Assembly (NCBI GenBank): GCA_051531975.1
Contig: JAOPTT010000009.1
Span: 32,001-96,000, forward strand
Length of the DNA: 64,000 nucleotides
Direction: 5' to 3'
From: Spirochaetaceae bacterium
GTDB lineage: Bacteria > Spirochaetota > Spirochaetia > DSM-2461
Shown: piece by piece, positions 1-64,000 of the stretch
Layout: the number at the start of each line of letters is the position of its first letter
How positions within the stretch are numbered: position 1 is the stretch's first letter
Notes under the pieces: model-generated
The model's input: the letters and a program-made list of their open reading frames with translations, nothing else
What the model was told of the DNA's origin: nothing
Database searches by the model: none
Made by a program: the position numbers and the translations under genes

Positions 1-8
1 AATTAATA

Positions 9-2351
9 ATGAGGTATCTTATGGGGATTGATTCAAGATTACGGATTGCATTTTTTACAGCTTTTATGGAGGGTGAAGATTGGAATTCACCTTTATGGAA
101 AAGTGTAGATGCAGAATGTAAAAAACTTGATATTGATCTTATAATATTTCCAGGACGAAATATAATAAATGCATATGATCAAGAGGCTGTTTTTGATGAA
201 ATGTTTGAATTTTTTAGCCCTGAAGAGTTTGATGGTTTAATATTTGCATCAACATCTCTAATGTATTCTTTTCCAAAAGAGAAGTTAATCTCAATAATAG
301 ATAGATATAAACATATTCCCACTGTTAGCCTTGGTATTGAGTATCCAGGAATATCATCTGTAGTTTTTGATAATTACAAAGGCATGTCAGAATTAGTTGA
401 GCATTTAGTACTGAGCCACAGTTGTAATAAATTTGGTATGTTAAATGGGCCTCTAAATCATGATGATAGTTTACGAAAAAAAAGAGGAGTTGAAAAAGCT
501 TTAAAAAAATATGAGTTAAAACTTAAAACTGAACATATTATACATATTGATATAGCAAGAGTTGAATTAAGAAATGCTTTAAATCCACTATTCCAATATA
601 AAGAACTGGAAATAGATGTTTTAATATGTGCAAACGATACAATGGCATCTGAAGCAATTGATATATTTAAAGAGCATGGATATACGATACCTGAGGATAT
701 AATAATTACAGGTTGTGACCATAGTATTTATTCATTAAACCAATTCCCATCTATTACCACTGTTGATCAATCAGTTTCTGAAATGGCTACTAAATCTGTT
801 GAAATTCTATATTCGTCAATAATAAACAAGACAACAAATATAAATCATGTAGTAGATACTCACTTAATTCTTAATGAATCATGTGGATGTAAAATGAGCA
901 CTACAAATCAAACTATGGATATTAAATTCTTAGAAAATGTACTTCTTTCTTCAATATCTAAAAGAGATGACTACTTCTATAATCAGGTAAAAAATACTTT
1001 ATATATGAACCTAATAGGTCAGAATTTAGAAAAGTATAAAAATAGTCTATTTACTAGTTTCGATATTCAGCTCGAAGAACAAATGGACAAAGATGAATTA
1101 AAATTTGCTAATAAATTGTATAGAGATATAATTCTTCTTTTTGAAAATTTTGAATCAAGAGAAGCTCAGAAGAATATCCAGTTATCAAATTTAAAAAAGA
1201 CTATTACTAGGGGACGTTATGAGAACCTTATAACTTCTGGAAACTTGAAAATTCTACTAGATAATATATATTCAGCATTTAATGATAATGAAATTGGTAC
1301 TTCTTATATTCTATTATACTCAAAGAATAGTTCAGAAAAGGAGCTCGAATTTGTATACGCAGTTAAAGAGGGCAATTTAATAGATACAAAAAGTCATAAA
1401 AGTAAATTCTCAAAAAATCAACTAATGACTACATCATTTTTTGATTTTAATAATAGGGTAACCTTAGTTGTATTACCTCTGTTTTCATCCACAAAATATT
1501 TTGGTTTTTTGGTTGTTGAAGCCAGTGAGCAAGATAGTAGTTTGTATGAGGATATACAGATGATTTTAAGTAGTGCTTTAACAAATGTTTTATCAACAAA
1601 AGAGCTTAAAGAGACACAAAGCCTACTAATTGAGTCAGAAAAGATGGCATTTCTTGGAAATCTTGTTGCAGGGCTTGCCCATGAGATTAATACACCTGTA
1701 GGTGTAACTGTAACTGCAGCTTCCTACTTAGATGATTTAATATTAGACATATATAATGACTATCACAGTAATAAGTTAACAAAAACTAAAATTGAAAATT
1801 TCTTAGAGTTTGCGAAAGATTCATCTGATCTAATAAAAAGTAATATTAAAAATACTGTTTCGCTTATCAATAAATTTAAAAAAATATCTTCAAATACTGA
1901 TTTTGAACTGAAGAAAGTCTTTGATCTATCTGAAGAAACTAACAATATATTTAGAAGACTTAATAAGAATTTGACAGATGTTATTACAAACATAGATGTT
2001 CCAGAAATACTTCTAATCGATAGTTATAAAGAGACTTTTTATGAAATATTCAAAGGACTTTTTATAAACTCTATAGATCATGGTTTTAAAGATGGAATTG
2101 GAGAAATTTCAGTAAAAATATCAAAAACATATAATTTAGTTAAAATTACGTATTCAGATAATGGAATAGCATGTGTTGAATCATTACTTGAAAAAATGTT
2201 TGATCCTTTTTTTACTACAAAAAGAATTCAAGGTTTTACAGGGCTTGGATTAACTATAATATACAATCTAATCAAAAATAGGTTAGGTGGCGAAATTGAT
2301 GTTGCAATAATAAATGGTCAGCTTACTTTTACTATTATTGTTCCAGTTTAA
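9..2351 (+). CDS. Cytoplasmic sensor histidine kinase with N-terminal LacI/GalR-type ligand-binding domain
   Basis: N-terminal motifs VVFDNYKG, LICANDTMA, IPEDIIITGCD, TTVDQ. C-terminal H-box LVAGLAHEINTP, N-box FINSIDHG, FDPFFTT, GTGLGL-like G box. No TM segment. Start may be ATG 21. Confidence 0.85.
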   Translation: MRYLMGIDSRLRIAFFTAFMEGEDWNSPLWKSVDAECKKLDIDLIIFPGRNIINAYDQEAVFDEMFEFFSPEEFDGLIFASTSLMYSFPKEKLISIIDRYKHIPTVSLGIEYPGISSVVFDNYKGMSELVEHLVLSHSCNKFGMLNGPLNHDDSLRKKRGVEKALKKYELKLKTEHIIHIDIARVELRNALNPLFQYKELEIDVLICANDTMASEAIDIFKEHGYTIPEDIIITGCDHSIYSLNQFPSITTVDQSVSEMATKSVEILYSSIINKTTNINHVVDTHLILNESCGCKMSTTNQTMDIKFLENVLLSSISKRDDYFYNQVKNTLYMNLIGQNLEKYKNSLFTSFDIQLEEQMDKDELKFANKLYRDIILLFENFESREAQKNIQLSNLKKTITRGRYENLITSGNLKILLDNIYSAFNDNEIGTSYILLYSKNSSEKELEFVYAVKEGNLIDTKSHKSKFSKNQLMTTSFFDFNNRVTLVVLPLFSSTKYFGFLVVEASEQDSSLYEDIQMILSSALTNVLSTKELKETQSLLIESEKMAFLGNLVAGLAHEINTPVGVTVTAASYLDDLILDIYNDYHSNKLTKTKIENFLEFAKDSSDLIKSNIKNTVSLINKFKKISSNTDFELKKVFDLSEETNNIFRRLNKNLTDVITNIDVPEILLIDSYKETFYEIFKGLFINSIDHGFKDGIGEISVKISKTYNLVKITYSDNGIACVESLLEKMFDPFFTTKRIQGFTGLGLTIIYNLIKNRLGGEIDVAIINGQLTFTIIVPV

Positions 2352-2414
2352 AGTAATTAATTTTATTATAGCAAAACCTGGCTTCTTTATTGTAAGGTAG
2401 GACAGGAGCAATCG

Positions 2415-3158
2415 ATGAAAAATGGTGTACTAATTATAAAAAATATAACTAGAGAAGAACCAGGGATCTTATCTGAACTTTTAATGCAAAAGGAAATACC
2501 CTATACCATTGTAGATCTTGATAAGAATGAGACATTTCCTGATATAGACGATTATGACGCCTTAGTAGTTCTTGGTGGACCAGATAGCGCAAACGATGAA
2601 AACTCAAAAATATCAGATGAATTAAATTATATAAAATCCGCAATTAATAAAAACATACCATATTTAGGAATATGTTTAGGACTACAGCTTCTAGTTAAAA
2701 GTTTGGGAGGGCAAGTCGTTAATACTACAAAAAGTGAAATTGGTTTTGTTAGCCCTAACAATGATAATTACGATATCACTTTAACTAAAGATGGAGAAAA
2801 AGATCACCTGTTTTCTGGGTTAGGTCATTGTTTTAATGTCTTTCAACTACATGGAGAGAGCGTTGAACTCACAGATAACATGACTCTGTTAGGATATGGT
2901 AAAGATTGTAAAAACCAGATAGTGAAAATTGATGGGTTAAATGCATATGGAATACAGTGTCACTTTGAATTAACAGAAGATCTATTTATTAAAATAGTTA
3001 AAGAGGATCCTGAATTATTGGAACTAGATTATAATCTCTTAGTAGGTAACTTTAAAAGTATATATCAAGATTATTTACAAACAGGGACTAAATTATTTAC
3101 TAATTTCTTAGATATCTCCGGTGTGTTAAATAGTAATAGGACAACTAATGGAAATTAA
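2415..3158 (+). CDS. Type 1 glutamine amidotransferase (GMP-synthase-like)
   Basis: LVVLGGP, LGICLGLQ nucleophile, QCHFE His-Glu; RBS AGGAG upstream. Confidence 0.9.
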   Translation: MKNGVLIIKNITREEPGILSELLMQKEIPYTIVDLDKNETFPDIDDYDALVVLGGPDSANDENSKISDELNYIKSAINKNIPYLGICLGLQLLVKSLGGQVVNTTKSEIGFVSPNNDNYDITLTKDGEKDHLFSGLGHCFNVFQLHGESVELTDNMTLLGYGKDCKNQIVKIDGLNAYGIQCHFELTEDLFIKIVKEDPELLELDYNLLVGNFKSIYQDYLQTGTKLFTNFLDISGVLNSNRTTNGN

Positions 3159-3492
3159 TAAAGGAGATATCTTTTTTGCCCCAGTTTATGATGAAAATGG
3201 AAATAAGAGGGATATTGATCATCCTCAAGTTGTAATTCAAGAGACTGTTATCAATCAAAGTCGGATAGATACAGTAGTTGCGTGTGGATTATCAACAAAT
3301 ATGAAACGAGCATACATACAAGGAAATATATTATTAGACTTAAATGAGGGCAATTTACCTAAGAGAAGTATAATAATTGTTTCTCAAATATCTGTTGTCA
3401 AAAAAAGTGATATCAAAGAATATATTGGCAGTTTATCGGATAATAGGGTTCAGCAGATCTTTGCTGGAATGAATCTTATACAAAATGTTTAG
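3148..3492 (+). CDS. PemK/MazF-family toxin-like protein
   Basis: KGDIF, HPQVVIQ, TVVACGLST, S..IVSQI..V, IGSL pattern typical of the PemK fold. Confidence 0.75.
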   Translation: MEINKGDIFFAPVYDENGNKRDIDHPQVVIQETVINQSRIDTVVACGLSTNMKRAYIQGNILLDLNEGNLPKRSIIIVSQISVVKKSDIKEYIGSLSDNRVQQIFAGMNLIQNV

Positions 3493-3501
3493 GAAGGTAA
3501 A

Positions 3502-4428
3502 ATGAATAAATACTTAGATATAAATAGAGTTGAATTCCTAATTACTGGTAACTGTACATCAAACTGTAAACACTGCTCCAACAGTAATGTAGGTGGTAAA
3601 AGCCAATACCTTACATTAGAAAAAGGCAAAAAAATCTTAGACTCTGTAAAGAAAGAATACCAGTTAAATTCAGTGATGGTATTTGGTGGAGAACCACTGC
3701 TTTATCCAGAAACCACTATCCAACTATTAAAGTATGCAAAAAAGCTGAACATACCAAATAGGCAAATAATAACGAATGCTTTCTGGACAAAAGACAGATC
3801 AAAAATTGATAAAATATGTCAAATGTTAAAAGACGCAGATGTTAATGATATATTAATCTCTATAGATAGTTTCCATGATGAGCATTTAGATTATGATCTT
3901 GTTGAATATGCTGTGTCTAAGTTGAGTAAGTTGAATTTTCCTAATATTAAGTTGCACCCATGTTGGTATATTTCAAAAGATGATAATAATAAATATGATA
4001 CACATACAAATAATTTATTAGAAAATCTAGCAAAGTATGGAATCCCAAGAAGTGATGGGAATACTCTCTTTGCTGCTGGTAATGCGGTTAAAAACTTTCC
4101 TAATAGGTTTAAACCATTAGACAACATTAAACATATAGACTGTGGGAAACTACCTTATACCGAGAGCCCAAAACTATTAGAATCTATTGGTATCGATCCT
4201 GATGGTAAAGTCAGTAGTTTATGTTTTGGGCAGAGTATTGAAATTGAAGATTTCCTAGAAAATTATGATCCATATTCAGATGAAGTTATGAGTCTCTTTC
4301 TAGAACAAGGAGTCACCGGTTTAACAAAACTAGCTGATCAAAAAGGTATAACCTTTAGTATTTCTGATTACTACTCTATATGTGATGCTTGCACAGAATT
4401 AAGAAACAAACTAAGTGATATCTCATGA
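3502..4428 (+). CDS. Radical SAM protein
   Basis: CTSNCKHC (CxxxCxxC), FGGEP, ITNAFW, ISIDSFH, C-terminal CDAC. Confidence 0.9.
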   Translation: MNKYLDINRVEFLITGNCTSNCKHCSNSNVGGKSQYLTLEKGKKILDSVKKEYQLNSVMVFGGEPLLYPETTIQLLKYAKKLNIPNRQIITNAFWTKDRSKIDKICQMLKDADVNDILISIDSFHDEHLDYDLVEYAVSKLSKLNFPNIKLHPCWYISKDDNNKYDTHTNNLLENLAKYGIPRSDGNTLFAAGNAVKNFPNRFKPLDNIKHIDCGKLPYTESPKLLESIGIDPDGKVSSLCFGQSIEIEDFLENYDPYSDEVMSLFLEQGVTGLTKLADQKGITFSISDYYSICDACTELRNKLSDIS

Positions 4429-4539
4429 CTTAGATTATAGAAGATCGTATATAAATAAATCCAGGAACTAATACCTTCGCAGAAATAGAAAATATTTGAG
4501 TTTATAGGTTTAGTTCCTAAATTTAAATGTTCATTGTAT

Positions 4540-5346
4540 CTAACTTACTGCTCTGTATTTAGTTTTTTCATATTGTTCTAATAAAGATTCAATAACAGGT
4601 ATATTTTTAAAATAACTTTTTAACAAATTGTAGCTTACTAAAGAGTCCTGTTTTTTCTTTTCACTTAAAGGTGTAGACATCGCCCTTAACATAATATTCT
4701 TCCCACTATTTTTAACTGAAGTAAAAGCAAAGATATCAGTTTTAAATCCATACTTTATTAAAAATTCTGTTCTCAAAGAGTCTGCTAAAATTGCTGTAAG
4801 CTGTTCTTTATAGACACTGTGCCTAGTTGCTGAACTTAAAGTTTTTGGCTTAAGCCTGTTTTGGGCAGTAAATTGACAACAAGATACAGATAAAATATAT
4901 CTAGCATTAGTTTTTATACCTAAAGCAATAGTATAGTCTGTTGCCATATCACATGCATGCAAAGAAAAAACTACACTCACACTGTTTTTGAAATCAACTT
5001 TATTAACATCCGAAGTTATAAAACTCATATTATCTAATCCAAGTTTCATTGCTGTTTCTTTGGCTTCGGACATAAGTCTCTCATTTTGTTCAATACATGT
5101 GAATTTAATAATTCCTGGGAACTCATCTTGGTAGAACCATGCAAGATAGAATGAGACAAAGCAGTTCCCTGCACAGCTCTCAACTAAATGTATGGTACTC
5201 TTTTTTGTTATTTTTTTAAGAATTGAATCCATCTGTTTTTTATAATCCTGAAGCTGTTTCAACTTTAAAGATCTTCCTGCATATAATTTATTACCGGAGT
5301 GGCCTAGTTTTATTGCTTTATAAAGACTTTCAATATTTTTAATCAT
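4540..5346 (-). CDS. SAM-dependent methyltransferase (Methyltransf_32-like)
   Basis: ESCAGNCFVSF, SLHACDMATD, SVSCCQ motifs. Confidence 0.8.
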   Translation of the reverse strand: MIKNIESLYKAIKLGHSGNKLYAGRSLKLKQLQDYKKQMDSILKKITKKSTIHLVESCAGNCFVSFYLAWFYQDEFPGIIKFTCIEQNERLMSEAKETAMKLGLDNMSFITSDVNKVDFKNSVSVVFSLHACDMATDYTIALGIKTNARYILSVSCCQFTAQNRLKPKTLSSATRHSVYKEQLTAILADSLRTEFLIKYGFKTDIFAFTSVKNSGKNIMLRAMSTPLSEKKKQDSLVSYNLLKSYFKNIPVIESLLEQYEKTKYRAVS

Positions 5347-5787
5347 AATAATCCTACTAATTAATTCTGAAATACAGAATGTATTTGGGAGAGTTAGGAA
5401 AGTCTTTGTTTAATGATTTTTATTTAAATGGCAGTGTTTCTTAACGATATAATCATAAACAAAAACTCATAAAATTCAATTAATTAGCAACATTATGTTT
5501 TAATTAAAAGAGAATCTAGGTCAATTTAAATTGTCCTAACATTTTGAGTTAATTTAGTTTTGATTATTATCGTTTCCAAATTATAGAAAAGCTTTAAAAC
5601 TCAGCTAATAGATGGACAGGCCACTCCTTGTAGAATATATAAAATGAATACTATATGTCCTTTATATTAGGCATATAATAAACTATCTATAGATAAAAAT
5701 AAATATGCCAGGAGAGAAAACATATTTATTCAATTTTATTTTGTAGAAAAAACTCTACAATTGTTGATATAATTATTAATGAAAGTA

Positions 5788-6267
5788 TTAAATCCCACTA
5801 CCTTCTTGGAATACACAATCAATACATTCATCTTCAGAAATTAAACCTATTTTCATTAATAATCCAAAAATTTTACATCCAGCACAGAATTTAAAAATAG
5901 CTTCAAGAAAGGAAAAAAGTGATAATATTCCCAAAGTTATTATTCCTAGCGTTGCATAACCAAAACTTATGAAAACCAAAGAAACTAGTGACATAAAAAG
6001 TCCAATTCCTGCAGCAAATCTTTTAGGTTTAAATATAACAATTCTATTTCGGAATTTTAATAATTTTCCGACTACTTTTCTAGACGTCAGTGCTAATAAG
6101 CTATACTTTGGAGATAAAAAAGCACGTATAAAAAAATCTACGATTAGAAATATCACTGGTATAACTGATAACGTATATATTGATAATACAGAGAGTATAA
6201 ATACCTGTATCGCAACCCCTCTTACATCTTGTTCTTTTACTCTAAATGGTCTATTTATTTTCATCAT
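5788..6267 (-). CDS. DUF4395-like membrane protein
   Basis: PKRFAAGIG and LEAIFKFCAGC motifs; hydrophobic helices. Confidence 0.8.
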   Translation of the reverse strand: MMKINRPFRVKEQDVRGVAIQVFILSVLSIYTLSVIPVIFLIVDFFIRAFLSPKYSLLALTSRKVVGKLLKFRNRIVIFKPKRFAAGIGLFMSLVSLVFISFGYATLGIITLGILSLFSFLEAIFKFCAGCKIFGLLMKIGLISEDECIDCVFQEGSGI

Positions 6268-6363
6268 ACTTAATAATAGTAACAGTTACCAATAAAAGGC
6301 AATAGTAAATACCAGCAATTCCCCATAATTCCCACCTGATTAGGGTGTTTTTGAGTAAAAAAG

Positions 6364-7134
6364 CTATTTTGAGGGTTCTAGGACAGGTATATTAAGGATT
6401 CCAAGTTCATTGTAATAGCGTATTAGGATATCTTGGATCTCACCACTATTAATCATTTCATTGTATGAGTTTTGTATAATATTAAAGGTTTTAATCGAAA
6501 TATTTTTATTAAATGCCATGTATGAAAGTTCCCCTTCCCTAAAAAGCATAACTTCTTCTACATCTAACTTAGAGTATCCAAAACTTTTTAATGCGGGTAT
6601 TAAAGTTATTGAATCTGCAATTATTAGATCTATTCTATTTGAATAGAGCATTTTAATCTCCTGCTCCATTGAATTTACAGCCACAATATTATGGTCTGAC
6701 ATACCTAATTCAATTAAGTACGAATGGTTTTTTACACCTCGAATTACTCCAACAGAATATTCTCTTATATCTTCAATAGTATTAATTTTTATTTCATTTT
6801 TCTTCAATTTAAAAAGATACATATTGGATGGAGGAATTATTGGACCAATCCATCTAAAGAGGTTTTCTCTATCCTCTGTTTTATATGTTGTATACAGCAT
6901 TGTATCGTTATTAGTTAAAACTGAATTATATGCCCTGGTCCATGGGAAAGTCTTAATATAATACTTTACTTTAGAATGTCTCAATATAAGATTTACAATA
7001 TCAGTTGCCATTCCAGTCTTAATACCATCTTTTTTATACATAAATGGATAGTAGTTATCTAGTGTTATAACATTTAGGTTTTGTGAGTAGATATTAACAG
7101 TTAAAATAAAAAACAGAATTAATATTTTTTTCAT
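6364..7134 (-). CDS. Family 3 extracellular solute-binding protein
   Basis: Signal peptide; YYPF, FPWTRA, TEDRE..FRWIGP, RIDL motifs. Confidence 0.85.
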   Translation of the reverse strand: MKKILILFFILTVNIYSQNLNVITLDNYYPFMYKKDGIKTGMATDIVNLILRHSKVKYYIKTFPWTRAYNSVLTNNDTMLYTTYKTEDRENLFRWIGPIIPPSNMYLFKLKKNEIKINTIEDIREYSVGVIRGVKNHSYLIELGMSDHNIVAVNSMEQEIKMLYSNRIDLIIADSITLIPALKSFGYSKLDVEEVMLFREGELSYMAFNKNISIKTFNIIQNSYNEMINSGEIQDILIRYYNELGILNIPVLEPSK

Positions 7135-7321
7135 AATTTCACCAAGCTTACTATTAATATTAATGTAATTTTACTCAGCTTGCTATAATTATTAAATATA
7201 TTTTATCTGACTTTCTCAATATATACTGAAGATCTTCATACAGAAAGTTTAGTTTGGTTTTAGATAGTAAATGTTCCTAATAAGTCTGGCGATATATGAA
7301 TACATAGGTTATAATAAATTT

Positions 7322-7597
7322 ATGGAAAATGAAAAAATAGTAGAAACAAATGTTATTGGTATATGCACAGGAAAAACTTGTAGCTCAAAGAACTCTGAAG
7401 ATATAGTACAAATGGTTACAACAATTTTGAATGTAGGTGTAGGAGAAACAACTCCCGACGGTAAATTTCGAGTCGAAGCTGTTGCATGTATGGGTAAATG
7501 TGAAAGTGCTCCTAAGGTTGTAGTTAACGGAGAAGTTTTAATACAGCAAACAGTAGAAGACTTAGAGGTAATATTAGCTGATCTATTAGTTGAATAG
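7322..7597 (+). CDS. Thioredoxin-like [2Fe-2S] ferredoxin (NuoE/HydC-like)
   Basis: CTGKTC ... GETTPDGKF ... CMGKCESAP. Start moved to ATG 7322, 6 nt after a TATAAT box. Confidence 0.85.
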   Translation: MENEKIVETNVIGICTGKTCSSKNSEDIVQMVTTILNVGVGETTPDGKFRVEAVACMGKCESAPKVVVNGEVLIQQTVEDLEVILADLLVE

Positions 7598-7601
7598 TTC
7601 T

Positions 7602-8933
7602 CTAATGATTCTTAAGAGTTTTTATCGCCCAAAACAGTGTCATTAAAGCTGCTGACCAATTTATAAATATTAACCCAGTCCACACACCTTTTTCTGCCAT
7701 AGAAAAGTTGAAACAAAGTATATAAAAAATTATCGCCGGAGCTATTATCTGCCTATATAGTCCCATCCACATAATAAGTTTTGGCTTTTTTAATCCTTGT
7801 AATAGTGCGTTGCTCTGAAATAAGATTATGTAACTATAAAATGTAAAACCTTGTAGGAGCAGATAATCATAACCCATTCTAATAACATCTTCTGTATCAG
7901 TAAAAAGGCTTATTATTTGCTTTCCAAATATTAGTACTGGTGGAAGAATTATTAACATGACTACAAATCCCCCAAGTAAGGAGAGTTTGTAAGACTTAAT
8001 TACTCTATCTATTTTATTTGCTCCATTATTTTGCCCTACCATCGCTCCTAGTGCAACATTTAATCCGGCAGCAGGAACTAAAGCTATCTGCTCAACCCTA
8101 ATTGCAGCTCCATATGCAGCAACAGCATTACTTCCAAATGCTGCTATAAACCAAGTAATAACAAATGTTCCTATACTCATTGTTAAAAAGTTCGCAGTAG
8201 CTGGAACTGCCTGTTCTATAATTTCTTTAATATAGATCTTATCTAATTTATAGTCGCTTTTATTTAAATCTTTTAATCCCTCAGCTTTTAATACCTTATA
8301 TAACAAATATATTAAGCTTAGAAATTGAATTAGTACTGTTGCTAATGCAACTCCAGATTCATTCATTTTTAATGTATACATAAAGAGGGGATCTAAACCT
8401 ATATTTAATAGACAACCAATAATAAGAATATTTCTATAACTAACAGTATCGCCTCTAGATGCTAAAGCAGAAGAGAATACAGGAGCTAGATTTATTATAG
8501 GCATTCCGATAATTATAACTCTTCCATAATCCATGGCACCTCTAAGAACATCCCCCTCAGCTTTTAATAATCTAAAGACTGGTTCTAAAAGTAACAGTAG
8601 AATTATTGTGCTTATTAAAGAGAAAATAGTAGAAATGACAATCGATTGACTTAGATATTTTCTAGATTCATATATCTTTTTAGCACCAATCGAATTAGCA
8701 ATTAATGCTCCAGATGCTGCTGAAAAACCAATACCAAGAGACATAACTAATAAGTACAAAGGGAAGTTTAGTGCTAAAGCAGCTAGAGAATCGGTGGAAA
8801 GTTGACCTGCCCAGAAACTGTCTACAATATTGTAAAGTGTATTAAATAAAAGACCTACACTTATTGGTATTGCAAGTCTTTTCATATGTGGCAAAAGTGG
8901 CCCTTGTGTCATGTCTAATGAATTTTGTACCAT
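7602..8933 (-). CDS. MATE family efflux transporter
   Basis: LYNIVDSFWAGQL, LNIGLDPLF, GVALAT, about 12 TM helices; AAGGAG RBS before ATG 8933. Confidence 0.92.
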   Translation of the reverse strand: MVQNSLDMTQGPLLPHMKRLAIPISVGLLFNTLYNIVDSFWAGQLSTDSLAALALNFPLYLLVMSLGIGFSAASGALIANSIGAKKIYESRKYLSQSIVISTIFSLISTIILLLLLEPVFRLLKAEGDVLRGAMDYGRVIIIGMPIINLAPVFSSALASRGDTVSYRNILIIGCLLNIGLDPLFMYTLKMNESGVALATVLIQFLSLIYLLYKVLKAEGLKDLNKSDYKLDKIYIKEIIEQAVPATANFLTMSIGTFVITWFIAAFGSNAVAAYGAAIRVEQIALVPAAGLNVALGAMVGQNNGANKIDRVIKSYKLSLLGGFVVMLIILPPVLIFGKQIISLFTDTEDVIRMGYDYLLLQGFTFYSYIILFQSNALLQGLKKPKLIMWMGLYRQIIAPAIIFYILCFNFSMAEKGVWTGLIFINWSAALMTLFWAIKTLKNH

Positions 8934-9132
8934 TTGATGCTCCTTTTTCAATGTTAGCTTATATATAGAAGAAGCAAAACACATTAATAACTAAAGGTGT
9001 TAATAATAGATCAACGACGACATAGCAATTTAAATAGCACTAAATATTAGTTTAAAAAAAATAAGTACTATCCTATACTTAATCTAATGAAATATTTTCA
9101 TTTAATCTAAAAATGAATATTAAGGAGAAAAT

Positions 9133-9621
9133 ATGAAAGTAGCATTTATGGTTATAGACATGCAAAAAGAGTATTTTAAGGGCAGTTCAAAAGAATCTAT
9201 GGAATCTGCAGCCGAGTATATTAATGAGGTTTTGGAGTATTTTAGAGAGAAAAAGCTACCTATAGTGTGGGTTCAGGATATTGCTAAAGAGTCTGGAGTT
9301 GTTCCTGGTACTAAAGGTTTTGAGGTCATAGATATCCTAAATAAAAGTGATGATGAATTATCAATATATAAAGAATATGGCAATACTTTTAATAAAACAG
9401 AGTGTGGAGGTATCCTAAAAAAAGAGGGTGTTGATGTGATTGTTTTAGCTGGTTATTGTGCTGAAAATTGTGTTTTATCTACATACCGAGGAGCATTGGA
9501 TCTAGATTTTACTCCTATCCTCTTAAAAGATGGCATAGCCAGTGGAGACGCTAAAAACTTGGAATTTGTCGAAAAAATAAGTGATACAGTGCCATATAAC
9601 ATCGTCAAAAAATTGCTTTAG
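9133..9621 (+). CDS. Isochorismatase-family cysteine hydrolase
   Basis: VIDMQ, K..GNTF, AENCVLST catalytic triad motifs. Confidence 0.9.
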   Translation: MKVAFMVIDMQKEYFKGSSKESMESAAEYINEVLEYFREKKLPIVWVQDIAKESGVVPGTKGFEVIDILNKSDDELSIYKEYGNTFNKTECGGILKKEGVDVIVLAGYCAENCVLSTYRGALDLDFTPILLKDGIASGDAKNLEFVEKISDTVPYNIVKKLL

Positions 9622-9629
9622 GAGAAGTT

Positions 9630-10082
9630 ATGCTGACCTTTGAACCTGCAGAGTTTATGGATGCAGAAGAGTTAACTAGAATACAGATTTGTTCATTTGC
9701 AAAAGATGTTGAGGCTTGTGGAGATGGCCCTCCTGGTTATGATTCTGTAGAAAGTCAAAATGAGAAGATTCTCAAATATAATTTCTATAAAATATTAGAG
9801 GATAAAGTTATCGTAGGTGGGTTTTATTATACCTTATTGGATCCTGATACTTTAGAGCTTATAAGACTGTTTATTGAACCTAAACATCAGGGGAAAGGGT
9901 TAGGTTGCAAGGCGTTAGAGTTCTTAGAAACACTAAGTGAAATAAAAGTTATAACTCTAGAAGCTTCAGATTTTAATATTCAAAACCAGAAGTATTATGA
10001 AAATAGAGGTTATAATAATGTAGGGAAAAAATATTATACCGAGAATGACTATTCTGTTGTATATAAAAAAGTTATAAAATGA
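9630..10082 (+). CDS. GNAT acetyltransferase
   Basis: HQGKGLG acetyl-CoA motif, YYENRGY. Confidence 0.85.
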   Translation: MLTFEPAEFMDAEELTRIQICSFAKDVEACGDGPPGYDSVESQNEKILKYNFYKILEDKVIVGGFYYTLLDPDTLELIRLFIEPKHQGKGLGCKALEFLETLSEIKVITLEASDFNIQNQKYYENRGYNNVGKKYYTENDYSVVYKKVIK

Positions 10083-10173
10083 TTTCATAATCTTAAATTC
10101 TAAGCATATTTACCTTGTAAAAATTAAATTAAATAAAGTTTATTTATATATAATAATAGTGTAATCTACAACC

Positions 10174-11688
10174 ATGAATAAGAAAGTACAAGAGTTATTA
10201 CAATTACCAGTTTTATCTATATTTTTATTATTAACAGTAGGAACTTCATTTTCAAGCCATATGTTTTTAGACGGCGTTACAATGGCTGCAATATCCCGTA
10301 ACCTTTCAGTAGGTCTTGGATCATATTGGGACATGTTTTATACAACAGACATTAATCATTTTATTTCACATCCCCCTTTTGGTTTGTGGTTAGAATCAAT
10401 TTTATTTAGAATTATTGGAGATAAACCATGGGTTGAGTCTCTGTTTGGATGGTCACTAGGTATTTTCTCGATATATTTAATATCAAAGCTATGGAAAAAG
10501 GTTACAGGTAAGACCAGTGGTTCATGGTGGGTTATATTAATTACTCTTTTTAGCCCAATATTAACATGGTGTTTTAATAATAATATGCTTGAAAATAGTG
10601 TTGTTGTATTACTTTTAATTTATACATTATTGGTGATTGAAGCCTTTAATTCCAATAATATTCTAAAGCTTTCATTATTTTCACTATCATCTGGTATTAT
10701 AATGTTTTTAGCTTTATCTACTAAAGGACCACCAACACTGTTTCCCATAATACTACCACTGGTTATTCCTCTTTTTCTGAAAAAGTTCAGTATAAAAAAA
10801 GGTTTAACTATTTTAAGCTTAATCTTATTAACAATTATGTTATCAGTTGGTATTACATATTTAATTAGTGGAGATGAATTTATGAGATTCATTAGTAGAT
10901 ATATTCGCCACCAGTTATTACCTAGTATAAACGGTGATGTTGAAGTTTCCCCTAATAGGTTACTAATATTACAAATCCTACTTAAACAACTGCTTTTAGG
11001 ACTAATATTGATAGTTATATCGATAACTACTATTACCAAGAAAAAAAATATTTTAAAGGAAAATAGCTGGATTATTGTTCTTATTGTCTTGGGACTTGCC
11101 GGAAGTTTACCTTTCTTGATTTTTAAAAAACAGATGGCTTGGTATTTAATGCCAAGTATTCCATTCTTTACTATAGCAATAAGTATTTTAACAGCTCCCA
11201 TTGCAGAAAAAATAGAGGTGTTTATATATAAAAAAATAGGAGTTTTCAATAATATTATTACAATTTTCACGGCCTGTTTAGTATTGATTTCTCTATTTTC
11301 AACCACTATATATAAAGGTAAATCATATTTAGCTCCTGAAATTGTAATAAGAGATATTTTTTCTTCAGGTAAAGATGGATCAAATAAAGATAAAGCAAGA
11401 TTTTATAGTGAATATACATGGCAAAATTTCAACCTAGATATTGTAAATCAGAAAGTTGAAATCCCAGTAGGAAGTAGTATCGCTACTCAAGAAACACTAC
11501 ACGATTTTTGGCGAATGAATGCTTATTTTCAGAGAGTTTATAGTGCTAATCTTAGTCTTAGAATAAAAAGTGATGGTGACTTCTTTATAGCTGGGGAAGT
11601 ATCAAAAGATAATTTTTCTCCATTTGGTTTTAGACCTATTAGTAATAAAAAGGCTGTTTATAACTTTTTTGAAAAAACAAACAAATGA
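10174..11688 (+). CDS. ArnT/PMT-like (GT39/GT83, GT-C fold) integral membrane glycosyltransferase
   Basis: FLDG..MA, SHPPFGLWL, KGP motif, WYLMP; many TM helices. Confidence 0.8.
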   Translation: MNKKVQELLQLPVLSIFLLLTVGTSFSSHMFLDGVTMAAISRNLSVGLGSYWDMFYTTDINHFISHPPFGLWLESILFRIIGDKPWVESLFGWSLGIFSIYLISKLWKKVTGKTSGSWWVILITLFSPILTWCFNNNMLENSVVVLLLIYTLLVIEAFNSNNILKLSLFSLSSGIIMFLALSTKGPPTLFPIILPLVIPLFLKKFSIKKGLTILSLILLTIMLSVGITYLISGDEFMRFISRYIRHQLLPSINGDVEVSPNRLLILQILLKQLLLGLILIVISITTITKKKNILKENSWIIVLIVLGLAGSLPFLIFKKQMAWYLMPSIPFFTIAISILTAPIAEKIEVFIYKKIGVFNNIITIFTACLVLISLFSTTIYKGKSYLAPEIVIRDIFSSGKDGSNKDKARFYSEYTWQNFNLDIVNQKVEIPVGSSIATQETLHDFWRMNAYFQRVYSANLSLRIKSDGDFFIAGEVSKDNFSPFGFRPISNKKAVYNFFEKTNK

Positions 11689-12068
11689 GAAGCTGTAAAG
11701 TTTATTAGGAAAGCAGTTAATATTCCTATTCCTTGTGGAATCGTTTTATAAGGTATATTGGGAAAAACTGTAAGCAGAAGATTTAGAACTATTAAATTGA
11801 TTAGTAGTCCTACTAATGAAACCGATACAAACTTTACATATCGAACAAATGTTAATGAAGCACCTTTATACGTCCACAGGGTATTTATTATATAGTTCTG
11901 AGATACCGCAATAATAAAACATATAATAGCTGCTATATTTTTATCTAACATATATCTATCTGCGATTATATAAAAAATGATTAAGTTTGTTATTAACCCT
12001 AAGGAGCCAACTAGACCAAAACTTATTAGACGCTTAAATATATTCATTTGATAAATCTTAAAAGCCAA
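11658..12068 (-). CDS. GtrA-family flippase
   Basis: Four TM helices; FGLVG, NYIINTLWTY, NF.ASHLFVF. Confidence 0.85.
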   Translation of the reverse strand: MAFKIYQMNIFKRLISFGLVGSLGLITNLIIFYIIADRYMLDKNIAAIICFIIAVSQNYIINTLWTYKGASLTFVRYVKFVSVSLVGLLINLIVLNLLLTVFPNIPYKTIPQGIGILTAFLINFTASHLFVFSKKL

Positions 12069-12748
12069 ACTTTAAATAATGCTTCAAAATATATTTTTAA
12101 ACTCATTTTAGATTTACCAGCACTACGTTCAATAAAAACGATAGGAAATTCTAAAAAACTAAAACCATTTTTAATTGCCCTAGTTTTTAGTTCAATCTGA
12201 AACATATAACCCTTTGATATTATAGAATCAAAATTGATAGATTCTAATACTTCTTTTTTCCAAAAATTGAAGCCACCAGTCATATCTTTTATTCCACTTT
12301 GTAGAATTATTCTAGAATATAATGACCCATATGAGGATATAATACTTCTAAACCGACTCCACCCTTCAATACCTCCGCCATTAATATATCTAGAGCCAAT
12401 TACAAAATCACACTTCTCATCAAATTTAGACATCATGGATTTTAAATACTTGGGTTGGTGGGAAAAGTCAGCATCAAATTGACATATATAATCATAATTG
12501 CTATTTAAAGCCCATTTAAATCCTTGAATATATGCGTAAGCTAACCCTTCTTTAATTTTACTTTCCACTAGATAAAGGTTTTTAGTTCGAATCATAAGGT
12601 CTTTTACACATAAGTTAGTACCATCGTTTGAATTACCGTCAACTACTAAAATATCTACATGGGGACAGTTACTAAAAACTTTAGTAATAATATGGCTAAT
12701 ATTTTCAATTTCGTTATATGTTGGTATTATAATCAAGTTTTTTGACAT
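12044..12748 (-). CDS. Polyprenol-phosphate glycosyltransferase (GT2, Dpm1/GtrB-like)
   Basis: IIPTYNE, VVDGNS.DGT, DADFSH, GSRY..GG, D.TGGF, GYMFQIE, GKSKM. Start set at ATG 12748. Confidence 0.92.
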   Translation of the reverse strand: MSKNLIIIPTYNEIENISHIITKVFSNCPHVDILVVDGNSNDGTNLCVKDLMIRTKNLYLVESKIKEGLAYAYIQGFKWALNSNYDYICQFDADFSHQPKYLKSMMSKFDEKCDFVIGSRYINGGGIEGWSRFRSIISSYGSLYSRIILQSGIKDMTGGFNFWKKEVLESINFDSIISKGYMFQIELKTRAIKNGFSFLEFPIVFIERSAGKSKMSLKIYFEALFKVWLLRFIK

Positions 12749-12754
12749 AATGCC

Positions 12755-12783
12755 ATAATAAAGCTTCATATTATAGCTGTCAA
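12755..12783 (-). promoter_or_regulatory. Sigma70-type promoter, leaderless
   Basis: TTGACA-17 nt-TATTAT, then 6 nt to ATG; no SD. Confidence 0.7.
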
Positions 12784-12792
12784 TAATAAAGC

Positions 12793-12821
12793 TTGTCAGA
12801 GATTATCATATATATTATTAT
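12793..12821 (+). promoter_or_regulatory. Sigma70-type promoter, leaderless
   Basis: TTGTCA-17 nt-TATTAT, then 6 nt to ATG 12828; no SD. Confidence 0.65.
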
Positions 12822-12827
12822 CAAATA

Positions 12828-13472
12828 ATGAAAAAGCTCATCATACTTTTTATATCAATCCAATCAATATATTCAAATAATTTTGACCAGTTAAACCAAG
12901 CAATTAAAAAATTAGATTATGACAAAACATTATTGAGTTTTGAAGCTGAAACAACAATATCTAATTATAATAAGATTACAGCTAAAACTTTAGTTAAATA
13001 TGATCCAAAGAATAAAGACCCTTATAGTTTGTTATTAAAAGATGATAAACCTCCTACTGAAATAGACATTAAAAAATATAAAAAACAGAGAAGTAAAAAC
13101 AAAAGTTTTAGTGCTGTAGATTATTTAGGAAAAACATTTACCTTTGTCTCTCAAGAAGATGATATTGCATATTATACCTTCACTTCGAAAAAAAATATTA
13201 TCCCAGGTTTTCCTTCAAAAATGCCAGGAAGATTATGGCTAGATGTGACAAATAAAATGATTACAAAAGTTGAAATATTAAACAAAGAAAAAAAAGTCAT
13301 ATTCCCAGGTGTTTCTCTGAATATGTTTATAATGGAACTTAAATTTTTACCATTTAATAAAGATATTACAGTTTTAGATTCAATGGATACATTTATAGAT
13401 GCCAAAATCTTTACTAAAAAGCTTAAACAAAAAATTAAAACAAGAACAAAGAACTATCTATCTGTCCCTTAG
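12828..13472 (+). CDS. Hypothetical exported protein
   Basis: MKKLIILFISIQSIYS signal peptide; basic, beta-rich; no recognised motif. Confidence 0.7.
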   Translation: MKKLIILFISIQSIYSNNFDQLNQAIKKLDYDKTLLSFEAETTISNYNKITAKTLVKYDPKNKDPYSLLLKDDKPPTEIDIKKYKKQRSKNKSFSAVDYLGKTFTFVSQEDDIAYYTFTSKKNIIPGFPSKMPGRLWLDVTNKMITKVEILNKEKKVIFPGVSLNMFIMELKFLPFNKDITVLDSMDTFIDAKIFTKKLKQKIKTRTKNYLSVP

Positions 13473-13499
13473 TGACGATGCAAGAATTAAATAATTATA

Positions 13500-13528
13500 T
13501 TGTCATAATTATTTATAGCATATATAAT
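13500..13528 (+). promoter_or_regulatory. Sigma70-type promoter of the radical SAM/Tat operon
   Basis: TTGTCA(13500)-17 nt-TATAAT(13523); a second TGGTATAAT at 13530. Confidence 0.65.
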
Positions 13529-13562
13529 TTGGTATAATTTTAAAAAAAATGGATGGTATAAA

Positions 13563-14573
13563 ATGGCTAATATTCTCCTTACCGAACAGTGCGTAAGATC
13601 ATGCCCATATTGTTTTGCTAAGAAACATATGGAGAATTCTGAAAATAAAAACTTGCAATGGGAAGATTTTATTTATATTGTTGATCTTTTTGAAAAGAGA
13701 AACCCTAGATATATGTCTCTTTTAGGTGGAGAACCTACTCTACATAAACATTTTGTAGACTTTGTTTTATACTTAATAAATAGAGATTTTGGTGTAACAG
13801 TTTTTACAAGTGGTATTATGAGTCCTTCTAAATTAGAGGCTTTAAAAAAGGCTTTAGCAGAGTTTCCAAAAGCAAAGGTAAGTTTTGTTGTAAATCTAAA
13901 TCATCCATCAATGTCTGATGAGAAAGAACTAGAGAGAATTGATGCATTTCTAGATGAGTTTGGAGAGAGTTGTACTTTAAGTTTTAACTTTTATACGTTA
14001 GATATGGAGATGGAATATCTTTTTGATTATATTGAAAGATTTAACTTAAATAGACATATTCGAATCGGTTTAGCTCATCCAATTCCAGGAGAAAAAAACC
14101 TTTGTATTCCTACTGACCAATTTGACGAAATGGTCGAAAAATTAGCAACATATATACCTATGTTTATTAAATATAGAGTTAGCCCTGGGTTTGATTGTGG
14201 ATTCCCACTTTGTAAATTTACCGATGATCAATTAGGTAAATTTAAGAAATTAGAAAAAGGTAATGGCTCAGGTTCTGTTAAATTTGGTTGTAATGCTGCA
14301 ATTGATATTGGTCCAGATATGACTGTATGGTCTTGTTTCCCTTTATCTAAGTATCATAGAAAAAGTCTATATGACTTTGATTCAGTTGATGCTGTTTATG
14401 AGTATTATCAAACAATGCATTATAATGTGAGAGATAAAAAAGCTGGAGTTTTTGAAGAGTGTGAAGGATGCCGATATCAAGAAAGTGAGTTATGTAAAGG
14501 TGGTTGTCTTGCGCATATAGTTAATACTGATGAAAGCATTATTAAGGAGGCTAGTGGTGTTAAACGTAACTAA
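13563..14573 (+). CDS. Radical SAM/SPASM-domain protein
   Basis: CVRSCPYC, LLGGEPT, PLC, GCNAAIDIGPD...SC, CEGC...CKGGC. Confidence 0.92.
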   Translation: MANILLTEQCVRSCPYCFAKKHMENSENKNLQWEDFIYIVDLFEKRNPRYMSLLGGEPTLHKHFVDFVLYLINRDFGVTVFTSGIMSPSKLEALKKALAEFPKAKVSFVVNLNHPSMSDEKELERIDAFLDEFGESCTLSFNFYTLDMEMEYLFDYIERFNLNRHIRIGLAHPIPGEKNLCIPTDQFDEMVEKLATYIPMFIKYRVSPGFDCGFPLCKFTDDQLGKFKKLEKGNGSGSVKFGCNAAIDIGPDMTVWSCFPLSKYHRKSLYDFDSVDAVYEYYQTMHYNVRDKKAGVFEECEGCRYQESELCKGGCLAHIVNTDESIIKEASGVKRN

Positions 14574-15429
14574 AAAAATAATTGTTGCTGCTTATGAGCC
14601 AAAGTTTGCAAATGATATTGGTAAACAGAAAATAGTATATTACACAGATAAATTAGAAGACGTTCTTACAATTTATGGTGATGCCATAGATAAAAACGAA
14701 CTTATGTGTATAAAAGTTGATACTGATAAAAATCTATCTGAACTTGAATTTAAAGATGAATGGCAAAGTATTCCAATTGCCCTTTATACTCCATCTGTTG
14801 GTGATCTATCAGAGATGTTAATACAGGGTAAGAAACTAAAAAAGTTTAATATCCAGATTTTCTTACCAATAGAAAATAAAGATACAATTAGAGATCTTAG
14901 AATACTTTCTTCTGTCGGTATCAATTGTGGTTTTTATATTAAAGATGAAAATTCAGATGTAGACTGGGAACAAGTTGATGATCTTTTTTATTACTATGCT
15001 TATACAAATACTGAAAAAGGAAATATAGAACCTTTTAGATATATAATTGAAAAAGACTATAGAGAAAAATCATTTGATTTTAGAGCTGTAATATTTGATG
15101 ATCCAAATAAATTTGTTTATGTAGACAAGGATTTTAACTATTCAGTAAATCTTGATGAACTTACTAAAGGTTCTTTTCTTGGTAATGGAATTGATGAGTT
15201 AAAATCATATATAAATGAAGAAATAGATTATGTTTCAAAAAAATCAGATATGTTTTCTAAAAATGAAATCTGTTCATACTGTAGTAGTTGGAGGTTTTGT
15301 AGATCTAATTATTTTTCTCAATGTCAAAAGAATGAAACATATAAAATGTTGTTTGATAGTGTTTCTGATTATCTTGAAGTTCGAGTAAAACAACCATCTC
15401 AGAATGTGGAAAAAAAATGGCAGTTATAA
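14557..15429 (+). CDS. Radical SAM-associated accessory protein with C-terminal SPASM-like Cys cluster and no CxxxCxxC
   Basis: AAGGAGG 6 nt before GTG 14557; CSYCSSWRFC...C at C-terminus; overlaps both neighbours. Confidence 0.7.
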   Translation: MLNVTKKIIVAAYEPKFANDIGKQKIVYYTDKLEDVLTIYGDAIDKNELMCIKVDTDKNLSELEFKDEWQSIPIALYTPSVGDLSEMLIQGKKLKKFNIQIFLPIENKDTIRDLRILSSVGINCGFYIKDENSDVDWEQVDDLFYYYAYTNTEKGNIEPFRYIIEKDYREKSFDFRAVIFDDPNKFVYVDKDFNYSVNLDELTKGSFLGNGIDELKSYINEEIDYVSKKSDMFSKNEICSYCSSWRFCRSNYFSQCQKNETYKMLFDSVSDYLEVRVKQPSQNVEKKWQL

Positions 15430-16523
15430 TTTTTAAGGCTATTGAATATTGTAATTCAAATTGTATTTATTGCAGCGTTATAGAGAAAGATGAAGGCCAT
15501 ACTATGAGTTATGAAAGGCTTGAAACTGTTTTTATACGTATGAACCAATATTTGGAAGAACTTCCAGACGAGATAATCGATTTTACTTGGCATGGAGGGG
15601 AAGCAACCTTATTAGGTCCTGAATATTTTAGAAAAGCTTTAGAGTTTCAGAATGTTCACTGCAAAAAGACTAAGAATAGGATTAAGCATATAATACAATC
15701 TAATTTAACATGTATTACCCAAGAAATTATTGATGTTCTTAAAGACCTAGGTATAAACTCAATAGGATCAAGTTATGATCCTATTGAGGGAATTAGAGGG
15801 ATTGGTAAAAATAGAGACTCTAAATTATATAAAGAATTGTTTTTTAAAGGTGTTGATTTAGTTGAGAAAAATGGAATGACTTGGGGGATTATTTATGTTG
15901 TTCATAGAAGATCTTTAGAAGACCCCGTAGGAATTTTTAACCATTTGTCAAACTTAAATTTAGGCACATCTCCTGTTTTTAACTGTATATATTTGTACGA
16001 GGATGATAAACATCATTTAAGTATTACCCCCGAAGAGTTTGCGGACTTTTTAGGAGCTCTTGTCCCTTTATATATGGAAAATCCTGAAAAATATAAATCT
16101 ATACGACCACTAAGCATGTTTATTGACTCTATAAAAGAAAAAACACCATTAGGTTGTGATTATGCAGGAAATTGTGCAAATTATTGGCTATATATTGGAC
16201 CTACTGGTGAACTATCCCACTGTGGTAGAGCAGGTGATCAAAGAATAATAAGTTATGGAAATATCGACGATACTAGCCTAAAGGAAGCACTAAATCATCC
16301 TTACCGGAAAAAAATACTTGCTAGACAGACGTATTTGGTTGATAATGATTGTAAAGGCTGTAAATATTGGGGCATATGCCATGGTGGATGTCCAGTGGAT
16401 GCATTGTCTATGACTGGTGACATTATGAATAAAGCTATGTCATGCGAAATGGTAAAAAGATTAATGTCAAAATATATTGAACCCTTAGTTGATAAAGAAG
16501 TGCAATTTTATCCTAATAATTAA
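15417..16523 (+). CDS. Radical SAM/SPASM peptide or protein maturase (anSME-like)
   Basis: CNSNCIYC, WHGGEATL, QSN, CDYAGNC...IGPTG..SHC, CKGCKYWGICHGGCP...C. Confidence 0.93.
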   Translation: MAVIIFKAIEYCNSNCIYCSVIEKDEGHTMSYERLETVFIRMNQYLEELPDEIIDFTWHGGEATLLGPEYFRKALEFQNVHCKKTKNRIKHIIQSNLTCITQEIIDVLKDLGINSIGSSYDPIEGIRGIGKNRDSKLYKELFFKGVDLVEKNGMTWGIIYVVHRRSLEDPVGIFNHLSNLNLGTSPVFNCIYLYEDDKHHLSITPEEFADFLGALVPLYMENPEKYKSIRPLSMFIDSIKEKTPLGCDYAGNCANYWLYIGPTGELSHCGRAGDQRIISYGNIDDTSLKEALNHPYRKKILARQTYLVDNDCKGCKYWGICHGGCPVDALSMTGDIMNKAMSCEMVKRLMSKYIEPLVDKEVQFYPNN

Positions 16524-16553
16524 AGTTAGGTTTTATATAAAGAGGTGTGAATT

Positions 16554-16760
16554 ATGAATGAGAAAGAAATCATGGAAACTGGATCAGAGAGCAAAGTAAT
16601 TTCTAGAAAGGAAGCTTTAAAAAGAATTTCTAAGATCGGTTTAGGTATTGGTGCTGCAGTTGTTGCTACAAGTTGTGATCTTTATTATTACGACTATACT
16701 TATAGTGACTATAGTGATTATTATTACAGCTACTATGTTTATACAAACTACTACTGGTAA
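16554..16760 (+). CDS. Putative RiPP precursor: Tat-like lipoprotein signal plus Tyr-rich core
   Basis: RBS AGAGGTG; SRKEALK Tat-like motif, hydrophobic GLGIGAAVVA, lipobox-like ATS-C41; core DLYYYDYTYSDYSDYYYSYYVYTNYYW. Confidence 0.85.
   Translation: MNEKEIMETGSESKVISRKEALKRISKIGLGIGAAVVATSCDLYYYDYTYSDYSDYYYSYYVYTNYYW
16701..16718 (+). repeat. 9-nt tandem repeat encoding YSD-YSD
   Basis: TATAGTGAC TATAGTGAT. Confidence 0.8.
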
Positions 16761-16763
16761 TCT

Positions 16764-16970
16764 ATGCTGAGTTTTGTAGAGATTGCAATAGTAGGTGGAG
16801 CGATTCTTTTAATTTTTGGATCAACGAAACTTCCAAAATTGGGCCGAACAATGGGTCAAAGTTTGACAGAGTTTAAAAAAGGACTTAAAGAGGGTATGAC
16901 AGATACTAATGTTACTGATGAAAAGAAAGATGAAGAAGTAGCTGATAAGTCTGATATTGTGAATGAGTAA
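16764..16970 (+). CDS. tatA: Twin-arginine translocase subunit TatA
   Basis: EI.IV...LLIFG..KLP.LGR.MG..L.EFKKG signature; acidic tail. Confidence 0.95.
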   Translation: MLSFVEIAIVGGAILLIFGSTKLPKLGRTMGQSLTEFKKGLKEGMTDTNVTDEKKDEEVADKSDIVNE

Positions 16971-17673
16971 TACATTAACATTTTTTGAACACGTCAAAGA
17001 ACTTAGAAATAAATTAGGAATCTCTTCCATTGTATTTGTAGTGGCATCTGTGTTTGGTTACATAATTTTTCCATCTGTAATTAGTTATTTTAATAACTTT
17101 TTAGATGTAGGACTTCATGTAACCAAATTATATGAGGGCTTTTTTATGCGAGTGCAGGTTTCTCTTTATATTGGTCTTATATTTTTTATACCAGTTTTTT
17201 TATTAAATCTTTTGTTATTTATAGTCCCAGGTTTTGAGAAAGGTGATAAAGCAGTATTTGTTTCATTATTTCTTCTCAGTATCATTTTGTATGTAGTTGC
17301 TATACTTTCAGTTAGTATCTTTTTACCTATCACTATAAATTTTCTTCAATCAAAATCTTTTATTCCTGATACTCTTAATAAGATATTTTCATATGGTGAA
17401 TTTATAGATTTCTTTTTTACTTTTTTGTTAGCATTTTGTGTATCATTACAGTTTCCAGTTGTATTATTGGTTTTGCTGTATTTCAAAATATTAAAAACTG
17501 CTTGGTTAACTAAGTTTATTCCATACTTTGTTCCTGTTGCATTATTGTTGTCAGCAATAATGACTCAAGATATACTTTCTCAATTTTTGGTTGCAGTACC
17601 ACTGTTTGTTTTATATTTATTGTGTATCTTAGCTGCAAAGAAGTTAAAATGGGGTGTTGATGATATTTCTTGA
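16963..17673 (+). CDS. tatC: Twin-arginine translocase subunit TatC
   Basis: FFEHVKELR, EGF, FIVPG, QFPV, TQD..SQ..VAVP..LY; six TM helices. Confidence 0.92.
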   Translation: MSNTLTFFEHVKELRNKLGISSIVFVVASVFGYIIFPSVISYFNNFLDVGLHVTKLYEGFFMRVQVSLYIGLIFFIPVFLLNLLLFIVPGFEKGDKAVFVSLFLLSIILYVVAILSVSIFLPITINFLQSKSFIPDTLNKIFSYGEFIDFFFTFLLAFCVSLQFPVVLLVLLYFKILKTAWLTKFIPYFVPVALLLSAIMTQDILSQFLVAVPLFVLYLLCILAAKKLKWGVDDIS

Positions 17674-19288
17674 AATAATTGCAATTCTTTTTATTATTTT
17701 TATTATTAATCCACAAAACTCTGTTTCTATGTTACGGAAAGCTGGTGTTTTAGTTGGAAAATTAAGAAAAGTAATAAATCAATTAAAATCTTATTCTAAA
17801 GACTTTAATATAACTAATCTTGATAATGAAGTTGCAGGTAATAAAAATAGTGGGGTAAATGTTAATAATGGAAAAGCTGACCATTCAACCACAGTAACAA
17901 AGATGGTTCTTTTAGATGTTATTGAAGCTAGTTATAGTATTAACATGACAAAAAATATAATTCCTTTTCTATTTGATAACAATCCAGATATTGTAAGTAA
18001 AACTATTACTATCTTAAAAAAGGATCCTCTGTTTTCATTTGAAAAGAGAGATTCATTTAGTAACTGGAATGTTGAAAAATTAGTAAGGAATCCCAATTCA
18101 GAATATTTTAATAAGGTTTTTGATCCTAATAGAGTTGCTGAAGTATCAGGAGCTATCTTTAGTATTCCTAAGGAATCTTTTGAGAAACATTATAAAAATC
18201 TCGCTGACTTTAACGGTATAGATAATTTAAACATGAAAACAATATTTTCTAAAGATAAAAGCTCATTTTTTGGTGAGTTTAAAAACTTAAGAAAAAAATA
18301 TATCGCTAAGTGCTATCCTCCACAGGGATTTGTATCACCTAGTTATAGATGTAATCTAGATTGTTCCTATTGTTTTTCTAAAGACTTATTGCAAAAATTT
18401 AATAACGATATGACAGTTGAACAATTTACATTGTATTTAAAAAAGCTTAAGGCTGACTATAATATTAAGGAAATTGGATTTTTTGGTGGTGAACCAACTT
18501 ATTTCAAAAAATTAAATGAGTTTATAGATGTAGTTGAAAATGAAAAACTATTTTGTAATATTGCCTCAAATGGTATTGTTGAAAATCAAATCTGGGAAAA
18601 AATTGTTTCTAGAGGTAGTCTAGCAATGATTACATTTCATATTGAGGATAATGATTTTTATACTAACGATACCCACTTACCTAATATTATATCTAATATT
18701 AAAAGTGCTAACCAATTTAAAAAACAGATAACTTTTAGATATAATATCGTAGATAGTGAGAGAACTGATTGGAGTTTTCTAAATAAATATATTGATTTAG
18801 TTTCACAGTTTAGGTTTAGTTTTGCTATTCCATTTCCTTCTGGTAATGGTGAAAACGAATATGTATCATTAGATGAGTTAAATAAATTTGGAAAAACAAT
18901 TGTTTCTATGATCGATCATATAGATTTTTATAGTAGAAATAGACCATATGAAATTGTATTAGCTAAACCTATACCTCTATGTGTTTTCTCTGAAAAAGAA
19001 TATTTGAGAATTTTAGAAAAAGTCAGATACAAAAATGTATGTGAAATTGATAAAAATAATAATACAAATAATCTTATAATTAATCCTGATGGTTCATACC
19101 AGTCATGTGTAGGTTTAAATAAAGACAAGTACATATTCAATGACTTTTTAGGTCAAGAGTCTCTTCCTAGCAGTTATCATATGAATATTGATAGAGTTAT
19201 AAATAAACCAATGATGGATGACTGTAAAAAGTGTTATCTATTTAATATCGGAGTCTGCCAAGGGGCTTGTTATGCCTACACCCAGTAA
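17654..19288 (+). CDS. TatB-like N-terminal domain fused to radical SAM/SPASM enzyme
   Basis: N-terminus FLEIIAILFIIFIINPQ...LRKAG.LVGKLRK (TM helix, Pro hinge, amphipathic helix); CNLDCSYC, FFGGEP, PLC, IINPDG...SC, CKKC...CQGAC. Start may be ATG 17660. Confidence 0.8.
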   Translation: MLMIFLEIIAILFIIFIINPQNSVSMLRKAGVLVGKLRKVINQLKSYSKDFNITNLDNEVAGNKNSGVNVNNGKADHSTTVTKMVLLDVIEASYSINMTKNIIPFLFDNNPDIVSKTITILKKDPLFSFEKRDSFSNWNVEKLVRNPNSEYFNKVFDPNRVAEVSGAIFSIPKESFEKHYKNLADFNGIDNLNMKTIFSKDKSSFFGEFKNLRKKYIAKCYPPQGFVSPSYRCNLDCSYCFSKDLLQKFNNDMTVEQFTLYLKKLKADYNIKEIGFFGGEPTYFKKLNEFIDVVENEKLFCNIASNGIVENQIWEKIVSRGSLAMITFHIEDNDFYTNDTHLPNIISNIKSANQFKKQITFRYNIVDSERTDWSFLNKYIDLVSQFRFSFAIPFPSGNGENEYVSLDELNKFGKTIVSMIDHIDFYSRNRPYEIVLAKPIPLCVFSEKEYLRILEKVRYKNVCEIDKNNNTNNLIINPDGSYQSCVGLNKDKYIFNDFLGQESLPSSYHMNIDRVINKPMMDDCKKCYLFNIGVCQGACYAYTQ

Positions 19289-20195
19289 GGTTGGAGTCAA
19301 TTACATAATATTCAATGAACTCTGGGACGATGTTTTAGAAAATGAAAGTAATCAACCTATTAAGACAATTGAGCTAAATAAGTTAAAAACTATATATTTT
19401 GACTATTTATCAAATGCTTTAAAAAACCTACAACAATCACATACAAATATCGCAGTAACTGTTTGGCTAATTGAGATTTCTGAATCAGGTATAAAAGAAG
19501 TCGATCTTAGAGAGCAATTATTTAATACATTACCATACGTAAGAATTTATACAATTCCATTCATGAAAATAAGAAATTATATTTCAGCTGCAAAGAGACT
19601 AGCAAAAGGATTATATAGATCTCCTAATGAATTACACGAATTTTTAATTCTACATATAATAAAACTATCAACAACTCCTTATATTGCTATTTTAGACACT
19701 GATAATCTATTTCTAAGGCAAGATGCTTTGAATATTATTTTCCAATCATTAGAAGAAGATAAAGATAAATGGATAGGTTGTATCATGGAAAAAGGTATTA
19801 AGAGACCTTATAACGATGGATTCACTCAAATGAGAGAGAGAATGCATAGTGTAGCCCTTTTTATTATTAAAGATCGATTTAATAAAGGATTTACTGAGAC
19901 AACAAATTGGCGGATAGATACTTTTGATAAAGTTAAATTAATACAAAATGATGAATGCAGAGATTATTATCATAAGTATAAATTCTTCGATACTTTGGCG
20001 TTGTTAACCGATCTATTTAAATATAACTTTGGTGTAAATAGAATAAAAGAGTTAAACAAAGAATTAAACTCCCAAGAGTTTGAAAAATTAACCATAGTTA
20101 ACGATCTTTTTGTTCATAGTAAATATTTGCATGGAATAGATTATATTTTTGAAAACTTAAAAGATAATAAATTCATTTCTTCAATTCAAAGGTAA
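19272..20195 (+). CDS. Putative GT-A fold glycosyltransferase or nucleotidyl-sugar transferase
   Basis: TPYIAILDTDNLFL DxD motif after a beta strand; late His (FVHSKY); ATG overlaps end of previous gene. Confidence 0.5.
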   Translation: MPTPSKVGVNYIIFNELWDDVLENESNQPIKTIELNKLKTIYFDYLSNALKNLQQSHTNIAVTVWLIEISESGIKEVDLREQLFNTLPYVRIYTIPFMKIRNYISAAKRLAKGLYRSPNELHEFLILHIIKLSTTPYIAILDTDNLFLRQDALNIIFQSLEEDKDKWIGCIMEKGIKRPYNDGFTQMRERMHSVALFIIKDRFNKGFTETTNWRIDTFDKVKLIQNDECRDYYHKYKFFDTLALLTDLFKYNFGVNRIKELNKELNSQEFEKLTIVNDLFVHSKYLHGIDYIFENLKDNKFISSIQR

Positions 20196-20203
20196 AAAAA
20201 GTC

Positions 20204-20255
20204 TTTTACGACTAAAGTATGATGTTATTAATCACTTTTACACCTATAGTCTGAT
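20204..20255 (+). promoter_or_regulatory. Tandem 20-bp operator-like direct repeats
   Basis: TTTTACGACTAAAGTATGAT (20204) and TTTTACACCTATAGTCTGAT (20236); 16/20 identical, 32 bp apart. Confidence 0.55.
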
Positions 20256-20303
20256 ATCGTTTTAATATATTAAATACTAATCTTATCTTATATGGAGGTC
20301 GCA

Positions 20304-21536
20304 ATGTCAATGTATAAAATAGTATTAGTAATAATTAGTATTTCACTTCTATTTTCATGTACAGAGCAAGAGTATTTAGAATTAACGGGTGATTATTCTA
20401 TTGGAACATCAGTTTTTGAATTAGAAGACAAATCAAGGTTAGAATATTATTCTGAGGAAGTATCTGAAAATAGAACAATTGTAATCAGAGCATGGTATCC
20501 AATTGAAGCCAAATCGGGTAAAACACTTCCACAATATAATGGTAAGGGAGTAGCAAAAGAATTTCAAAAACTTTTTGGTATACCTTCCTTTTTAATGAAA
20601 GATAATATTGGAAGAGCCTATACTGATGGAAGCCCTTTAAAAGGTAAATATCCTGTAGTCATTTTTAATCATGGTTTTAGTTCATGGGAATCTCAAAATG
20701 CTACAACAATGGAAGAAATAAGTTCCAACGGTTATGTTGTGCTAAGTATAAATCATCCATACGAAAGCCTTTTTACTCAATTTAATAATATGGATAGTGT
20801 TAAATTCTCTATACCTGGTTATAAAGATAAGCTTAAAGCTATGAATAAAGATATTGATGATATAACTAACGAGTTAATACAAATGGTTAAAACTATTAAA
20901 GAAGCAACTACTGAGAAGTTATATAAAGAAGCTGTTATTAAAATTACTCAATCAAAGGCTTACAAACCTGTTTTCCCATCTTTAAAATTGTGGATTGAAG
21001 ATACAGCTTTTTTAATCTCATCTCTAAATGATATTAATTTAAGTAATATAATCGACAGTGATAATATTGCAGTTATAGGTCACTCTTTTGGAGGACTTGT
21101 ATCTAGTGAACTTTCAATGTTAGGAATTAGTGGTATTAAGTGTGGCATAAGTTATGATGGACCTGTTCTATTTGATAATATGAATAAAGATATTTCTCTG
21201 AAAACCCCATTTCTATTTTTAGCAAGTACCAATGCTAAGTATGGAAAAACTGTTGTTGATCTGTCAGGTCAAAATGATTTTTTAACAACAAAAACTGATA
21301 AAAAAGTTATTTCAGGCTCAATAAATGGTAGTGGGCATTATAATTTTTCAGATATGGGTTATGTCTCTTTTCTTAAAAGAACATCGATGTTAGGTCCTAT
21401 TGATGGAGTTAAGTCGTTACAAATTATGAATGGTATAACACTGTCTTATTTAGACCATCATTTAAAAGGTGAAGTTGATCCAACCAATTCTTGGTTAAAA
21501 ATTTACCCTGAATGGAATGTAAGCAGATCTAACTAA
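20304..21536 (+). CDS. Alpha/beta-hydrolase lipoprotein (PAF-acetylhydrolase/dienelactone hydrolase-like)
   Basis: Lipobox LLFSC; WYP, YPVVIFNHG, GHSFGG, HYNFSD. Confidence 0.88.
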   Translation: MSMYKIVLVIISISLLFSCTEQEYLELTGDYSIGTSVFELEDKSRLEYYSEEVSENRTIVIRAWYPIEAKSGKTLPQYNGKGVAKEFQKLFGIPSFLMKDNIGRAYTDGSPLKGKYPVVIFNHGFSSWESQNATTMEEISSNGYVVLSINHPYESLFTQFNNMDSVKFSIPGYKDKLKAMNKDIDDITNELIQMVKTIKEATTEKLYKEAVIKITQSKAYKPVFPSLKLWIEDTAFLISSLNDINLSNIIDSDNIAVIGHSFGGLVSSELSMLGISGIKCGISYDGPVLFDNMNKDISLKTPFLFLASTNAKYGKTVVDLSGQNDFLTTKTDKKVISGSINGSGHYNFSDMGYVSFLKRTSMLGPIDGVKSLQIMNGITLSYLDHHLKGEVDPTNSWLKIYPEWNVSRSN

Positions 21537-22326
21537 GACCAACTAGTTCAAATCTACTATTAACACCAGTTTTTTTAAAAATGTTTGTTATATGTGTTTT
21601 GACTGTGGGTATTGATATAAATAGTTCTTCGCTAATTTGTCTGTTTGATTTTCCTTTTAAAATATAATGTACAACCTCTTCCTCTCTGGGGGAGAGGCCT
21701 TCAATTTTTTTTGTGTTAATGTTATGTGTAATACTCGTATAATAAAGAATACAGTATAAAAGATATATGAATGGATATAGACGAATAGGTAAGGTATCTT
21801 GAGATATTATATCAAAAGCTATTAATGGAAGAAGAATCATATCATATTTTGAACTCTGTTTTTCAAACTTGGTTTTGTTCTTTTTAATTACACTACCAAA
21901 CATCGTAAATGCAAATAGAATAACAATAAATATCCGTATATAATTTACATGTGGAGATAATATTGTAATAAAATTATTTTCAATTTTCATAACAAATAAG
22001 ATAGATATTAAAATTATCAAACCACTAAAAATGTAAAATGCCAAAATTGGTTTTAAATATTTATGGTGCTTATATTGTAATTTAACAAGGCTTAACATAA
22101 ATAATATGACCATAATAGAAGTTGAATAATTTAGAATATAAATTATTGAAGGGTGAATTGAACTTATATTAATATTTAGATAAAAAATTATTAGTGTTAA
22201 TAATTGAAGTATTGTAAAAGTACAAAAGACCCAGAAATATTCTGAGTTAAGATTTTTTAATTTTTTTAGTATAAGTACACCTGCAACAATTATCGATGCA
22301 AGGTATAGGATGTAAATATGAATCAT
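21529..22326 (-). CDS. Membrane-bound LuxR-type transcriptional regulator
   Basis: Multiple TM helices plus LSPREEEV...GKSNRQIS.ELFIS..TVKTH...IFKK HTH. Confidence 0.9.
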   Translation of the reverse strand: MIHIYILYLASIIVAGVLILKKLKNLNSEYFWVFCTFTILQLLTLIIFYLNINISSIHPSIIYILNYSTSIMVILFMLSLVKLQYKHHKYLKPILAFYIFSGLIILISILFVMKIENNFITILSPHVNYIRIFIVILFAFTMFGSVIKKNKTKFEKQSSKYDMILLPLIAFDIISQDTLPIRLYPFIYLLYCILYYTSITHNINTKKIEGLSPREEEVVHYILKGKSNRQISEELFISIPTVKTHITNIFKKTGVNSRFELVGLS

Positions 22327-22426
22327 AATACTTAGTTTAGATAAATTATATAATTAAATCCATGTCGTTTCTGATATTTTTCTTATATAATATATTTAGA
22401 AGTTATGTAATTAAAGGGAATCTTAT

Positions 22427-23050
22427 ATGAAACACGAATGGAGAAAAAAAGAAAAAGCAATTTATATACCTAAAACTGAACCTGTGGTTATTGATGTCCC
22501 AGAGTATCAATTTGTTACAATTAAAGGAGATGGTAGTCCCGCTAGTGATCTATTTCAAGAATGTATTGGTGCATTATATGCAATTTCGTATGCTATAAAA
22601 ATGAACTTAAAAAAAGAGTCTGAAGTTAAAGGTTACACTGACTATACAGTTTACCCATTAGAAGGAGTTTGGGATATTAATGATAAAGCAAAAAAGACTT
22701 TTAATGGAACATTAAATAAAGATGATTTAGTATTTAAACTTATGATTAGACAACCAGATTTTGTTACACCTGAGTTTTATAATAAAATGTTGGAAACTTC
22801 TAAAATTAAAAAGCCTAATCTTATGTTAGATAAAGTAAAGTTTGAAAAAATATCTGATGGAAAATGTATTCAGATGTTGCACATAGGTAGTTATGATGAT
22901 GAACCCAAAAGTTTTTCAATAATGGAAGAATTTGCAGAGACTGAAGGATTAACTAGAGAATCAAAAGTTCATAGAGAGATATACCTTTCTGACTTTAGAA
23001 AAGTAGCTACTGAGAAACTAAAAACCGTACTTAGGTTTAAGGTTATATAA
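22427..23050 (+). CDS. GyrI-like small-molecule-binding protein
   Basis: HEWRK.EK..Y.P, VYPLEG.W, MIRQP, H.GSYDDE, HREIYLSD. Confidence 0.85.
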   Translation: MKHEWRKKEKAIYIPKTEPVVIDVPEYQFVTIKGDGSPASDLFQECIGALYAISYAIKMNLKKESEVKGYTDYTVYPLEGVWDINDKAKKTFNGTLNKDDLVFKLMIRQPDFVTPEFYNKMLETSKIKKPNLMLDKVKFEKISDGKCIQMLHIGSYDDEPKSFSIMEEFAETEGLTRESKVHREIYLSDFRKVATEKLKTVLRFKVI

Positions 23051-23051
23051 T

Positions 23052-23588
23052 TTAGTCCATATTATTAATTTTATTAAGTGTATTTAAGTTTCTTGTTGTT
23101 GAAATAACTTTTAGTCTGTTTTCTAAGAATTTATTTGAAAGCTTAGATTTACCATAACCACCAGGACAATACAGATATACTATATTATCTAAAACTTCTA
23201 ATTTATCTGGTGCTTTTACATATTCCATAACCTTAGTAATGTTTTCTAATAAAGGTGGTTCTGATAAAAAAGAGATTAATATTTTATTCCCAATATTTTC
23301 TAGATCTAAACCTTTAAATGGAAAATTGTCTAAAACCTCAGTTATATGATATTTAGTAATAACAAATACACTAACTTCAAATTTATATTTTTTAAAAATT
23401 AACTCTTCTATATTTTTTCCAATAATTTCTGTCTTATTATCTGACTCAAGTAATATATTACCTGTCTGTAAATATGTAATAATATTGCTGTAACCATTTA
23501 ACAGTAGTAGCTCTTTTAGTTCGGTCATTTTAATTTTTTTTTGACCACTTACATTGATTCCTTTTAATAATATTAAGTATCTAGTCAT
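23052..23588 (-). CDS. DUF1697-family protein
   Basis: LLKGINVSG, TYLQTGN, T.RN.NT motifs. Confidence 0.85.
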   Translation of the reverse strand: MTRYLILLKGINVSGQKKIKMTELKELLLLNGYSNIITYLQTGNILLESDNKTEIIGKNIEELIFKKYKFEVSVFVITKYHITEVLDNFPFKGLDLENIGNKILISFLSEPPLLENITKVMEYVKAPDKLEVLDNIVYLYCPGGYGKSKLSNKFLENRLKVISTTRNLNTLNKINNMD

Positions 23589-23599
23589 ATCCGGGATCC

Positions 23600-23908
23600 T
23601 TATGCTGTTGGGTCAAAATCTTCAGATATAAAAATAGTCATATTAGGAAATGCTTTATCCCGATCTTCTATTAACGTTTGATATTCAGGGCTATTAAAAA
23701 CATCTTTAATAATCTGGGAATTAGGAAAGCTTATTACAGCTAATATTTGAGGAGCATTCCCTAATATAACATCTATAATTTTGGATCTAAAAACTATTTC
23801 TCCCTGGTTTTTAATAAACAGAGGCATGGCTTTTGATATGTAACTTGTCATGGCTGTTTGTTCCCCAGGGTTTATATCATTTAATATATTTAAATAGGTT
23901 TTTTTCAT
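23600..23908 (-). CDS. DUF1330-family protein
   Basis: ISFP...FNSPEYQ....R motif. Confidence 0.75.
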   Translation of the reverse strand: MKKTYLNILNDINPGEQTAMTSYISKAMPLFIKNQGEIVFRSKIIDVILGNAPQILAVISFPNSQIIKDVFNSPEYQTLIEDRDKAFPNMTIFISEDFDPTA

Positions 23909-23998
23909 ATTACATCCTTTAACAACATAATTTTCTTATTTAAGTATATATTAAAAAAAGGATGACTGCATTAGATTATCTGTTTATGACCTTTTTGA

Positions 23999-25867
23999 TT
24001 AAGTTATCTTTTCCCAATCTTTGTATAGTTTCTCTAGCCGTACTTCAAGTTTTTCTAACTTAGTTGCAACTTTTCTACCTTTTTGGTGATCATTACTATT
24101 TAAAAGAGATTTAAGTTCCTGCTCCAATTGCATTTTCTCTTCTTCAGCATTTTCAATCCTTTTCTCAATATCAATAGAATTTACTGTTTTAACTTTAATG
24201 CTGCGTTCTGTACCTCTAGTTTTAATTTCACCATTGAGTCTAGGAAGTACTGGATACCTAAACTTAAAATACTCTGAGAAATTACCATCAAAGGAAGTAA
24301 ACTTTTTATCTGATATTTCAATTACCCTATCTACTAACTGATCTAGAAAAAATCTATCATGAGATATAACCAACACAGTCCCACTAAAATTATTAATAGC
24401 TTGTTCTATCATCTCTCTGCTATTTATATCCATATGATTTGTTGGCTCATCTAATATTAAAAAGTTTGTATTCTGGTACATTAATCTTGCAAGTTGTAAC
24501 CTGTTTACTTCTCCACCAGAAAGAACAGATAGGTGTTTATCCATATCTTGAAACTCAAATGAAAACTTTTTGGCAATATTGAATGCTTCATCCGCTGTTA
24601 AAGGACCCCAGCATCTTATCTCATCTGTTATTGTAATTGCACTGGAATCAAATGATGGAACTTGTGATAGATAACCAACCTTCTGACTAGGTCCAATTCT
24701 AAGCCCTTTATTGTTCCAATCACCATGATTTAGTACAACATTTATAAAAGTAGTTTTTCCAACACCATTTGGTCCAACTAGGGCAACTTTCTCCCGACAT
24801 TGAATATCTAAAGCTGCATTTTTAAAGAGTACTTTGTCATCATAACTGAAACTAAAATCTTTAACTTCCATTGCTATGTGTGACTTAGAGTTTTCCTCAC
24901 CAAAATTTAGTTTTATGTTATCGTTTTCAATTTGTGGTCTTTCTAAGTTTTTATCAAGTTCAAACTGTAACTTTTTTTTATTTGCACTAAGTTGATCCAT
25001 GATTTTAGCAGGTGGATTATTCTGAGACATTGCGATTGATTGTAACTCTTTAAGTTTACGTTTAATTCGTACTATTTCTTTTTTTGAAGACTCATATGCA
25101 CTTTTTTCAATAATTGCATGCCTATATTTTTCTAATCTTAGGGAGGAATATTTACCATTAAAAGTTGTAAGTTTACCATTAAACATATCAAAAAGAGTTT
25201 CACATGTTTTATCTAATAGATAACGGTTATGAGATACAATTAATACAGCGGATTTATACCCTTGGATAAAAGATTCTAGCCATGCTAATCCTAAATAATC
25301 TAAATGATTCCCAGGTTCATCCAATATTAAAAGTTCAGGTTCTGAAATTAATGCTTTAGCAAAAAAAACTAGAGACCTCTCCCCTCCAGATAGGGAACCC
25401 ATAGACTGATCTAAGGAGTTATCAAGACCGAGCTTTTTAAGTAATGCCTCACCTTTATCAAGTGCAGAATATCCTCCAAGAGTTTCAAACTGTTCAGAAA
25501 CCTTTTGGTAATCTGTAAGTAATGCTTCCATTGTCTCTGGATTTGTATCTACCATTGATGATTCTAGTTTATGAAGTTTATCCATAATAGGGGTCAATTC
25601 TGTTATTAAAAAGTCCTGAAGGGGCATTTCAGAGTCAAATTTTGGTTGCTGGGGAAGGTATCCAACATTTAGATCTTTTTTTAGAAAGAGAGATCCATTA
25701 TCCTGTTCGGTTTCACCTAGTAATAGACGAATTAGTGTAGTTTTTCCTACGCCATTAGGGCCTATCAAACCAATTTTTTGGCCTTCCAAGATTCTAAAAT
25801 CTGTATCAATTAATATATCTTTTGATCCATTGTTAAGGTTTAGTTTTGTAGCTTTTACCAGTTCCAT
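23999..25867 (-). CDS. ABC-F family ATPase
   Basis: Two NBDs (GPNGVGKT twice, LSGGE twice, LDEP.NH twice); no TM; C-terminal coiled coil. Confidence 0.93.
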   Translation of the reverse strand: MELVKATKLNLNNGSKDILIDTDFRILEGQKIGLIGPNGVGKTTLIRLLLGETEQDNGSLFLKKDLNVGYLPQQPKFDSEMPLQDFLITELTPIMDKLHKLESSMVDTNPETMEALLTDYQKVSEQFETLGGYSALDKGEALLKKLGLDNSLDQSMGSLSGGERSLVFFAKALISEPELLILDEPGNHLDYLGLAWLESFIQGYKSAVLIVSHNRYLLDKTCETLFDMFNGKLTTFNGKYSSLRLEKYRHAIIEKSAYESSKKEIVRIKRKLKELQSIAMSQNNPPAKIMDQLSANKKKLQFELDKNLERPQIENDNIKLNFGEENSKSHIAMEVKDFSFSYDDKVLFKNAALDIQCREKVALVGPNGVGKTTFINVVLNHGDWNNKGLRIGPSQKVGYLSQVPSFDSSAITITDEIRCWGPLTADEAFNIAKKFSFEFQDMDKHLSVLSGGEVNRLQLARLMYQNTNFLILDEPTNHMDINSREMIEQAINNFSGTVLVISHDRFFLDQLVDRVIEISDKKFTSFDGNFSEYFKFRYPVLPRLNGEIKTRGTERSIKVKTVNSIDIEKRIENAEEEKMQLEQELKSLLNSNDHQKGRKVATKLEKLEVRLEKLYKDWEKIT

Positions 25868-25912
25868 AATAATACAATTTTAAAACAATACAATAGAATA
25901 GTCTCTACTACT

Positions 25913-26479
25913 TTAGTTTAATTTTTTAGCAATAACAAATAGGGAGTCATTAGGTTCTAATTCTTCATACTCACTATATTCTATAACTTCATAATTTTTA
26001 CTAATAAGATCTATAAGTTTTTGCGTCGGGAAGTATACACAGTGCATGTCATCAAAATCTTCTGTTTTATCTCCAATCCAAAAGCTATGTATTATTAACC
26101 CGTCAGGTTTTAGAACTTCATGTTGTCTAATTAATGATTTTTTTAACTGGTCTAACTCAAAATGATGCAATACTTTACAAGAATAGATAGCACTAAACTT
26201 TTTTTGACACTTTATAGTTATTGCATCAATTTCTAAAAAATCACCCTGAGGAAATCTAATCTTTGCTCTCTTTATAAATTCTTCAGAGTAGTCGGTTCCA
26301 GTGACATTATAGTTTTCTGATAACCAGATATAATCATTTCCTGGCCCCATACCTAGTTCTAGAATGTTGCTACCTCGACCTAAGTTTTTAATAATGCTAC
26401 TCTTAAAGCTTGAATTATCGTAGCCTTGGCACATTTTAATGTACTGATCTACACCTTTAGGTGTGTTATATGTATCCAT
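25913..26479 (-). CDS. Class I SAM-dependent methyltransferase
   Basis: ILELGMGPG, GTDYS, LKPDG; start set at ATG 26479. Confidence 0.88.
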   Translation of the reverse strand: MDTYNTPKGVDQYIKMCQGYDNSSFKSSIIKNLGRGSNILELGMGPGNDYIWLSENYNVTGTDYSEEFIKRAKIRFPQGDFLEIDAITIKCQKKFSAIYSCKVLHHFELDQLKKSLIRQHEVLKPDGLIIHSFWIGDKTEDFDDMHCVYFPTQKLIDLISKNYEVIEYSEYEELEPNDSLFVIAKKLN

Positions 26480-26511
26480 ATCTATAACTATATAACACAC
26501 AGGAGAGAGTT

Positions 26512-27183
26512 GTGTACAAAAAATATAAATATGAAACCCATTGTCATACTTCTGAAAGTAGTGAATGTAGTCGTATCACAGGTGCAGAATTAATTCGAGG
26601 ATATAACAATGCTGGTTATTCAGGTGTTGTAATTACTGATCACTTCTATAATGGCAACTGTACTGTTTCTACAGATCTATCATGGGATTTATGGGTTTCT
26701 GAGTTCTGTAAAGGATATGAAAATGCTCTTGAGGAAGCAAGAAAGTTAGATATGGATCTTTTTTTCGGATTTGAATTTTCATACTTATGTGCAGATTTTT
26801 TAATTTATGGACTTAGCCCAAATTATTTATTAAATAACCCAGATATTAAAAATTGGACGATAGAGGATTATTATAAACATTCAAGGGATGAAGGAGGGTT
26901 TATAATCCATGCTCATCCTTTTAGAGAAGCCCCATATATAGATGAAAATAGATTATTCCCTAATAGTATTGATGCTGTAGAAGTATTTAATGGTAGGAAC
27001 ATAGATGACCAAAATGACAAAGCTAAAATATATTCAGATAAATACAATTTAATTAAAACCTCAGGCAGTGATTCCCATAAGTGTGATGAAATTAAAGGTC
27101 ACGGTATAGTTCTAAAAAAACGTGTTAGAACTATTTCTGAGTTTATTCAAATATTAAAGAGTGGAGAGTATCAAAATGTCTAA
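26512..27183 (+). CDS. PHP-domain phosphoesterase
   Basis: HCHT, ITDH, AHP, EVFNG, GSDSH. Confidence 0.9.
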   Translation: MYKKYKYETHCHTSESSECSRITGAELIRGYNNAGYSGVVITDHFYNGNCTVSTDLSWDLWVSEFCKGYENALEEARKLDMDLFFGFEFSYLCADFLIYGLSPNYLLNNPDIKNWTIEDYYKHSRDEGGFIIHAHPFREAPYIDENRLFPNSIDAVEVFNGRNIDDQNDKAKIYSDKYNLIKTSGSDSHKCDEIKGHGIVLKKRVRTISEFIQILKSGEYQNV

Positions 27184-27670
27184 TGAAAGTCATATATTAA
27201 GATTCGCTACAGCAGAGGATATAGATAATGTTTCTAATGTTATTAGAGATGCAAATAAGCCTGTTGCACTTATTCTTCACTTAACACCAGAAAATTGCCC
27301 AAAACACCCTTCTAACTGTAATTCTGGTTGGATCGCCGATGCTATGGGTAAAGGTGAAGTTTTTTTTATATTAGAAATAAAAGGAAAAGTTATTGGATGT
27401 ATTGCATATCAGGATGCACAAGCGGATGTATGTTATTTAAGCCGTTTAGCAGTATTACCTGAATTCCAGAAGCAAGGATATGGTGAAAAATTAACTTCTT
27501 ATTTCCAACAATATGCTAAAGATCAAGGTAAAAAAACTGCAGGTATTGGGGTTATTAATCAGAATACTAATCTTAAAGATTGGTATAAAAAAATAGGATA
27601 TATCGAGACAAAAATTAAGAACTTTAAACATTTGCCTTTTGATGTATGTTTTATGGAGAAGAAAATATGA
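27176..27670 (+). CDS. GNAT acetyltransferase
   Basis: RLAVLPEFQKQGYG, WYKKIGY. Confidence 0.85.
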   Translation: MSNESHILRFATAEDIDNVSNVIRDANKPVALILHLTPENCPKHPSNCNSGWIADAMGKGEVFFILEIKGKVIGCIAYQDAQADVCYLSRLAVLPEFQKQGYGEKLTSYFQQYAKDQGKKTAGIGVINQNTNLKDWYKKIGYIETKIKNFKHLPFDVCFMEKKI

Positions 27671-28854
27671 GCCGTGATATGTTTAAGTTAAAATCAAATA
27701 TTAAGAAATTCTATATATATAAAGTTTTTACTGGTATGTTCTTCTTTGTTCCAATTATGGTTCTTTTTTGGCAGGATAATGGTTTAAGTTTAACTCAGAT
27801 AATGTTATTACAATCTATTTTCTCTATATGCACTGTTATTTTAGAAATTCCATCTGGTTATTTTGCAGATGTTTTTGGTAGAAAGAAAACTCTGTTTATT
27901 GCAAGTGTAACAGGATTTTTAGCTATGTTATCATATAGTTTAGGTCATAATTTTAATCAGTTTATCATTGCAGAAGTATTTTTTGCCTTAAGTGTTTCGT
28001 TTACATCTGGGACACTCTCTGCTTTTGTATACGACACTCTAAAAAATATTGGTGGAGAGAACGACTATAAAAAGGTTTGGGGTAATATACTTTTTTATGG
28101 AATGATCGCATTAGCAATATCTAATGTATTAGGTGGTCTTATTGCAAAAATTGATTATAGATATACCTTTTATATTGCATTACCATTTTTTGCTTTAATG
28201 ATACCTTTTGTTTTTACTTTTGAAGAACCTGAGAGACATAAAATGATTATGGAAAAAGGATATACTAAAGAGTTATTTAAAATTATCAAAATGACTATCT
28301 TCCATGATAAAAAACTACGGTGGATAATTATATATTCTGGAATAGTTTACGCATTTAACCAGTCTGCGTTATGGTTATACCAGCCTTACTTTCAGTTATC
28401 TGGCCTTGATTTAGGTTTTTTTGGTGTGGTTTTTGCATGTTTTCAGGTAGTTTCAGCTTTTTCTGCTAAATATGCCCATAAATTGGAAGTTAAGTTAGGA
28501 CAAAAATACTCTCTAATGATGCTTATATTCTTAGTTGCAATTAGCTTTTTATTGATGAGTAGCTTTGTATTTCTATTTAGTTTTAGTTTTTGTTTCATTC
28601 AACAATTTGTTAGAGGATTTAAAAGCACTGTTGTTACAGACTATATAAATAGGTTAACAACATCTAGTATGAGGGCAACAGTATTGTCTGCAGAAAGTTT
28701 TGCAAGTAGACTTTTTTATGCAACAATAATCCCTTTGTTTGGTTTAGCCGCTGACCTATTTAGTCTACGATTAGCACTGTTACTTATTGGTTTAACATCT
28801 TTGGCTGCTGGAAGTGTCATTTTACTCATCCTGAAAAGAGACGAAGTTATATAA
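27667..28854 (+). CDS. MFS transporter
   Basis: EIPSGYFADVFGRK motif A, SGT..A..YD, RATVLS; about 12 TM. Confidence 0.92.
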   Translation: MSRDMFKLKSNIKKFYIYKVFTGMFFFVPIMVLFWQDNGLSLTQIMLLQSIFSICTVILEIPSGYFADVFGRKKTLFIASVTGFLAMLSYSLGHNFNQFIIAEVFFALSVSFTSGTLSAFVYDTLKNIGGENDYKKVWGNILFYGMIALAISNVLGGLIAKIDYRYTFYIALPFFALMIPFVFTFEEPERHKMIMEKGYTKELFKIIKMTIFHDKKLRWIIIYSGIVYAFNQSALWLYQPYFQLSGLDLGFFGVVFACFQVVSAFSAKYAHKLEVKLGQKYSLMMLIFLVAISFLLMSSFVFLFSFSFCFIQQFVRGFKSTVVTDYINRLTTSSMRATVLSAESFASRLFYATIIPLFGLAADLFSLRLALLLIGLTSLAAGSVILLILKRDEVI

Positions 28855-28907
28855 ATATCTAATGTTAATGTTGTATAAATTATAGTAACATTAGATTGAG
28901 GATTATT

Positions 28908-29186
28908 ATGGAAATTCAAGATTTAAAAAGTATAATTCATAGTTCAGAGCAGAAACTATCTGCTGAACTAATTAAAACCTGGGATGATATTAAAATTAGT
29001 CCCGCCCTGTGGGTTGAAGCTTCAAATGGTAAGTTCTGGGCTGTTGCAATAATGGCAGATGAAGTTATTTGGTATAACCATATAGAAGGTGGTTTTAATG
29101 TTTCGACTTTTAAGACTTACGGAGAGATCTCTGAATATTGGAATGAAAATACATATTTACATGACCTATTATGGCACCTCTTTTGA
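28908..29186 (+). CDS. Conserved hypothetical protein
   Basis: GAGG RBS; FWAVA...VIWYN.IE.GFN.S...G.I.EYW pattern. Confidence 0.7.
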   Translation: MEIQDLKSIIHSSEQKLSAELIKTWDDIKISPALWVEASNGKFWAVAIMADEVIWYNHIEGGFNVSTFKTYGEISEYWNENTYLHDLLWHLF

Positions 29187-29629
29187 TCTTAAATTACAAA
29201 GAGATTGAAGAAGATATTTTTGAAGAACTTTTAGAGCTTAGAGTCAAAGTTATGAAAGAAAGCCTTACCAAATTAGGACGATTTGATGAAAAACGAGCAA
29301 GATTAAGGTTAAGAGACAGTTTTAATCCAAAAAATTGTTATGTTATTACTGATAATAATGATATTCAGGGTTTCTTCCAGTACTCCTTAGATTCAGATTA
29401 TATAAAATTAGACCACCTATACATAGATTTAGAATTTCAAGGTTTGGGTTTAGGTAAACTAGCCATGGATTTTATAAAAAATATAGCTAGTTCTAAAAAT
29501 ATGGCTATAAGATTATACGCCTTAAAACAGAGCCCGGCTAATGACTTCTATATTAAAAATGGTTTTGTTGAAATTGAACAAGAAGAGTTTGATAATGTAT
29601 ATGTTTTTAACTCTTCTAGTCACCTATAA
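29171..29629 (+). CDS. GNAT acetyltransferase
   Basis: LDHLYI...QGLGLG, A..FY...GF. Confidence 0.85.
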   Translation: MAPLLILNYKEIEEDIFEELLELRVKVMKESLTKLGRFDEKRARLRLRDSFNPKNCYVITDNNDIQGFFQYSLDSDYIKLDHLYIDLEFQGLGLGKLAMDFIKNIASSKNMAIRLYALKQSPANDFYIKNGFVEIEQEEFDNVYVFNSSSHL

Positions 29630-29650
29630 CTACGTATAGTTATAAATATG

Positions 29651-30760
29651 TTATTGTTCACTCCATGTTGCTATCTCTTTTAGTCTATCTATAATTGGAA
29701 GATGTTGTGTACACTCTTTTTCGCATAATCCACAAGCTGTACATGTTTCTGCAGTTCCTTTTTTCCCTGCAAGAATACCCCACTCATAAGCTCCGTCCAT
29801 TGAGTCTTTTAACTGCTGATCTGTTTTTTTGAATACGTGTTTTTCGTTATAGAACTGTAAAAAACTTGGAATCTTTATATCTTGAGGGCAGATGTCGCAA
29901 TAACCACAACCAGTACATGCCTCGTTCATTGAAGCCCCAATTTTGCTTTTTACATCCTCAATTTCCTGGTCTGTAAATGGCTCTGATTCATCAGCAATTC
30001 TACAAGCTGTATCTATATGTTCTTTGGTTGTAAAACCATTAAGAGCCACTGTAATTTGAGGGCACGATATGATAAACCTAAGAGCAGCTTCTGTTGCAGA
30101 TTCATTACCATTTGTAATAAATTCTAGCTCTTTTTCATGGGTTGGAATTGCTCCTCCAGCTAAGGGATTCATTGCCACTACACCATAATCCATATCGTAT
30201 GCAGCTTTTACTCCATCCCATCTGTATGGAAAGTTTAAAATGTTCATACCAAGTAATATTCCATCAATTTTGCCATCTTCTAATATAGCCTTAACATCAT
30301 TTCCTGGTTGGTGAGAGGACAGTACTATATGGTCAATTAAACCCTCTTTTTGACACTGTAATAGACCGTCGTATTGGCCTCCAGGTTTCATAGCCAGTTC
30401 ATAATGTTCAGTTTTTCTAATACACCAGATATGATAAAAATCTATTTTTTTAACATTAAGTCTTTTTATAGAGGTTTTAACAGCTTCAATAGCTTTTTCT
30501 GCAGTATCAAATTTTGTAGGCATACCTTTTGTTGCTACATAAAATTGCCCAGGCATATTTTTAAAAGCTTCACCAAATATTAATTCACTTGTATCGCTAC
30601 AATAACCAGGGGCAGTATCAAAATAGTTAATACCTTTTTCATTTGCATATTTAACAATCTCAGCATTCTCTTCTAAAGATTTTTTTTCATCAAATCTCAT
30701 TCCACCAAAACCAACTGCTGATACTTTTTTACCTGTTTTACCATATGTATTATAAATCAC
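29651..30760 (-). CDS. Aldo/keto reductase with C-terminal 4Fe-4S dicluster
   Basis: GFGGMR, YFDTAPGY, MNPLAGG, CTGCGYC..CP, CTACGLCEKECTQ. Confidence 0.92.
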   Translation of the reverse strand: MIYNTYGKTGKKVSAVGFGGMRFDEKKSLEENAEIVKYANEKGINYFDTAPGYCSDTSELIFGEAFKNMPGQFYVATKGMPTKFDTAEKAIEAVKTSIKRLNVKKIDFYHIWCIRKTEHYELAMKPGGQYDGLLQCQKEGLIDHIVLSSHQPGNDVKAILEDGKIDGILLGMNILNFPYRWDGVKAAYDMDYGVVAMNPLAGGAIPTHEKELEFITNGNESATEAALRFIISCPQITVALNGFTTKEHIDTACRIADESEPFTDQEIEDVKSKIGASMNEACTGCGYCDICPQDIKIPSFLQFYNEKHVFKKTDQQLKDSMDGAYEWGILAGKKGTAETCTACGLCEKECTQHLPIIDRLKEIATWSEQ

Positions 30761-30911
30761 GAAATGTTACCTCTTTTTAAATATTATATACTATATATAG
30801 GGAAAGTTAAAAGTATCATATTAACTTACATCCATGTATCAATTATGTCGAAACAACACATCTTTGTAGGTTTTTACCTCTTAAAAGTTAACTTTTTAGT
30901 CGTTTAAAATA

Positions 30912-30927
30912 TGGCATCAGAATTGCA
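30912..30927 (+). promoter_or_regulatory. Sigma54 (-24/-12) promoter
   Basis: TGGCATCAGAATTGCA: GG-N10-GC, matches TGGCAC-N5-TTGCW except one base; AGGAGG RBS follows. Confidence 0.75.
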
Positions 30928-30950
30928 GGTAGAAGACATAGGAGGAATCT

Positions 30951-31316
30951 ATGAAGCTATTAATAGTAGATGATTCAAATATTATGCGAAGAGCTATAGC
31001 AAAATATCTAAGAGATTTTGATATTACAATTGTTGGAAGTGCTGGTAATGGAGAGATTGCTTTATCTATGTGTAAAGCTACTAAACCCGACTTGGTAACA
31101 CTGGATATAACAATGCCAAAAATGGATGGCTTAACATGTTTAGTTGAGATCCTGAAATTTGCACCAGAAACAAAGGTTTTGATTATCAGTGCATTAAAAG
31201 ATAGTGCTACAGGATTAAAAGCTCTTAAAAAAGGAGCTAAGGGTTTTTTACCTAAACCATTTACAGAAGAACAGCTTCAGGACGAAATTAAATTAATTTG
31301 TCAGGAGTCTATATGA
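30951..31316 (+). CDS. CheY-like single-domain response regulator
   Basis: IVDDS, LDITMP.MDG, ISA, KPF. Confidence 0.93.
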   Translation: MKLLIVDDSNIMRRAIAKYLRDFDITIVGSAGNGEIALSMCKATKPDLVTLDITMPKMDGLTCLVEILKFAPETKVLIISALKDSATGLKALKKGAKGFLPKPFTEEQLQDEIKLICQESI

Positions 31317-31759
31317 ACGAATCTGAACTAAAGGCATTTGTAGATATTGTAACCAGTTATTTTGAAAGTATAACAGGATTAAAAACTACTATGGGTCTTC
31401 CATTTATAAAAGATGATGATACAGATGTATTTGATTATACAGGAATCATCGGGATTTCAGGTACCAGAAAAGGTGCCATATATTTTACAACTTCAAAAGA
31501 GTTATTAACACAGTTTGCCTCATATATCTTAGAAGGTGAAGAGTTAAACGGTGAAGAGTTATATGATTTGGTTGGTGAAATGACAAATACCATAAGTGGG
31601 AATATGAGGGAGTTTTTTGGAACTACATTCCATATTTCTGTACCTATAATCTTAAAAGGTCGAATAGAGAATATACAGATGAGATTAAATCCTCCAGTTT
31701 TTATAATACCAATTGAGTGGCAAGGATACTGTTCTCATTTAGCCATAGGTTTGGAGTAA
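31313..31759 (+). CDS. cheX: Chemotaxis phosphatase CheX
   Basis: TGIIGISG..KG, GEMTNTISGN (ExxN), ISVP; ATGA overlap with the CheY-like gene. Confidence 0.88.
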   Translation: MNESELKAFVDIVTSYFESITGLKTTMGLPFIKDDDTDVFDYTGIIGISGTRKGAIYFTTSKELLTQFASYILEGEELNGEELYDLVGEMTNTISGNMREFFGTTFHISVPIILKGRIENIQMRLNPPVFIIPIEWQGYCSHLAIGLE

Positions 31760-31761
31760 TC

Positions 31762-34518
31762 ATGGATTCAAACTTATTAGATATACTTTGGATAATTGTT
31801 GCTTCATGTCTTGTTTTTATAATGCAAGCTGGGTTTGCTATGGTAGAAACAGGTTTAACACGGTCAAAAAATAGTATAAATGTTGCTATTAAAAACTTAA
31901 CAGACTTAGGTGTTTCAACATTAATATTTTGGCTTGTTGGTTTTGGTTTCATGTTTGGTAAAAGTTATTTAGGGTATATAGGCACAAATAACTTTATTTT
32001 TAGCTCTGATACAACTTGGAAAGCAGCTTTTTTCCTATTCCAAGCTATGTTTTGTTCTACATCTGCAACAATTGTCTCTGGTGCAATTGCTGAAAGAGTT
32101 AAATATGGAGCTTATATTATTGGGACTATCTTTTTGTCCGGAATAATTTATCCTATTTTTGGACATTGGGTATGGGGTGGAATAGTTCCTAATACTGGAG
32201 CCGGCTGGTTAGGAGCATTAGGATTTATTGATTTTGCAGGTTCAACTGTTGTTCATAGTTTAGGTGGTTGGGTTGCATTGGCTTTTCTTTTTGTTATTGG
32301 ACCAAGGACAGGAAGGTATAAAAAAGATGGATCTCCAGTATCTATAAGTGGAAGTAATATTCCCATGGTAGTTTTAGGAGTTCTAATTTTGTGGTTTGGT
32401 TGGTTTGGTTTTAATGGTGGGAGTACCCTGGCTATGGATAATACTGTACCAGGAATTATTTTAAAAACTACTCTTTCTGCAGCAGCCGGCATGGTTTTTA
32501 CCCTTGCAGCAGGTTGGTCAATATTAAAGAAACCAGATGTTGGACTAGTTATGAATGGAGCATTAGCAGGTTTAGTAGCTATAACAGCACCTGTTCATGC
32601 TGTATCAGAAGCCCAGGCTATTTTAATTGGTGGAATAGGTGGACTTGTAATGTTATTTTCTACTTTTGCACTAGATAAGTTAAAAATTGACGATGCAGTT
32701 GGTGCAATTCCTGTGCATTTAGTAGCTGGAATCTGGGGAACATTAGCTGTAGGAATATTTGGTGATCTGAATATATTGGGAACAGGTCTTAGTCGTGAAT
32801 CACAAATTATTAGTCAACTAATTGGAATTCTAACTTGTGGCGGGTGGGCATTTATTTCCGCATTCATATTTTTAAAGGTACTAAATAGATTTTACCCACT
32901 TCGTATAAGTATAACAGATGAACTTGATGGTCTAAATAAGTGTGAGCACGGTGCATCTACAGAAATATTTGATCTATATACTGTTCTTCATGAGCAAGCA
33001 TCCACAGGGGATATTACTTTAAGAGCACCAGTGGAACCCTTTACTGAAGTTGGGCAAATTGCTTCAATTTATAACGAAGTAATGGATAAGTTAGAAGACA
33101 ATACAGTTGAAAAGTCTGACTATTTAAATATATTAGCAAATGTTTCAGATGGTATGTTTTTATTAACCCGTGATGGTAGAATAACTAAATATTACTCCCA
33201 TAGCTCAGACCAAATTTTAGAATCAAAATCCTTATCAGGAAAGATTTTAGTTGAGATAATTGAGCCTATATTTATGGAATCAGAACGGGATCAGATACAA
33301 GATTTTATAGATTTATCATTTGATCCAGAGATTGCATGGAGGCATATAGAACGTTTAAATCCCATAGCGGAAGTAGATGCATTTTTTGATAATGCAGAGG
33401 GTGGATTCCGAATTAAACACCTAGAATTTAATTTTAAAAGAGTAGAAAAAGATGGGATTATAAATAACCTTCTTGTTTTATTAAAAGATGTCACAGAGGA
33501 ATATGATCTAAACCTTGAAATAGAAAAAACGAAAGAGAAAGGAAATTTGGACATGGAGCTTTTATATAGAATCCTTCATGTGGAACCAAATATTTTAAAA
33601 GAGTTCTTTAATAATGCAAGTAAAGACCTTTCTGGAATAAATTCTATATTCAAAGACCATAGATATACCCCTAAAAATAGATTACAAAGGGCATTTAGAT
33701 TGAGTCATGGGTTAAAAGGAGATGCAGAACTATTAGACCTATCATTTATCTCAGAGAAAGCTGAGGAATTAGAGTTTTCTATGCAGAAGATGTTAAAAGA
33801 TGACGTTATTGATACAAATAAATTTATACCACTAACAATAAAATTCAGTGAATTACAGAAAGTTTTTAGTAAAATAGAAGGATTATTAGATAAATGGACT
33901 GTTTTTAGTGGGAACATTGGAAGTGATGTTTCGTCTCCATCAGAATATTTTGAATCTTACCTATTAAAAATGACACAACGTATTTCAAATAAACAAAATA
34001 AGAATGTTCAACTTAATTTACATAACTTTTCATTAAATCTATTTCCAGAATCTAACCACAAATCAATTAGAGATATATTAGTACAGCTAATTAGGAACAC
34101 AATTTCTCATGGTTTAGAGTTAACTGAAGAAAGAATCTCTAATAATAAACTGGATATTGGAAGAATACAAATTAAAACTGAATCGAAAAATGACTTCATT
34201 ACACTGACATATTCTGATGATGGTAGGGGTTTAGATATTGAACGTATTCGTCTTCAGGCATTAGAAAATGGCCATATAACAGATAATCAGTATAAATTAC
34301 TTCCTGATTCATCTATACCAAAACTTATATTTCAAGATGGTTTATCTACAGCTGATAGCTCAGATATTATGGCAGGAAAAGGAGTAGGTATGCCCCTTAT
34401 AAGTAATATAATAAACAAGTTAGATGGAAGTATTGGAATAAAAACAAAGCAGAATATAGGGTGTCAATTTATTATAAATATTCCTAAAGCTAAAACAATA
34501 GAAAAGGTTACTAATTAA
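31762..34518 (+). CDS. Ammonium transporter (Amt) fused to HAMP/PAS, Hpt and CheA-like HATPase domains
   Basis: MQAGFAMVE.G, SGAIAER, DFAGSTVVH, WFGWFGFNGGS, DDAVGAIPVH; then ANVSDG (PAS), FRLSHGLKG (Hpt), LIRNTISHG, DDGRGLD, F..GLST, GKGVGM. Confidence 0.9.
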   Translation: MDSNLLDILWIIVASCLVFIMQAGFAMVETGLTRSKNSINVAIKNLTDLGVSTLIFWLVGFGFMFGKSYLGYIGTNNFIFSSDTTWKAAFFLFQAMFCSTSATIVSGAIAERVKYGAYIIGTIFLSGIIYPIFGHWVWGGIVPNTGAGWLGALGFIDFAGSTVVHSLGGWVALAFLFVIGPRTGRYKKDGSPVSISGSNIPMVVLGVLILWFGWFGFNGGSTLAMDNTVPGIILKTTLSAAAGMVFTLAAGWSILKKPDVGLVMNGALAGLVAITAPVHAVSEAQAILIGGIGGLVMLFSTFALDKLKIDDAVGAIPVHLVAGIWGTLAVGIFGDLNILGTGLSRESQIISQLIGILTCGGWAFISAFIFLKVLNRFYPLRISITDELDGLNKCEHGASTEIFDLYTVLHEQASTGDITLRAPVEPFTEVGQIASIYNEVMDKLEDNTVEKSDYLNILANVSDGMFLLTRDGRITKYYSHSSDQILESKSLSGKILVEIIEPIFMESERDQIQDFIDLSFDPEIAWRHIERLNPIAEVDAFFDNAEGGFRIKHLEFNFKRVEKDGIINNLLVLLKDVTEEYDLNLEIEKTKEKGNLDMELLYRILHVEPNILKEFFNNASKDLSGINSIFKDHRYTPKNRLQRAFRLSHGLKGDAELLDLSFISEKAEELEFSMQKMLKDDVIDTNKFIPLTIKFSELQKVFSKIEGLLDKWTVFSGNIGSDVSSPSEYFESYLLKMTQRISNKQNKNVQLNLHNFSLNLFPESNHKSIRDILVQLIRNTISHGLELTEERISNNKLDIGRIQIKTESKNDFITLTYSDDGRGLDIERIRLQALENGHITDNQYKLLPDSSIPKLIFQDGLSTADSSDIMAGKGVGMPLISNIINKLDGSIGIKTKQNIGCQFIINIPKAKTIEKVTN

Positions 34519-35174
34519 TGACAGCTATCAAAAAAGAGAGACGAAACTTATTAACAAAATATGTTAATGAGGACACTATTGAGTATATAAATAAAACAGG
34601 TTCAAATCCAATGGCGGCTTCTAATAGAAAGGTTACAATTCTCTTCTTTGATATAAGGAATTCAACAGGTATTGCTGAGATTTTATGTCCATCAAATTTT
34701 GCAACTTTTTTAAGTGAAATCTTTACTGATATTATGGATCTTATTTATGGAAATGGAGGTTCAGTAAATAAAATGTTAGGGGATGGAATAATGGCTACAT
34801 TTGGATGTCCTGTTAGCTCTGGAAACGATCCACTTAATGCAGTAAATACAGCACTTCAGATAGTAGAGTATTTAAATACTTTTAATGATGTGAGGCCAAC
34901 ATATATAGCAGAACCAATAAAAGCAGGGGTTGGTATTGCCACTGGTATTGTTTTTACAGGTGTTATAGGTTCAATTCATAGGGAAGAATACGCAGTTCTA
35001 GGGGATTCTGTAAATATTGCCAGTAGGTTAGAGTCACTAACTAAAAAAATAGTTACTTCAGTTCTAGTTGATGAAAATACATATAAAGAAACTCTAACAG
35101 ACTTTAAGTATATAAATTGTTACAAAGGTTATATACGAGGTAGAAAAGAACCACTTAAAATGTACTCATTATAA
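34518..35174 (+). CDS. Class III adenylate/guanylate cyclase, catalytic domain only
   Basis: FFDIRNST, KMLGDGIMA.FG, GD.VN.ASRLE; TAATG overlap with the Amt fusion gene. Confidence 0.9.
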   Translation: MTAIKKERRNLLTKYVNEDTIEYINKTGSNPMAASNRKVTILFFDIRNSTGIAEILCPSNFATFLSEIFTDIMDLIYGNGGSVNKMLGDGIMATFGCPVSSGNDPLNAVNTALQIVEYLNTFNDVRPTYIAEPIKAGVGIATGIVFTGVIGSIHREEYAVLGDSVNIASRLESLTKKIVTSVLVDENTYKETLTDFKYINCYKGYIRGRKEPLKMYSL

Positions 35175-35217
35175 TCGCATTGACAATATTTTTTTTGTAA
35201 TATCAAAAGGAGATTTA

Positions 35218-35590
35218 ATGAATATTTAAGCTATTATGCATAAGCCAAAAAGTAAAACCAGATGCTTACATAGTTGGTGAAAATTGGCACAATAGTCAGC
35301 CATGGTTACAAGGCGATCAATTTGATGGTATTATGAATTACCCTGTTAATTACTCCGGCTTAAAATATTTTGCTAAAGAATCAATTAGCACACAGACTTT
35401 TAAGTGGATGATTAATGAAGCGTTGATGAGAAACACATGGCAGGTAAAAGAGGTGATGCTAAATCTATTAGATTCCCACGATACCCCCCGATTTGTGAAT
35501 ATATGTAACATGGATTTTAGACGATCTTTGCTTGCCATGAGTTTTTTCTAACATTTGTTGGTACTACATCTATCTATTATGGAACCGACC
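35218..35590 (+). pseudogene. Remnant of GH13 neopullulanase/cyclomaltodextrinase
   Basis: AAGGAG-ATG MNI*AIMHKPKS, then frameshifted KPDAYIVGENWH...WLQGDQFDGIMNYP, NLLDSHDTPRF, frameshift, TFVG..SIYYG. Confidence 0.8.
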
Positions 35591-35702
35591 TTTTAACAGA
35601 TACAACATTAATTATTACGAGTAGTAATAAGAGTGTGATTTTTGATGAATATTCAATAAAAGTACTCCACAGATTATCCTAATTTAATGTATTATTTAAA
35701 TC

Positions 35703-36185
35703 ATGATAAGAGAAGCCACAATTAACGATGCACAGCAAATATGTGAAATATATAACCACTATATAGAAAATACAGATGTAACATTCGAAGAAAAATTATT
35801 AAAAACCTCTGATATGGTAGAACGTATGTCAGAGGTTCTTAAAACATTACCATGGCTTGTATATACCGAGAATAACAAAATCCTAGGGTATGCTTACGCG
35901 TCTAAATGGAAAAGTAGAATTGCTTATAAATTCTCAGTTGAATCCACAGTTTATATCTCTGAAAAAAGTATAACAAAAGGTCTTGGTACCAAACTTTATA
36001 AAGCATTAATAGAAGAACTTAAAGTTCAAAATATTCACTGTGTTATTGGGGGAATCGCCTTACCAAATGACAAAAGTTGTGGATTACATGAAAAATTAGG
36101 TTTTGAAAAAGTTGCTCAATTCCCTGAGGTTGGCTTTAAGTTTAATAGATGGATAGATGTAGGTTATTGGCAGCTTAATATTTAG
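35703..36185 (+). CDS. Phosphinothricin/methionine-sulfoximine acetyltransferase-like GNAT
   Basis: IYNHYI, TFEE, GYAYA, VESTVY, LPN..S..LHEKLGF, VGFKF.RW.DV. Confidence 0.9.
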   Translation: MIREATINDAQQICEIYNHYIENTDVTFEEKLLKTSDMVERMSEVLKTLPWLVYTENNKILGYAYASKWKSRIAYKFSVESTVYISEKSITKGLGTKLYKALIEELKVQNIHCVIGGIALPNDKSCGLHEKLGFEKVAQFPEVGFKFNRWIDVGYWQLNI

Positions 36186-37164
36186 AAAAATCTAAATCTA
36201 TTAGCTGTTTATCAGATTCAATAATTTTTTTCCATTTTACAATATGTTCTGGTATGGATTTGCTTGTTGGGTTTTCTTTGTAAAATAGTACATATAATAT
36301 TATTAATCTTAGTTTCAAAAATTTAGGAATCATTGCTAGTTGCTCCTTCTCGATAGAACAAACACTCCTAAACCCTTTTAAGAAGTTAGTCATGAAAAAT
36401 TCCGAGAAACCTAATAATTTATCCTCTGGAACTTTCATCATTCCATAAAATAGAGGCATTGCAATTTCATTAACAAACCAATGGTATTCACAGTCATCAA
36501 AATCTTCCATTGTTATATTATTACCATCAAAATAGAAATTCCATCGATGGAAATCTCCCTGAATCAGACCAAAGGTTGATTCTGCTATATTCTGGGAGTG
36601 TAAATCAGCTAAACATTCTTCAATTTTACTTTGCACCTTAGTTTGTTCTAATGGGACGTATTTTGAGTAGTTTTTTATAATTGGATCATTATACCATTCA
36701 GGTCTTCTACTTGTTACATCTTTAAAGGTATATTTTTTAGATAGAGAGACTAATCTACCAACTTCATTTCCCCAACTTTGTAATATTTCATGGTCCCACT
36801 TTTTAGTATTGAAATAACTACTGAATGAGAACTTTTTGCCTGAAGACTTTTGATAAGATAAAACATAATATTCCACATCAAATAATAATATTGTTTCAAT
36901 ATAAACGTTGTTAATCGATTTAATATAACTTTGAACATTGGCCCCATTTTTAGATAGATAATTAACAAAGTTTACTTCACCCATAAGTTCTTGGATTTGA
37001 TTATCTTTCGAGTGTATAACTTTTAATATGTATTCAGAAGAATCTTTTGAACAGATATATTTTAGTTTTTCTGGAGTTCCAATATCTTTAATCTTATTTG
37101 TAAAACCAAAAAGTGGAACTACTTTTTTAAGAATTTCAGTCATATACTTATAAACATAAGCCAT
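36175..37164 (-). CDS. APH/choline kinase-family phosphotransferase
   Basis: ILK, FGLIQGDFHRWN, DFDD..Y.W. Confidence 0.85.
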   Translation of the reverse strand: MAYVYKYMTEILKKVVPLFGFTNKIKDIGTPEKLKYICSKDSSEYILKVIHSKDNQIQELMGEVNFVNYLSKNGANVQSYIKSINNVYIETILLFDVEYYVLSYQKSSGKKFSFSSYFNTKKWDHEILQSWGNEVGRLVSLSKKYTFKDVTSRRPEWYNDPIIKNYSKYVPLEQTKVQSKIEECLADLHSQNIAESTFGLIQGDFHRWNFYFDGNNITMEDFDDCEYHWFVNEIAMPLFYGMMKVPEDKLLGFSEFFMTNFLKGFRSVCSIEKEQLAMIPKFLKLRLIILYVLFYKENPTSKSIPEHIVKWKKIIESDKQLIDLDFSKY

Positions 37165-37186
37165 GATTTAATATAGGACAAGATTA

Positions 37187-38062
37187 TTAATTTTTTTCTA
37201 ATGTAACAGAATTATTTCTTCCTGATTCTTTAGCCCTATAAAGGGCATCATCTGCTCTTTTAATAAAACTATCATGGTTATCTTCTAAGTTAAAAAGAGT
37301 TAGTCCTAAACTACATGTAATCTGTGTTACTGGCTCAAAATTATATTCTGAGATTTTTATTCTTATACGTTCAGCAAGCAATAACCCATCTTCTAGACTA
37401 GTTTCTGGTAGAAGTAATATAAACTCTTCACCTCCCCATCGGGCAAAAAGGTCTGTATCTCTAATAAGGTTATGAATAATCTGGGATAAACAAATTAAAA
37501 CTGTGTCTCCAACCAGATGGCCATGGGTATCGTTTACATTTTTAAAATGATCTATATCTAACAATATTAATGATAAAGGTTTTTTATATCTTCTAGTTCT
37601 AGATATTTCTAAGTCTAAAACTTCAGTAAATTTAAATCTATTAAAGGCTCCAGTTAACTGGTCCGTAGTAGCTTGTAGAGTTATCTTCTCTTTAGCTTCT
37701 AATAAAAGTGTTTGATCATATATTACAATACTAACTAGCCCTGGTTCATAAAATGAAAAAACAACATCTTGTTGCATATTTTCATAAACTGATTTTATCA
37801 TTTTATTTTGTGGTATTTTTATTAAGTATTTATCAACTATTGAGTTCATAAAAACATCAGATTTAAGTGATAAAGTAACTCTTATTTTTCGTGCAATTTT
37901 TTTTTCTAAAACTTCAGGAAAGATATCAGAAAGCTTTTTACCTATAATATCTTTTTTTAATATCTTTGTATTTATTTCTAACCACTGATTCCAGGCGTGT
38001 ACTTCTAAATCTTTATCTATAAGCAGAATCCCATCTTTAATTGTATCTAAAATTGTTAACAT
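37187..38062 (-). CDS. PAS-GGDEF diguanylate cyclase
   Basis: DQLTG.FNR, DIDHFK.VNDT.GH..GD, RDTD I-site, RWGGEEF, ADDALY.AK..GRN. Confidence 0.93.
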   Translation of the reverse strand: MLTILDTIKDGILLIDKDLEVHAWNQWLEINTKILKKDIIGKKLSDIFPEVLEKKIARKIRVTLSLKSDVFMNSIVDKYLIKIPQNKMIKSVYENMQQDVVFSFYEPGLVSIVIYDQTLLLEAKEKITLQATTDQLTGAFNRFKFTEVLDLEISRTRRYKKPLSLILLDIDHFKNVNDTHGHLVGDTVLICLSQIIHNLIRDTDLFARWGGEEFILLLPETSLEDGLLLAERIRIKISEYNFEPVTQITCSLGLTLFNLEDNHDSFIKRADDALYRAKESGRNNSVTLEKN

Positions 38063-38697
38063 TAGCAGTTCTCCATAAAAATATTAAGGGCTTCTTGTAA
38101 CCATTTAAATGAGCTATTATTTGTTAAAATTATTAAGTGTCCAGTTATTTGTTGCTCTTGGAATTCTAAAAATGTTTCAATAATAATAACTTTATCATAC
38201 TCTTTCCCAGTATCATCAAACATAACACTATGATCAGCTTTGTAATCTATAGATGGTGCTGTAAACTGTACCGAAGTATTAAGTAGTTCTGATAACTTTC
38301 CAACACATGATGAACTTACAATATTTGAAATTTCTAATATTGCACCATCTATATCATCGTTATCATATTCTCTGACATCCTTTTCGATATCATTAATTTT
38401 ATATAAAAGTTTAACTAAATTTAATGTCGACTTTTTCTCAATAAAAAATAGAGATTCTCCCTCGAAAGTTCCTTTAAACATCTGAGCTGCTAAATGAATA
38501 TCATCTTCATCTTTAAATTTTTTACTTACAAAATCATTCAGTTCAGAAACATCTATAATCTCCAAGGATGGTGCATGTAGTGTTGCAAAACTCTCAAACA
38601 TATCAGCTATTAACGAAGCCGCATATCCAAAAGATATATTAATTAATTCTGATAAAATTTCTCTGTCTTCGTTAGTTAGTTCTATTGTTTTTCCCAT
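38062..38697 (-). CDS. CheC-family phosphatase
   Basis: Two ExxN motifs (ELINI, EISNI), FTAP. Confidence 0.85.
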   Translation of the reverse strand: MGKTIELTNEDREILSELINISFGYAASLIADMFESFATLHAPSLEIIDVSELNDFVSKKFKDEDDIHLAAQMFKGTFEGESLFFIEKKSTLNLVKLLYKINDIEKDVREYDNDDIDGAILEISNIVSSSCVGKLSELLNTSVQFTAPSIDYKADHSVMFDDTGKEYDKVIIIETFLEFQEQQITGHLIILTNNSSFKWLQEALNIFMENC

Positions 38698-38698
38698 C

Positions 38699-39064
38699 TT
38701 AACCTAGTAGTTCTTTAAAAATTTTAGTCATTTTTTCATCATTTATCGGTTTATGCATTATACCAACAGCACCGGAAGCCATAACTTTATCTTTAGCAGT
38801 TTTTTGAATATCTGCAGAAATTATATATACTTTAGCATCAGAATTTATTTCAATTATCTTATCTAAAGCTTCAAACCCATCCATTACAGGCATTGTTAAA
38901 TCCAAAAAAACAATATCTGGTTGTATTTCTTTGTAAGATTGAACACCTTCAGCACCATTTTCCGCTAGAAACAGTTTAAATTCAGAATCTAAAGTTCTTT
39001 CAAGACTTCTACTAATCATACGTCTAGATAGAAGGGAGTCATCAACAACCAATATTTCTAACAA
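38699..39064 (-). CDS. CheY-like response regulator
   Basis: VVDDS, LDLTMPVMDG, SADIQ, KP; TTG start with AGGAG. Confidence 0.92.
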   Translation of the reverse strand: MLEILVVDDSLLSRRMISRSLERTLDSEFKLFLAENGAEGVQSYKEIQPDIVFLDLTMPVMDGFEALDKIIEINSDAKVYIISADIQKTAKDKVMASGAVGIMHKPINDEKMTKIFKELLG

Positions 39065-39217
39065 TTTATTCTCCTAATAATAATCTTTATATTATATATT
39101 ATAACTCGGTATATTCAAGAAAGAGCTTTAAAATTATAAACTACTACTATAGTAGTATTGACTAAAAATAGTTTTAGGTTGAAAGTTAAGATATATTAAA
39201 AACAGGGAGTATATAGT

Positions 39218-39268
39218 ATGCAAATGATAAAATTCAACCACGGATCCCTTCTCGGATTCCATCTCTAG
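39218..39268 (+). CDS. Putative 16-aa leader peptide (MQMIKFNHGSLLGFHL)
   Basis: AGGGAG RBS; stop codon overlaps the 5' arm of an inverted repeat (39267-39311); lies upstream of the ABC exporter pair. Confidence 0.5.
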   Translation: MQMIKFNHGSLLGFHL

Positions 39269-39403
39269 ATAGTTATTCTTTTTATTTAAACACTAAAAAA
39301 ATTAACTATCTCTCGTCAGCCTTATTGGGACAACTTTAATGAAATTATTAAATTTTATAATTTGTCATATTAAAAAATGTAAATTAAAAACAAGGAAACC
39401 ATC

Positions 39404-41200
39404 TTGAAACGGTTTAAATTATTATTTTCCTTTTTAAAAGGATCAGTTGGAATATATGTATTAGCAATTATTTTTTGTCTAATATCAGTCGGGATATCTC
39501 TTTTTATACCTTTGATAGTAAAGGTTGTTATAGATTCTATTATTGGATCAGAACCATTTAACGTAAGTGGGTTAGTAGGTTATGTCTTTAGTTTTAGAAC
39601 TGGGATTATAGCAAAAGATCTATTGATTTTTAGTTTTATAGGTGTTCTTTTTGTCGTTTTTTCATCAATTTTAGAGTTTTGCTATACAGCATTAATTACG
39701 ATAGCATCTCAAAGAGCTGGTAAAAAAATGAAGGATAAGATGTATTCTCATATCCAGAAATTAGATTACGAATACCATGCAAAAGCTGAAATTGGGGATT
39801 TGATTCAAAGATGTACTACAGATATCGAGAACAGTATGATCTTTTTAGCAGAGCACTTTATTCAGATTTCTAGAGTAGTATTTATTATGGGAATTACAAT
39901 CGGGCTAATGTTATCTTTAAATGTAACAATGTCTATTGTATCAATGGCTTTGGTTCCATTTATTTTTATCTACTCTTATATTTTCTTTAAGAAAGCTCAG
40001 AAAGTATTTGAGGCACAGGAAAAAACAGATGCAAAGTTAAGTAGTGTTCTCCAAGAGAACCTAACAGGTATAAGAGTAGTAAAAGCATTTGCTAGACAGG
40101 ATTACGAAATTAACAAATTCGATACTGCTAATAAAAACCATAGAGCACGAACTATGGATATTATTAAAGCAATGTCTAAGTTCTGGTCGGCATCTGATGG
40201 TCTCTCTTTTATCCAGATAGGTGTTGTTTTAGGTTTTGGTAGTTATTTTGTAGTTACTGGGGTATTTGGAATAGGTATGATAGTTGCATTCTTTACTTAT
40301 GTTGAACGTATTATGTGGCCAGTAAAGCAGTTGGGGCGGTTATTAGCAGAAACAGGAAAAACTTCAGTTTCCCTTAAAAGGTTACAGGAAATTCTTGATA
40401 CTAATACCGAGACTTTAGAGGATTCAAATTATAAACCTTATATTATTGGGGAGATTGAGTTTCAGAATGTATCCTTTTCTTATCCAAATGGAACCCACGT
40501 TTTAAATGATGTAAGTTTTAAGATAAACAAAGGTCAATCAGCGGCAATTATTGGTCCTACAGGTGCAGGTAAAACTACTCTGATTCATCTACTACATAGG
40601 TTATACGAGAATTACACAGGAACTATTTTAATTGACGGTACAGATATAAGAGGAATTAATAAAAGGCATTTAAGACAGAATGTAAGTCTTATTTTACAGG
40701 AACCTTTCCTTTTTAATAAAACTGTTAAGGACAATATATCCTATGCTAGGGAAGAGTCCCACGATAACCAGATATTTAATGCAACAGGGATTGCATGTAT
40801 ACATGAATCAATTGAAGATTTTGATAAAGGTTACGATACACTAGTTGGTGAGGGTGGAGTTACCCTATCTGGTGGACAGAAGCAGAGGATTGCAATAGCA
40901 AGAACCCTGATTTCAGAGAACCCTATAGTAATTTTTGACGACTCTTTAAGTGCGGTGGATACAGAGACGGATAAAGTTATTAGAAAAAACTTAAAAGAAG
41001 GGGATATTAAGCCTACTTCTATAATTATTTCCCATAGGGTTTCAACAGTTAGAGATGCGGATGTAATTATCGTATTAGAGGATGGTATGGTTACTGCAAA
41101 TGGTACCCATAGTCAGATTAGAGAACAGGATAATCTTTATAGACGTATTCTGGACATACAGAGTGATATTGAAAAAGAATTTCACACTACGTTTGCCTAA
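39404..41200 (+). CDS. ABC exporter, TMD-NBD half transporter (degenerate-site subunit)
   Basis: Six TM; GPTGAGKT, LSGGQKQR, FDDSLSAVD. Confidence 0.93.
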   Translation: MKRFKLLFSFLKGSVGIYVLAIIFCLISVGISLFIPLIVKVVIDSIIGSEPFNVSGLVGYVFSFRTGIIAKDLLIFSFIGVLFVVFSSILEFCYTALITIASQRAGKKMKDKMYSHIQKLDYEYHAKAEIGDLIQRCTTDIENSMIFLAEHFIQISRVVFIMGITIGLMLSLNVTMSIVSMALVPFIFIYSYIFFKKAQKVFEAQEKTDAKLSSVLQENLTGIRVVKAFARQDYEINKFDTANKNHRARTMDIIKAMSKFWSASDGLSFIQIGVVLGFGSYFVVTGVFGIGMIVAFFTYVERIMWPVKQLGRLLAETGKTSVSLKRLQEILDTNTETLEDSNYKPYIIGEIEFQNVSFSYPNGTHVLNDVSFKINKGQSAAIIGPTGAGKTTLIHLLHRLYENYTGTILIDGTDIRGINKRHLRQNVSLILQEPFLFNKTVKDNISYAREESHDNQIFNATGIACIHESIEDFDKGYDTLVGEGGVTLSGGQKQRIAIARTLISENPIVIFDDSLSAVDTETDKVIRKNLKEGDIKPTSIIISHRVSTVRDADVIIVLEDGMVTANGTHSQIREQDNLYRRILDIQSDIEKEFHTTFA

Positions 41201-41209
41201 GGAAGAGTT

Positions 41210-42961
41210 ATGAAAAAAAATATATGGGGACGTTTAATCTCCTATTCAAATAGTTACAAAAAAAACTTTGTATTAATGATTGTTTTAATAGTTCTTTGCG
41301 GAATAGTAGAGGGCTCTATGCCCTTTATTAGCGGCTGGATAATAGACAATGTTGTTGAGACAGGTAACCTTGATATGCTAAAAATTGCTGGGGTTATCTA
41401 TGTTTTTGTTATTAGTGTGCAGGTTTTATCTGTTTACTGGTTTATCTACCATGCAGGTAAGGTTGAGTCAGGAATGGCTTACGAGATAAGAAAGGCAGGT
41501 TTTGCTAAACTTCAACATCTCTCGTTGTCATTCTTTGATAAAAACTCTGCAGGTACAACTTTGTCTAAATTAACAAGTGATGTTGGACGGGTTTGTGGAA
41601 CTATAGCATGGGGAATAATTGACTACTCATGGGGTATTGTTATGATGTTAACAATGACAATCTTAATGTTTATTAGAAGTTGGCAGTTAGCATTAGTTAC
41701 TTTAGCAATTATGCCTATTTTATATGGTGGTGGTTTTCTATTTCAGAAGGTTATTATTAATAAATACAGGGCAGTTAGAAAGATAAATGGAATCATTACC
41801 GGTGCTTATAACGAAGGTATCATGGGTGCAAGAACTGTTAAAACTTTAAGCCAAGAGGACAGATCTCTATCTGAATTCCAGGAAAAGAGTTTAGATATGC
41901 GTACAAAAGCTATTAAAGCTGGAATAATTGGTGGTATATTTTTCCCTTTTGTTGGTTTTATGGCAACTATAGGTACCTCTTTAGCACTTTATGCAGGTGG
42001 TTCTGCTGTTATTAGTGGGGCAATTACATATGGACTTTTTGCATCTTTTATTTTTAGTTCAATGCAGTTTTTCTACCCTGTTTATCAGATGTCTCAGACG
42101 TTTGCTAACCTCCAGTATGCACGGGCAGCTGGGGAGCGAATAATAGACTTAATGGATACACCAGAGGAGATTGTTGACTGTGTTAAGTCTGATACAGCTA
42201 CAAAAATAAAAGGAGACGTTAGATTCGAAAACGTCAACTTTGAATATGTAAAAGGTGAAACTGTATTAAAAGACTTCTCCATAGACATTAAAAAAGGTGA
42301 GAGCATCGCTTTAGTTGGTGAGACTGGATCTGGGAAAAGTACTATTGTTAACCTTGCATGTAGGTTTTATGAACCAACAGAAGGTAAGATATATATTGAT
42401 GGAAAAGACTACAAAGAGATTAGTCAAAAGGATCTGCACAGTAGTTTAGGTTATGTGCTACAAAGTCCATATCTATTTAATGACTCTATAATGGAGAATA
42501 TTAGATTTGGTAGGTTGGATGCAACAGAAGAAGAAATTATCTCAGCATGTAAGGATATTAATGCCCACGAGTTTATTATGAACTTAGAGCATGGGTATTC
42601 AACAAAGGCTGGAGAGAGTGGGAAACTTCTATCTACAGGGCAAAAGCAGTTGGTTTCTATGGCTAGAGCAATATTAGCTGACCCATCTATATTTGTATTA
42701 GATGAAGCTACATCCTCTGTAGATGCAGAGAGTGAGGTTATAATACAAAAAGCTATAGATAAGTTATTACATGGTCGAACTAGCTTTATAATAGCCCATA
42801 GGCTTTCAACTGTTGTACATGCCGATAGAATACTTGTAGTTAATAAAGGTGAAGTTATAGAGCAGGGTAGCCACCTAGAGCTAATTGAGCAAGGTGGACA
42901 TTACCATAAGTTATATACAAATCAGTTTTTCGAAGAGAGGGAAGCAGAGCTTCTAAAATAA
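41210..42961 (+). CDS. ABC exporter, TMD-NBD half transporter (partner subunit)
   Basis: GETGSGKS, LSTGQKQL, LDEATSSVD, IAHRLST. Confidence 0.93.
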   Translation: MKKNIWGRLISYSNSYKKNFVLMIVLIVLCGIVEGSMPFISGWIIDNVVETGNLDMLKIAGVIYVFVISVQVLSVYWFIYHAGKVESGMAYEIRKAGFAKLQHLSLSFFDKNSAGTTLSKLTSDVGRVCGTIAWGIIDYSWGIVMMLTMTILMFIRSWQLALVTLAIMPILYGGGFLFQKVIINKYRAVRKINGIITGAYNEGIMGARTVKTLSQEDRSLSEFQEKSLDMRTKAIKAGIIGGIFFPFVGFMATIGTSLALYAGGSAVISGAITYGLFASFIFSSMQFFYPVYQMSQTFANLQYARAAGERIIDLMDTPEEIVDCVKSDTATKIKGDVRFENVNFEYVKGETVLKDFSIDIKKGESIALVGETGSGKSTIVNLACRFYEPTEGKIYIDGKDYKEISQKDLHSSLGYVLQSPYLFNDSIMENIRFGRLDATEEEIISACKDINAHEFIMNLEHGYSTKAGESGKLLSTGQKQLVSMARAILADPSIFVLDEATSSVDAESEVIIQKAIDKLLHGRTSFIIAHRLSTVVHADRILVVNKGEVIEQGSHLELIEQGGHYHKLYTNQFFEEREAELLK

Positions 42962-42964
42962 ATC

Positions 42965-42990
42965 TAAGGGAGGTGTAAAAGCTTCCCTTA
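42965..42990. terminator. Hairpin between convergent genes (probable terminator)
   Basis: TAAGGGAGG-TGTAAAAG-CTTCCCTTA. Confidence 0.65.
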
Positions 42991-43200
42991 ACCTCTTTCG
43001 TTTTTAATAATACCATCTAAAAATCTTCTTAATAGTTGGTCTCCACAGTTTACAAAGTTCCTGTGTCCTCTACTTCTAAACAGAGCATTTATCTCTGTTT
43101 TACTAAGATTCATCTCAGCTTTTTCCAATGTCTCTTTAACATCTGTATCTTTCATAGAAAATGCAATTCTTAGTTTTTTTAATATTTCGTTATTATCCAT
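42988..43200 (-). CDS. DUF1456 (YehS-like) protein
   Basis: NN.ILKKLRIA, CGDQ.LR.FL.G. Confidence 0.85.
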   Translation of the reverse strand: MDNNEILKKLRIAFSMKDTDVKETLEKAEMNLSKTEINALFRSRGHRNFVNCGDQLLRRFLDGIIKNERG

Positions 43201-43207
43201 AGGTTTT

Positions 43208-43258
43208 ATTATATATAAGTTAAAATAAATTGTAAAAGGATTAAAATAGTTTTAATAT
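43208..43258. promoter_or_regulatory. Overlapping divergent leaderless sigma70 promoters sharing one -35 region
   Basis: Minus strand TTTACA-17-TATAAT-7 nt-ATG; plus strand TTGTAA-17-TAATAT-6 nt-ATG. Confidence 0.65.
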
Positions 43259-43264
43259 ATATCT

Positions 43265-43726
43265 ATGCTTAGTTATCAGTTTGATTTTGATATAGAAGAA
43301 GGAAACATAAACACATTTCTAATTGGATCCAAGAAACTTTTTGGACAGATCCAAAATATAGGAACTCTACTAGGTAATTCTATCGATATTGGTATAGATA
43401 TGGAGTACAAACTTATAGAACTGGACAATAGTATAATCTCATATAATCTGACTTTTAGTATAAAATATCCTGTTCAGAAGCTTTTAGGTGCGAATTTAGG
43501 TAGGTGGCAGATAGAGGCATGGATTAACCGAGGATTAGATCTGATTTTAAACAGAGTAGAGATTGAGCAGTGTTTTTCCTCCATTGATATGTTAGCAACA
43601 GAGATAGAGTTAGATAAAAATATAGTATATGTTAAAATTCCTGAGAATATTTTAGAGATAGCACTTGAAGATTTTGAAAAATTGTCTATATTATTGTTTA
43701 GGAAATTAACTTTTAAAGAGAAATAA
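43265..43726 (+). CDS. Hypothetical protein
   Basis: 153-aa ORF with promoter directly upstream; no recognised motif. Confidence 0.65.
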   Translation: MLSYQFDFDIEEGNINTFLIGSKKLFGQIQNIGTLLGNSIDIGIDMEYKLIELDNSIISYNLTFSIKYPVQKLLGANLGRWQIEAWINRGLDLILNRVEIEQCFSSIDMLATEIELDKNIVYVKIPENILEIALEDFEKLSILLFRKLTFKEK

Positions 43727-43737
43727 GGAAGTATTAT

Positions 43738-43947
43738 ATGAGTGATTATGATGATTATGAATATGATGATGATGGCAACGTATCCCTAGACGATGTTATC
43801 GATGATGAATATTCTAAAAATGGCAAAAACAACGACGATTGGAGCGACAACCTAGATGATATGGATTCTGGTGAGTGGGATAAACAATACGGTATTGATA
43901 ACGATGATGACATAGATGAAGATGTAGACCCTTGGGATCTAAATTAG
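43738..43947 (+). CDS. Small, extremely Asp-rich protein
   Basis: AAGGA RBS; 25 Asp and 4 Glu in 69 aa; followed by a terminator. Confidence 0.7.
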   Translation: MSDYDDYEYDDDGNVSLDDVIDDEYSKNGKNNDDWSDNLDDMDSGEWDKQYGIDNDDDIDEDVDPWDLN

Positions 43948-43965
43948 AATTATAGAGTAGTTTAT

Positions 43966-43995
43966 AGGGGCGAAACAGATCGCCCCTTTTCTTTT
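43966..43995 (+). terminator. Rho-independent terminator
   Basis: AGGGGCGA-AACAGA-TCGCCCCT followed by T-rich tract. Confidence 0.85.
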
Positions 43996-44003
43996 ATAAA
44001 GTT

Positions 44004-45080
44004 TTAGATGATTTCCCTAAGAAAGTCTTCGTTAAAAATCTTAGACAGTTCCTGTTTTGTAGGACCATACTCTCCAACATCTTTTAAACCCTTGTCTTTT
44101 AAAGTTTCACTAAAACACTTCCACTTCCGATATGCTGGATGACTTTCAAGTACATACTTCTCTTTAAAAAATAGTAGTTGCTGACTTTTATTAGATTTAT
44201 GGTTATAAAAATTCATCTGCTGTTTTGCTAAGTCAATTTTAATTCTAGTATGAAGTTCTGGTAATAATTTATTATTAAAATCATCGTAGTTGTAAAAAGA
44301 AATTTTAATAGAGTTTTTATGTATTTTTATAATATCAGCATTATGTATATCGCCATAAAAAATACCAGCCATTCCAATAAATACTCTAAGCACCGGATCT
44401 AAATCCTGTACTGCGCTTGAGTGTATATAAAATGAATCGTTATCGTTAATACCAGTAGGTGCTTCTGTACACAGATCTATAATGTTCTTTTTATCCCCGG
44501 TAGAAAATAGTAATTTTTTACTTAGAGATACTGCTTTTAAAAAGTTTCCTAAATAAGTTTTAATACTGTCCTGTATAGTTGTAGGTAGAGAACTTGTAAC
44601 ATTTTCACTTCTAAATCTAGCTAGGGCTAAATAAACAAGTAGATCCTCTTTTTGAATCTTGATGTCATCTAATAAAAGTCTTTTTTGAATACTGTATAGA
44701 TAGTTCTCTCTGCTATCAGTATCTTTAAATAGGTAGAACATTCCAGGAGCTATAGGTGTTACAGGGTTATTAAATATATTCTCTAGAAACTGATGAATTT
44801 CTCTCTGTTTAATTCCAGGGGAGCTTATTACAAGTATTTTTGTAGTATCAGCCCATGCTTCTTTTACCTCTTTAAAAAGGTTCTGTGGGTCATTGTTATC
44901 TATATCTACATTGTAGTGTACTATTTCAGCTTCACCACTATCTTTGAGGCTATATCCATCTTCGTTTAATGTTTCAAAAAGCTCGCTTTTATCACTACCA
45001 TTAAAATCTTTGAAACTTATATCTTTTGTTAATAAATTGTTCTTAATTAAGCTTGTTATCACTGAGTTTGTATTGTTCAG
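44004..45080 (-). CDS. Homolog of the C-terminal part of DNA phosphorothioation-associated putative methyltransferases
   Basis: LRVFIGMA...YGD...DIIKIH..S.KISF..Y.DF....PEL..RIKIDL...KE..V...HP.Y pattern recalled for that family. AAGGAG lies 6 nt before an in-frame CTG (45080); the ORF track start is GTG 45062. Confidence 0.55.
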   Translation of the reverse strand: MNNTNSVITSLIKNNLLTKDISFKDFNGSDKSELFETLNEDGYSLKDSGEAEIVHYNVDIDNNDPQNLFKEVKEAWADTTKILVISSPGIKQREIHQFLENIFNNPVTPIAPGMFYLFKDTDSRENYLYSIQKRLLLDDIKIQKEDLLVYLALARFRSENVTSSLPTTIQDSIKTYLGNFLKAVSLSKKLLFSTGDKKNIIDLCTEAPTGINDNDSFYIHSSAVQDLDPVLRVFIGMAGIFYGDIHNADIIKIHKNSIKISFYNYDDFNNKLLPELHTRIKIDLAKQQMNFYNHKSNKSQQLLFFKEKYVLESHPAYRKWKCFSETLKDKGLKDVGEYGPTKQELSKIFNEDFLREII

Positions 45081-45195
45081 ATATTGCTCCTTAGAATTTT
45101 AGTTGGATTGACATTCTATCGGAGAGATATAGATCTATACAACCTATATAGGTATAAATAATTGTAAATAATTTTCAGGAATTCACTTGACAGAA

Positions 45196-45467
45196 AAGTT
45201 ATCCACAACCTTTCAAGAGAAATTCCATCTGGTTGTGGATAACTTGGGGAAAACACTTAAGAGTGCAAAATTTGGGGGTTTCAGCTTGTCTACTAAATTT
45301 TCAAAAAATTCACGAAATTTAAAAAAAAGTGTAAAACTGGCCAAAAATACGGGATATTTCCCTATATAGAAACCTCTAAGCATGAAATTTCGGGGTTTTA
45401 GCCTAGTATATACATTTTGTAATATTCAGAACGCCCTTGGTATTGCTTGTGGATAACTTATGGAAAA
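45196..45467. promoter_or_regulatory. DnaA-box cluster in an intergenic region
   Basis: TTATCCACA 45199-45207; TGTGGATAA 45234-45242 and 45448-45456; near-box TATGGAAAA 45459-45467. First two boxes sit in a perfect 15-bp inverted repeat. Confidence 0.7.
45268..45402 (+). repeat. Imperfect 18-bp direct repeat
   Basis: AAATTTGGGGGTTTCAGC (45268) and AAATTTCGGGGTTTTAGC (45385), two mismatches. Confidence 0.6.
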
Positions 45468-46469
45468 CTATTTATTAGGATTAAGGCAGATAGCATCTGG
45501 GATAGTGATCGCAAACTCTGTTCCACCGTCTCTAGCAGGCTTACAGCTGATATTTCCGTTATGATAACGTGATAGTAAGTTATATGAGATTGCAAGACCA
45601 AGACCATAGTGGTTGTCGGCTCTTCTGGTAGTATAGAAGGGATCAAAGATATGTTTTACCTCTTTCTCTGCTATACCTACACCGTCATCTCTAATGATAA
45701 GGATTAGATCCCGGACATGTTGTTCTGTAGTAATAGTTACTTCTCCGAATTCATCCTCTTTAAAGGCGAACTCAAATGCGTTCTCAATTATGTTTTTTAC
45801 TACAATAGACAGACTCATTTGGGATATGTTTATCCACAAGTTTTCTGGTAAATCAAGTTTAATAGTATGCATCTTTCCAAAAGAGTTATTTGTACTTACT
45901 CGACAGCAAGCAAAATCAACAAACTCAGAAATTTCAACAGGACTTGAATCATCTTCTGCATTACCTCCAGAGATTTCTGTAAACTTCTCCACAAGGGATA
46001 TAGACTTTAATAGGTTATTCATTGTTAGATCTAACATCGGTTTAGCATCGTCTAACAGTGACTTTCCCTCTTCGCTATGAATAACATCTTCTAGGTAACT
46101 AAGGGCTGTTAACGATACTCCTAATGGGGTATTTAACTCATGAGCTATACCAGATACTAAGGAGTTAAGAGAGGATAATTTTTCATCTTGTATTATGCCT
46201 TGCTGGCTCGCCCAAAGGGCATCAATATATTCTAAAGATGAGTCTCTGCTATCAGTTAACTCTTTATTTTTTCTATTTAAAGCTTTTATCTTCTGTCTCT
46301 GTCTATTAAACATTATATATAAAGCCGATAAACTAAGGGTTAAAAAAAATATAGATATGGTTAGTGTAATAGTCTCTTTTTGAAAGTTTAATATGAAGAA
46401 TATAGATATAGCTATTATATTTAAAGAAACCAATATATATAGATATCTACTTTTTATAGTTTGAGTCAT
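45468..46469 (-). CDS. Sensor histidine kinase, two TM, no periplasmic domain
   Basis: GIAHELNTPLG, IIENAFEFAF, DDGVG, FDPFYTT, YGLGL. Confidence 0.92.
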   Translation of the reverse strand: MTQTIKSRYLYILVSLNIIAISIFFILNFQKETITLTISIFFLTLSLSALYIMFNRQRQKIKALNRKNKELTDSRDSSLEYIDALWASQQGIIQDEKLSSLNSLVSGIAHELNTPLGVSLTALSYLEDVIHSEEGKSLLDDAKPMLDLTMNNLLKSISLVEKFTEISGGNAEDDSSPVEISEFVDFACCRVSTNNSFGKMHTIKLDLPENLWINISQMSLSIVVKNIIENAFEFAFKEDEFGEVTITTEQHVRDLILIIRDDGVGIAEKEVKHIFDPFYTTRRADNHYGLGLAISYNLLSRYHNGNISCKPARDGGTEFAITIPDAICLNPNK

Positions 46470-46505
46470 AAAATCATTTTAACCTCTAAAACCGTATAGG
46501 TAAAC

Positions 46506-47477
46506 TCAATTAGAAATTATTCCAGGGATGATAAGTTTGAAGGAACTACCTTCCCCTAATTTAGACTTAACCTTTAGTTCTCCGTTATAATGTCGAAGCA
46601 CTAAATTGTAAGATATTGCTAATCCTAGACCATAATGGTTTTCTCTTTTTTTAGTAGTAAAAAATGGGTTGAATATTTTCTTAATAATTTCGCCATCGAT
46701 TCCAGCACCATTATCATTAATTTTAAGTATTAAGTCCTGTCCAAATTTCTCTGTTTCAATTGTAATTAGTCCTTTCTGCCCATCAATAAATGCAAAATCA
46801 TATGCGTTTTCAATTATGTTAACCAGTATAGTAGATAGGGTAGTTTGAGATACATTTAATACAACATCGTCTTTAATTTTATACTCTACTTTTATACCCT
46901 GATGCATTCTTCTATCTTGATCCACTTCGTTAACAGCATAATCTAAAAAGTCTTTTATACCTACTTTTGCTAAGTTGGTATTTGGCTCTGTATCTGCAAT
47001 CCCTCTAAAGTATTTTAACAGAGCGATAGATTTTTTTATGCTTTCAACAGTCATTTCAACCATTGGTCCAGCATCACCTATTACTTTTAAACCACTTTCA
47101 CTTTTAAAAAGCTCTTCTATATAGGTTATTCCTGTTAAAGATATACCTAATGGTGTATTTAGCTCATGGGCAACCCCAGCAACAAGTGAGTTAAGTGATG
47201 ATAACTTTTCATTCTGAATAATTTCATGCTGACTTATCCAAAGAGCATCGATATACTCAACAGCATTTGCCTTACTCTCTATTAAACTTTTATTCTCTTT
47301 CTCAAGATTCTCTAAGTCCTCTTTTTTAATTAATATCAGATAAATAAATACTGCATTAAGAGCTAATATAAAAATTACTGTCACATAGTATAGCTGCATA
47401 AAGATCAGGAAAATAAAAAGAGAATTTAACAGTGGTATAACAAAATATAAAGGTTTTTTTAAAATATATTTGAACAT
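46506..47477 (-). CDS. Sensor histidine kinase, paralog of 45468-46469
   Basis: Shared EYIDALW.SQ..IIQ.EKLSSLNSLV; GVAHELNTPLG, DNGAG, FNPFFTT, YGLGL. Confidence 0.92.
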   Translation of the reverse strand: MFKYILKKPLYFVIPLLNSLFIFLIFMQLYYVTVIFILALNAVFIYLILIKKEDLENLEKENKSLIESKANAVEYIDALWISQHEIIQNEKLSSLNSLVAGVAHELNTPLGISLTGITYIEELFKSESGLKVIGDAGPMVEMTVESIKKSIALLKYFRGIADTEPNTNLAKVGIKDFLDYAVNEVDQDRRMHQGIKVEYKIKDDVVLNVSQTTLSTILVNIIENAYDFAFIDGQKGLITIETEKFGQDLILKINDNGAGIDGEIIKKIFNPFFTTKKRENHYGLGLAISYNLVLRHYNGELKVKSKLGEGSSFKLIIPGIISN

Positions 47478-47517
47478 ATATTGATTATAGTACATCTAGA
47501 CTATTAAAGAAAATGAA

Positions 47518-48381
47518 TTATTCACCAAAATAGCTAAAATATAGGTTATTGACAAATCCAGAATCTATAAGACTTTGTAATGCTGTGTTATAACGCTTAA
47601 TTGTAGCTTCATCTAATATCTGAGAAAAACCAGTAGTTATATCGTATGAAATAATAGAAGTATCAATAAATCTAAAGTCCCAACCGTTTAACTTAGAGTA
47701 GTGCTGCATTATTCGTTTAACTTCAGGTACAACATCAATCTCACCATTATGCAGTGCTTCCATAGCAACTGTGGTTGTTGGGTATTCAACTAATATAATA
47801 TCTTTATAATCTCGTAGGGCTTGGTAGATGTGTCCTCTAGTTTGTACTCCAACTCTTTTCCCATATAAAGATTTAATAATTTCATCTCTATCTGTAGGGT
47901 ATTCTGTAGGATCATCTGCTCTAACTACAGTTACATATTTTAGAATTTCGTAGGGTATACTCAAATTAAGAAAGGTTCTGTAGTCGGGAAGGTCAGGAAC
48001 AGCAAGGGCTGAGTGTGCTTCTCCTATCTTTATTTTTTGAACAACAGGGCCAGCATCAGAATAAGAGTTCAGCCTATACGTTTGTCCCATTTTATCCATA
48101 ACAGCTTTCTCGAGGTCAACATAAAAACCTTTTAGTACGCCATCGGAATCTAGATACATTCCAGGTGCACCATCGGCTCTAACATATATTTCTAATGTAT
48201 CCTTTAATCCTATAGTAACAAGTGGTTTTGTTCCTGTTTCGGGTTCTTTAGCTACAACACTATCAGCAGTTTGTGTAGTAATAGATTCTTCTATAATCTC
48301 AAGTTCAGATTCAGCTTTTTTACAGCCAAAAGTTAAGGTGAGAATTAATATATTTAAAATTAGTATAAGTTTCTTTGTCAT
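47518..48381 (-). CDS. Family 3 solute-binding lipoprotein
   Basis: Lipobox LTFGC; VRADGAPGMY, GFYVDLEKAV, VGVQTRG. Confidence 0.85.
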   Translation of the reverse strand: MTKKLILILNILILTLTFGCKKAESELEIIEESITTQTADSVVAKEPETGTKPLVTIGLKDTLEIYVRADGAPGMYLDSDGVLKGFYVDLEKAVMDKMGQTYRLNSYSDAGPVVQKIKIGEAHSALAVPDLPDYRTFLNLSIPYEILKYVTVVRADDPTEYPTDRDEIIKSLYGKRVGVQTRGHIYQALRDYKDIILVEYPTTTVAMEALHNGEIDVVPEVKRIMQHYSKLNGWDFRFIDTSIISYDITTGFSQILDEATIKRYNTALQSLIDSGFVNNLYFSYFGE

Positions 48382-48422
48382 GTGATTATTATATCATAAA
48401 GTTAATGTAAAATTAATATCTA

Positions 48423-49280
48423 TTATTGACCAAAGTAATCATTATATAACTTATCTACATATCCTGAATCTATAAGAGCATTAAGTGCTGTATTATATCT
48501 ATCTAATACTGATGTATCTAATGCTTGGGAAAATCCAGTACCTATATCTAAACCAAAAATTGGAGCTCCAACAGGTTTCACATTCCAATTGTTTATTTTT
48601 CCATAATGTATACCAATACGTTTAACTTCAGGTACTGCATCTACTTCTCCATTGTTCAGAGCTTCCATAGCAACTGTAGTTGTTGGATATTCTATAATTT
48701 CAATATCTTTGTGATCTCTAAGTACTTGATAAATATGACCTCTTGTTTGAACACCAACTTTTTTACCATATAATGTTTTAATAGCATCTTCTTTATTATT
48801 TGGGACATCTATCGTTGAGTCTGAAGGTAAAAATATTACAAAATCAAGGATCTCATACCCATCACTGATATTTAAGAAGGCCTTATAGTCTGGAAGTATA
48901 GGAGTAGCTAAAGCTGAGTGGGAAGCTCCTGATTTTAAATTTTGTAACAGTGGTCCTAGGTCAGTATATGCAACTAAATCATATTTTTGACCCATCTCCT
49001 TCATAACAGCCTTTTCTAGGTCAACGTAAAAACCTTTAATAGAACCATCTGTGTCTAAGTACATTCCAGGTGCACCATCAGCTCTCACCATTATTTGTAA
49101 AGAATCTTCTTTTGTTATTTGTAATAGAGGTTTCTTTTCATCTGAGTCAACTGACAATTCCTCTGTAACTGTTTCTTTTATTGTTTCTGGAGCATTTTCA
49201 GAGATTTCTAATTCCGAACCTTTTTTACTACAACCTAGTAATAAAAATATTAATGTTACTATTATTGATAATTTCTTCAT
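48423..49280 (-). CDS. Family 3 solute-binding lipoprotein, paralog of 47518-48381
   Basis: Lipobox LLLGC; long identical blocks shared with the neighbour. Confidence 0.85.
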   Translation of the reverse strand: MKKLSIIVTLIFLLLGCSKKGSELEISENAPETIKETVTEELSVDSDEKKPLLQITKEDSLQIMVRADGAPGMYLDTDGSIKGFYVDLEKAVMKEMGQKYDLVAYTDLGPLLQNLKSGASHSALATPILPDYKAFLNISDGYEILDFVIFLPSDSTIDVPNNKEDAIKTLYGKKVGVQTRGHIYQVLRDHKDIEIIEYPTTTVAMEALNNGEVDAVPEVKRIGIHYGKINNWNVKPVGAPIFGLDIGTGFSQALDTSVLDRYNTALNALIDSGYVDKLYNDYFGQ

Positions 49281-49350
49281 CTTTTTTACACCTTTTAGCT
49301 AAGTCATATTATGATACCAATATATCTATTAATGTTAGTGTGAGGAACCT

Positions 49351-52300
49351 ATGGAGTCAAGTTTAAAAAACAAAAAAGAAGTTAGAAATCTTTCAGAACC
49401 CCAGAAAATGATTTATTTGGGGGAATCTATGCACCCTGGAGTTAGCTTAAATACGGTTGTGACCACCAGTTGTTTAGGAAATCATAATGATTTAACTATT
49501 TTGAAAAAAGTAATCAAAGAGGTTATTGAAGAGAATCCAGGCTTACATATCAAAATTGATCTTAAAAATGGAAGTCCCACACAGTATATAGATAATAATT
49601 TAGATCATGAGATTTTAATCATGGATTTTAGGAATGCAGCTATTGAAAAAGAAGTTTCTTGGCTAAATTCTGAAATATCTAGAATTTATACCCTTGATAA
49701 AGGTAATCTATTTAATTTAATTCTCTTTTATAAAAATGATTCTTCATTAAATTTACTAATTTCAATGCATCATATTATATGTGATGCTTGGTCTCATCAG
49801 TCTATTGCAACCCAAGTTTACGATAAATATGAAGCTATACTTAAAGGTAATTTAAGTACTTTACCGCCCAAATTATCCTACCTAGAGTATGTTGAAACAG
49901 AGAAAAATTATATAGATTCTAAAAGATGTAAGCTTAGTGGAGACTATTGGAAGTCAAAGTTTGTACAACATGAAACATTACCAGAATTTTATAAAGATAT
50001 TAATAATAGAGCTCGTGCTGTATCTAAACAGTTTCATAATAGTTTTAATGGAGATATCCAGAAAAAAATATTAAAAATTTGCGATGAAAATAATATTTCT
50101 TTTGCAACATTTTTTTTAGCATGCTTGCTCATCAGTTTAAGTAAATTAAATGATAATAAAAAACATGTTCTAGGCACATTATCGTATAATAGATTAGGGA
50201 AGAAAGAAAAAACTGCAGTTGGTATGTTTGTAAATACGTTACCCTTGATTTTTGACTTAACAGAGACTAATGATTTCCAATCAATAGCTAAATTAATAGA
50301 TAATGATATGGCTGGACTAATGAAGAACCAACGTTATCCATTAAGAATGATTACTAATGATAAAGAATTAAAACAACTCAATATTGCAAATCATTTAGAT
50401 CTGATTTATTCATATCAGAATATCATTCTTCCATATGATTATACATATCATTTTAGTGGGTATAGTACTCACCCTATTTTATTTAGACCAACTAGGAGTG
50501 GTGTTGATGGAGACTTCTTTTTAGATATCGATTATCAGATTGATTGTTTTTCAGAAGATGAAATTATAAATATTTCAAATATTTTTCAGAATGTAATAGA
50601 GAATCTTGATTATGATCTAAAAAAGTCCATCAGTTTGGGATCAGATCAATTCCTACAAAATACTGAATTAAAAATCATAAAAAAAGATCATAACCTAAAT
50701 CAAACCCTACACGGTATTTTTGAAGATAAGGTATTGGAATATCCAGATAATATTGCTGTTACTTTTAAAGAACTGTCTATTACTTATAGGGAGCTTAATA
50801 GACGGGCTAATATTCTTGCAAATATGTTGATTGAGCTTGGTGCTGGAGAGGAAAGTCCTGTTGCACTTTTATTAGATCGATCTAAAGAGATGATGATAGC
50901 TATTTTAGCTGTATTAAAGGCAGGAAGCTGTTATCTGCCTATGTCACCTGATCAGCCTATTAAAAGAACAGAGAAAATAGTTGAACTAAGTGGTGCAAAG
51001 ATTGTTTTATGTAATAAAGATTGTGGCGAAGGTAAAAAAGAAGGCATCGTTAAGTTAGACTTACGAACAATTGAATACGGTGTAGAAGATGTTCCTAATT
51101 TAGATATTGGTGTAAAACCAGGAAATCTTGCATATATTATATATACTTCAGGATCTACTGGTGAACCAAAAGGTGTTATGGTTGAACATAAATCTGTAAT
51201 TAATAGACTTTTATGGATGCAAGAAGAGTACCCTTTAAATGAAGACGACGTAATAATGCAAAAAACACCCTATACATTTGATGTTTCTGTATGGGAACTT
51301 TTTGCTTGGTATTTAACTGGATCAAGGCTTCATTTTTTAATACCAGGGGCAGAAAAAGAACCATTAACAATTATTGAATCTATATTCAAACAGAAAATAA
51401 CAATAATTCATTTTGTACCATCTATGTTAACTCTATTTTTAGAGTATCTTGATGGGTTTGGGTCTATAGACCACATTAAAACTATTCGACGTGTTAGTTG
51501 TAGTGGAGAAGCTATAAATACTGAACATGTAAATAGATTTAGAGAAATAGTTAGAGAGTATATTCCTGCAGAATTATATAATTTATATGGACCAACTGAA
51601 GCTACAGTTGAAGTATCTATATTCGATTGCCTTGCTAATATACATAACTTTGTTCCTATTGGGAAACCAATTGATAATGTGGAAATATATATATTAGATG
51701 CAAACGGAGTCGTTTTACCGACCGGACAATCAGGAGAACTACACATTGGTGGAGTCTGTTTAGCAAGGGGATATTTTAATAAACCAGATCTGACTAATGG
51801 AAGTTTTAAATTTCATGAAGGATTACAAAAGAGACTATATAGTACTGGAGATCTTGGAACTTATTTAGATGATGGAAATATAAAGTATCAGGGAAGAATT
51901 GATAATCAAGTTAAAATTAGAGGGAACAGAGTTGAACTTGGGGAGATAGAGAGTTGTCTATTATCAATAGAATCTGTTTCTGAAGTCGCAGTTATTGCAC
52001 CTGTGGATGAAAATGGAAATGCCTATTTAGGTGCATATATAATTGCCGATGAAGAGATTCCTCATGCCGACTTAAGGCACCATATTCAGAGAGAACTTCC
52101 ATCGTACATGGTACCATCTTATTTTATTCAGATGGATGAATTTCCACTGAGTTCTAGTGGCAAGTTAGACCGTAAAGCTCTTCCTGAACATGTAAATAAA
52201 AGGAAGAAAGTAAAAGCTTTCCACGCTCCTATAAACGATAGGGAAGAAGAGATATGTGAAATCTGGGAAGATGAACTTAAAATAGAGGGAATAGGTCGGG

Positions 52301-53610
52301 ATGAGAACTTTTTTGATCTTGGTGGAGATTCTCTATCACTTATAAAAGTTCACTTTTCCCTTGAGCAAAAGTATATAGTATCTTTGCAAGATCTATTTGA
52401 ATATCAGACAATCGAGGGTTTAGCCCAACATATTCATATTCGAATTCAGGAGAAGGTTACATATGACGATGTAGGTTATTCGAATATTGTTAAACAGAAT
52501 ATTGAATCGAAGAAAATAATGAACTATTTTAGTAGTTTAAAAAATGATTCTGATATTGAACGAGTAAATTATTCTAAGATATTGATAACTGGTTCTACAG
52601 GTTTTTTAGGTGCTTATTTAGTTAAAGATTATTTGGAGAATAGTAGCTCTTTACTCTACCTTTTAGTTCGAGCAGATACATTAGATAGTGCTTTTAGTCG
52701 ATTAAAATCAAAGTTAAGTTTTTATTTTGGAGATGATTTTTACGATGGTTACAAAGAGAGGATAATTGTTATTTTAGGGGATGTCTCAGAAGACTTTCTA
52801 GGTATGGATGAAAAAGAGTTTATAAACCTTTCTAAAGAGATCGAAACTGTTATTCACTCTGCAGCTAATGTTAGACATTATGGTGACCGATTAGATATGA
52901 ACAAAATCAATGTACTTGGTACACGGAATGTTTTAGATTTTTGTAATGAATCTGAATCTAAGAAAATGTTTTTTGTTTCAACATTAAGTGTAGGACTGAA
53001 TTCTGTAAAACCAGGCTGGAGTCTACATTTTACTGAAGCTGATAATCCAGAAACTAATAACAGTGGTAATGTTTATATCGATAGTAAAATATTAGCCGAG
53101 GAACTTGTTAGAGACTATATCTCTAGTTATGGTGGTCAGATATACCGTGTTGGAAATCTAGTTAGTGATTCAGAAACCGGAGTGTTCCAGGAAAACAGGG
53201 AAGATAATGGTTTTTATAAAATTATGAATGAGTATAAAAGGAGAAACTTGGCTCCAGATGTGGATATACCATTTATAGATTTATCATTTATAGACCAGAC
53301 AGCAAAAGCTATTAGATTATTAACCACATGTAATGTTTCTGATACTTTCCATCTATTTAATCCAAATACCATAACAATACAGGATATGTTTTATAAGAAT
53401 GAAACTAAAATAGACACATTTAAAAACTATGTAAACAATATTGTTTATGGTGATTCTGTTTTAACCCATGGCTATTATCTAGAAAATATAAATATGCTTG
53501 GTTTTATCCCTTATTGCAATAAAACTGAGAGTCTATTAAATAGACTAGGTTTTAATTGGGAACCTGTTGGAAACATTGAAATTGATAACTTATGGGACAG
53601 TTGGGCATAA
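49351..53610 (+). CDS. Stand-alone monomodular NRPS: C-A-T-R (thioester reductase)
   Basis: HHIICDA (C); YTSGSTGEPKG, FDVSVWE, NLYGPTE, Y.TGDL, SGKLDRKAL (A); FFDLGGDSL (T); ITGSTGFLG and YIDSK (R). Confidence 0.93.
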   Translation: MESSLKNKKEVRNLSEPQKMIYLGESMHPGVSLNTVVTTSCLGNHNDLTILKKVIKEVIEENPGLHIKIDLKNGSPTQYIDNNLDHEILIMDFRNAAIEKEVSWLNSEISRIYTLDKGNLFNLILFYKNDSSLNLLISMHHIICDAWSHQSIATQVYDKYEAILKGNLSTLPPKLSYLEYVETEKNYIDSKRCKLSGDYWKSKFVQHETLPEFYKDINNRARAVSKQFHNSFNGDIQKKILKICDENNISFATFFLACLLISLSKLNDNKKHVLGTLSYNRLGKKEKTAVGMFVNTLPLIFDLTETNDFQSIAKLIDNDMAGLMKNQRYPLRMITNDKELKQLNIANHLDLIYSYQNIILPYDYTYHFSGYSTHPILFRPTRSGVDGDFFLDIDYQIDCFSEDEIINISNIFQNVIENLDYDLKKSISLGSDQFLQNTELKIIKKDHNLNQTLHGIFEDKVLEYPDNIAVTFKELSITYRELNRRANILANMLIELGAGEESPVALLLDRSKEMMIAILAVLKAGSCYLPMSPDQPIKRTEKIVELSGAKIVLCNKDCGEGKKEGIVKLDLRTIEYGVEDVPNLDIGVKPGNLAYIIYTSGSTGEPKGVMVEHKSVINRLLWMQEEYPLNEDDVIMQKTPYTFDVSVWELFAWYLTGSRLHFLIPGAEKEPLTIIESIFKQKITIIHFVPSMLTLFLEYLDGFGSIDHIKTIRRVSCSGEAINTEHVNRFREIVREYIPAELYNLYGPTEATVEVSIFDCLANIHNFVPIGKPIDNVEIYILDANGVVLPTGQSGELHIGGVCLARGYFNKPDLTNGSFKFHEGLQKRLYSTGDLGTYLDDGNIKYQGRIDNQVKIRGNRVELGEIESCLLSIESVSEVAVIAPVDENGNAYLGAYIIADEEIPHADLRHHIQRELPSYMVPSYFIQMDEFPLSSSGKLDRKALPEHVNKRKKVKAFHAPINDREEEICEIWEDELKIEGIGRDENFFDLGGDSLSLIKVHFSLEQKYIVSLQDLFEYQTIEGLAQHIHIRIQEKVTYDDVGYSNIVKQNIESKKIMNYFSSLKNDSDIERVNYSKILITGSTGFLGAYLVKDYLENSSSLLYLLVRADTLDSAFSRLKSKLSFYFGDDFYDGYKERIIVILGDVSEDFLGMDEKEFINLSKEIETVIHSAANVRHYGDRLDMNKINVLGTRNVLDFCNESESKKMFFVSTLSVGLNSVKPGWSLHFTEADNPETNNSGNVYIDSKILAEELVRDYISSYGGQIYRVGNLVSDSETGVFQENREDNGFYKIMNEYKRRNLAPDVDIPFIDLSFIDQTAKAIRLLTTCNVSDTFHLFNPNTITIQDMFYKNETKIDTFKNYVNNIVYGDSVLTHGYYLENINMLGFIPYCNKTESLLNRLGFNWEPVGNIEIDNLWDSWA

Positions 53611-53649
53611 TAACTATCTTTTGACCTGAATAACTACTTTAATCGGGTC

Positions 53650-54496
53650 ATGAGGGGTTATATGTATATATGGCAGTCAAATAATTGGCCTAGTTTTAAT
53701 TGGGACGATAAAAAAATTCAAGAATCATTATTATTAACCAAGAAGAGCCAAGGGTATATTTTAGGTGTAAATTCACTCTTTAATCAAAAAGAGTTAGGTG
53801 AAATAATAACAACTGAAGCATCTACAACTTCTGCAATTGCAAAACATACCGATGGGCTAGTTGAACTACTCTTAGATGCTATTCGTAACTATAATGTACT
53901 ACTAACAGAAGATAGACTATTTGCTTGGCACGCAGCACTATTTCCTACTGGTTTCTCTGGAATGACAAAAATTGAAGTTGGTTGTTGGCGAAGTAGTAAA
54001 ATCCCAATGCAGGTTATTTCTGGATCTTTAGGTAAAGAGAAGGTTCATTATGTTGCACCTGAGTCGGAATTTATGGTCAAAGAGCTAGATGATTTTTTTT
54101 CTTGGTGGAGCAGTTCCATAACTGAAATCGACGGTCTTATTAGAGCAGACTCAGAAAGGTTCTGGAGATATTACAGAGTGGTTAAATTGGTTTTTTGATA
54201 TGTTTTCTAGAAGTATCGATAACTCTAAAGTTTTGGTAGAACGTTCTATATATATTAACAGTTTCTATAAGAAGATTTTGGATATTGATATAAGTAAAAG
54301 ACAGTTAAAGGTAATTAAAAAACTCCTAGAACGTTATCCTGATGATTATATTGGAGGATTAACAAATAAAAAATATGTATCAATAACAAAGGTTAGTTCT
54401 GAAACTGCTAAAAGAGATATTAGGGATCTGTTGCTAAAAGGACTTATTGTTCAAAATGCTGGAGGTGGTCGTTCCACTAGTTATAGACTTGCTTAA
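53650..54496 (+). pseudogene. Fic-family (DUF4172-Fic-HTH) gene with internal deletions and a frameshift
   Basis: YIWQ..NWP.F.WD start, LFAWHAALFP, MQVISG..G.EKVHY.AP. HPFxDGNGR is absent. The shifted frame reads TQKGSGDITEWLNWFF into the C-terminal HTH (TAKRDI..L...G, GGGRSTSY). Confidence 0.8.
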
Positions 54497-54604
54497 TTAA
54501 TGTGTATAAACACATAATTGTTATTCCTATACCTATAATATCTGTAAAAATAGTGTTTTATCTATATACTAAGATTAATTGTATGTTTCCATGTCCTTAT
54601 ATCT

Positions 54605-54671
54605 GGATTGTTGATTAACAATCCGTACAATTTGTAATTGCAATTGACAAATTGTACAACTATGATAGACT
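54605..54671 (+). promoter_or_regulatory. Two adjacent palindromes overlapping a sigma70 promoter
   Basis: GGATTGTT-gatt-AACAATCC; GTACAATTTGT-N11-ACAAATTGTAC; TTGACA(54644)-16-TAGACT, ATG 5 nt later. Confidence 0.55.
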
Positions 54672-54676
54672 AAAAT

Positions 54677-55843
54677 ATGATTAATAGGCAACTTGAAGAT
54701 GAAATTAAGATCTTAGAAAACGAATTCCCAATAATTGCAATATTAGGTCCAAGGCAATCAGGTAAAACTACAATCTCTAAAAAACTATATCCAGATTTTG
54801 AATATATATCCCTAGAAGATTTGGATCATAGAGAATTTGCTAGTAGTGACCCAAGAGGATTTATAGAAAAATATTCTAAAAATATAATATTTGATGAGAT
54901 TCAAAGAGTTCCCTTATTAATGTCATATCTACAAACTCACGTAGATAATAATAAAGAAAATGGTAAGATTATTATAACAGGATCACATAATTTTTTACTT
55001 ATGGAGCAAATAAGTCAATCCTTGGCAGGTCGAGTTGGAATTACTAAATTATTACCCTTTTCGTATAAAGAGATGGCATCGGTAGATATAGGTATTAATG
55101 AACTTATTTTTAAAGGTGCGTATCCAAGAATTTACGATCAAAATATAAGACCCGAGGTATTTTATAAGAATTACATAGCAACCTATATTGAAAAAGATAT
55201 TAGGCAGATAAAACAAATCACAAAAATTGATGATTTTCTAAAATTCATAAAATTATTAGCTGGTAGAACAGGACAAGAATTAAATACAAATACTCTAAGT
55301 GAAGAGTGTGGTGTATCCCATAATACAATTAAAGAGTGGATATCTGTTTTAGAAGCTAGTTTTCTAATATACAGATTAAAACCTTTTCATAAAAACTATA
55401 ATAAAAGAGTTGTTAAGAATCCGAAAATTTATTTTACAGATACAGGGTTAGTTTGTAGTCTGCTTGGTATCAGAAAGAAAGAAGATATAGATTATCACTT
55501 TTTGAAAGGTAGTCTTTTTGAAACCTTTATAGTTAACGAATTTATTAAGTATAATTTTAATTTTGGTGAGAAGTTCGATATATATTTTTGGAGAGATAAT
55601 CACAAAAAAGAGATAGATTTAATTCTTGATTTAGGTATTGAACAATTAGCATTTGAGATAAAATCAGCCAAGACAGTCCAAGAGAAGTTTTTTGATACAC
55701 TTAAATATTGGGAAAAGTTAACAAGTAAAGATAGAAGTAATATTTATCTTATATATGGTGGTCAGGAAAACTACATTAGAGAAAATTTTAATGTTGTGTC
55801 TTGGGATAATATTTATGATGGAGTAATTAAAAAGACGACTTAA
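54677..55843 (+). CDS. AAA_14 / DUF4143 ATP-binding protein
   Basis: GPRQSGKT, FDEIQR, ITGS, SLAGR, PKIYF.DTG, FE.F, YFWR...EIDL, EIK. Confidence 0.9.
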   Translation: MINRQLEDEIKILENEFPIIAILGPRQSGKTTISKKLYPDFEYISLEDLDHREFASSDPRGFIEKYSKNIIFDEIQRVPLLMSYLQTHVDNNKENGKIIITGSHNFLLMEQISQSLAGRVGITKLLPFSYKEMASVDIGINELIFKGAYPRIYDQNIRPEVFYKNYIATYIEKDIRQIKQITKIDDFLKFIKLLAGRTGQELNTNTLSEECGVSHNTIKEWISVLEASFLIYRLKPFHKNYNKRVVKNPKIYFTDTGLVCSLLGIRKKEDIDYHFLKGSLFETFIVNEFIKYNFNFGEKFDIYFWRDNHKKEIDLILDLGIEQLAFEIKSAKTVQEKFFDTLKYWEKLTSKDRSNIYLIYGGQENYIRENFNVVSWDNIYDGVIKKTT

Positions 55844-55859
55844 TAAAGCCGCCTAATTA

Positions 55860-57569
55860 TTACATTCTGTCTAAAACTTCTATCCCTAGAAGGTCTAAAC
55901 CTGATTTTATTGTTTCTGCTACTTTGTTTATAAGAAGTAACCTTGAGTTTTTCTCTAACTCTTCTGAATTCATAATGTTTATAGCATTGTAGAATGTATT
56001 AAACATCTGTGCTAATTCGTATACGTAGTCTGCAATAACATTAGGTTTACACGTATCTGCAGCTTTTATTACTACACCATGGAACTTAGACATCTGTATA
56101 ATTAACTTATTCTCAATTTCTGATTCAAACAGTAAGTCTGTAATTGAGTCTGAACCTTTAAAATCTGCTTTTCGTAAAATAGATTGGATTCTAGCATAAA
56201 CATATTGAAGATAAGGTGATGTATTGCCTTCGAAACTTAGGTTTTTATCCCAGTCGAATATAATTGCACTACTTCTGTTTTGACTTAGGTCTGAATATTT
56301 AACAGCACCTAAACCAACAACCCTAGCTATCTCTTTTTTCTCTTCTGTTGATAGTTCTGGGTTTTTCTCTTCTACAATTTTAAGTGCTCTACTCTCTGCT
56401 TCATCTAATAAAGTTTCTAACCTAATTACATTACCTTTACGGCTGCTAAAGTGGGCATCTGCAAACTTCATAAGACCAAAAGTTACATGGATATTCTCTA
56501 CATTCCAACCTAACATCTCCGAAACTCTAAAAAACTGCTTAAAGTGGTCAGCTTGCCTGTCATCTGTTACGTAAATTAACTTATTAATATCGTAGGATTC
56601 CATCTTCTTTTTAATACATGCTAAGTCCGAAGTTGCATACAGAGTTGCACCGTCTGATTTTCTAATTAGGCACGGGTGTAGATGTTCACTTTCGTCAAAC
56701 TCAACAATTAATGCACCCTGGCTCTCTTTAGCTATCTTTTTTTCTGTTAACTCTTCTATAACACCTGGCATTGAATCAAAATAATAGGACTCTCCCCAAT
56801 ATGTATCAAAGTCTACATCTAATCGTTTATATAGTTTGTTATACTCTGTAATTGAGTTATCTATAAACTCTTTCCATAGTTTCGTATTACCTTCGTCCCC
56901 ATCTTGTAGCTTTTTAAGTTCAGCTCTAGCTTGTGGAAGTAAAGTTTCATCATCAGCACTAGCTTTTTCAAACTGCACATATATTCTTTCTAACTCTTCT
57001 AATGAGTTTTCAGCATATTTATCTTTATCTAACCAGTTATCATAACCAACAATTAACTTACCAAACTGTGTACCCCAGTCTCCTAGGTGGTTATCTGCAA
57101 TAACTTCTCGTTTTAAAAACCGGTAAACTCGTTTAATTGAGTCACCAATAATTGTAGATCTAAGGTGAGCAACATGCATACGTTTTGCAATATTAGGTGA
57201 TGAATAATCAATTACTGTTACACCTTTTTCAATTTCTAAATCATACTCCCAAGACTGTGGGTTAAAAGATTTTATATATTGGTTTAGAGATTCTGGTTTT
57301 AAAAAGAAGTTAATAAAACCTGGACCTGCAATATCGGCTTTTAATATTATACCGTCAGTTTTAATGTTTTTAAGGATTTCTGTTGCAACTTCTCTTGGGT
57401 TTCTGCGGAGTTTTTTAGAGGAAACTAAAGCAATATTAGACTGAAAATGTCCTAAGCTTATATCTTTTGTAAACTGAACTGATACATCACTGTTATCAAT
57501 TTCTCCATTAAAACTTGCCTGTACAGCCTGGGCTAAAGCTTCTGTAACAACATCTGTTAAAATCTTCAT
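55860..57569 (-). CDS. argS: Arginine--tRNA ligase
   Basis: AGPGFINF, DYSSPNIAKRMHVAHLRSTIIGD, GDWGTQFG, KSDG..LYATSDLA, SSRKG, GNTSPYLQY.YAR. Confidence 0.97.
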   Translation of the reverse strand: MKILTDVVTEALAQAVQASFNGEIDNSDVSVQFTKDISLGHFQSNIALVSSKKLRRNPREVATEILKNIKTDGIILKADIAGPGFINFFLKPESLNQYIKSFNPQSWEYDLEIEKGVTVIDYSSPNIAKRMHVAHLRSTIIGDSIKRVYRFLKREVIADNHLGDWGTQFGKLIVGYDNWLDKDKYAENSLEELERIYVQFEKASADDETLLPQARAELKKLQDGDEGNTKLWKEFIDNSITEYNKLYKRLDVDFDTYWGESYYFDSMPGVIEELTEKKIAKESQGALIVEFDESEHLHPCLIRKSDGATLYATSDLACIKKKMESYDINKLIYVTDDRQADHFKQFFRVSEMLGWNVENIHVTFGLMKFADAHFSSRKGNVIRLETLLDEAESRALKIVEEKNPELSTEEKKEIARVVGLGAVKYSDLSQNRSSAIIFDWDKNLSFEGNTSPYLQYVYARIQSILRKADFKGSDSITDLLFESEIENKLIIQMSKFHGVVIKAADTCKPNVIADYVYELAQMFNTFYNAINIMNSEELEKNSRLLLINKVAETIKSGLDLLGIEVLDRM

Positions 57570-57591
57570 GTTAACTCCTATTGGACATAAT

Positions 57592-59229
57592 TTACACTTT
57601 TTTAATGTCTATTGGAAGTCTGTAATTGTTAAGAGTGTTAATCTTCTTTTTGTTTTTAACAACAGAAGCTAAAGAGCCACCGTTTTCGAATACTACTTCG
57701 TCCATAAATCTCTTAATCATCCATACACCTCGTCCATGGGAATAAGCTTCCTCATTGTCAGATTCTAATAAAATACTAAGTCTGTCAAAGTCCGTAGGGT
57801 CTGGAATGTCATCCTGATTAAACCCAGAGCCCTGATCTTCAATATTTATGGTTATATCTTTACAGGTTAATAGATACTGAATGTTAACAGATAAAGTTGT
57901 ATTCTCTTTGTTTCCATGTACAACAGCATTTACTAGTAACTCGTTATAAGCAATTAGAGCCTGCTGACAATCATCGTATTCGTAGTCATAACTAATTAAA
58001 TTTTGTCTTAATACCTCAATCTCTCTTGGGACAGATTTTATTGAATTTATTACACTATTATATACTAGAGGCGTTTTTACTTGCATATATATTAGACTTA
58101 AATCGTCATCTAGAATTGTTGTTCCTGTTGTTTTATTAACAAATCTCATAATATCATCGTTATCTTTTTTAAGATTATTTCCCATTTTGCATAACTGTTG
58201 TCTTAATATTTTATCGTTACTTCTTTCCCAAGATGCATCTTTTATCTCTATAATTGCATCGGAATAAAAAAATAGAATATCGTTATTTTTTAGGTCTATC
58301 GATTTAACATGGTAACTACTCTTTTCGTCATAACCTAGGTGCATACCAGGTGCCCTAGGTACTAATTCAGCTTCCCCGTTTCTAATTAAATACGGATGTT
58401 CTCCATTTGCACTGCAATAATAAAACTTCATTTCGGTGGAATCGTAAACAGAAACAAACATTACAGGGTATTGATCCGAGGTAATATAGTCCTGAATATC
58501 TATATTTACCATCTCAACAAATGTTGCTAAATGTAGTGGTATATCTAACAAGGATATATGCCTATCACACACGGATTTTAACAGAGTTGCATACATGGAC
58601 GCTTCTAACCCGTGGCCTGTACAGTCAACTATTATTGTTGCTATGTTACCACTATTGGTTTTAATAATATTAAAAAAATCACCACCCATCTCTTCCGAGG
58701 GGTTATATAGTGCTCTAATATTTACTTGTTCATCTAATGGTAGTTCTTTTGAGTTTAGTACTTGTTGAATTTCCTGTGCTTTTGATATGGCGTCTTTTTG
58801 TAAAAAAAGCTGATCTGCTAGTTTAAGTTGTACATTGTATAGCTGTTTTTGCTGGTTAATTATTCTCCGGGCAATCTTGAGCCTAATACTAAGGGCCTTA
58901 GGGTCGATAGGTTTTGGGATAAAATCGTCTGCACCTGCTGCAAAACCTATGTCTGCATATTTTTCATCTGTGTTTGACGTTACCATTATTATATATGTAT
59001 ATAATCCAGTATCTTTTTCTTTTAATCTGATTTTTTTTATAAGATCTATTCCACTTAAATTAGGCATCATCCAGTCAATTAAGGCGATTCTTGGAGGAGA
59101 CTCATCTTCTAGTTTATTCCAAGCATCAAGACCATCAACAGTTTCAATTACATTAAAAGACATTTTAATTAATATGGATTTAAGTAGCTTTCTGGATGTT
59201 AATGAGTCTTCTGCAATTAATATATCCAT
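57592..59229 (-). CDS. Receiver-PP2C (SpoIIE)-GHKL (RsbW-like) fusion protein
   Basis: AEDS, DWMMP, KP; GGDF, DCTGHG, SDAI.E, DDDLS; ELLVNAVVHGN, DQGSGF, GRGVW. Confidence 0.9.
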   Translation of the reverse strand: MDILIAEDSLTSRKLLKSILIKMSFNVIETVDGLDAWNKLEDESPPRIALIDWMMPNLSGIDLIKKIRLKEKDTGLYTYIIMVTSNTDEKYADIGFAAGADDFIPKPIDPKALSIRLKIARRIINQQKQLYNVQLKLADQLFLQKDAISKAQEIQQVLNSKELPLDEQVNIRALYNPSEEMGGDFFNIIKTNSGNIATIIVDCTGHGLEASMYATLLKSVCDRHISLLDIPLHLATFVEMVNIDIQDYITSDQYPVMFVSVYDSTEMKFYYCSANGEHPYLIRNGEAELVPRAPGMHLGYDEKSSYHVKSIDLKNNDILFFYSDAIIEIKDASWERSNDKILRQQLCKMGNNLKKDNDDIMRFVNKTTGTTILDDDLSLIYMQVKTPLVYNSVINSIKSVPREIEVLRQNLISYDYEYDDCQQALIAYNELLVNAVVHGNKENTTLSVNIQYLLTCKDITINIEDQGSGFNQDDIPDPTDFDRLSILLESDNEEAYSHGRGVWMIKRFMDEVVFENGGSLASVVKNKKKINTLNNYRLPIDIKKV

Positions 59230-59240
59230 TTAACCTACTT

Positions 59241-59582
59241 TTAAAGTTCTGTATTTTCTATAACTTGTTTGGTTATAGTATAAATATCTTCTAAATCTAA
59301 TGTTAGTTCTTTAATTAATTGATGATTGTTTTTTTGTGATTCATATTGTATTTTCTCTGATAATTTCTGCATTTTAATTGCACCTACTGAGGCACTTGAA
59401 CCCTTAATTCCATGGGAAATTTCATGAATTTGTCCAATGTTTTCTAATTCTACTGCTTTTTTAAGTTCTTCTAATTGTCCTGGAGTTTCTTCTAAATAGC
59501 AACTTAAGACTTCTTTGGTTATCTCTAAGTCGTTCATTGTCCGGGATATCAAACCTTCTATGTCTAAAAATACATCATCCAT
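59241..59582 (-). CDS. Stand-alone Hpt phosphotransfer protein
   Basis: SHGIKGSSASVGA. Confidence 0.9.
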   Translation of the reverse strand: MDDVFLDIEGLISRTMNDLEITKEVLSCYLEETPGQLEELKKAVELENIGQIHEISHGIKGSSASVGAIKMQKLSEKIQYESQKNNHQLIKELTLDLEDIYTITKQVIENTEL

Positions 59583-59636
59583 AATATAATTATTATTGAT
59601 GATACTGTTATTTTCCAGTAAGTTCTTTAATTAAAA

Positions 59637-60341
59637 CTATGTTAAAATTTTATATAGCTCTTTTTCTAGCTCTAATAAGTTTGGGTTATGCAAAGTTCTT
59701 TGGGTATGGGGGATTGGATTTGTTATATGTTTTTTAATAGTAACAGGTCTCTTTGAAAGAACTATTATTTCATCTCCTAACAATATAGCTTCGTGGATGT
59801 CGTGGGTTACAAAGATTGCTGTTCTCTCCTCTTTTCTCCACAAATTATTAAATAGTTTAAACAGATTTAATTTTAATGCTAAGTCTAAACCTTTAAAAGG
59901 TTCATCCATTAATATTGAATTAGAAGGATAAGCAAATGCTCTAGCAATAGATACCCTTTGTCTCATTCCTCCACTTAGCTGATTTGGATAATAGTTTTTA
60001 AACTCAAAAAGTTCTAACTGTTCTAAGTAATATTGTACTCTTTTATTGGCCCCATCTAATGGCAGATTATCTAAAACAAATTTAATGTTCTGCTCTGTAG
60101 TTTTCCATGGCAGAAGCCTAGGTTCCTGATAGATGTAACTTAGTTCAAAGTTATCTGGAAGTTGTATAACTCCACTATCAGGTTTTAATGTATTAGAAAT
60201 TAAGTTCAGTAGAGTTGTTTTTCCACAGCCAGATGGACCTAATATTACAGTTACTTTACCTTTGTTTATGGTTAGATTTAGATCTGTAAAAATAGGAAGA
60301 TCCTTATAGGTGAAGTTTATGTTATTTAATTTAATGTCCAT
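59637..60341 (-). CDS. NitT/TauT-type ABC importer ATP-binding subunit
   Basis: GPSGCGKT, QEPRLLPW, YP.QLSGGMRQR, MDEPF, VTHD. Confidence 0.92.
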   Translation of the reverse strand: MDIKLNNINFTYKDLPIFTDLNLTINKGKVTVILGPSGCGKTTLLNLISNTLKPDSGVIQLPDNFELSYIYQEPRLLPWKTTEQNIKFVLDNLPLDGANKRVQYYLEQLELFEFKNYYPNQLSGGMRQRVSIARAFAYPSNSILMDEPFKGLDLALKLNLFKLFNNLWRKEERTAIFVTHDIHEAILLGDEIIVLSKRPVTIKKHITNPIPHTQRTLHNPNLLELEKELYKILT

Positions 60342-61072
60342 TTCTTCTTCCATATATTAAAAATCTTTTCGGTTATTACACTTAATAGTATAGCTATTAC
60401 AGTCCAGGCGAATACTTCTTCTGTTACTAAAAAAGCTTTTGCTTCGTTTAAACTTGTACCAATACCCCATTCCGGCTGACTAATAACTTCTGCTGCAACA
60501 ATAACTTTCCAAATTACACCTAAAGATAGAGAGGCCCCTGCTAAAATAAATGGTATGATAGATGGTATATATATTTGGAATACCTGTTTCTTTAGTGGTA
60601 TTTTGTATGTATTAGCCATATCTAAAAGATTTTGGTCCACTGTTGTTAATCCCTCTATTACATTGCCACATACAATTGGAAATGCCATTAAAAAAGCGAC
60701 AAAAATAGGCACATAGTTAACGTTAAACCATATAAGTGCTAATAAAATAACTGATATAACAGGGGTAGTTCTAATTACTGAAATTATAGGCCTAACAAAG
60801 AGACTAAATTTAGGGAATATTCCGGCTAATACACCTACAATTAAACCTGCAGAAAATGATATTAGAAACCCTATAGTCCCACGTAATAGAGTAGTCCCAA
60901 CTTGGATAATAAAACCTTTTTGAAATGTAATGGATATTAGAGATTTTAATACTACGAGTGGGGATGGAAGTATAACTTCCGCCCCAATAATAAGGGCAGA
61001 AACCTTCCATATGATAATTAGTATTGTGATAGAAAGTAGAGATAGTAGATGTTTTCTACCTATTCTTTTCAC
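60326..61072 (-). CDS. NitT/TauT-type ABC importer permease
   Basis: ILPSP, R.TP, WKVIVAAEV, GIG; six TM. Confidence 0.9.
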   Translation of the reverse strand: MKRIGRKHLLSLLSITILIIIWKVSALIIGAEVILPSPLVVLKSLISITFQKGFIIQVGTTLLRGTIGFLISFSAGLIVGVLAGIFPKFSLFVRPIISVIRTTPVISVILLALIWFNVNYVPIFVAFLMAFPIVCGNVIEGLTTVDQNLLDMANTYKIPLKKQVFQIYIPSIIPFILAGASLSLGVIWKVIVAAEVISQPEWGIGTSLNEAKAFLVTEEVFAWTVIAILLSVITEKIFNIWKKKWTLN

Positions 61073-61075
61073 AGA

Positions 61076-62014
61076 TTACCTCTTAATGTCCATGTAAAAA
61101 TCGTCTGAAGGCATAGAACCACCAATAGATTTAGGATCAGATTCAAAAAGAACTTTATAATATGTCTCTAGGCCAGCTTTAGCTTCTTGGGCATTAATAA
61201 AACCTAAGTTAAGCCTAGGCATTGCTTTTGTTATAAGTGGTCCAGTTACTCCAAGTTTTACAGCAGCACCTTTTTGACCAGCTTCCATTGGATTTTTTAT
61301 AACCCAGTTTATTGAATTTTCTAACTCTTTTAAAAATATTTTAACAACTTCAGGATGCTCTATAATTAGAGATTTTTTTACAACAATACAAGATAGAGGG
61401 TAATCACCAAACTCTTTCTGGAAATCTAAAACTACCTTCATTTTTCTGTTTTTTAATAAAACCTTAGTAATTAGAGGTTCAGGTAGAATTCCAGTTTCTA
61501 CTTTGTTTCCAATTAACATAGGGGCTAAAGCAACATGATTATATGTATAATCAACATCAACATCTGTTTTTGGAGCTAAACCATTTTTATTTAAAAGGTT
61601 ATTAAAAAGAAAGCCAGGAGTAGAAGATCTAGCAATGTTATATACTTTTTTGCCTTTTAAGTCTTTCCAAGTTTTAATATCATCTCTACTACTAATTACA
61701 TATAAAGTACCATTACCTGTAACTGCAGCTAGTTCATAATCTGACTTTTTATTGAAGATTATAGCAGCTAAATTTGTAGGTAGTGCAGCAATGTCATAAG
61801 AACCTGATAGTAGTCCCGCTGTAACTAGTTGAGGTGTATTAACTATACTATATTCTACTTTAGTATTGTCCCCAAAGTTTTTATTCCCATGTATAAGATT
61901 AACCATGGAGAGTCCTGTTGGTCCCTTTAAAGCTGCTACATTTATTTTAATATCTTCTGCAAAGATACCTGTAGTCAGAATTAAAGAAAGAACCAAAAAG
62001 TGTAGTTTTTTCAT
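61076..62014 (-). CDS. NitT/TauT-type ABC importer substrate-binding protein
   Basis: Signal peptide; LKGPTG, A.LPTN.AA, LPEP, IGG.MP.DDFY. Confidence 0.88.
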   Translation of the reverse strand: MKKLHFLVLSLILTTGIFAEDIKINVAALKGPTGLSMVNLIHGNKNFGDNTKVEYSIVNTPQLVTAGLLSGSYDIAALPTNLAAIIFNKKSDYELAAVTGNGTLYVISSRDDIKTWKDLKGKKVYNIARSSTPGFLFNNLLNKNGLAPKTDVDVDYTYNHVALAPMLIGNKVETGILPEPLITKVLLKNRKMKVVLDFQKEFGDYPLSCIVVKKSLIIEHPEVVKIFLKELENSINWVIKNPMEAGQKGAAVKLGVTGPLITKAMPRLNLGFINAQEAKAGLETYYKVLFESDPKSIGGSMPSDDFYMDIKR

Positions 62015-62066
62015 CTGTTATTCCTTCTATTTAGTATTGTTAGATTATATATAACTCTTTATAAAT

Positions 62067-62092
62067 AAAAAAGCCTCTGTAATACAGAGGCT
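62067..62092 (-). terminator. Rho-independent terminator
   Basis: AGCCTCTGTA-A-TACAGAGGCT with an A-tract on the left (U-tract on the minus strand). Confidence 0.85.
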
Positions 62093-62112
62093 ATGTGTTA
62101 ATTAAATTTTGT

Positions 62113-63534
62113 TTATATTGCTACAATGATACTTGCTCCAAGAGCTAAACCTTCAGTATTTGTTTGAAAGTCAGGTAAGAAAAAGTAGTGTGCATTAAAG
62201 TTTAATGATACAGGACCTAATCCTATACCAAGACCAGCACTAATTCTTGGATTGATAAATGATGGGCTATAATCTTCGCTATAAGGGAACTCCATACCAG
62301 AACCTTCTATAACTTCTTCTATAACACCTGTTAATAATTTTGTAGTAAAACTATCATCTTGTGACGAATCAACGTCGAAACTAATATTTGTTTTACCAAA
62401 TTTAAGATCGGCACCAGCTGCTACTTTTAGAGTTAATACAGACATTACTTTAATACCAGTAGATACTTCTAAAGGAATTGTAAAGGCTGTATTTGTTAAA
62501 GAAAACTCTGCAGATAGTAGTGGTTCTCCACCTGTATCTGGAGCATCTGGAGCTAATAAACTAGTAAGATCACTTGTTGCTACAATGTCATATCCAGTAT
62601 AAATAAAACCAGAACCTAAAGAAACTCCAGTCCATTTAAGGATAATAGGAATTCCCCAAGACTTAATTAATTGATAATTTGCTGTAATACCAAATATTTG
62701 GCTTGTCATTACAGCTTCCATTGGTAAGTCTTCTATTGGCTCATCACTAAGAGTAATCTCAGTTCCTAGGATATCAATACCAATACCATCGCTTCCTGCT
62801 GTCATGCTTAAAGATCCAAAAACAACACCAAGATACAGTCGATCTACTAACCAGCTAAAGTTAAGTCCAACATTTGCTGAAAATCCTTGTAGACCTATAC
62901 CTAAAGATAGACCTTCATCTTCTAGTAGGGTTGTAAGATCATCCATTGTTGATGAACCTGTAAAATATCCAAGTGCTGTCTGTGAAATTTCAGAACTATA
63001 AGATACTGAACCTAATATACCTACTTGAACTGCAAATAGTTTATATCCTTGTAATCCAAACATTGAACTAGCTACTGAAGTTTGAGCATTTGCATCTGCA
63101 AAACCAGATAAAACACTTAACGTATTACCTAGTGCATCTATTGCCTCGGTTAATGCTGCTGTATCTCCATTAGCTAATACTTCATCTGCTATTTGTGATA
63201 TTATAGCGTCAGCAACCATATCATCAACAATATCAAAATCAAACGCATCGTCATTTTCTAGATCTTCTAATGTTGTCCAGTTTCCAGCATCAATTCCCTC
63301 TACAATGTCTAAAGTGCTATTAACTTGGTCAACTGTATAACCCTCTTCGTAAAGTGAAATTTCTATTTCAGCAACTGCTGCGGCATCAATAGTTCCTGCA
63401 AAAGCAGACAGGTCAACATCAGCTGAGTTCCCACTATTTAAAGCTTCTAACATTGCTTCCATGTCTAATGCTTGAGCAGAAATGGCTCCAACAGATAAAA
63501 ACATAATAATTAAAAAAGTTAGTATTTTTTTCAT
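62113..63534 (-). CDS. Acidic exported protein with probable C-terminal outer-membrane beta-barrel
   Basis: Signal peptide (..AISA-Q); acidic helical N-domain; alternating amphipathic strands in the C-terminal two-thirds; AAGGAG RBS. Confidence 0.6.
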   Translation of the reverse strand: MKKILTFLIIMFLSVGAISAQALDMEAMLEALNSGNSADVDLSAFAGTIDAAAVAEIEISLYEEGYTVDQVNSTLDIVEGIDAGNWTTLEDLENDDAFDFDIVDDMVADAIISQIADEVLANGDTAALTEAIDALGNTLSVLSGFADANAQTSVASSMFGLQGYKLFAVQVGILGSVSYSSEISQTALGYFTGSSTMDDLTTLLEDEGLSLGIGLQGFSANVGLNFSWLVDRLYLGVVFGSLSMTAGSDGIGIDILGTEITLSDEPIEDLPMEAVMTSQIFGITANYQLIKSWGIPIILKWTGVSLGSGFIYTGYDIVATSDLTSLLAPDAPDTGGEPLLSAEFSLTNTAFTIPLEVSTGIKVMSVLTLKVAAGADLKFGKTNISFDVDSSQDDSFTTKLLTGVIEEVIEGSGMEFPYSEDYSPSFINPRISAGLGIGLGPVSLNFNAHYFFLPDFQTNTEGLALGASIIVAI

Positions 63535-64000
63535 ATCTATAATCTCCTTATATTTTTTATTGATAGTTTCTTCGATTATAATTATATACTATGTATAACC
63601 AAAATGTAATTAAAAGTGCACTTAATAGGTAATTAATTGTAAATTAATACAAACTTTGTTCGATGGAACTAATTCTGCAAGTTTTACATTTTAGTATTGT
63701 TGATTCGTAAGAGTCTATTAACAAAAGTCCAACACTGTTATAAATATACTCTTTTAAACTGTCCTGAACTTGCTGAAATAGTATAGGAGTAACCAGAGAG
63801 ACAACAAAAATAAGAGGGTGACTTTTTTTTATAATAAATTGGGTTGCCCAGAAATATCCTTGAATGTTTTTAGCTATTTTACTTCCAGTTTTTATATGGG
63901 GAATATATTCTTTTATCCCACTGGTTCCTAAAAAATCATTAATATCTATAACTAATTTCAAAGGTATTTTATCTAATAAATCCTTCGATGCCGGAATAGT

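Follow-up and report, generated by a model that had tools for sequence, protein, structure and literature searches.

The closest described systems are two ammonium receptors, together with the chemotaxis kinase CheA. In Sd-Amt1 of Shewanella denitrificans (structures 8qj3 and 8qj4), the Amt C-terminus of the trimeric sensor continues into a helical linker of the HAMP type and on to a cytoplasmic transducer, a diguanylate cyclase (GGDEF) for which dimerisation is required. Ks-Amt5 of 'Ca. Kuenenia stuttgartiensis' (6eu6) is an Amt-histidine kinase fusion whose class I transmitter (DHp/HisKA plus CA) dimerises, and its kinase activity is reported as ammonium-dependent in the available portion of a review. 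Both proteins are described as binding ammonium and not transporting it (PMC11152129 and PMC5764959, available parts). As for CheA, the domains P1, P3, P4 and P5 are said to occur in all of its members (PMC10782961, core definition in the part available).

A four-gene operon was located at positions 30951-35174 on the + strand of the window, which is the whole 64,000-nucleotide stretch of Spirochaetaceae DNA analysed. As the preliminary description had proposed, cheY, cheX and a class III cyclase gene accompany an ammonium transporter-kinase fusion. The features are as follows.

30951..31316, + strand: cheY-like single-domain response regulator, 121 aa (Pfam Response_reg, 2.4e-29)
31313..31759, + strand: cheX, CheY-P phosphatase of the CheC/CheX/FliY class, 148 aa (Pfam CheX, 7.4e-18)
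31762-34518, + strand: Amt-HAMP-like linker-PAS-P1-P4 fusion kinase, 918 aa
31762..32892, + strand: Amt domain, residues 1-377, 11 TM helices (Pfam Ammonium_transp, 9.1e-115)
32911..33102, + strand: conserved Amt C-terminal region (ExxGLNxxEHG), then HAMP-like two-helix linker, residues 384-447
33151..33489, + strand: PAS-like domain, residues 464-576, five-stranded sheet plus helices in both models
33586..33909, + strand: CheA P1-type Hpt domain, residues 609-716 (Pfam Hpt, 25.0 bits)
33937..34485, + strand: CheA P4-type catalytic ATP-binding domain, residues 726-908 (Pfam HATPase_c, 7.1e-10)
34518..35174, + strand: class III nucleotidyl cyclase, catalytic domain only, 218 aa (Pfam Guanylate_cyc, 5e-24)

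All four genes are intact and coupled in translation, with a 4-nt overlap between cheY and cheX, a 2-nt gap between cheX and the kinase gene, and a 1-nt overlap between the kinase and cyclase genes. The start of cheX was placed at ATG 31313, within a reading frame open from TTG 31298. The fusion kinase likely starts at ATG 31762 (918 aa) rather than at GTG 31717, because the former matches the N-termini of homologues. At about even odds (0.5), the 918-aa protein is an ammonium receptor (AmR) of the Sd-Amt1/Ks-Amt5 type with a minimal P1+P4 transmitter, the output of which is most likely cAMP.

The Amt domain was correctly recognised from the start, with both pore histidines in place (H165 in TVVH, H319 in IPVH), accompanied by the Phe gate F97/F212, S221 and D157. 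Receptor-type N1/N2 ligands were found at Q22, E29, N45, D48, T103 and S106; the ligand names and residue roles follow the available part of PMC11152129, and the same account gives Sd-Amt1 this ligand set plus the equivalents of K44, Y118 and N265. Across 81 family members each of the listed residues is either invariant or conserved in no fewer than 90%; the two pore histidines, the Phe gate, the Trp/Ser site and D157 never vary, and the equivalents of E29, N45, D48, T103 and S106, plus K44, Y118 and N265, are conserved. Sequence comparison placed the domain nearest to the two characterised receptors, with Sd-Amt1 (8qj3) at 2.7e-116, 393 bits and about 46% identity and Ks-Amt5 (6eu6) at 1.6e-99 and 337 bits, against 5.7e-59 and 204 bits for the transporter Af-Amt1 and 5e-35 and 125 bits for EcAmtB. 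Foldseek ranked the two receptors alike (TM 0.96 to 8qj4, 0.93 to 6eu6), Sd-Amt1 being the best match in sequence and fold and Ks-Amt5 the second-best solved relative. The published N1/N2 signature was matched in its strict form by 1 of the 81 members, a count that stands against the receptor/cAMP reading, and in its relaxed form by 77; the departures are Leu/Tyr, not Phe/Thr, at position 49 and a spacing that is often X53. These ligands cannot tell sensors from transporters, since most of them are shared by two of the genome's stand-alone Amts.

It appears quite unlikely that the Amt part still transports ammonium (as a transceptor), with the kinase reporting flux or the cytoplasmic module gating the pore in place of GlnK and signalling secondary. 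The invariant transport residues would fit such a role, and proven transporters, plant AMT1 for one, are found among the Cluster-2 Amts that have N1/N2 ligands (PMC11152129, available part). A P-II gene directly follows all three stand-alone Amt genes of the genome; the fused Amt, alone among the four in having no such GlnK partner, would need another regulator. The same gap also counts as a receptor-like trait of the fused Amt. Against this, the three amt-glnK pairs already serve uptake, the two closest characterised relatives bind rather than transport ammonium, and N265, an exit-narrowing Asn that corresponds to N269 of Sd-Amt1, never varies. That signalling is the main function is also indicated by the dedicated genes for CheY, CheX and the effector.

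The HAMP-like linker and the PAS domain named in the preliminary description are both supported by predicted structure, as a two-helix unit (helices 401-415 and 429-447) and a PAS fold, and both fall below the Pfam thresholds. For HAMP (cut-off 25), 13.6 bits were obtained in the window protein, unlike in Sd-Amt1 with its HAMP-type linker, and 18.6 bits in a relative (L123), over profile positions 21-53. Residues 384-447 contain the motif GD-x-x-LRAPVEPFTEVGQIA-x-x-YN, and a search of metagenomes with it recovered Amt fusions to many other outputs. The PAS region scored only 14.8 bits, sub-threshold, with PAS_9; by Foldseek it matched the FixL PAS (8js5) at 7.6e-7 and the Ec DOS PAS with TM 0.72, and by VIA it matched 2ykf with Z 11.7 and LOV domains with Z of about 10.

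The Hpt domain passed the Pfam cut-off narrowly (25.0 bits against 24.6; 2.3e-5). By VIA it resembles the P1 domains of T. maritima CheA (1tqg, Z 13.6, rmsd 2.2, 100 aligned), CheA3 (3kyj, Z 12.3) and Salmonella CheA (1i5n, Z 12.2). The predicted phospho-acceptor, His649 in SHGLKG (nt 33706-33708), is accompanied by K652, G653 and E671; all four are invariant across 81 sequences and have the spacing of E. coli and T. maritima CheA, in which we take them to be His48, Lys51, Gly52 and Glu70. The P4 motifs shared with CheA are likewise invariant in the 81 sequences (N box Q775/N779/H783/G784, G1 D819-G821-G823, F box, G2 G872-G874-G876), although Gln775 replaces the first His of the CheA N box. 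Among NCBIfam CheA models the C-terminus matched CheA_Halo at 5.7e-36 and E. coli CheA (PRK10547) at 1.7e-23, and in a sequence search of solved structures all ten matches to the C-terminal 342 aa were CheA P4 (1i58 at 1.8e-25).

By sequence and model the transmitter lacks P2, P3 and P5/CheW: Pfam gave no match to CheW or H-kinase_dim in the fusion protein, only 10 residues follow P4 before the end at residue 918, and the modelled Hpt-P4 spacer measures 9 residues. With P3 and P5 absent the kinase is not a CheA by the published criteria, so that of the proposed class II (CheA-like) output the Hpt, the CheA-type ATPase and the lack of CheW stand and the CheA assignment itself does not. Nor is this output unusual, as had been thought. 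PAS-P1-P4 kinases number 899 representatives at E<=1e-30, with many sensor types, and form a large sensor-swapping family of which the Amt fusion is one sensor variant. Unlike CheA, the protein has its own membrane sensor, and the independence from receptors and CheW suggested earlier follows from its domain anatomy. It also differs from Ks-Amt5, its His being on a monomeric Hpt bundle served by a CheA-type ATPase, with no DHp and no P3, and from Sd-Amt1, in which a dimerising cyclase takes the place of PAS, P1, P4 and the separate CheY, CheX and cyclase genes. Lacking a domain for dimerisation, the transmitter could allow the subunits of the Amt trimer to signal independently of one another.

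The spirochete chemotaxis operon has the order cheA-cheW-cheX-cheY, as in Borrelia and Treponema, and a canonical cluster of this kind was found in the same genome (C6:574-578 kb). As there, a CheA-type kinase is encoded here with CheX and CheY, the latter pair being partners of CheA as well, whereas cheW and receptor dependence are missing and the order is cheY-cheX-kinase followed by an effector gene (cyclase or PP2C). The cheY-cheX-kinase order was found in 20/20 assessable 90%-identity lineages, in which the downstream gene is a cyclase or cyclase-like in 13, a PP2C phosphatase in three and neither in four. The Amt-PAS-P1-P4 architecture is common to more than 120 protein clusters; because homologues also have the fusion, the suspicion that it is an assembly artefact is not borne out.

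The CheY-like protein has D7, D8, D52, S80, F99 and K102, and the CheX aligned with its solved relatives (3h2d at 3.3e-12; CheX 3hm4 at 2.5e-11) in the Glu/Asn motif GEMTNTISG. Ammonium taxis that bypasses chemoreceptor arrays, with CheY-P acting at the flagellar switch (FliM/FliN), CheX as a fast reset and the cyclase a side branch or unrelated, seems possible but rather unlikely. The operon CheY is of the chemotaxis type: among solved structures it comes closest to the CheYs of chemotaxis (6er7 at 6.9e-27, 1tmy at 3e-22), and its closest paralog (40% identity) belongs to the canonical che cluster. CheX is of the spirochete chemotaxis phosphatase family, and the core of cheY, cheX and kinase is universal where effector genes vary; in the four lineages with no effector gene downstream CheY must have another target. 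The host is flagellated, with FliM and FliG, and a MASE6 paralog of the same genome has a fliG-like gene about 2.5 kb away. Both the kinship of the CheY and the flagellated host also speak against the receptor/cAMP reading. Amt-MCP fusions in metagenomes (L182, L205) make Amt-based taxis sensing plausible. However, the whole cheY-cheX-amtK-cyclase operon is present in two Bacteroidota genomes in which no FliM or FliG match was obtained (completeness unreported; the positive control G000 matched). A version with a NIT sensor, CheY, CheX and PP2C occurs in a third, where neither FliM, FliG nor CheW was found in the single 6.2-Mb contig (completeness unreported). An N-terminal extension of about 25 aa, missing from the operon CheY, is present in 4 of the genome's 11 other single-domain CheY-like ORFs; these four include the two paralogs nearest to it, of which one belongs to the canonical cluster.

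Of the two outputs first offered, motility or cAMP, cAMP is therefore favoured and motility less so, on the strength of these Bacteroidota operons, the 13 lineages with a cyclase, and receiver-cyclase fusions in relatives. A REC-cyclase lies directly downstream in L162, the two Bacteroidota operons (REC at 24.8 and 28.1 bits, below the cut-off of 30.2) and the GAF paralog L137. The same Amt-linker-PAS sensor is moreover fused in cis to a class III cyclase (L188) or PP2C (L185, L191) in metagenomes. In the window cyclase the catalytic residues D45, K85, D89, N166 and R170 are intact in the alignment with orthologs. Those at 56-59% identity have an N-terminal PAS domain and others a REC (L162, L221, L222, L137). 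The window cyclase has neither, and its coupling to the kinase is thus the least secure step in this genome. The genome has 29 class III cyclase domains, and this number, like the absence of catalytic residues from the cyclase-like genes of L122 and L124, counts against the receptor/cAMP reading.

It is very unlikely, though suggested by this short cyclase, that the module has undergone partial decay in this genome, its cyclase having lost the regulatory domain and become uncoupled or constitutive, and CheY/CheX serving only as a phosphate sink with no downstream target. In orthologs at 47-60% identity a linker helix comes after PAS or REC, and the 218-aa protein begins inside this helix; the losses in L122 and L124 indicate that the cyclase position does erode; and a pseudogene-like remnant, read by eye, lies just downstream of the operon. 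Opposed to this are the four intact, coupled ORFs, the presence of all catalytic residues of kinase, CheY, CheX and cyclase, and a second short-form cyclase in lineage L152 (255 aa). In addition, the predicted complex of a cyclase dimer with CheY scored 0.56 (best of three controls 0.00), with contact agreement of at least 86% and partner pLDDT of at least 82. The mark for such scores was reached by 116/157 solved complexes and 2/215 mismatched pairs, and at 0.60 or below by only 18 of the 157 and both mismatches, so the prediction gives weak support, not none, for a CheY-cyclase contact.

For an ammonium receptor with cAMP output, ammonium entering by the conserved Amt selectivity path would occupy the N1/N2 pocket, and movement of the Amt C-terminus would pass through the HAMP-like linker to PAS and alter the ease with which P4 phosphorylates His649. 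The phosphoryl group would then be handed from P1 to the co-encoded CheY-like receiver and stripped from it again by CheX. In contrast to HisKA kinases, those of the CheA type are not known to possess a phosphatase activity, and CheX would therefore give a fast, reversible signal. The translationally coupled cyclase would most likely deliver the output as cAMP; in relatives its own receiver domain may be phosphorylated directly, while the window cyclase, having no regulatory domain, would need control by CheY-P binding. Ammonium dependence of the kinase is suggested by analogy with the two characterised relatives, and the partners in phosphotransfer, the link from CheY to the cyclase and the direction of the response are likewise inferred.

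No published description of the Amt-PAS-P1-P4/cheY/cheX/cyclase module was found in the literature. It is a conserved but unstudied module that probably converts external ammonium into a second-messenger signal inside the cell.

The four-gene operon at 30951-35174 was delineated from open reading frames together with Pfam and NCBIfam matches, which bore out the preliminary description of it, quoted motifs included. In the list below and throughout, residue numbers refer to the 918-aa fusion kinase (amtK) unless the 933-aa ORF is named, in which numbering is higher by 15.

Genes of the operon and domain matches of the fusion kinase
Within 30951-35174, + strand: cheY receiver, 121 aa (ORF; Pfam Response_reg, 2.4e-29)
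Within 30951-35174, + strand: cheX, 148 aa, or 153 aa from an upstream TTG (Pfam CheX, 7.4e-18)
From ATG 31762, + strand: fusion kinase, 918 aa, or 933 aa from GTG 31717 (ORF)
Fusion, residues 24-414 of the 933-aa ORF: Ammonium_transp (Pfam, 9.1e-115)
Fusion: Hpt (Pfam, 25.0 bits, cut-off 24.6)
Fusion: HATPase_c (Pfam, 7.1e-10)
Fusion, last ~180 residues: CheA models (NCBIfam, 5.7e-36 and 1.7e-23)
Within 30951-35174, + strand: class III cyclase, 218 aa (Pfam Guanylate_cyc, 5e-24)

An AGGAGG lies 5' of cheY, cheY shares 4 nt (ATGA) with the start of cheX, 2 nt separate cheX from the kinase ATG at 31762, and the kinase stop overlaps the cyclase start by 1 nt (TAATG); all four genes are translationally coupled. 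The GTG at 31717 was ruled out as the kinase start, as homologues start at the equivalent of ATG 31762. No nitrogen-metabolism genes were found near the operon in a Pfam scan of the whole window. Read by eye, the 530-bp gap after the cyclase (about 35230-35560, + strand) resembles what is left of the C-terminal part of a glycoside hydrolase family 13 (alpha-amylase) gene; this candidate lacks a proper start.

A word-indexed search with the fusion protein gave at least 120 clusters, counted among the 120 matches listed, that are 894-946 aa long and align across 95-98% of the length at 45-67% identity. All carry Amt and HATPase_c, and Hpt was also called in 115 of the 120. Where these clusters bear a public name it is 'ammonium transporter', one UniRef entry being called 'histidine kinase'. 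Cultured organisms among the carriers include Rarispira pelagica and Spirochaeta dissipatitropha. The full fused form was present in 12 of 301 sampled Spirochaetota genomes, the window's own genome not counted. The preliminary description had allowed for an assembly artefact absent from homologs; this is ruled out by the homologues with the same fused form.

The loci of those 12 Spirochaetota genomes were analyzed together with 80 metagenome loci, retrieved with the linker-to-Hpt region as a 7-row alignment. A contig scan with whole-protein patterns returned only Amt domains of unrelated phyla and was uninformative on neighbourhoods, because the patterns derived from the Amt part. The 37 loci with the fused kinase fell into 23 lineages at 90% identity, 24 with the window. 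Lineages were counted instead of loci because two genomes recur, almost unchanged, in several of the metagenome loci.

Neighbours of the fused kinase in the 20 lineages with enough flanking DNA, window included
Upstream: cheY and cheX, 20/20 lineages
Downstream: class III cyclase or cyclase-like gene, 13/20 lineages
Downstream: PP2C/SpoIIE phosphatase, 3/20 lineages
Downstream: neither cyclase nor PP2C, 4/20 lineages

At one locus in another genome (L121, G171:C31), nifH and two P-II genes are divergent from a cheY-cheX-amt-kinase-PP2C operon and lie ~0.8 kb upstream of it. The window's own genome has a tandem P-II pair at C3:289842-290524.

The N-terminal part of the fusion is an 11-TM domain of the Amt/Mep/Rh family (PF00909, 384 bits; TIGR00836, 394.5 bits, cut-off 343.3), and the twin-His pair H165 and H319, the Phe gate F97 and F212, W136/W138 and S221 of the external Trp/Ser site and the conserved Asp D157 are invariant in 81 family members. 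Solved Amts matched the model with a fold TM of 0.89-0.96. The closest solved relatives by sequence were two characterized ammonium receptors, Sd-Amt1 of Shewanella denitrificans (2.7e-116, 393 bits) and then Ks-Amt5 of 'Ca. Kuenenia stuttgartiensis' (1.6e-99), with transporters far behind (Af-Amt1, 5.7e-59; E. coli AmtB, 5e-35); the fold search gave the same order (Sd-Amt1 TM 0.96, Ks-Amt5 TM 0.93). In the part of PMC11152129 available, the ligands of the N1/N2 ammonium pocket of Sd-Amt1 are E29, N45, D48, T104 and S107, with K44 and Y119 as switch residues and N269 narrowing the exit. Residues E29, N45, D48, T103 and S106 of the fusion align to this pocket and, together with K44, Y118 and N265, show full invariance, or conservation of at least 90%, across the 81 members. 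Based on these sequence comparisons, the fused Amt part looks like an ammonium receptor.

That the Amt moiety acts instead as a transporter or transceptor was judged improbable. Three observations speak against the receptor reading. The receptor signature Q-X6-E-X15-N-X2-D-[F/T]-X54-60-T-X2-[S/T] (PMC11152129, partial text) is literally matched by only 1 of the 81 members, and the window protein, with Leu49 and a spacing of X53, does not fit it. Family members have Leu or Tyr at position 49 and frequently the X53 spacing; when relaxed to any residue at 49 and X50-62, the signature is matched by 77/81. According to the same partial text, Phe49 does not count among the N2 ligands of Sd-Amt1, while the equivalent Thr51 does so in Ks-Amt5 (PMC11152129). 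Two stand-alone Amts of the window's own genome also share most of the N1/N2 ligands, and Amt cluster 2, that of the receptors, takes in proven transporters (PMC11152129, in the portion available). The gene context favors the receptor reading: a P-II gene directly follows each of the three stand-alone Amts among the four of this genome, unlike the fused Amt, which has none.

The region behind the Amt domain was analyzed with an AlphaFold2 model of the fusion on 81 homologues (mean pLDDT 85.8) and a second model of residues 398-745 (pLDDT 83.0), which was compared with solved structures.

Predicted segments of the fusion kinase (AlphaFold2 model)
Up to residue 377: Amt helices
Residues 384-396: Amt C-terminal conserved region
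Residues 401-415 and 429-447: HAMP-like helix pair
Residues 448-461: disordered stretch
Residues 464-576: alpha/beta (PAS-like) domain
Residues 578-604, 609-631, 637-657, 661-678 and 685-716: helices
Residues 726-908: ATPase domain

The connector between helices 401-415 and 429-447 bears the motif LRAPVEPFTEVGQIA. Against a cut-off of 25, the HAMP profile PF00672 scored 13.6 bits (E 0.087) in the window protein and 18.6 bits (E 0.0024) in a relative (L123), in both cases over profile positions 21-53 only, and it had no match in two further relatives (L120 and L125). When the linker sequence was compared with those of solved structures, nothing significant came up (best E 0.26), and the HAMP domain of Sd-Amt1 was not aligned. 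The top Foldseek matches of the whole model were the HAMP-PAS kinases WalK and VicK, with high rmsd. The linker is named HAMP-like because the HAMP and PAS sequence profiles fall below threshold. The PAS assignment comes from the predicted fold alone, a five-stranded antiparallel sheet with flanking helices (pLDDT 81-91): residues 461-577 match the PAS domains of FixL (Foldseek E 7.6e-7) and Ec DOS (TM 0.72), and PAS/LOV matches overall reach TM 0.76 and Z 10-11.7, LOV domains lying at Z about 10. The PAS sequence profile was sub-threshold on the fusion, and Pfam gave no match at E<=0.01 on residues 430-648 of the 933-aa ORF.

The transmitter was compared with the CheA domains P1 (Hpt), P3 (dimerization, H-kinase_dim), P4 (ATPase) and P5 (CheW-like). 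The Pfam Hpt match (25.0 against 24.6 bits) was accompanied by matches of residues 608-710 to CheA P1 structures at Z 12.2-13.6, namely T. maritima 1tqg (Z 13.6, rmsd 2.2, 100 aligned), R. sphaeroides CheA3 3kyj (Z 12.3) and Salmonella 1i5n (Z 12.2). A P1 fold match alone is weak evidence because designed helical bundles score equally high; the P1 assignment gains weight from H649-x-x-K652-G653 and E671, which are invariant in 81 sequences, and the spacing of these four residues is presumably that of CheA His48, Lys51, Gly52 and Glu70. For P4, all ten sequence matches among solved structures were to CheA P4, in line with the NCBIfam models (5.7e-36 and 1.7e-23), and none of the N, G1, F and G2 boxes varies among the 81 sequences. 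Gln775 takes the place of the first N-box His of CheA. Pfam gave no match to P3 (PF02895) or P5/CheW (PF01584) in the fusion protein; the five PF02895 matches of the genome all lie outside the operon kinase, and none of its 16 CheW matches falls within the fusion gene. The spacer between Hpt and P4 measures 9 residues (717-725 in the AlphaFold2 model) and the protein stops 10 residues past P4, so that there is no room for P3 or P5.

According to the available part of PMC10782961, a core of P1, P3, P4 and P5 is present in every CheA, CheW accompanies 100% of CheA, and CheA has no sensor domain. The fusion kinase is not a CheA by that definition because P3 and P5 are absent, and canonical CheA identity was ruled out. 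CheA, without a sensor of its own, takes its input from chemoreceptors, whereas the fusion kinase has Amt, HAMP-like linker and PAS in one polypeptide. Its chemistry should nevertheless be CheA-like.

A 478-aa PAS-P1-P4 query retrieved 899 proteins at E<=1e-30 among 1.84 billion representatives, with the module always C-terminal in host proteins of 417-1691 aa. In a Pfam scan of 50 of the best 150, CheW and H-kinase_dim were found in none, and the N-termini were PilJ-N, NIT, Reg_prop/Y_Y_Y, GAF, ROK, 7TMR-DISM, dCache, HAMP, REC or Amt. The PAS-P1-P4 transmitter forms a family in its own right. Each of five Amt-less Spirochaetota paralogs comes with a REC gene and a CheX gene of its own. One, in the window's own genome, is a 653-aa MASE6 form (L133, G000:C6 about 503166-506017; MASE6, PAS-like, Hpt, HATPase) with REC and CheX upstream and a FliG-like gene ~2.5 kb downstream. 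A Bacteroidota locus (L223, G518:C1:2227000-2244000) encodes a REC, a NIT-Hpt-HATPase kinase, a CheY-like REC, CheX and PP2C; NIT being a nitrate/nitrite sensor, this transmitter is thus used with a second sensor of nitrogen compounds. The CheY/CheX pair accompanied the kinase at 25/25 assessable loci. We know of no phosphatase activity of CheA's own, and the presence of CheX at every kinase locus is explained if the transmitter, like CheA, lacks one as well.

Other metagenome proteins combine the Amt-linker-PAS sensor, within one polypeptide, with a class III cyclase (L188), with PP2C/SpoIIE (L185 and L191, the former also with HATPase_c_2) or with GGDEF-EAL (L204). Many other Amt-linker fusions carry HisKA-HATPase with or without REC, and five Amt-linker proteins (550-656 aa) have no output domain. 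In L182 and L205, Amt and the same linker are fused to MCPsignal (2.2e-29 and 1.8e-27), a putative Amt-based chemoreceptor that would feed ordinary CheA/CheW arrays.

A module without a kinase is convergent with the Amt operon in the window (36175-39064, - strand).

Kinase-less module
38699-39064, - strand: REC (Pfam)
38062-38697, - strand: CheC/CheX-like (CheC 26.7 bits, CheX 23.3 bits)
37187-38062, - strand: PAS-GGDEF (Pfam)
36175-37164, - strand: APH-type phosphotransferase (Pfam)

This module is thus a second case of CheY/CheX-type genes coupled with a cyclase for a second messenger. Elsewhere (57595-59582, - strand), a stand-alone Hpt (59244-59582) adjoins a REC-SpoIIE-HATPase_c_2 protein (57595-59229), a predicted further phosphorelay ending in a PP2C/anti-sigma-type module. 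The window also encodes a single-module NRPS-like protein of 1419 aa with condensation, adenylation, carrier and reductase domains (49351-53607, + strand), and a run of three radical SAM proteins (13563-19285, + strand), between which lie a TatC gene and ORFs that belong to no known family. The genome as a whole (G000, 5.46 Mb) has 29 class III cyclase domains, 9 CheX-type matches, 16 CheW domains and 5 CheA with H-kinase_dim, a very heavy signaling load for its size.

The operon CheY is a CheY-like receiver (PF00072, 102 bits) with D7, D8, D52, S80, F99 and K102, which supply the acidic pocket, phospho-Asp, Thr/Ser, aromatic switch and Lys positions and are all invariant or nearly so in 12 orthologs. 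CheX (PF13690, 64.8 bits, cut-off 27) has a GEMTN that aligns with GEITN and GEVTN of solved CheX/CheC-like proteins, and its Glu-x2-Asn motif we take to be catalytic. The class III cyclase (PF00211, 85.3 bits) retains D45, K85, D89, N166 and R170, presumably the two metal-binding Asp, the adenine-specifying substrate Lys and the transition-state Asn and Arg. The PAS domain of its orthologs (59-60% identity) is absent, and its start falls inside their linker helix; this PAS was either lost or never had. Partial decay of the module in this genome was considered highly improbable. The missing PAS and the 29 cyclase domains of the genome do make tight coupling there doubtful, but the catalytic residues of the window cyclase are intact, while those of two cyclase-like relatives (L122 and L124) are not.

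Downstream of the fused kinase, a cyclase gene is more frequent than any other (13/20 lineages), which is evidence for a cAMP output. L162 has at this position a REC-cyclase that is 51% identical to the window cyclase, and a GAF paralog (L137) is likewise followed by a REC-cyclase. The metagenome fusions of the sensor with a cyclase (L188) and with PP2C (L185 and L191) count on the same side, as does the lack of FliM and FliG matches in Bacteroidota carriers described below. The complete cheY-cheX-amtK-cyclase operon occurs in 2 of 301 sampled Bacteroidota genomes (CheY 64-66% and cyclase 42-44% identical to the window), where the cyclase has a weak REC-like N-terminus (24.8 and 28.1 bits, cut-off 30.2). 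The predicted complex of a cyclase dimer with CheY scored 0.56 against 0.00 for the best control. Of 157 solved complexes 116 attained that mark, as did 2 of 215 mismatched pairs; with scores of 0.60 or below, just 18 of the 157 attained it, along with both mismatches. Predicted contacts agree to at least 86% with a partner pLDDT of at least 82, and the model lends weak support to a contact between the cyclase dimer and CheY.

An output from CheY to the flagellar motor was considered rather unlikely. The operon CheY is of the chemotaxis type, its nearest paralog (40% identity) is the CheY of a canonical cheA-cheW-cheX-cheY cluster, the host is flagellated, and 4/20 lineages have no effector gene downstream. 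The operon nevertheless occurs in the two Bacteroidota genomes, where, as in the NIT-form genome, no FliM or FliG was found at E<=0.001 (completeness not reported); the window's own genome gave matches as a positive control. CheW likewise had no match in the NIT-form genome (L223; a single 6.2-Mb contig).

In the mechanism proposed for a cAMP output, ammonium in the N1/N2 pocket would be relayed through the HAMP-like linker and PAS and would alter P4-to-P1 phosphorylation at His649; P1 would pass the phosphoryl group to CheY, CheX would reset CheY, and cAMP synthesis would come under the control of CheY-P in the window or of a REC domain in relatives. This account as a whole is given a probability of about 0.5, each step beyond the anatomy being conditional. 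A trimer-dimer mismatch has been named as a problem for Ks-Amt5 (PMC5764959) and Sd-Amt1 (PMC11152129) in the parts of these papers available. With P3 and DHp missing, nothing in the transmitter demands a dimer, and the architecture may avoid the mismatch, although pairing through the HAMP-like linker or PAS could still take place.

A wider reading, put forward tentatively and with the odds against it, would unite the four genes in one self-contained ammonium-to-cAMP cassette, moving horizontally and common to Spirochaetota and Bacteroidota. Since P1-P4 has no dimerization domain, each protomer of the Amt trimer could signal alone, which would remove the trimer-versus-dimer symmetry conflict of the known Amt receptors. 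CheY and CheX would serve as a phosphate sink and give a second-messenger pathway a chemotaxis-like fast time-derivative response. PAS-P1-P4 with CheY/CheX would then be an unrecognized third histidine kinase wiring, neither classical nor receptor-coupled CheA.

Published Amt receptor fusions include Ks-Amt5, with a classical kinase, and Sd-Amt1, with GGDEF. In the literature searched, which included the available parts of PMC10782961, PMC11152129, PMC5764959, PMC10433425, PMC5706477 and PMC12483993, there was no description of Amt fused to a CheA-type P1-P4, nor of CheA-like sensor kinases without P3 and P5 that have a dedicated CheY and CheX, a mention of either in a figure or table being possible.

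Work on Amt ammonium receptors has so far covered only two proteins, whose transducers are a classical kinase in the first and a diguanylate cyclase in the second; in both a trimer drives a dimeric transducer. The fusion kinase adds a third transducer type, for which dimerization is perhaps unneeded, and would be a clean system for Amt trimer signaling. The CheA catalytic core (P1 and P4) is widely used as an ordinary sensor-kinase transmitter outside chemoreceptor arrays, and sensor-bearing P1-P4 kinases contradict the textbook view that CheA-type kinases lack a sensor domain. This signaling role is hidden by the public names 'ammonium transporter' and 'histidine kinase'. In marine, gut or sediment spirochetes and in some Bacteroidota, the operon suggests that external ammonium is coupled directly to cAMP.
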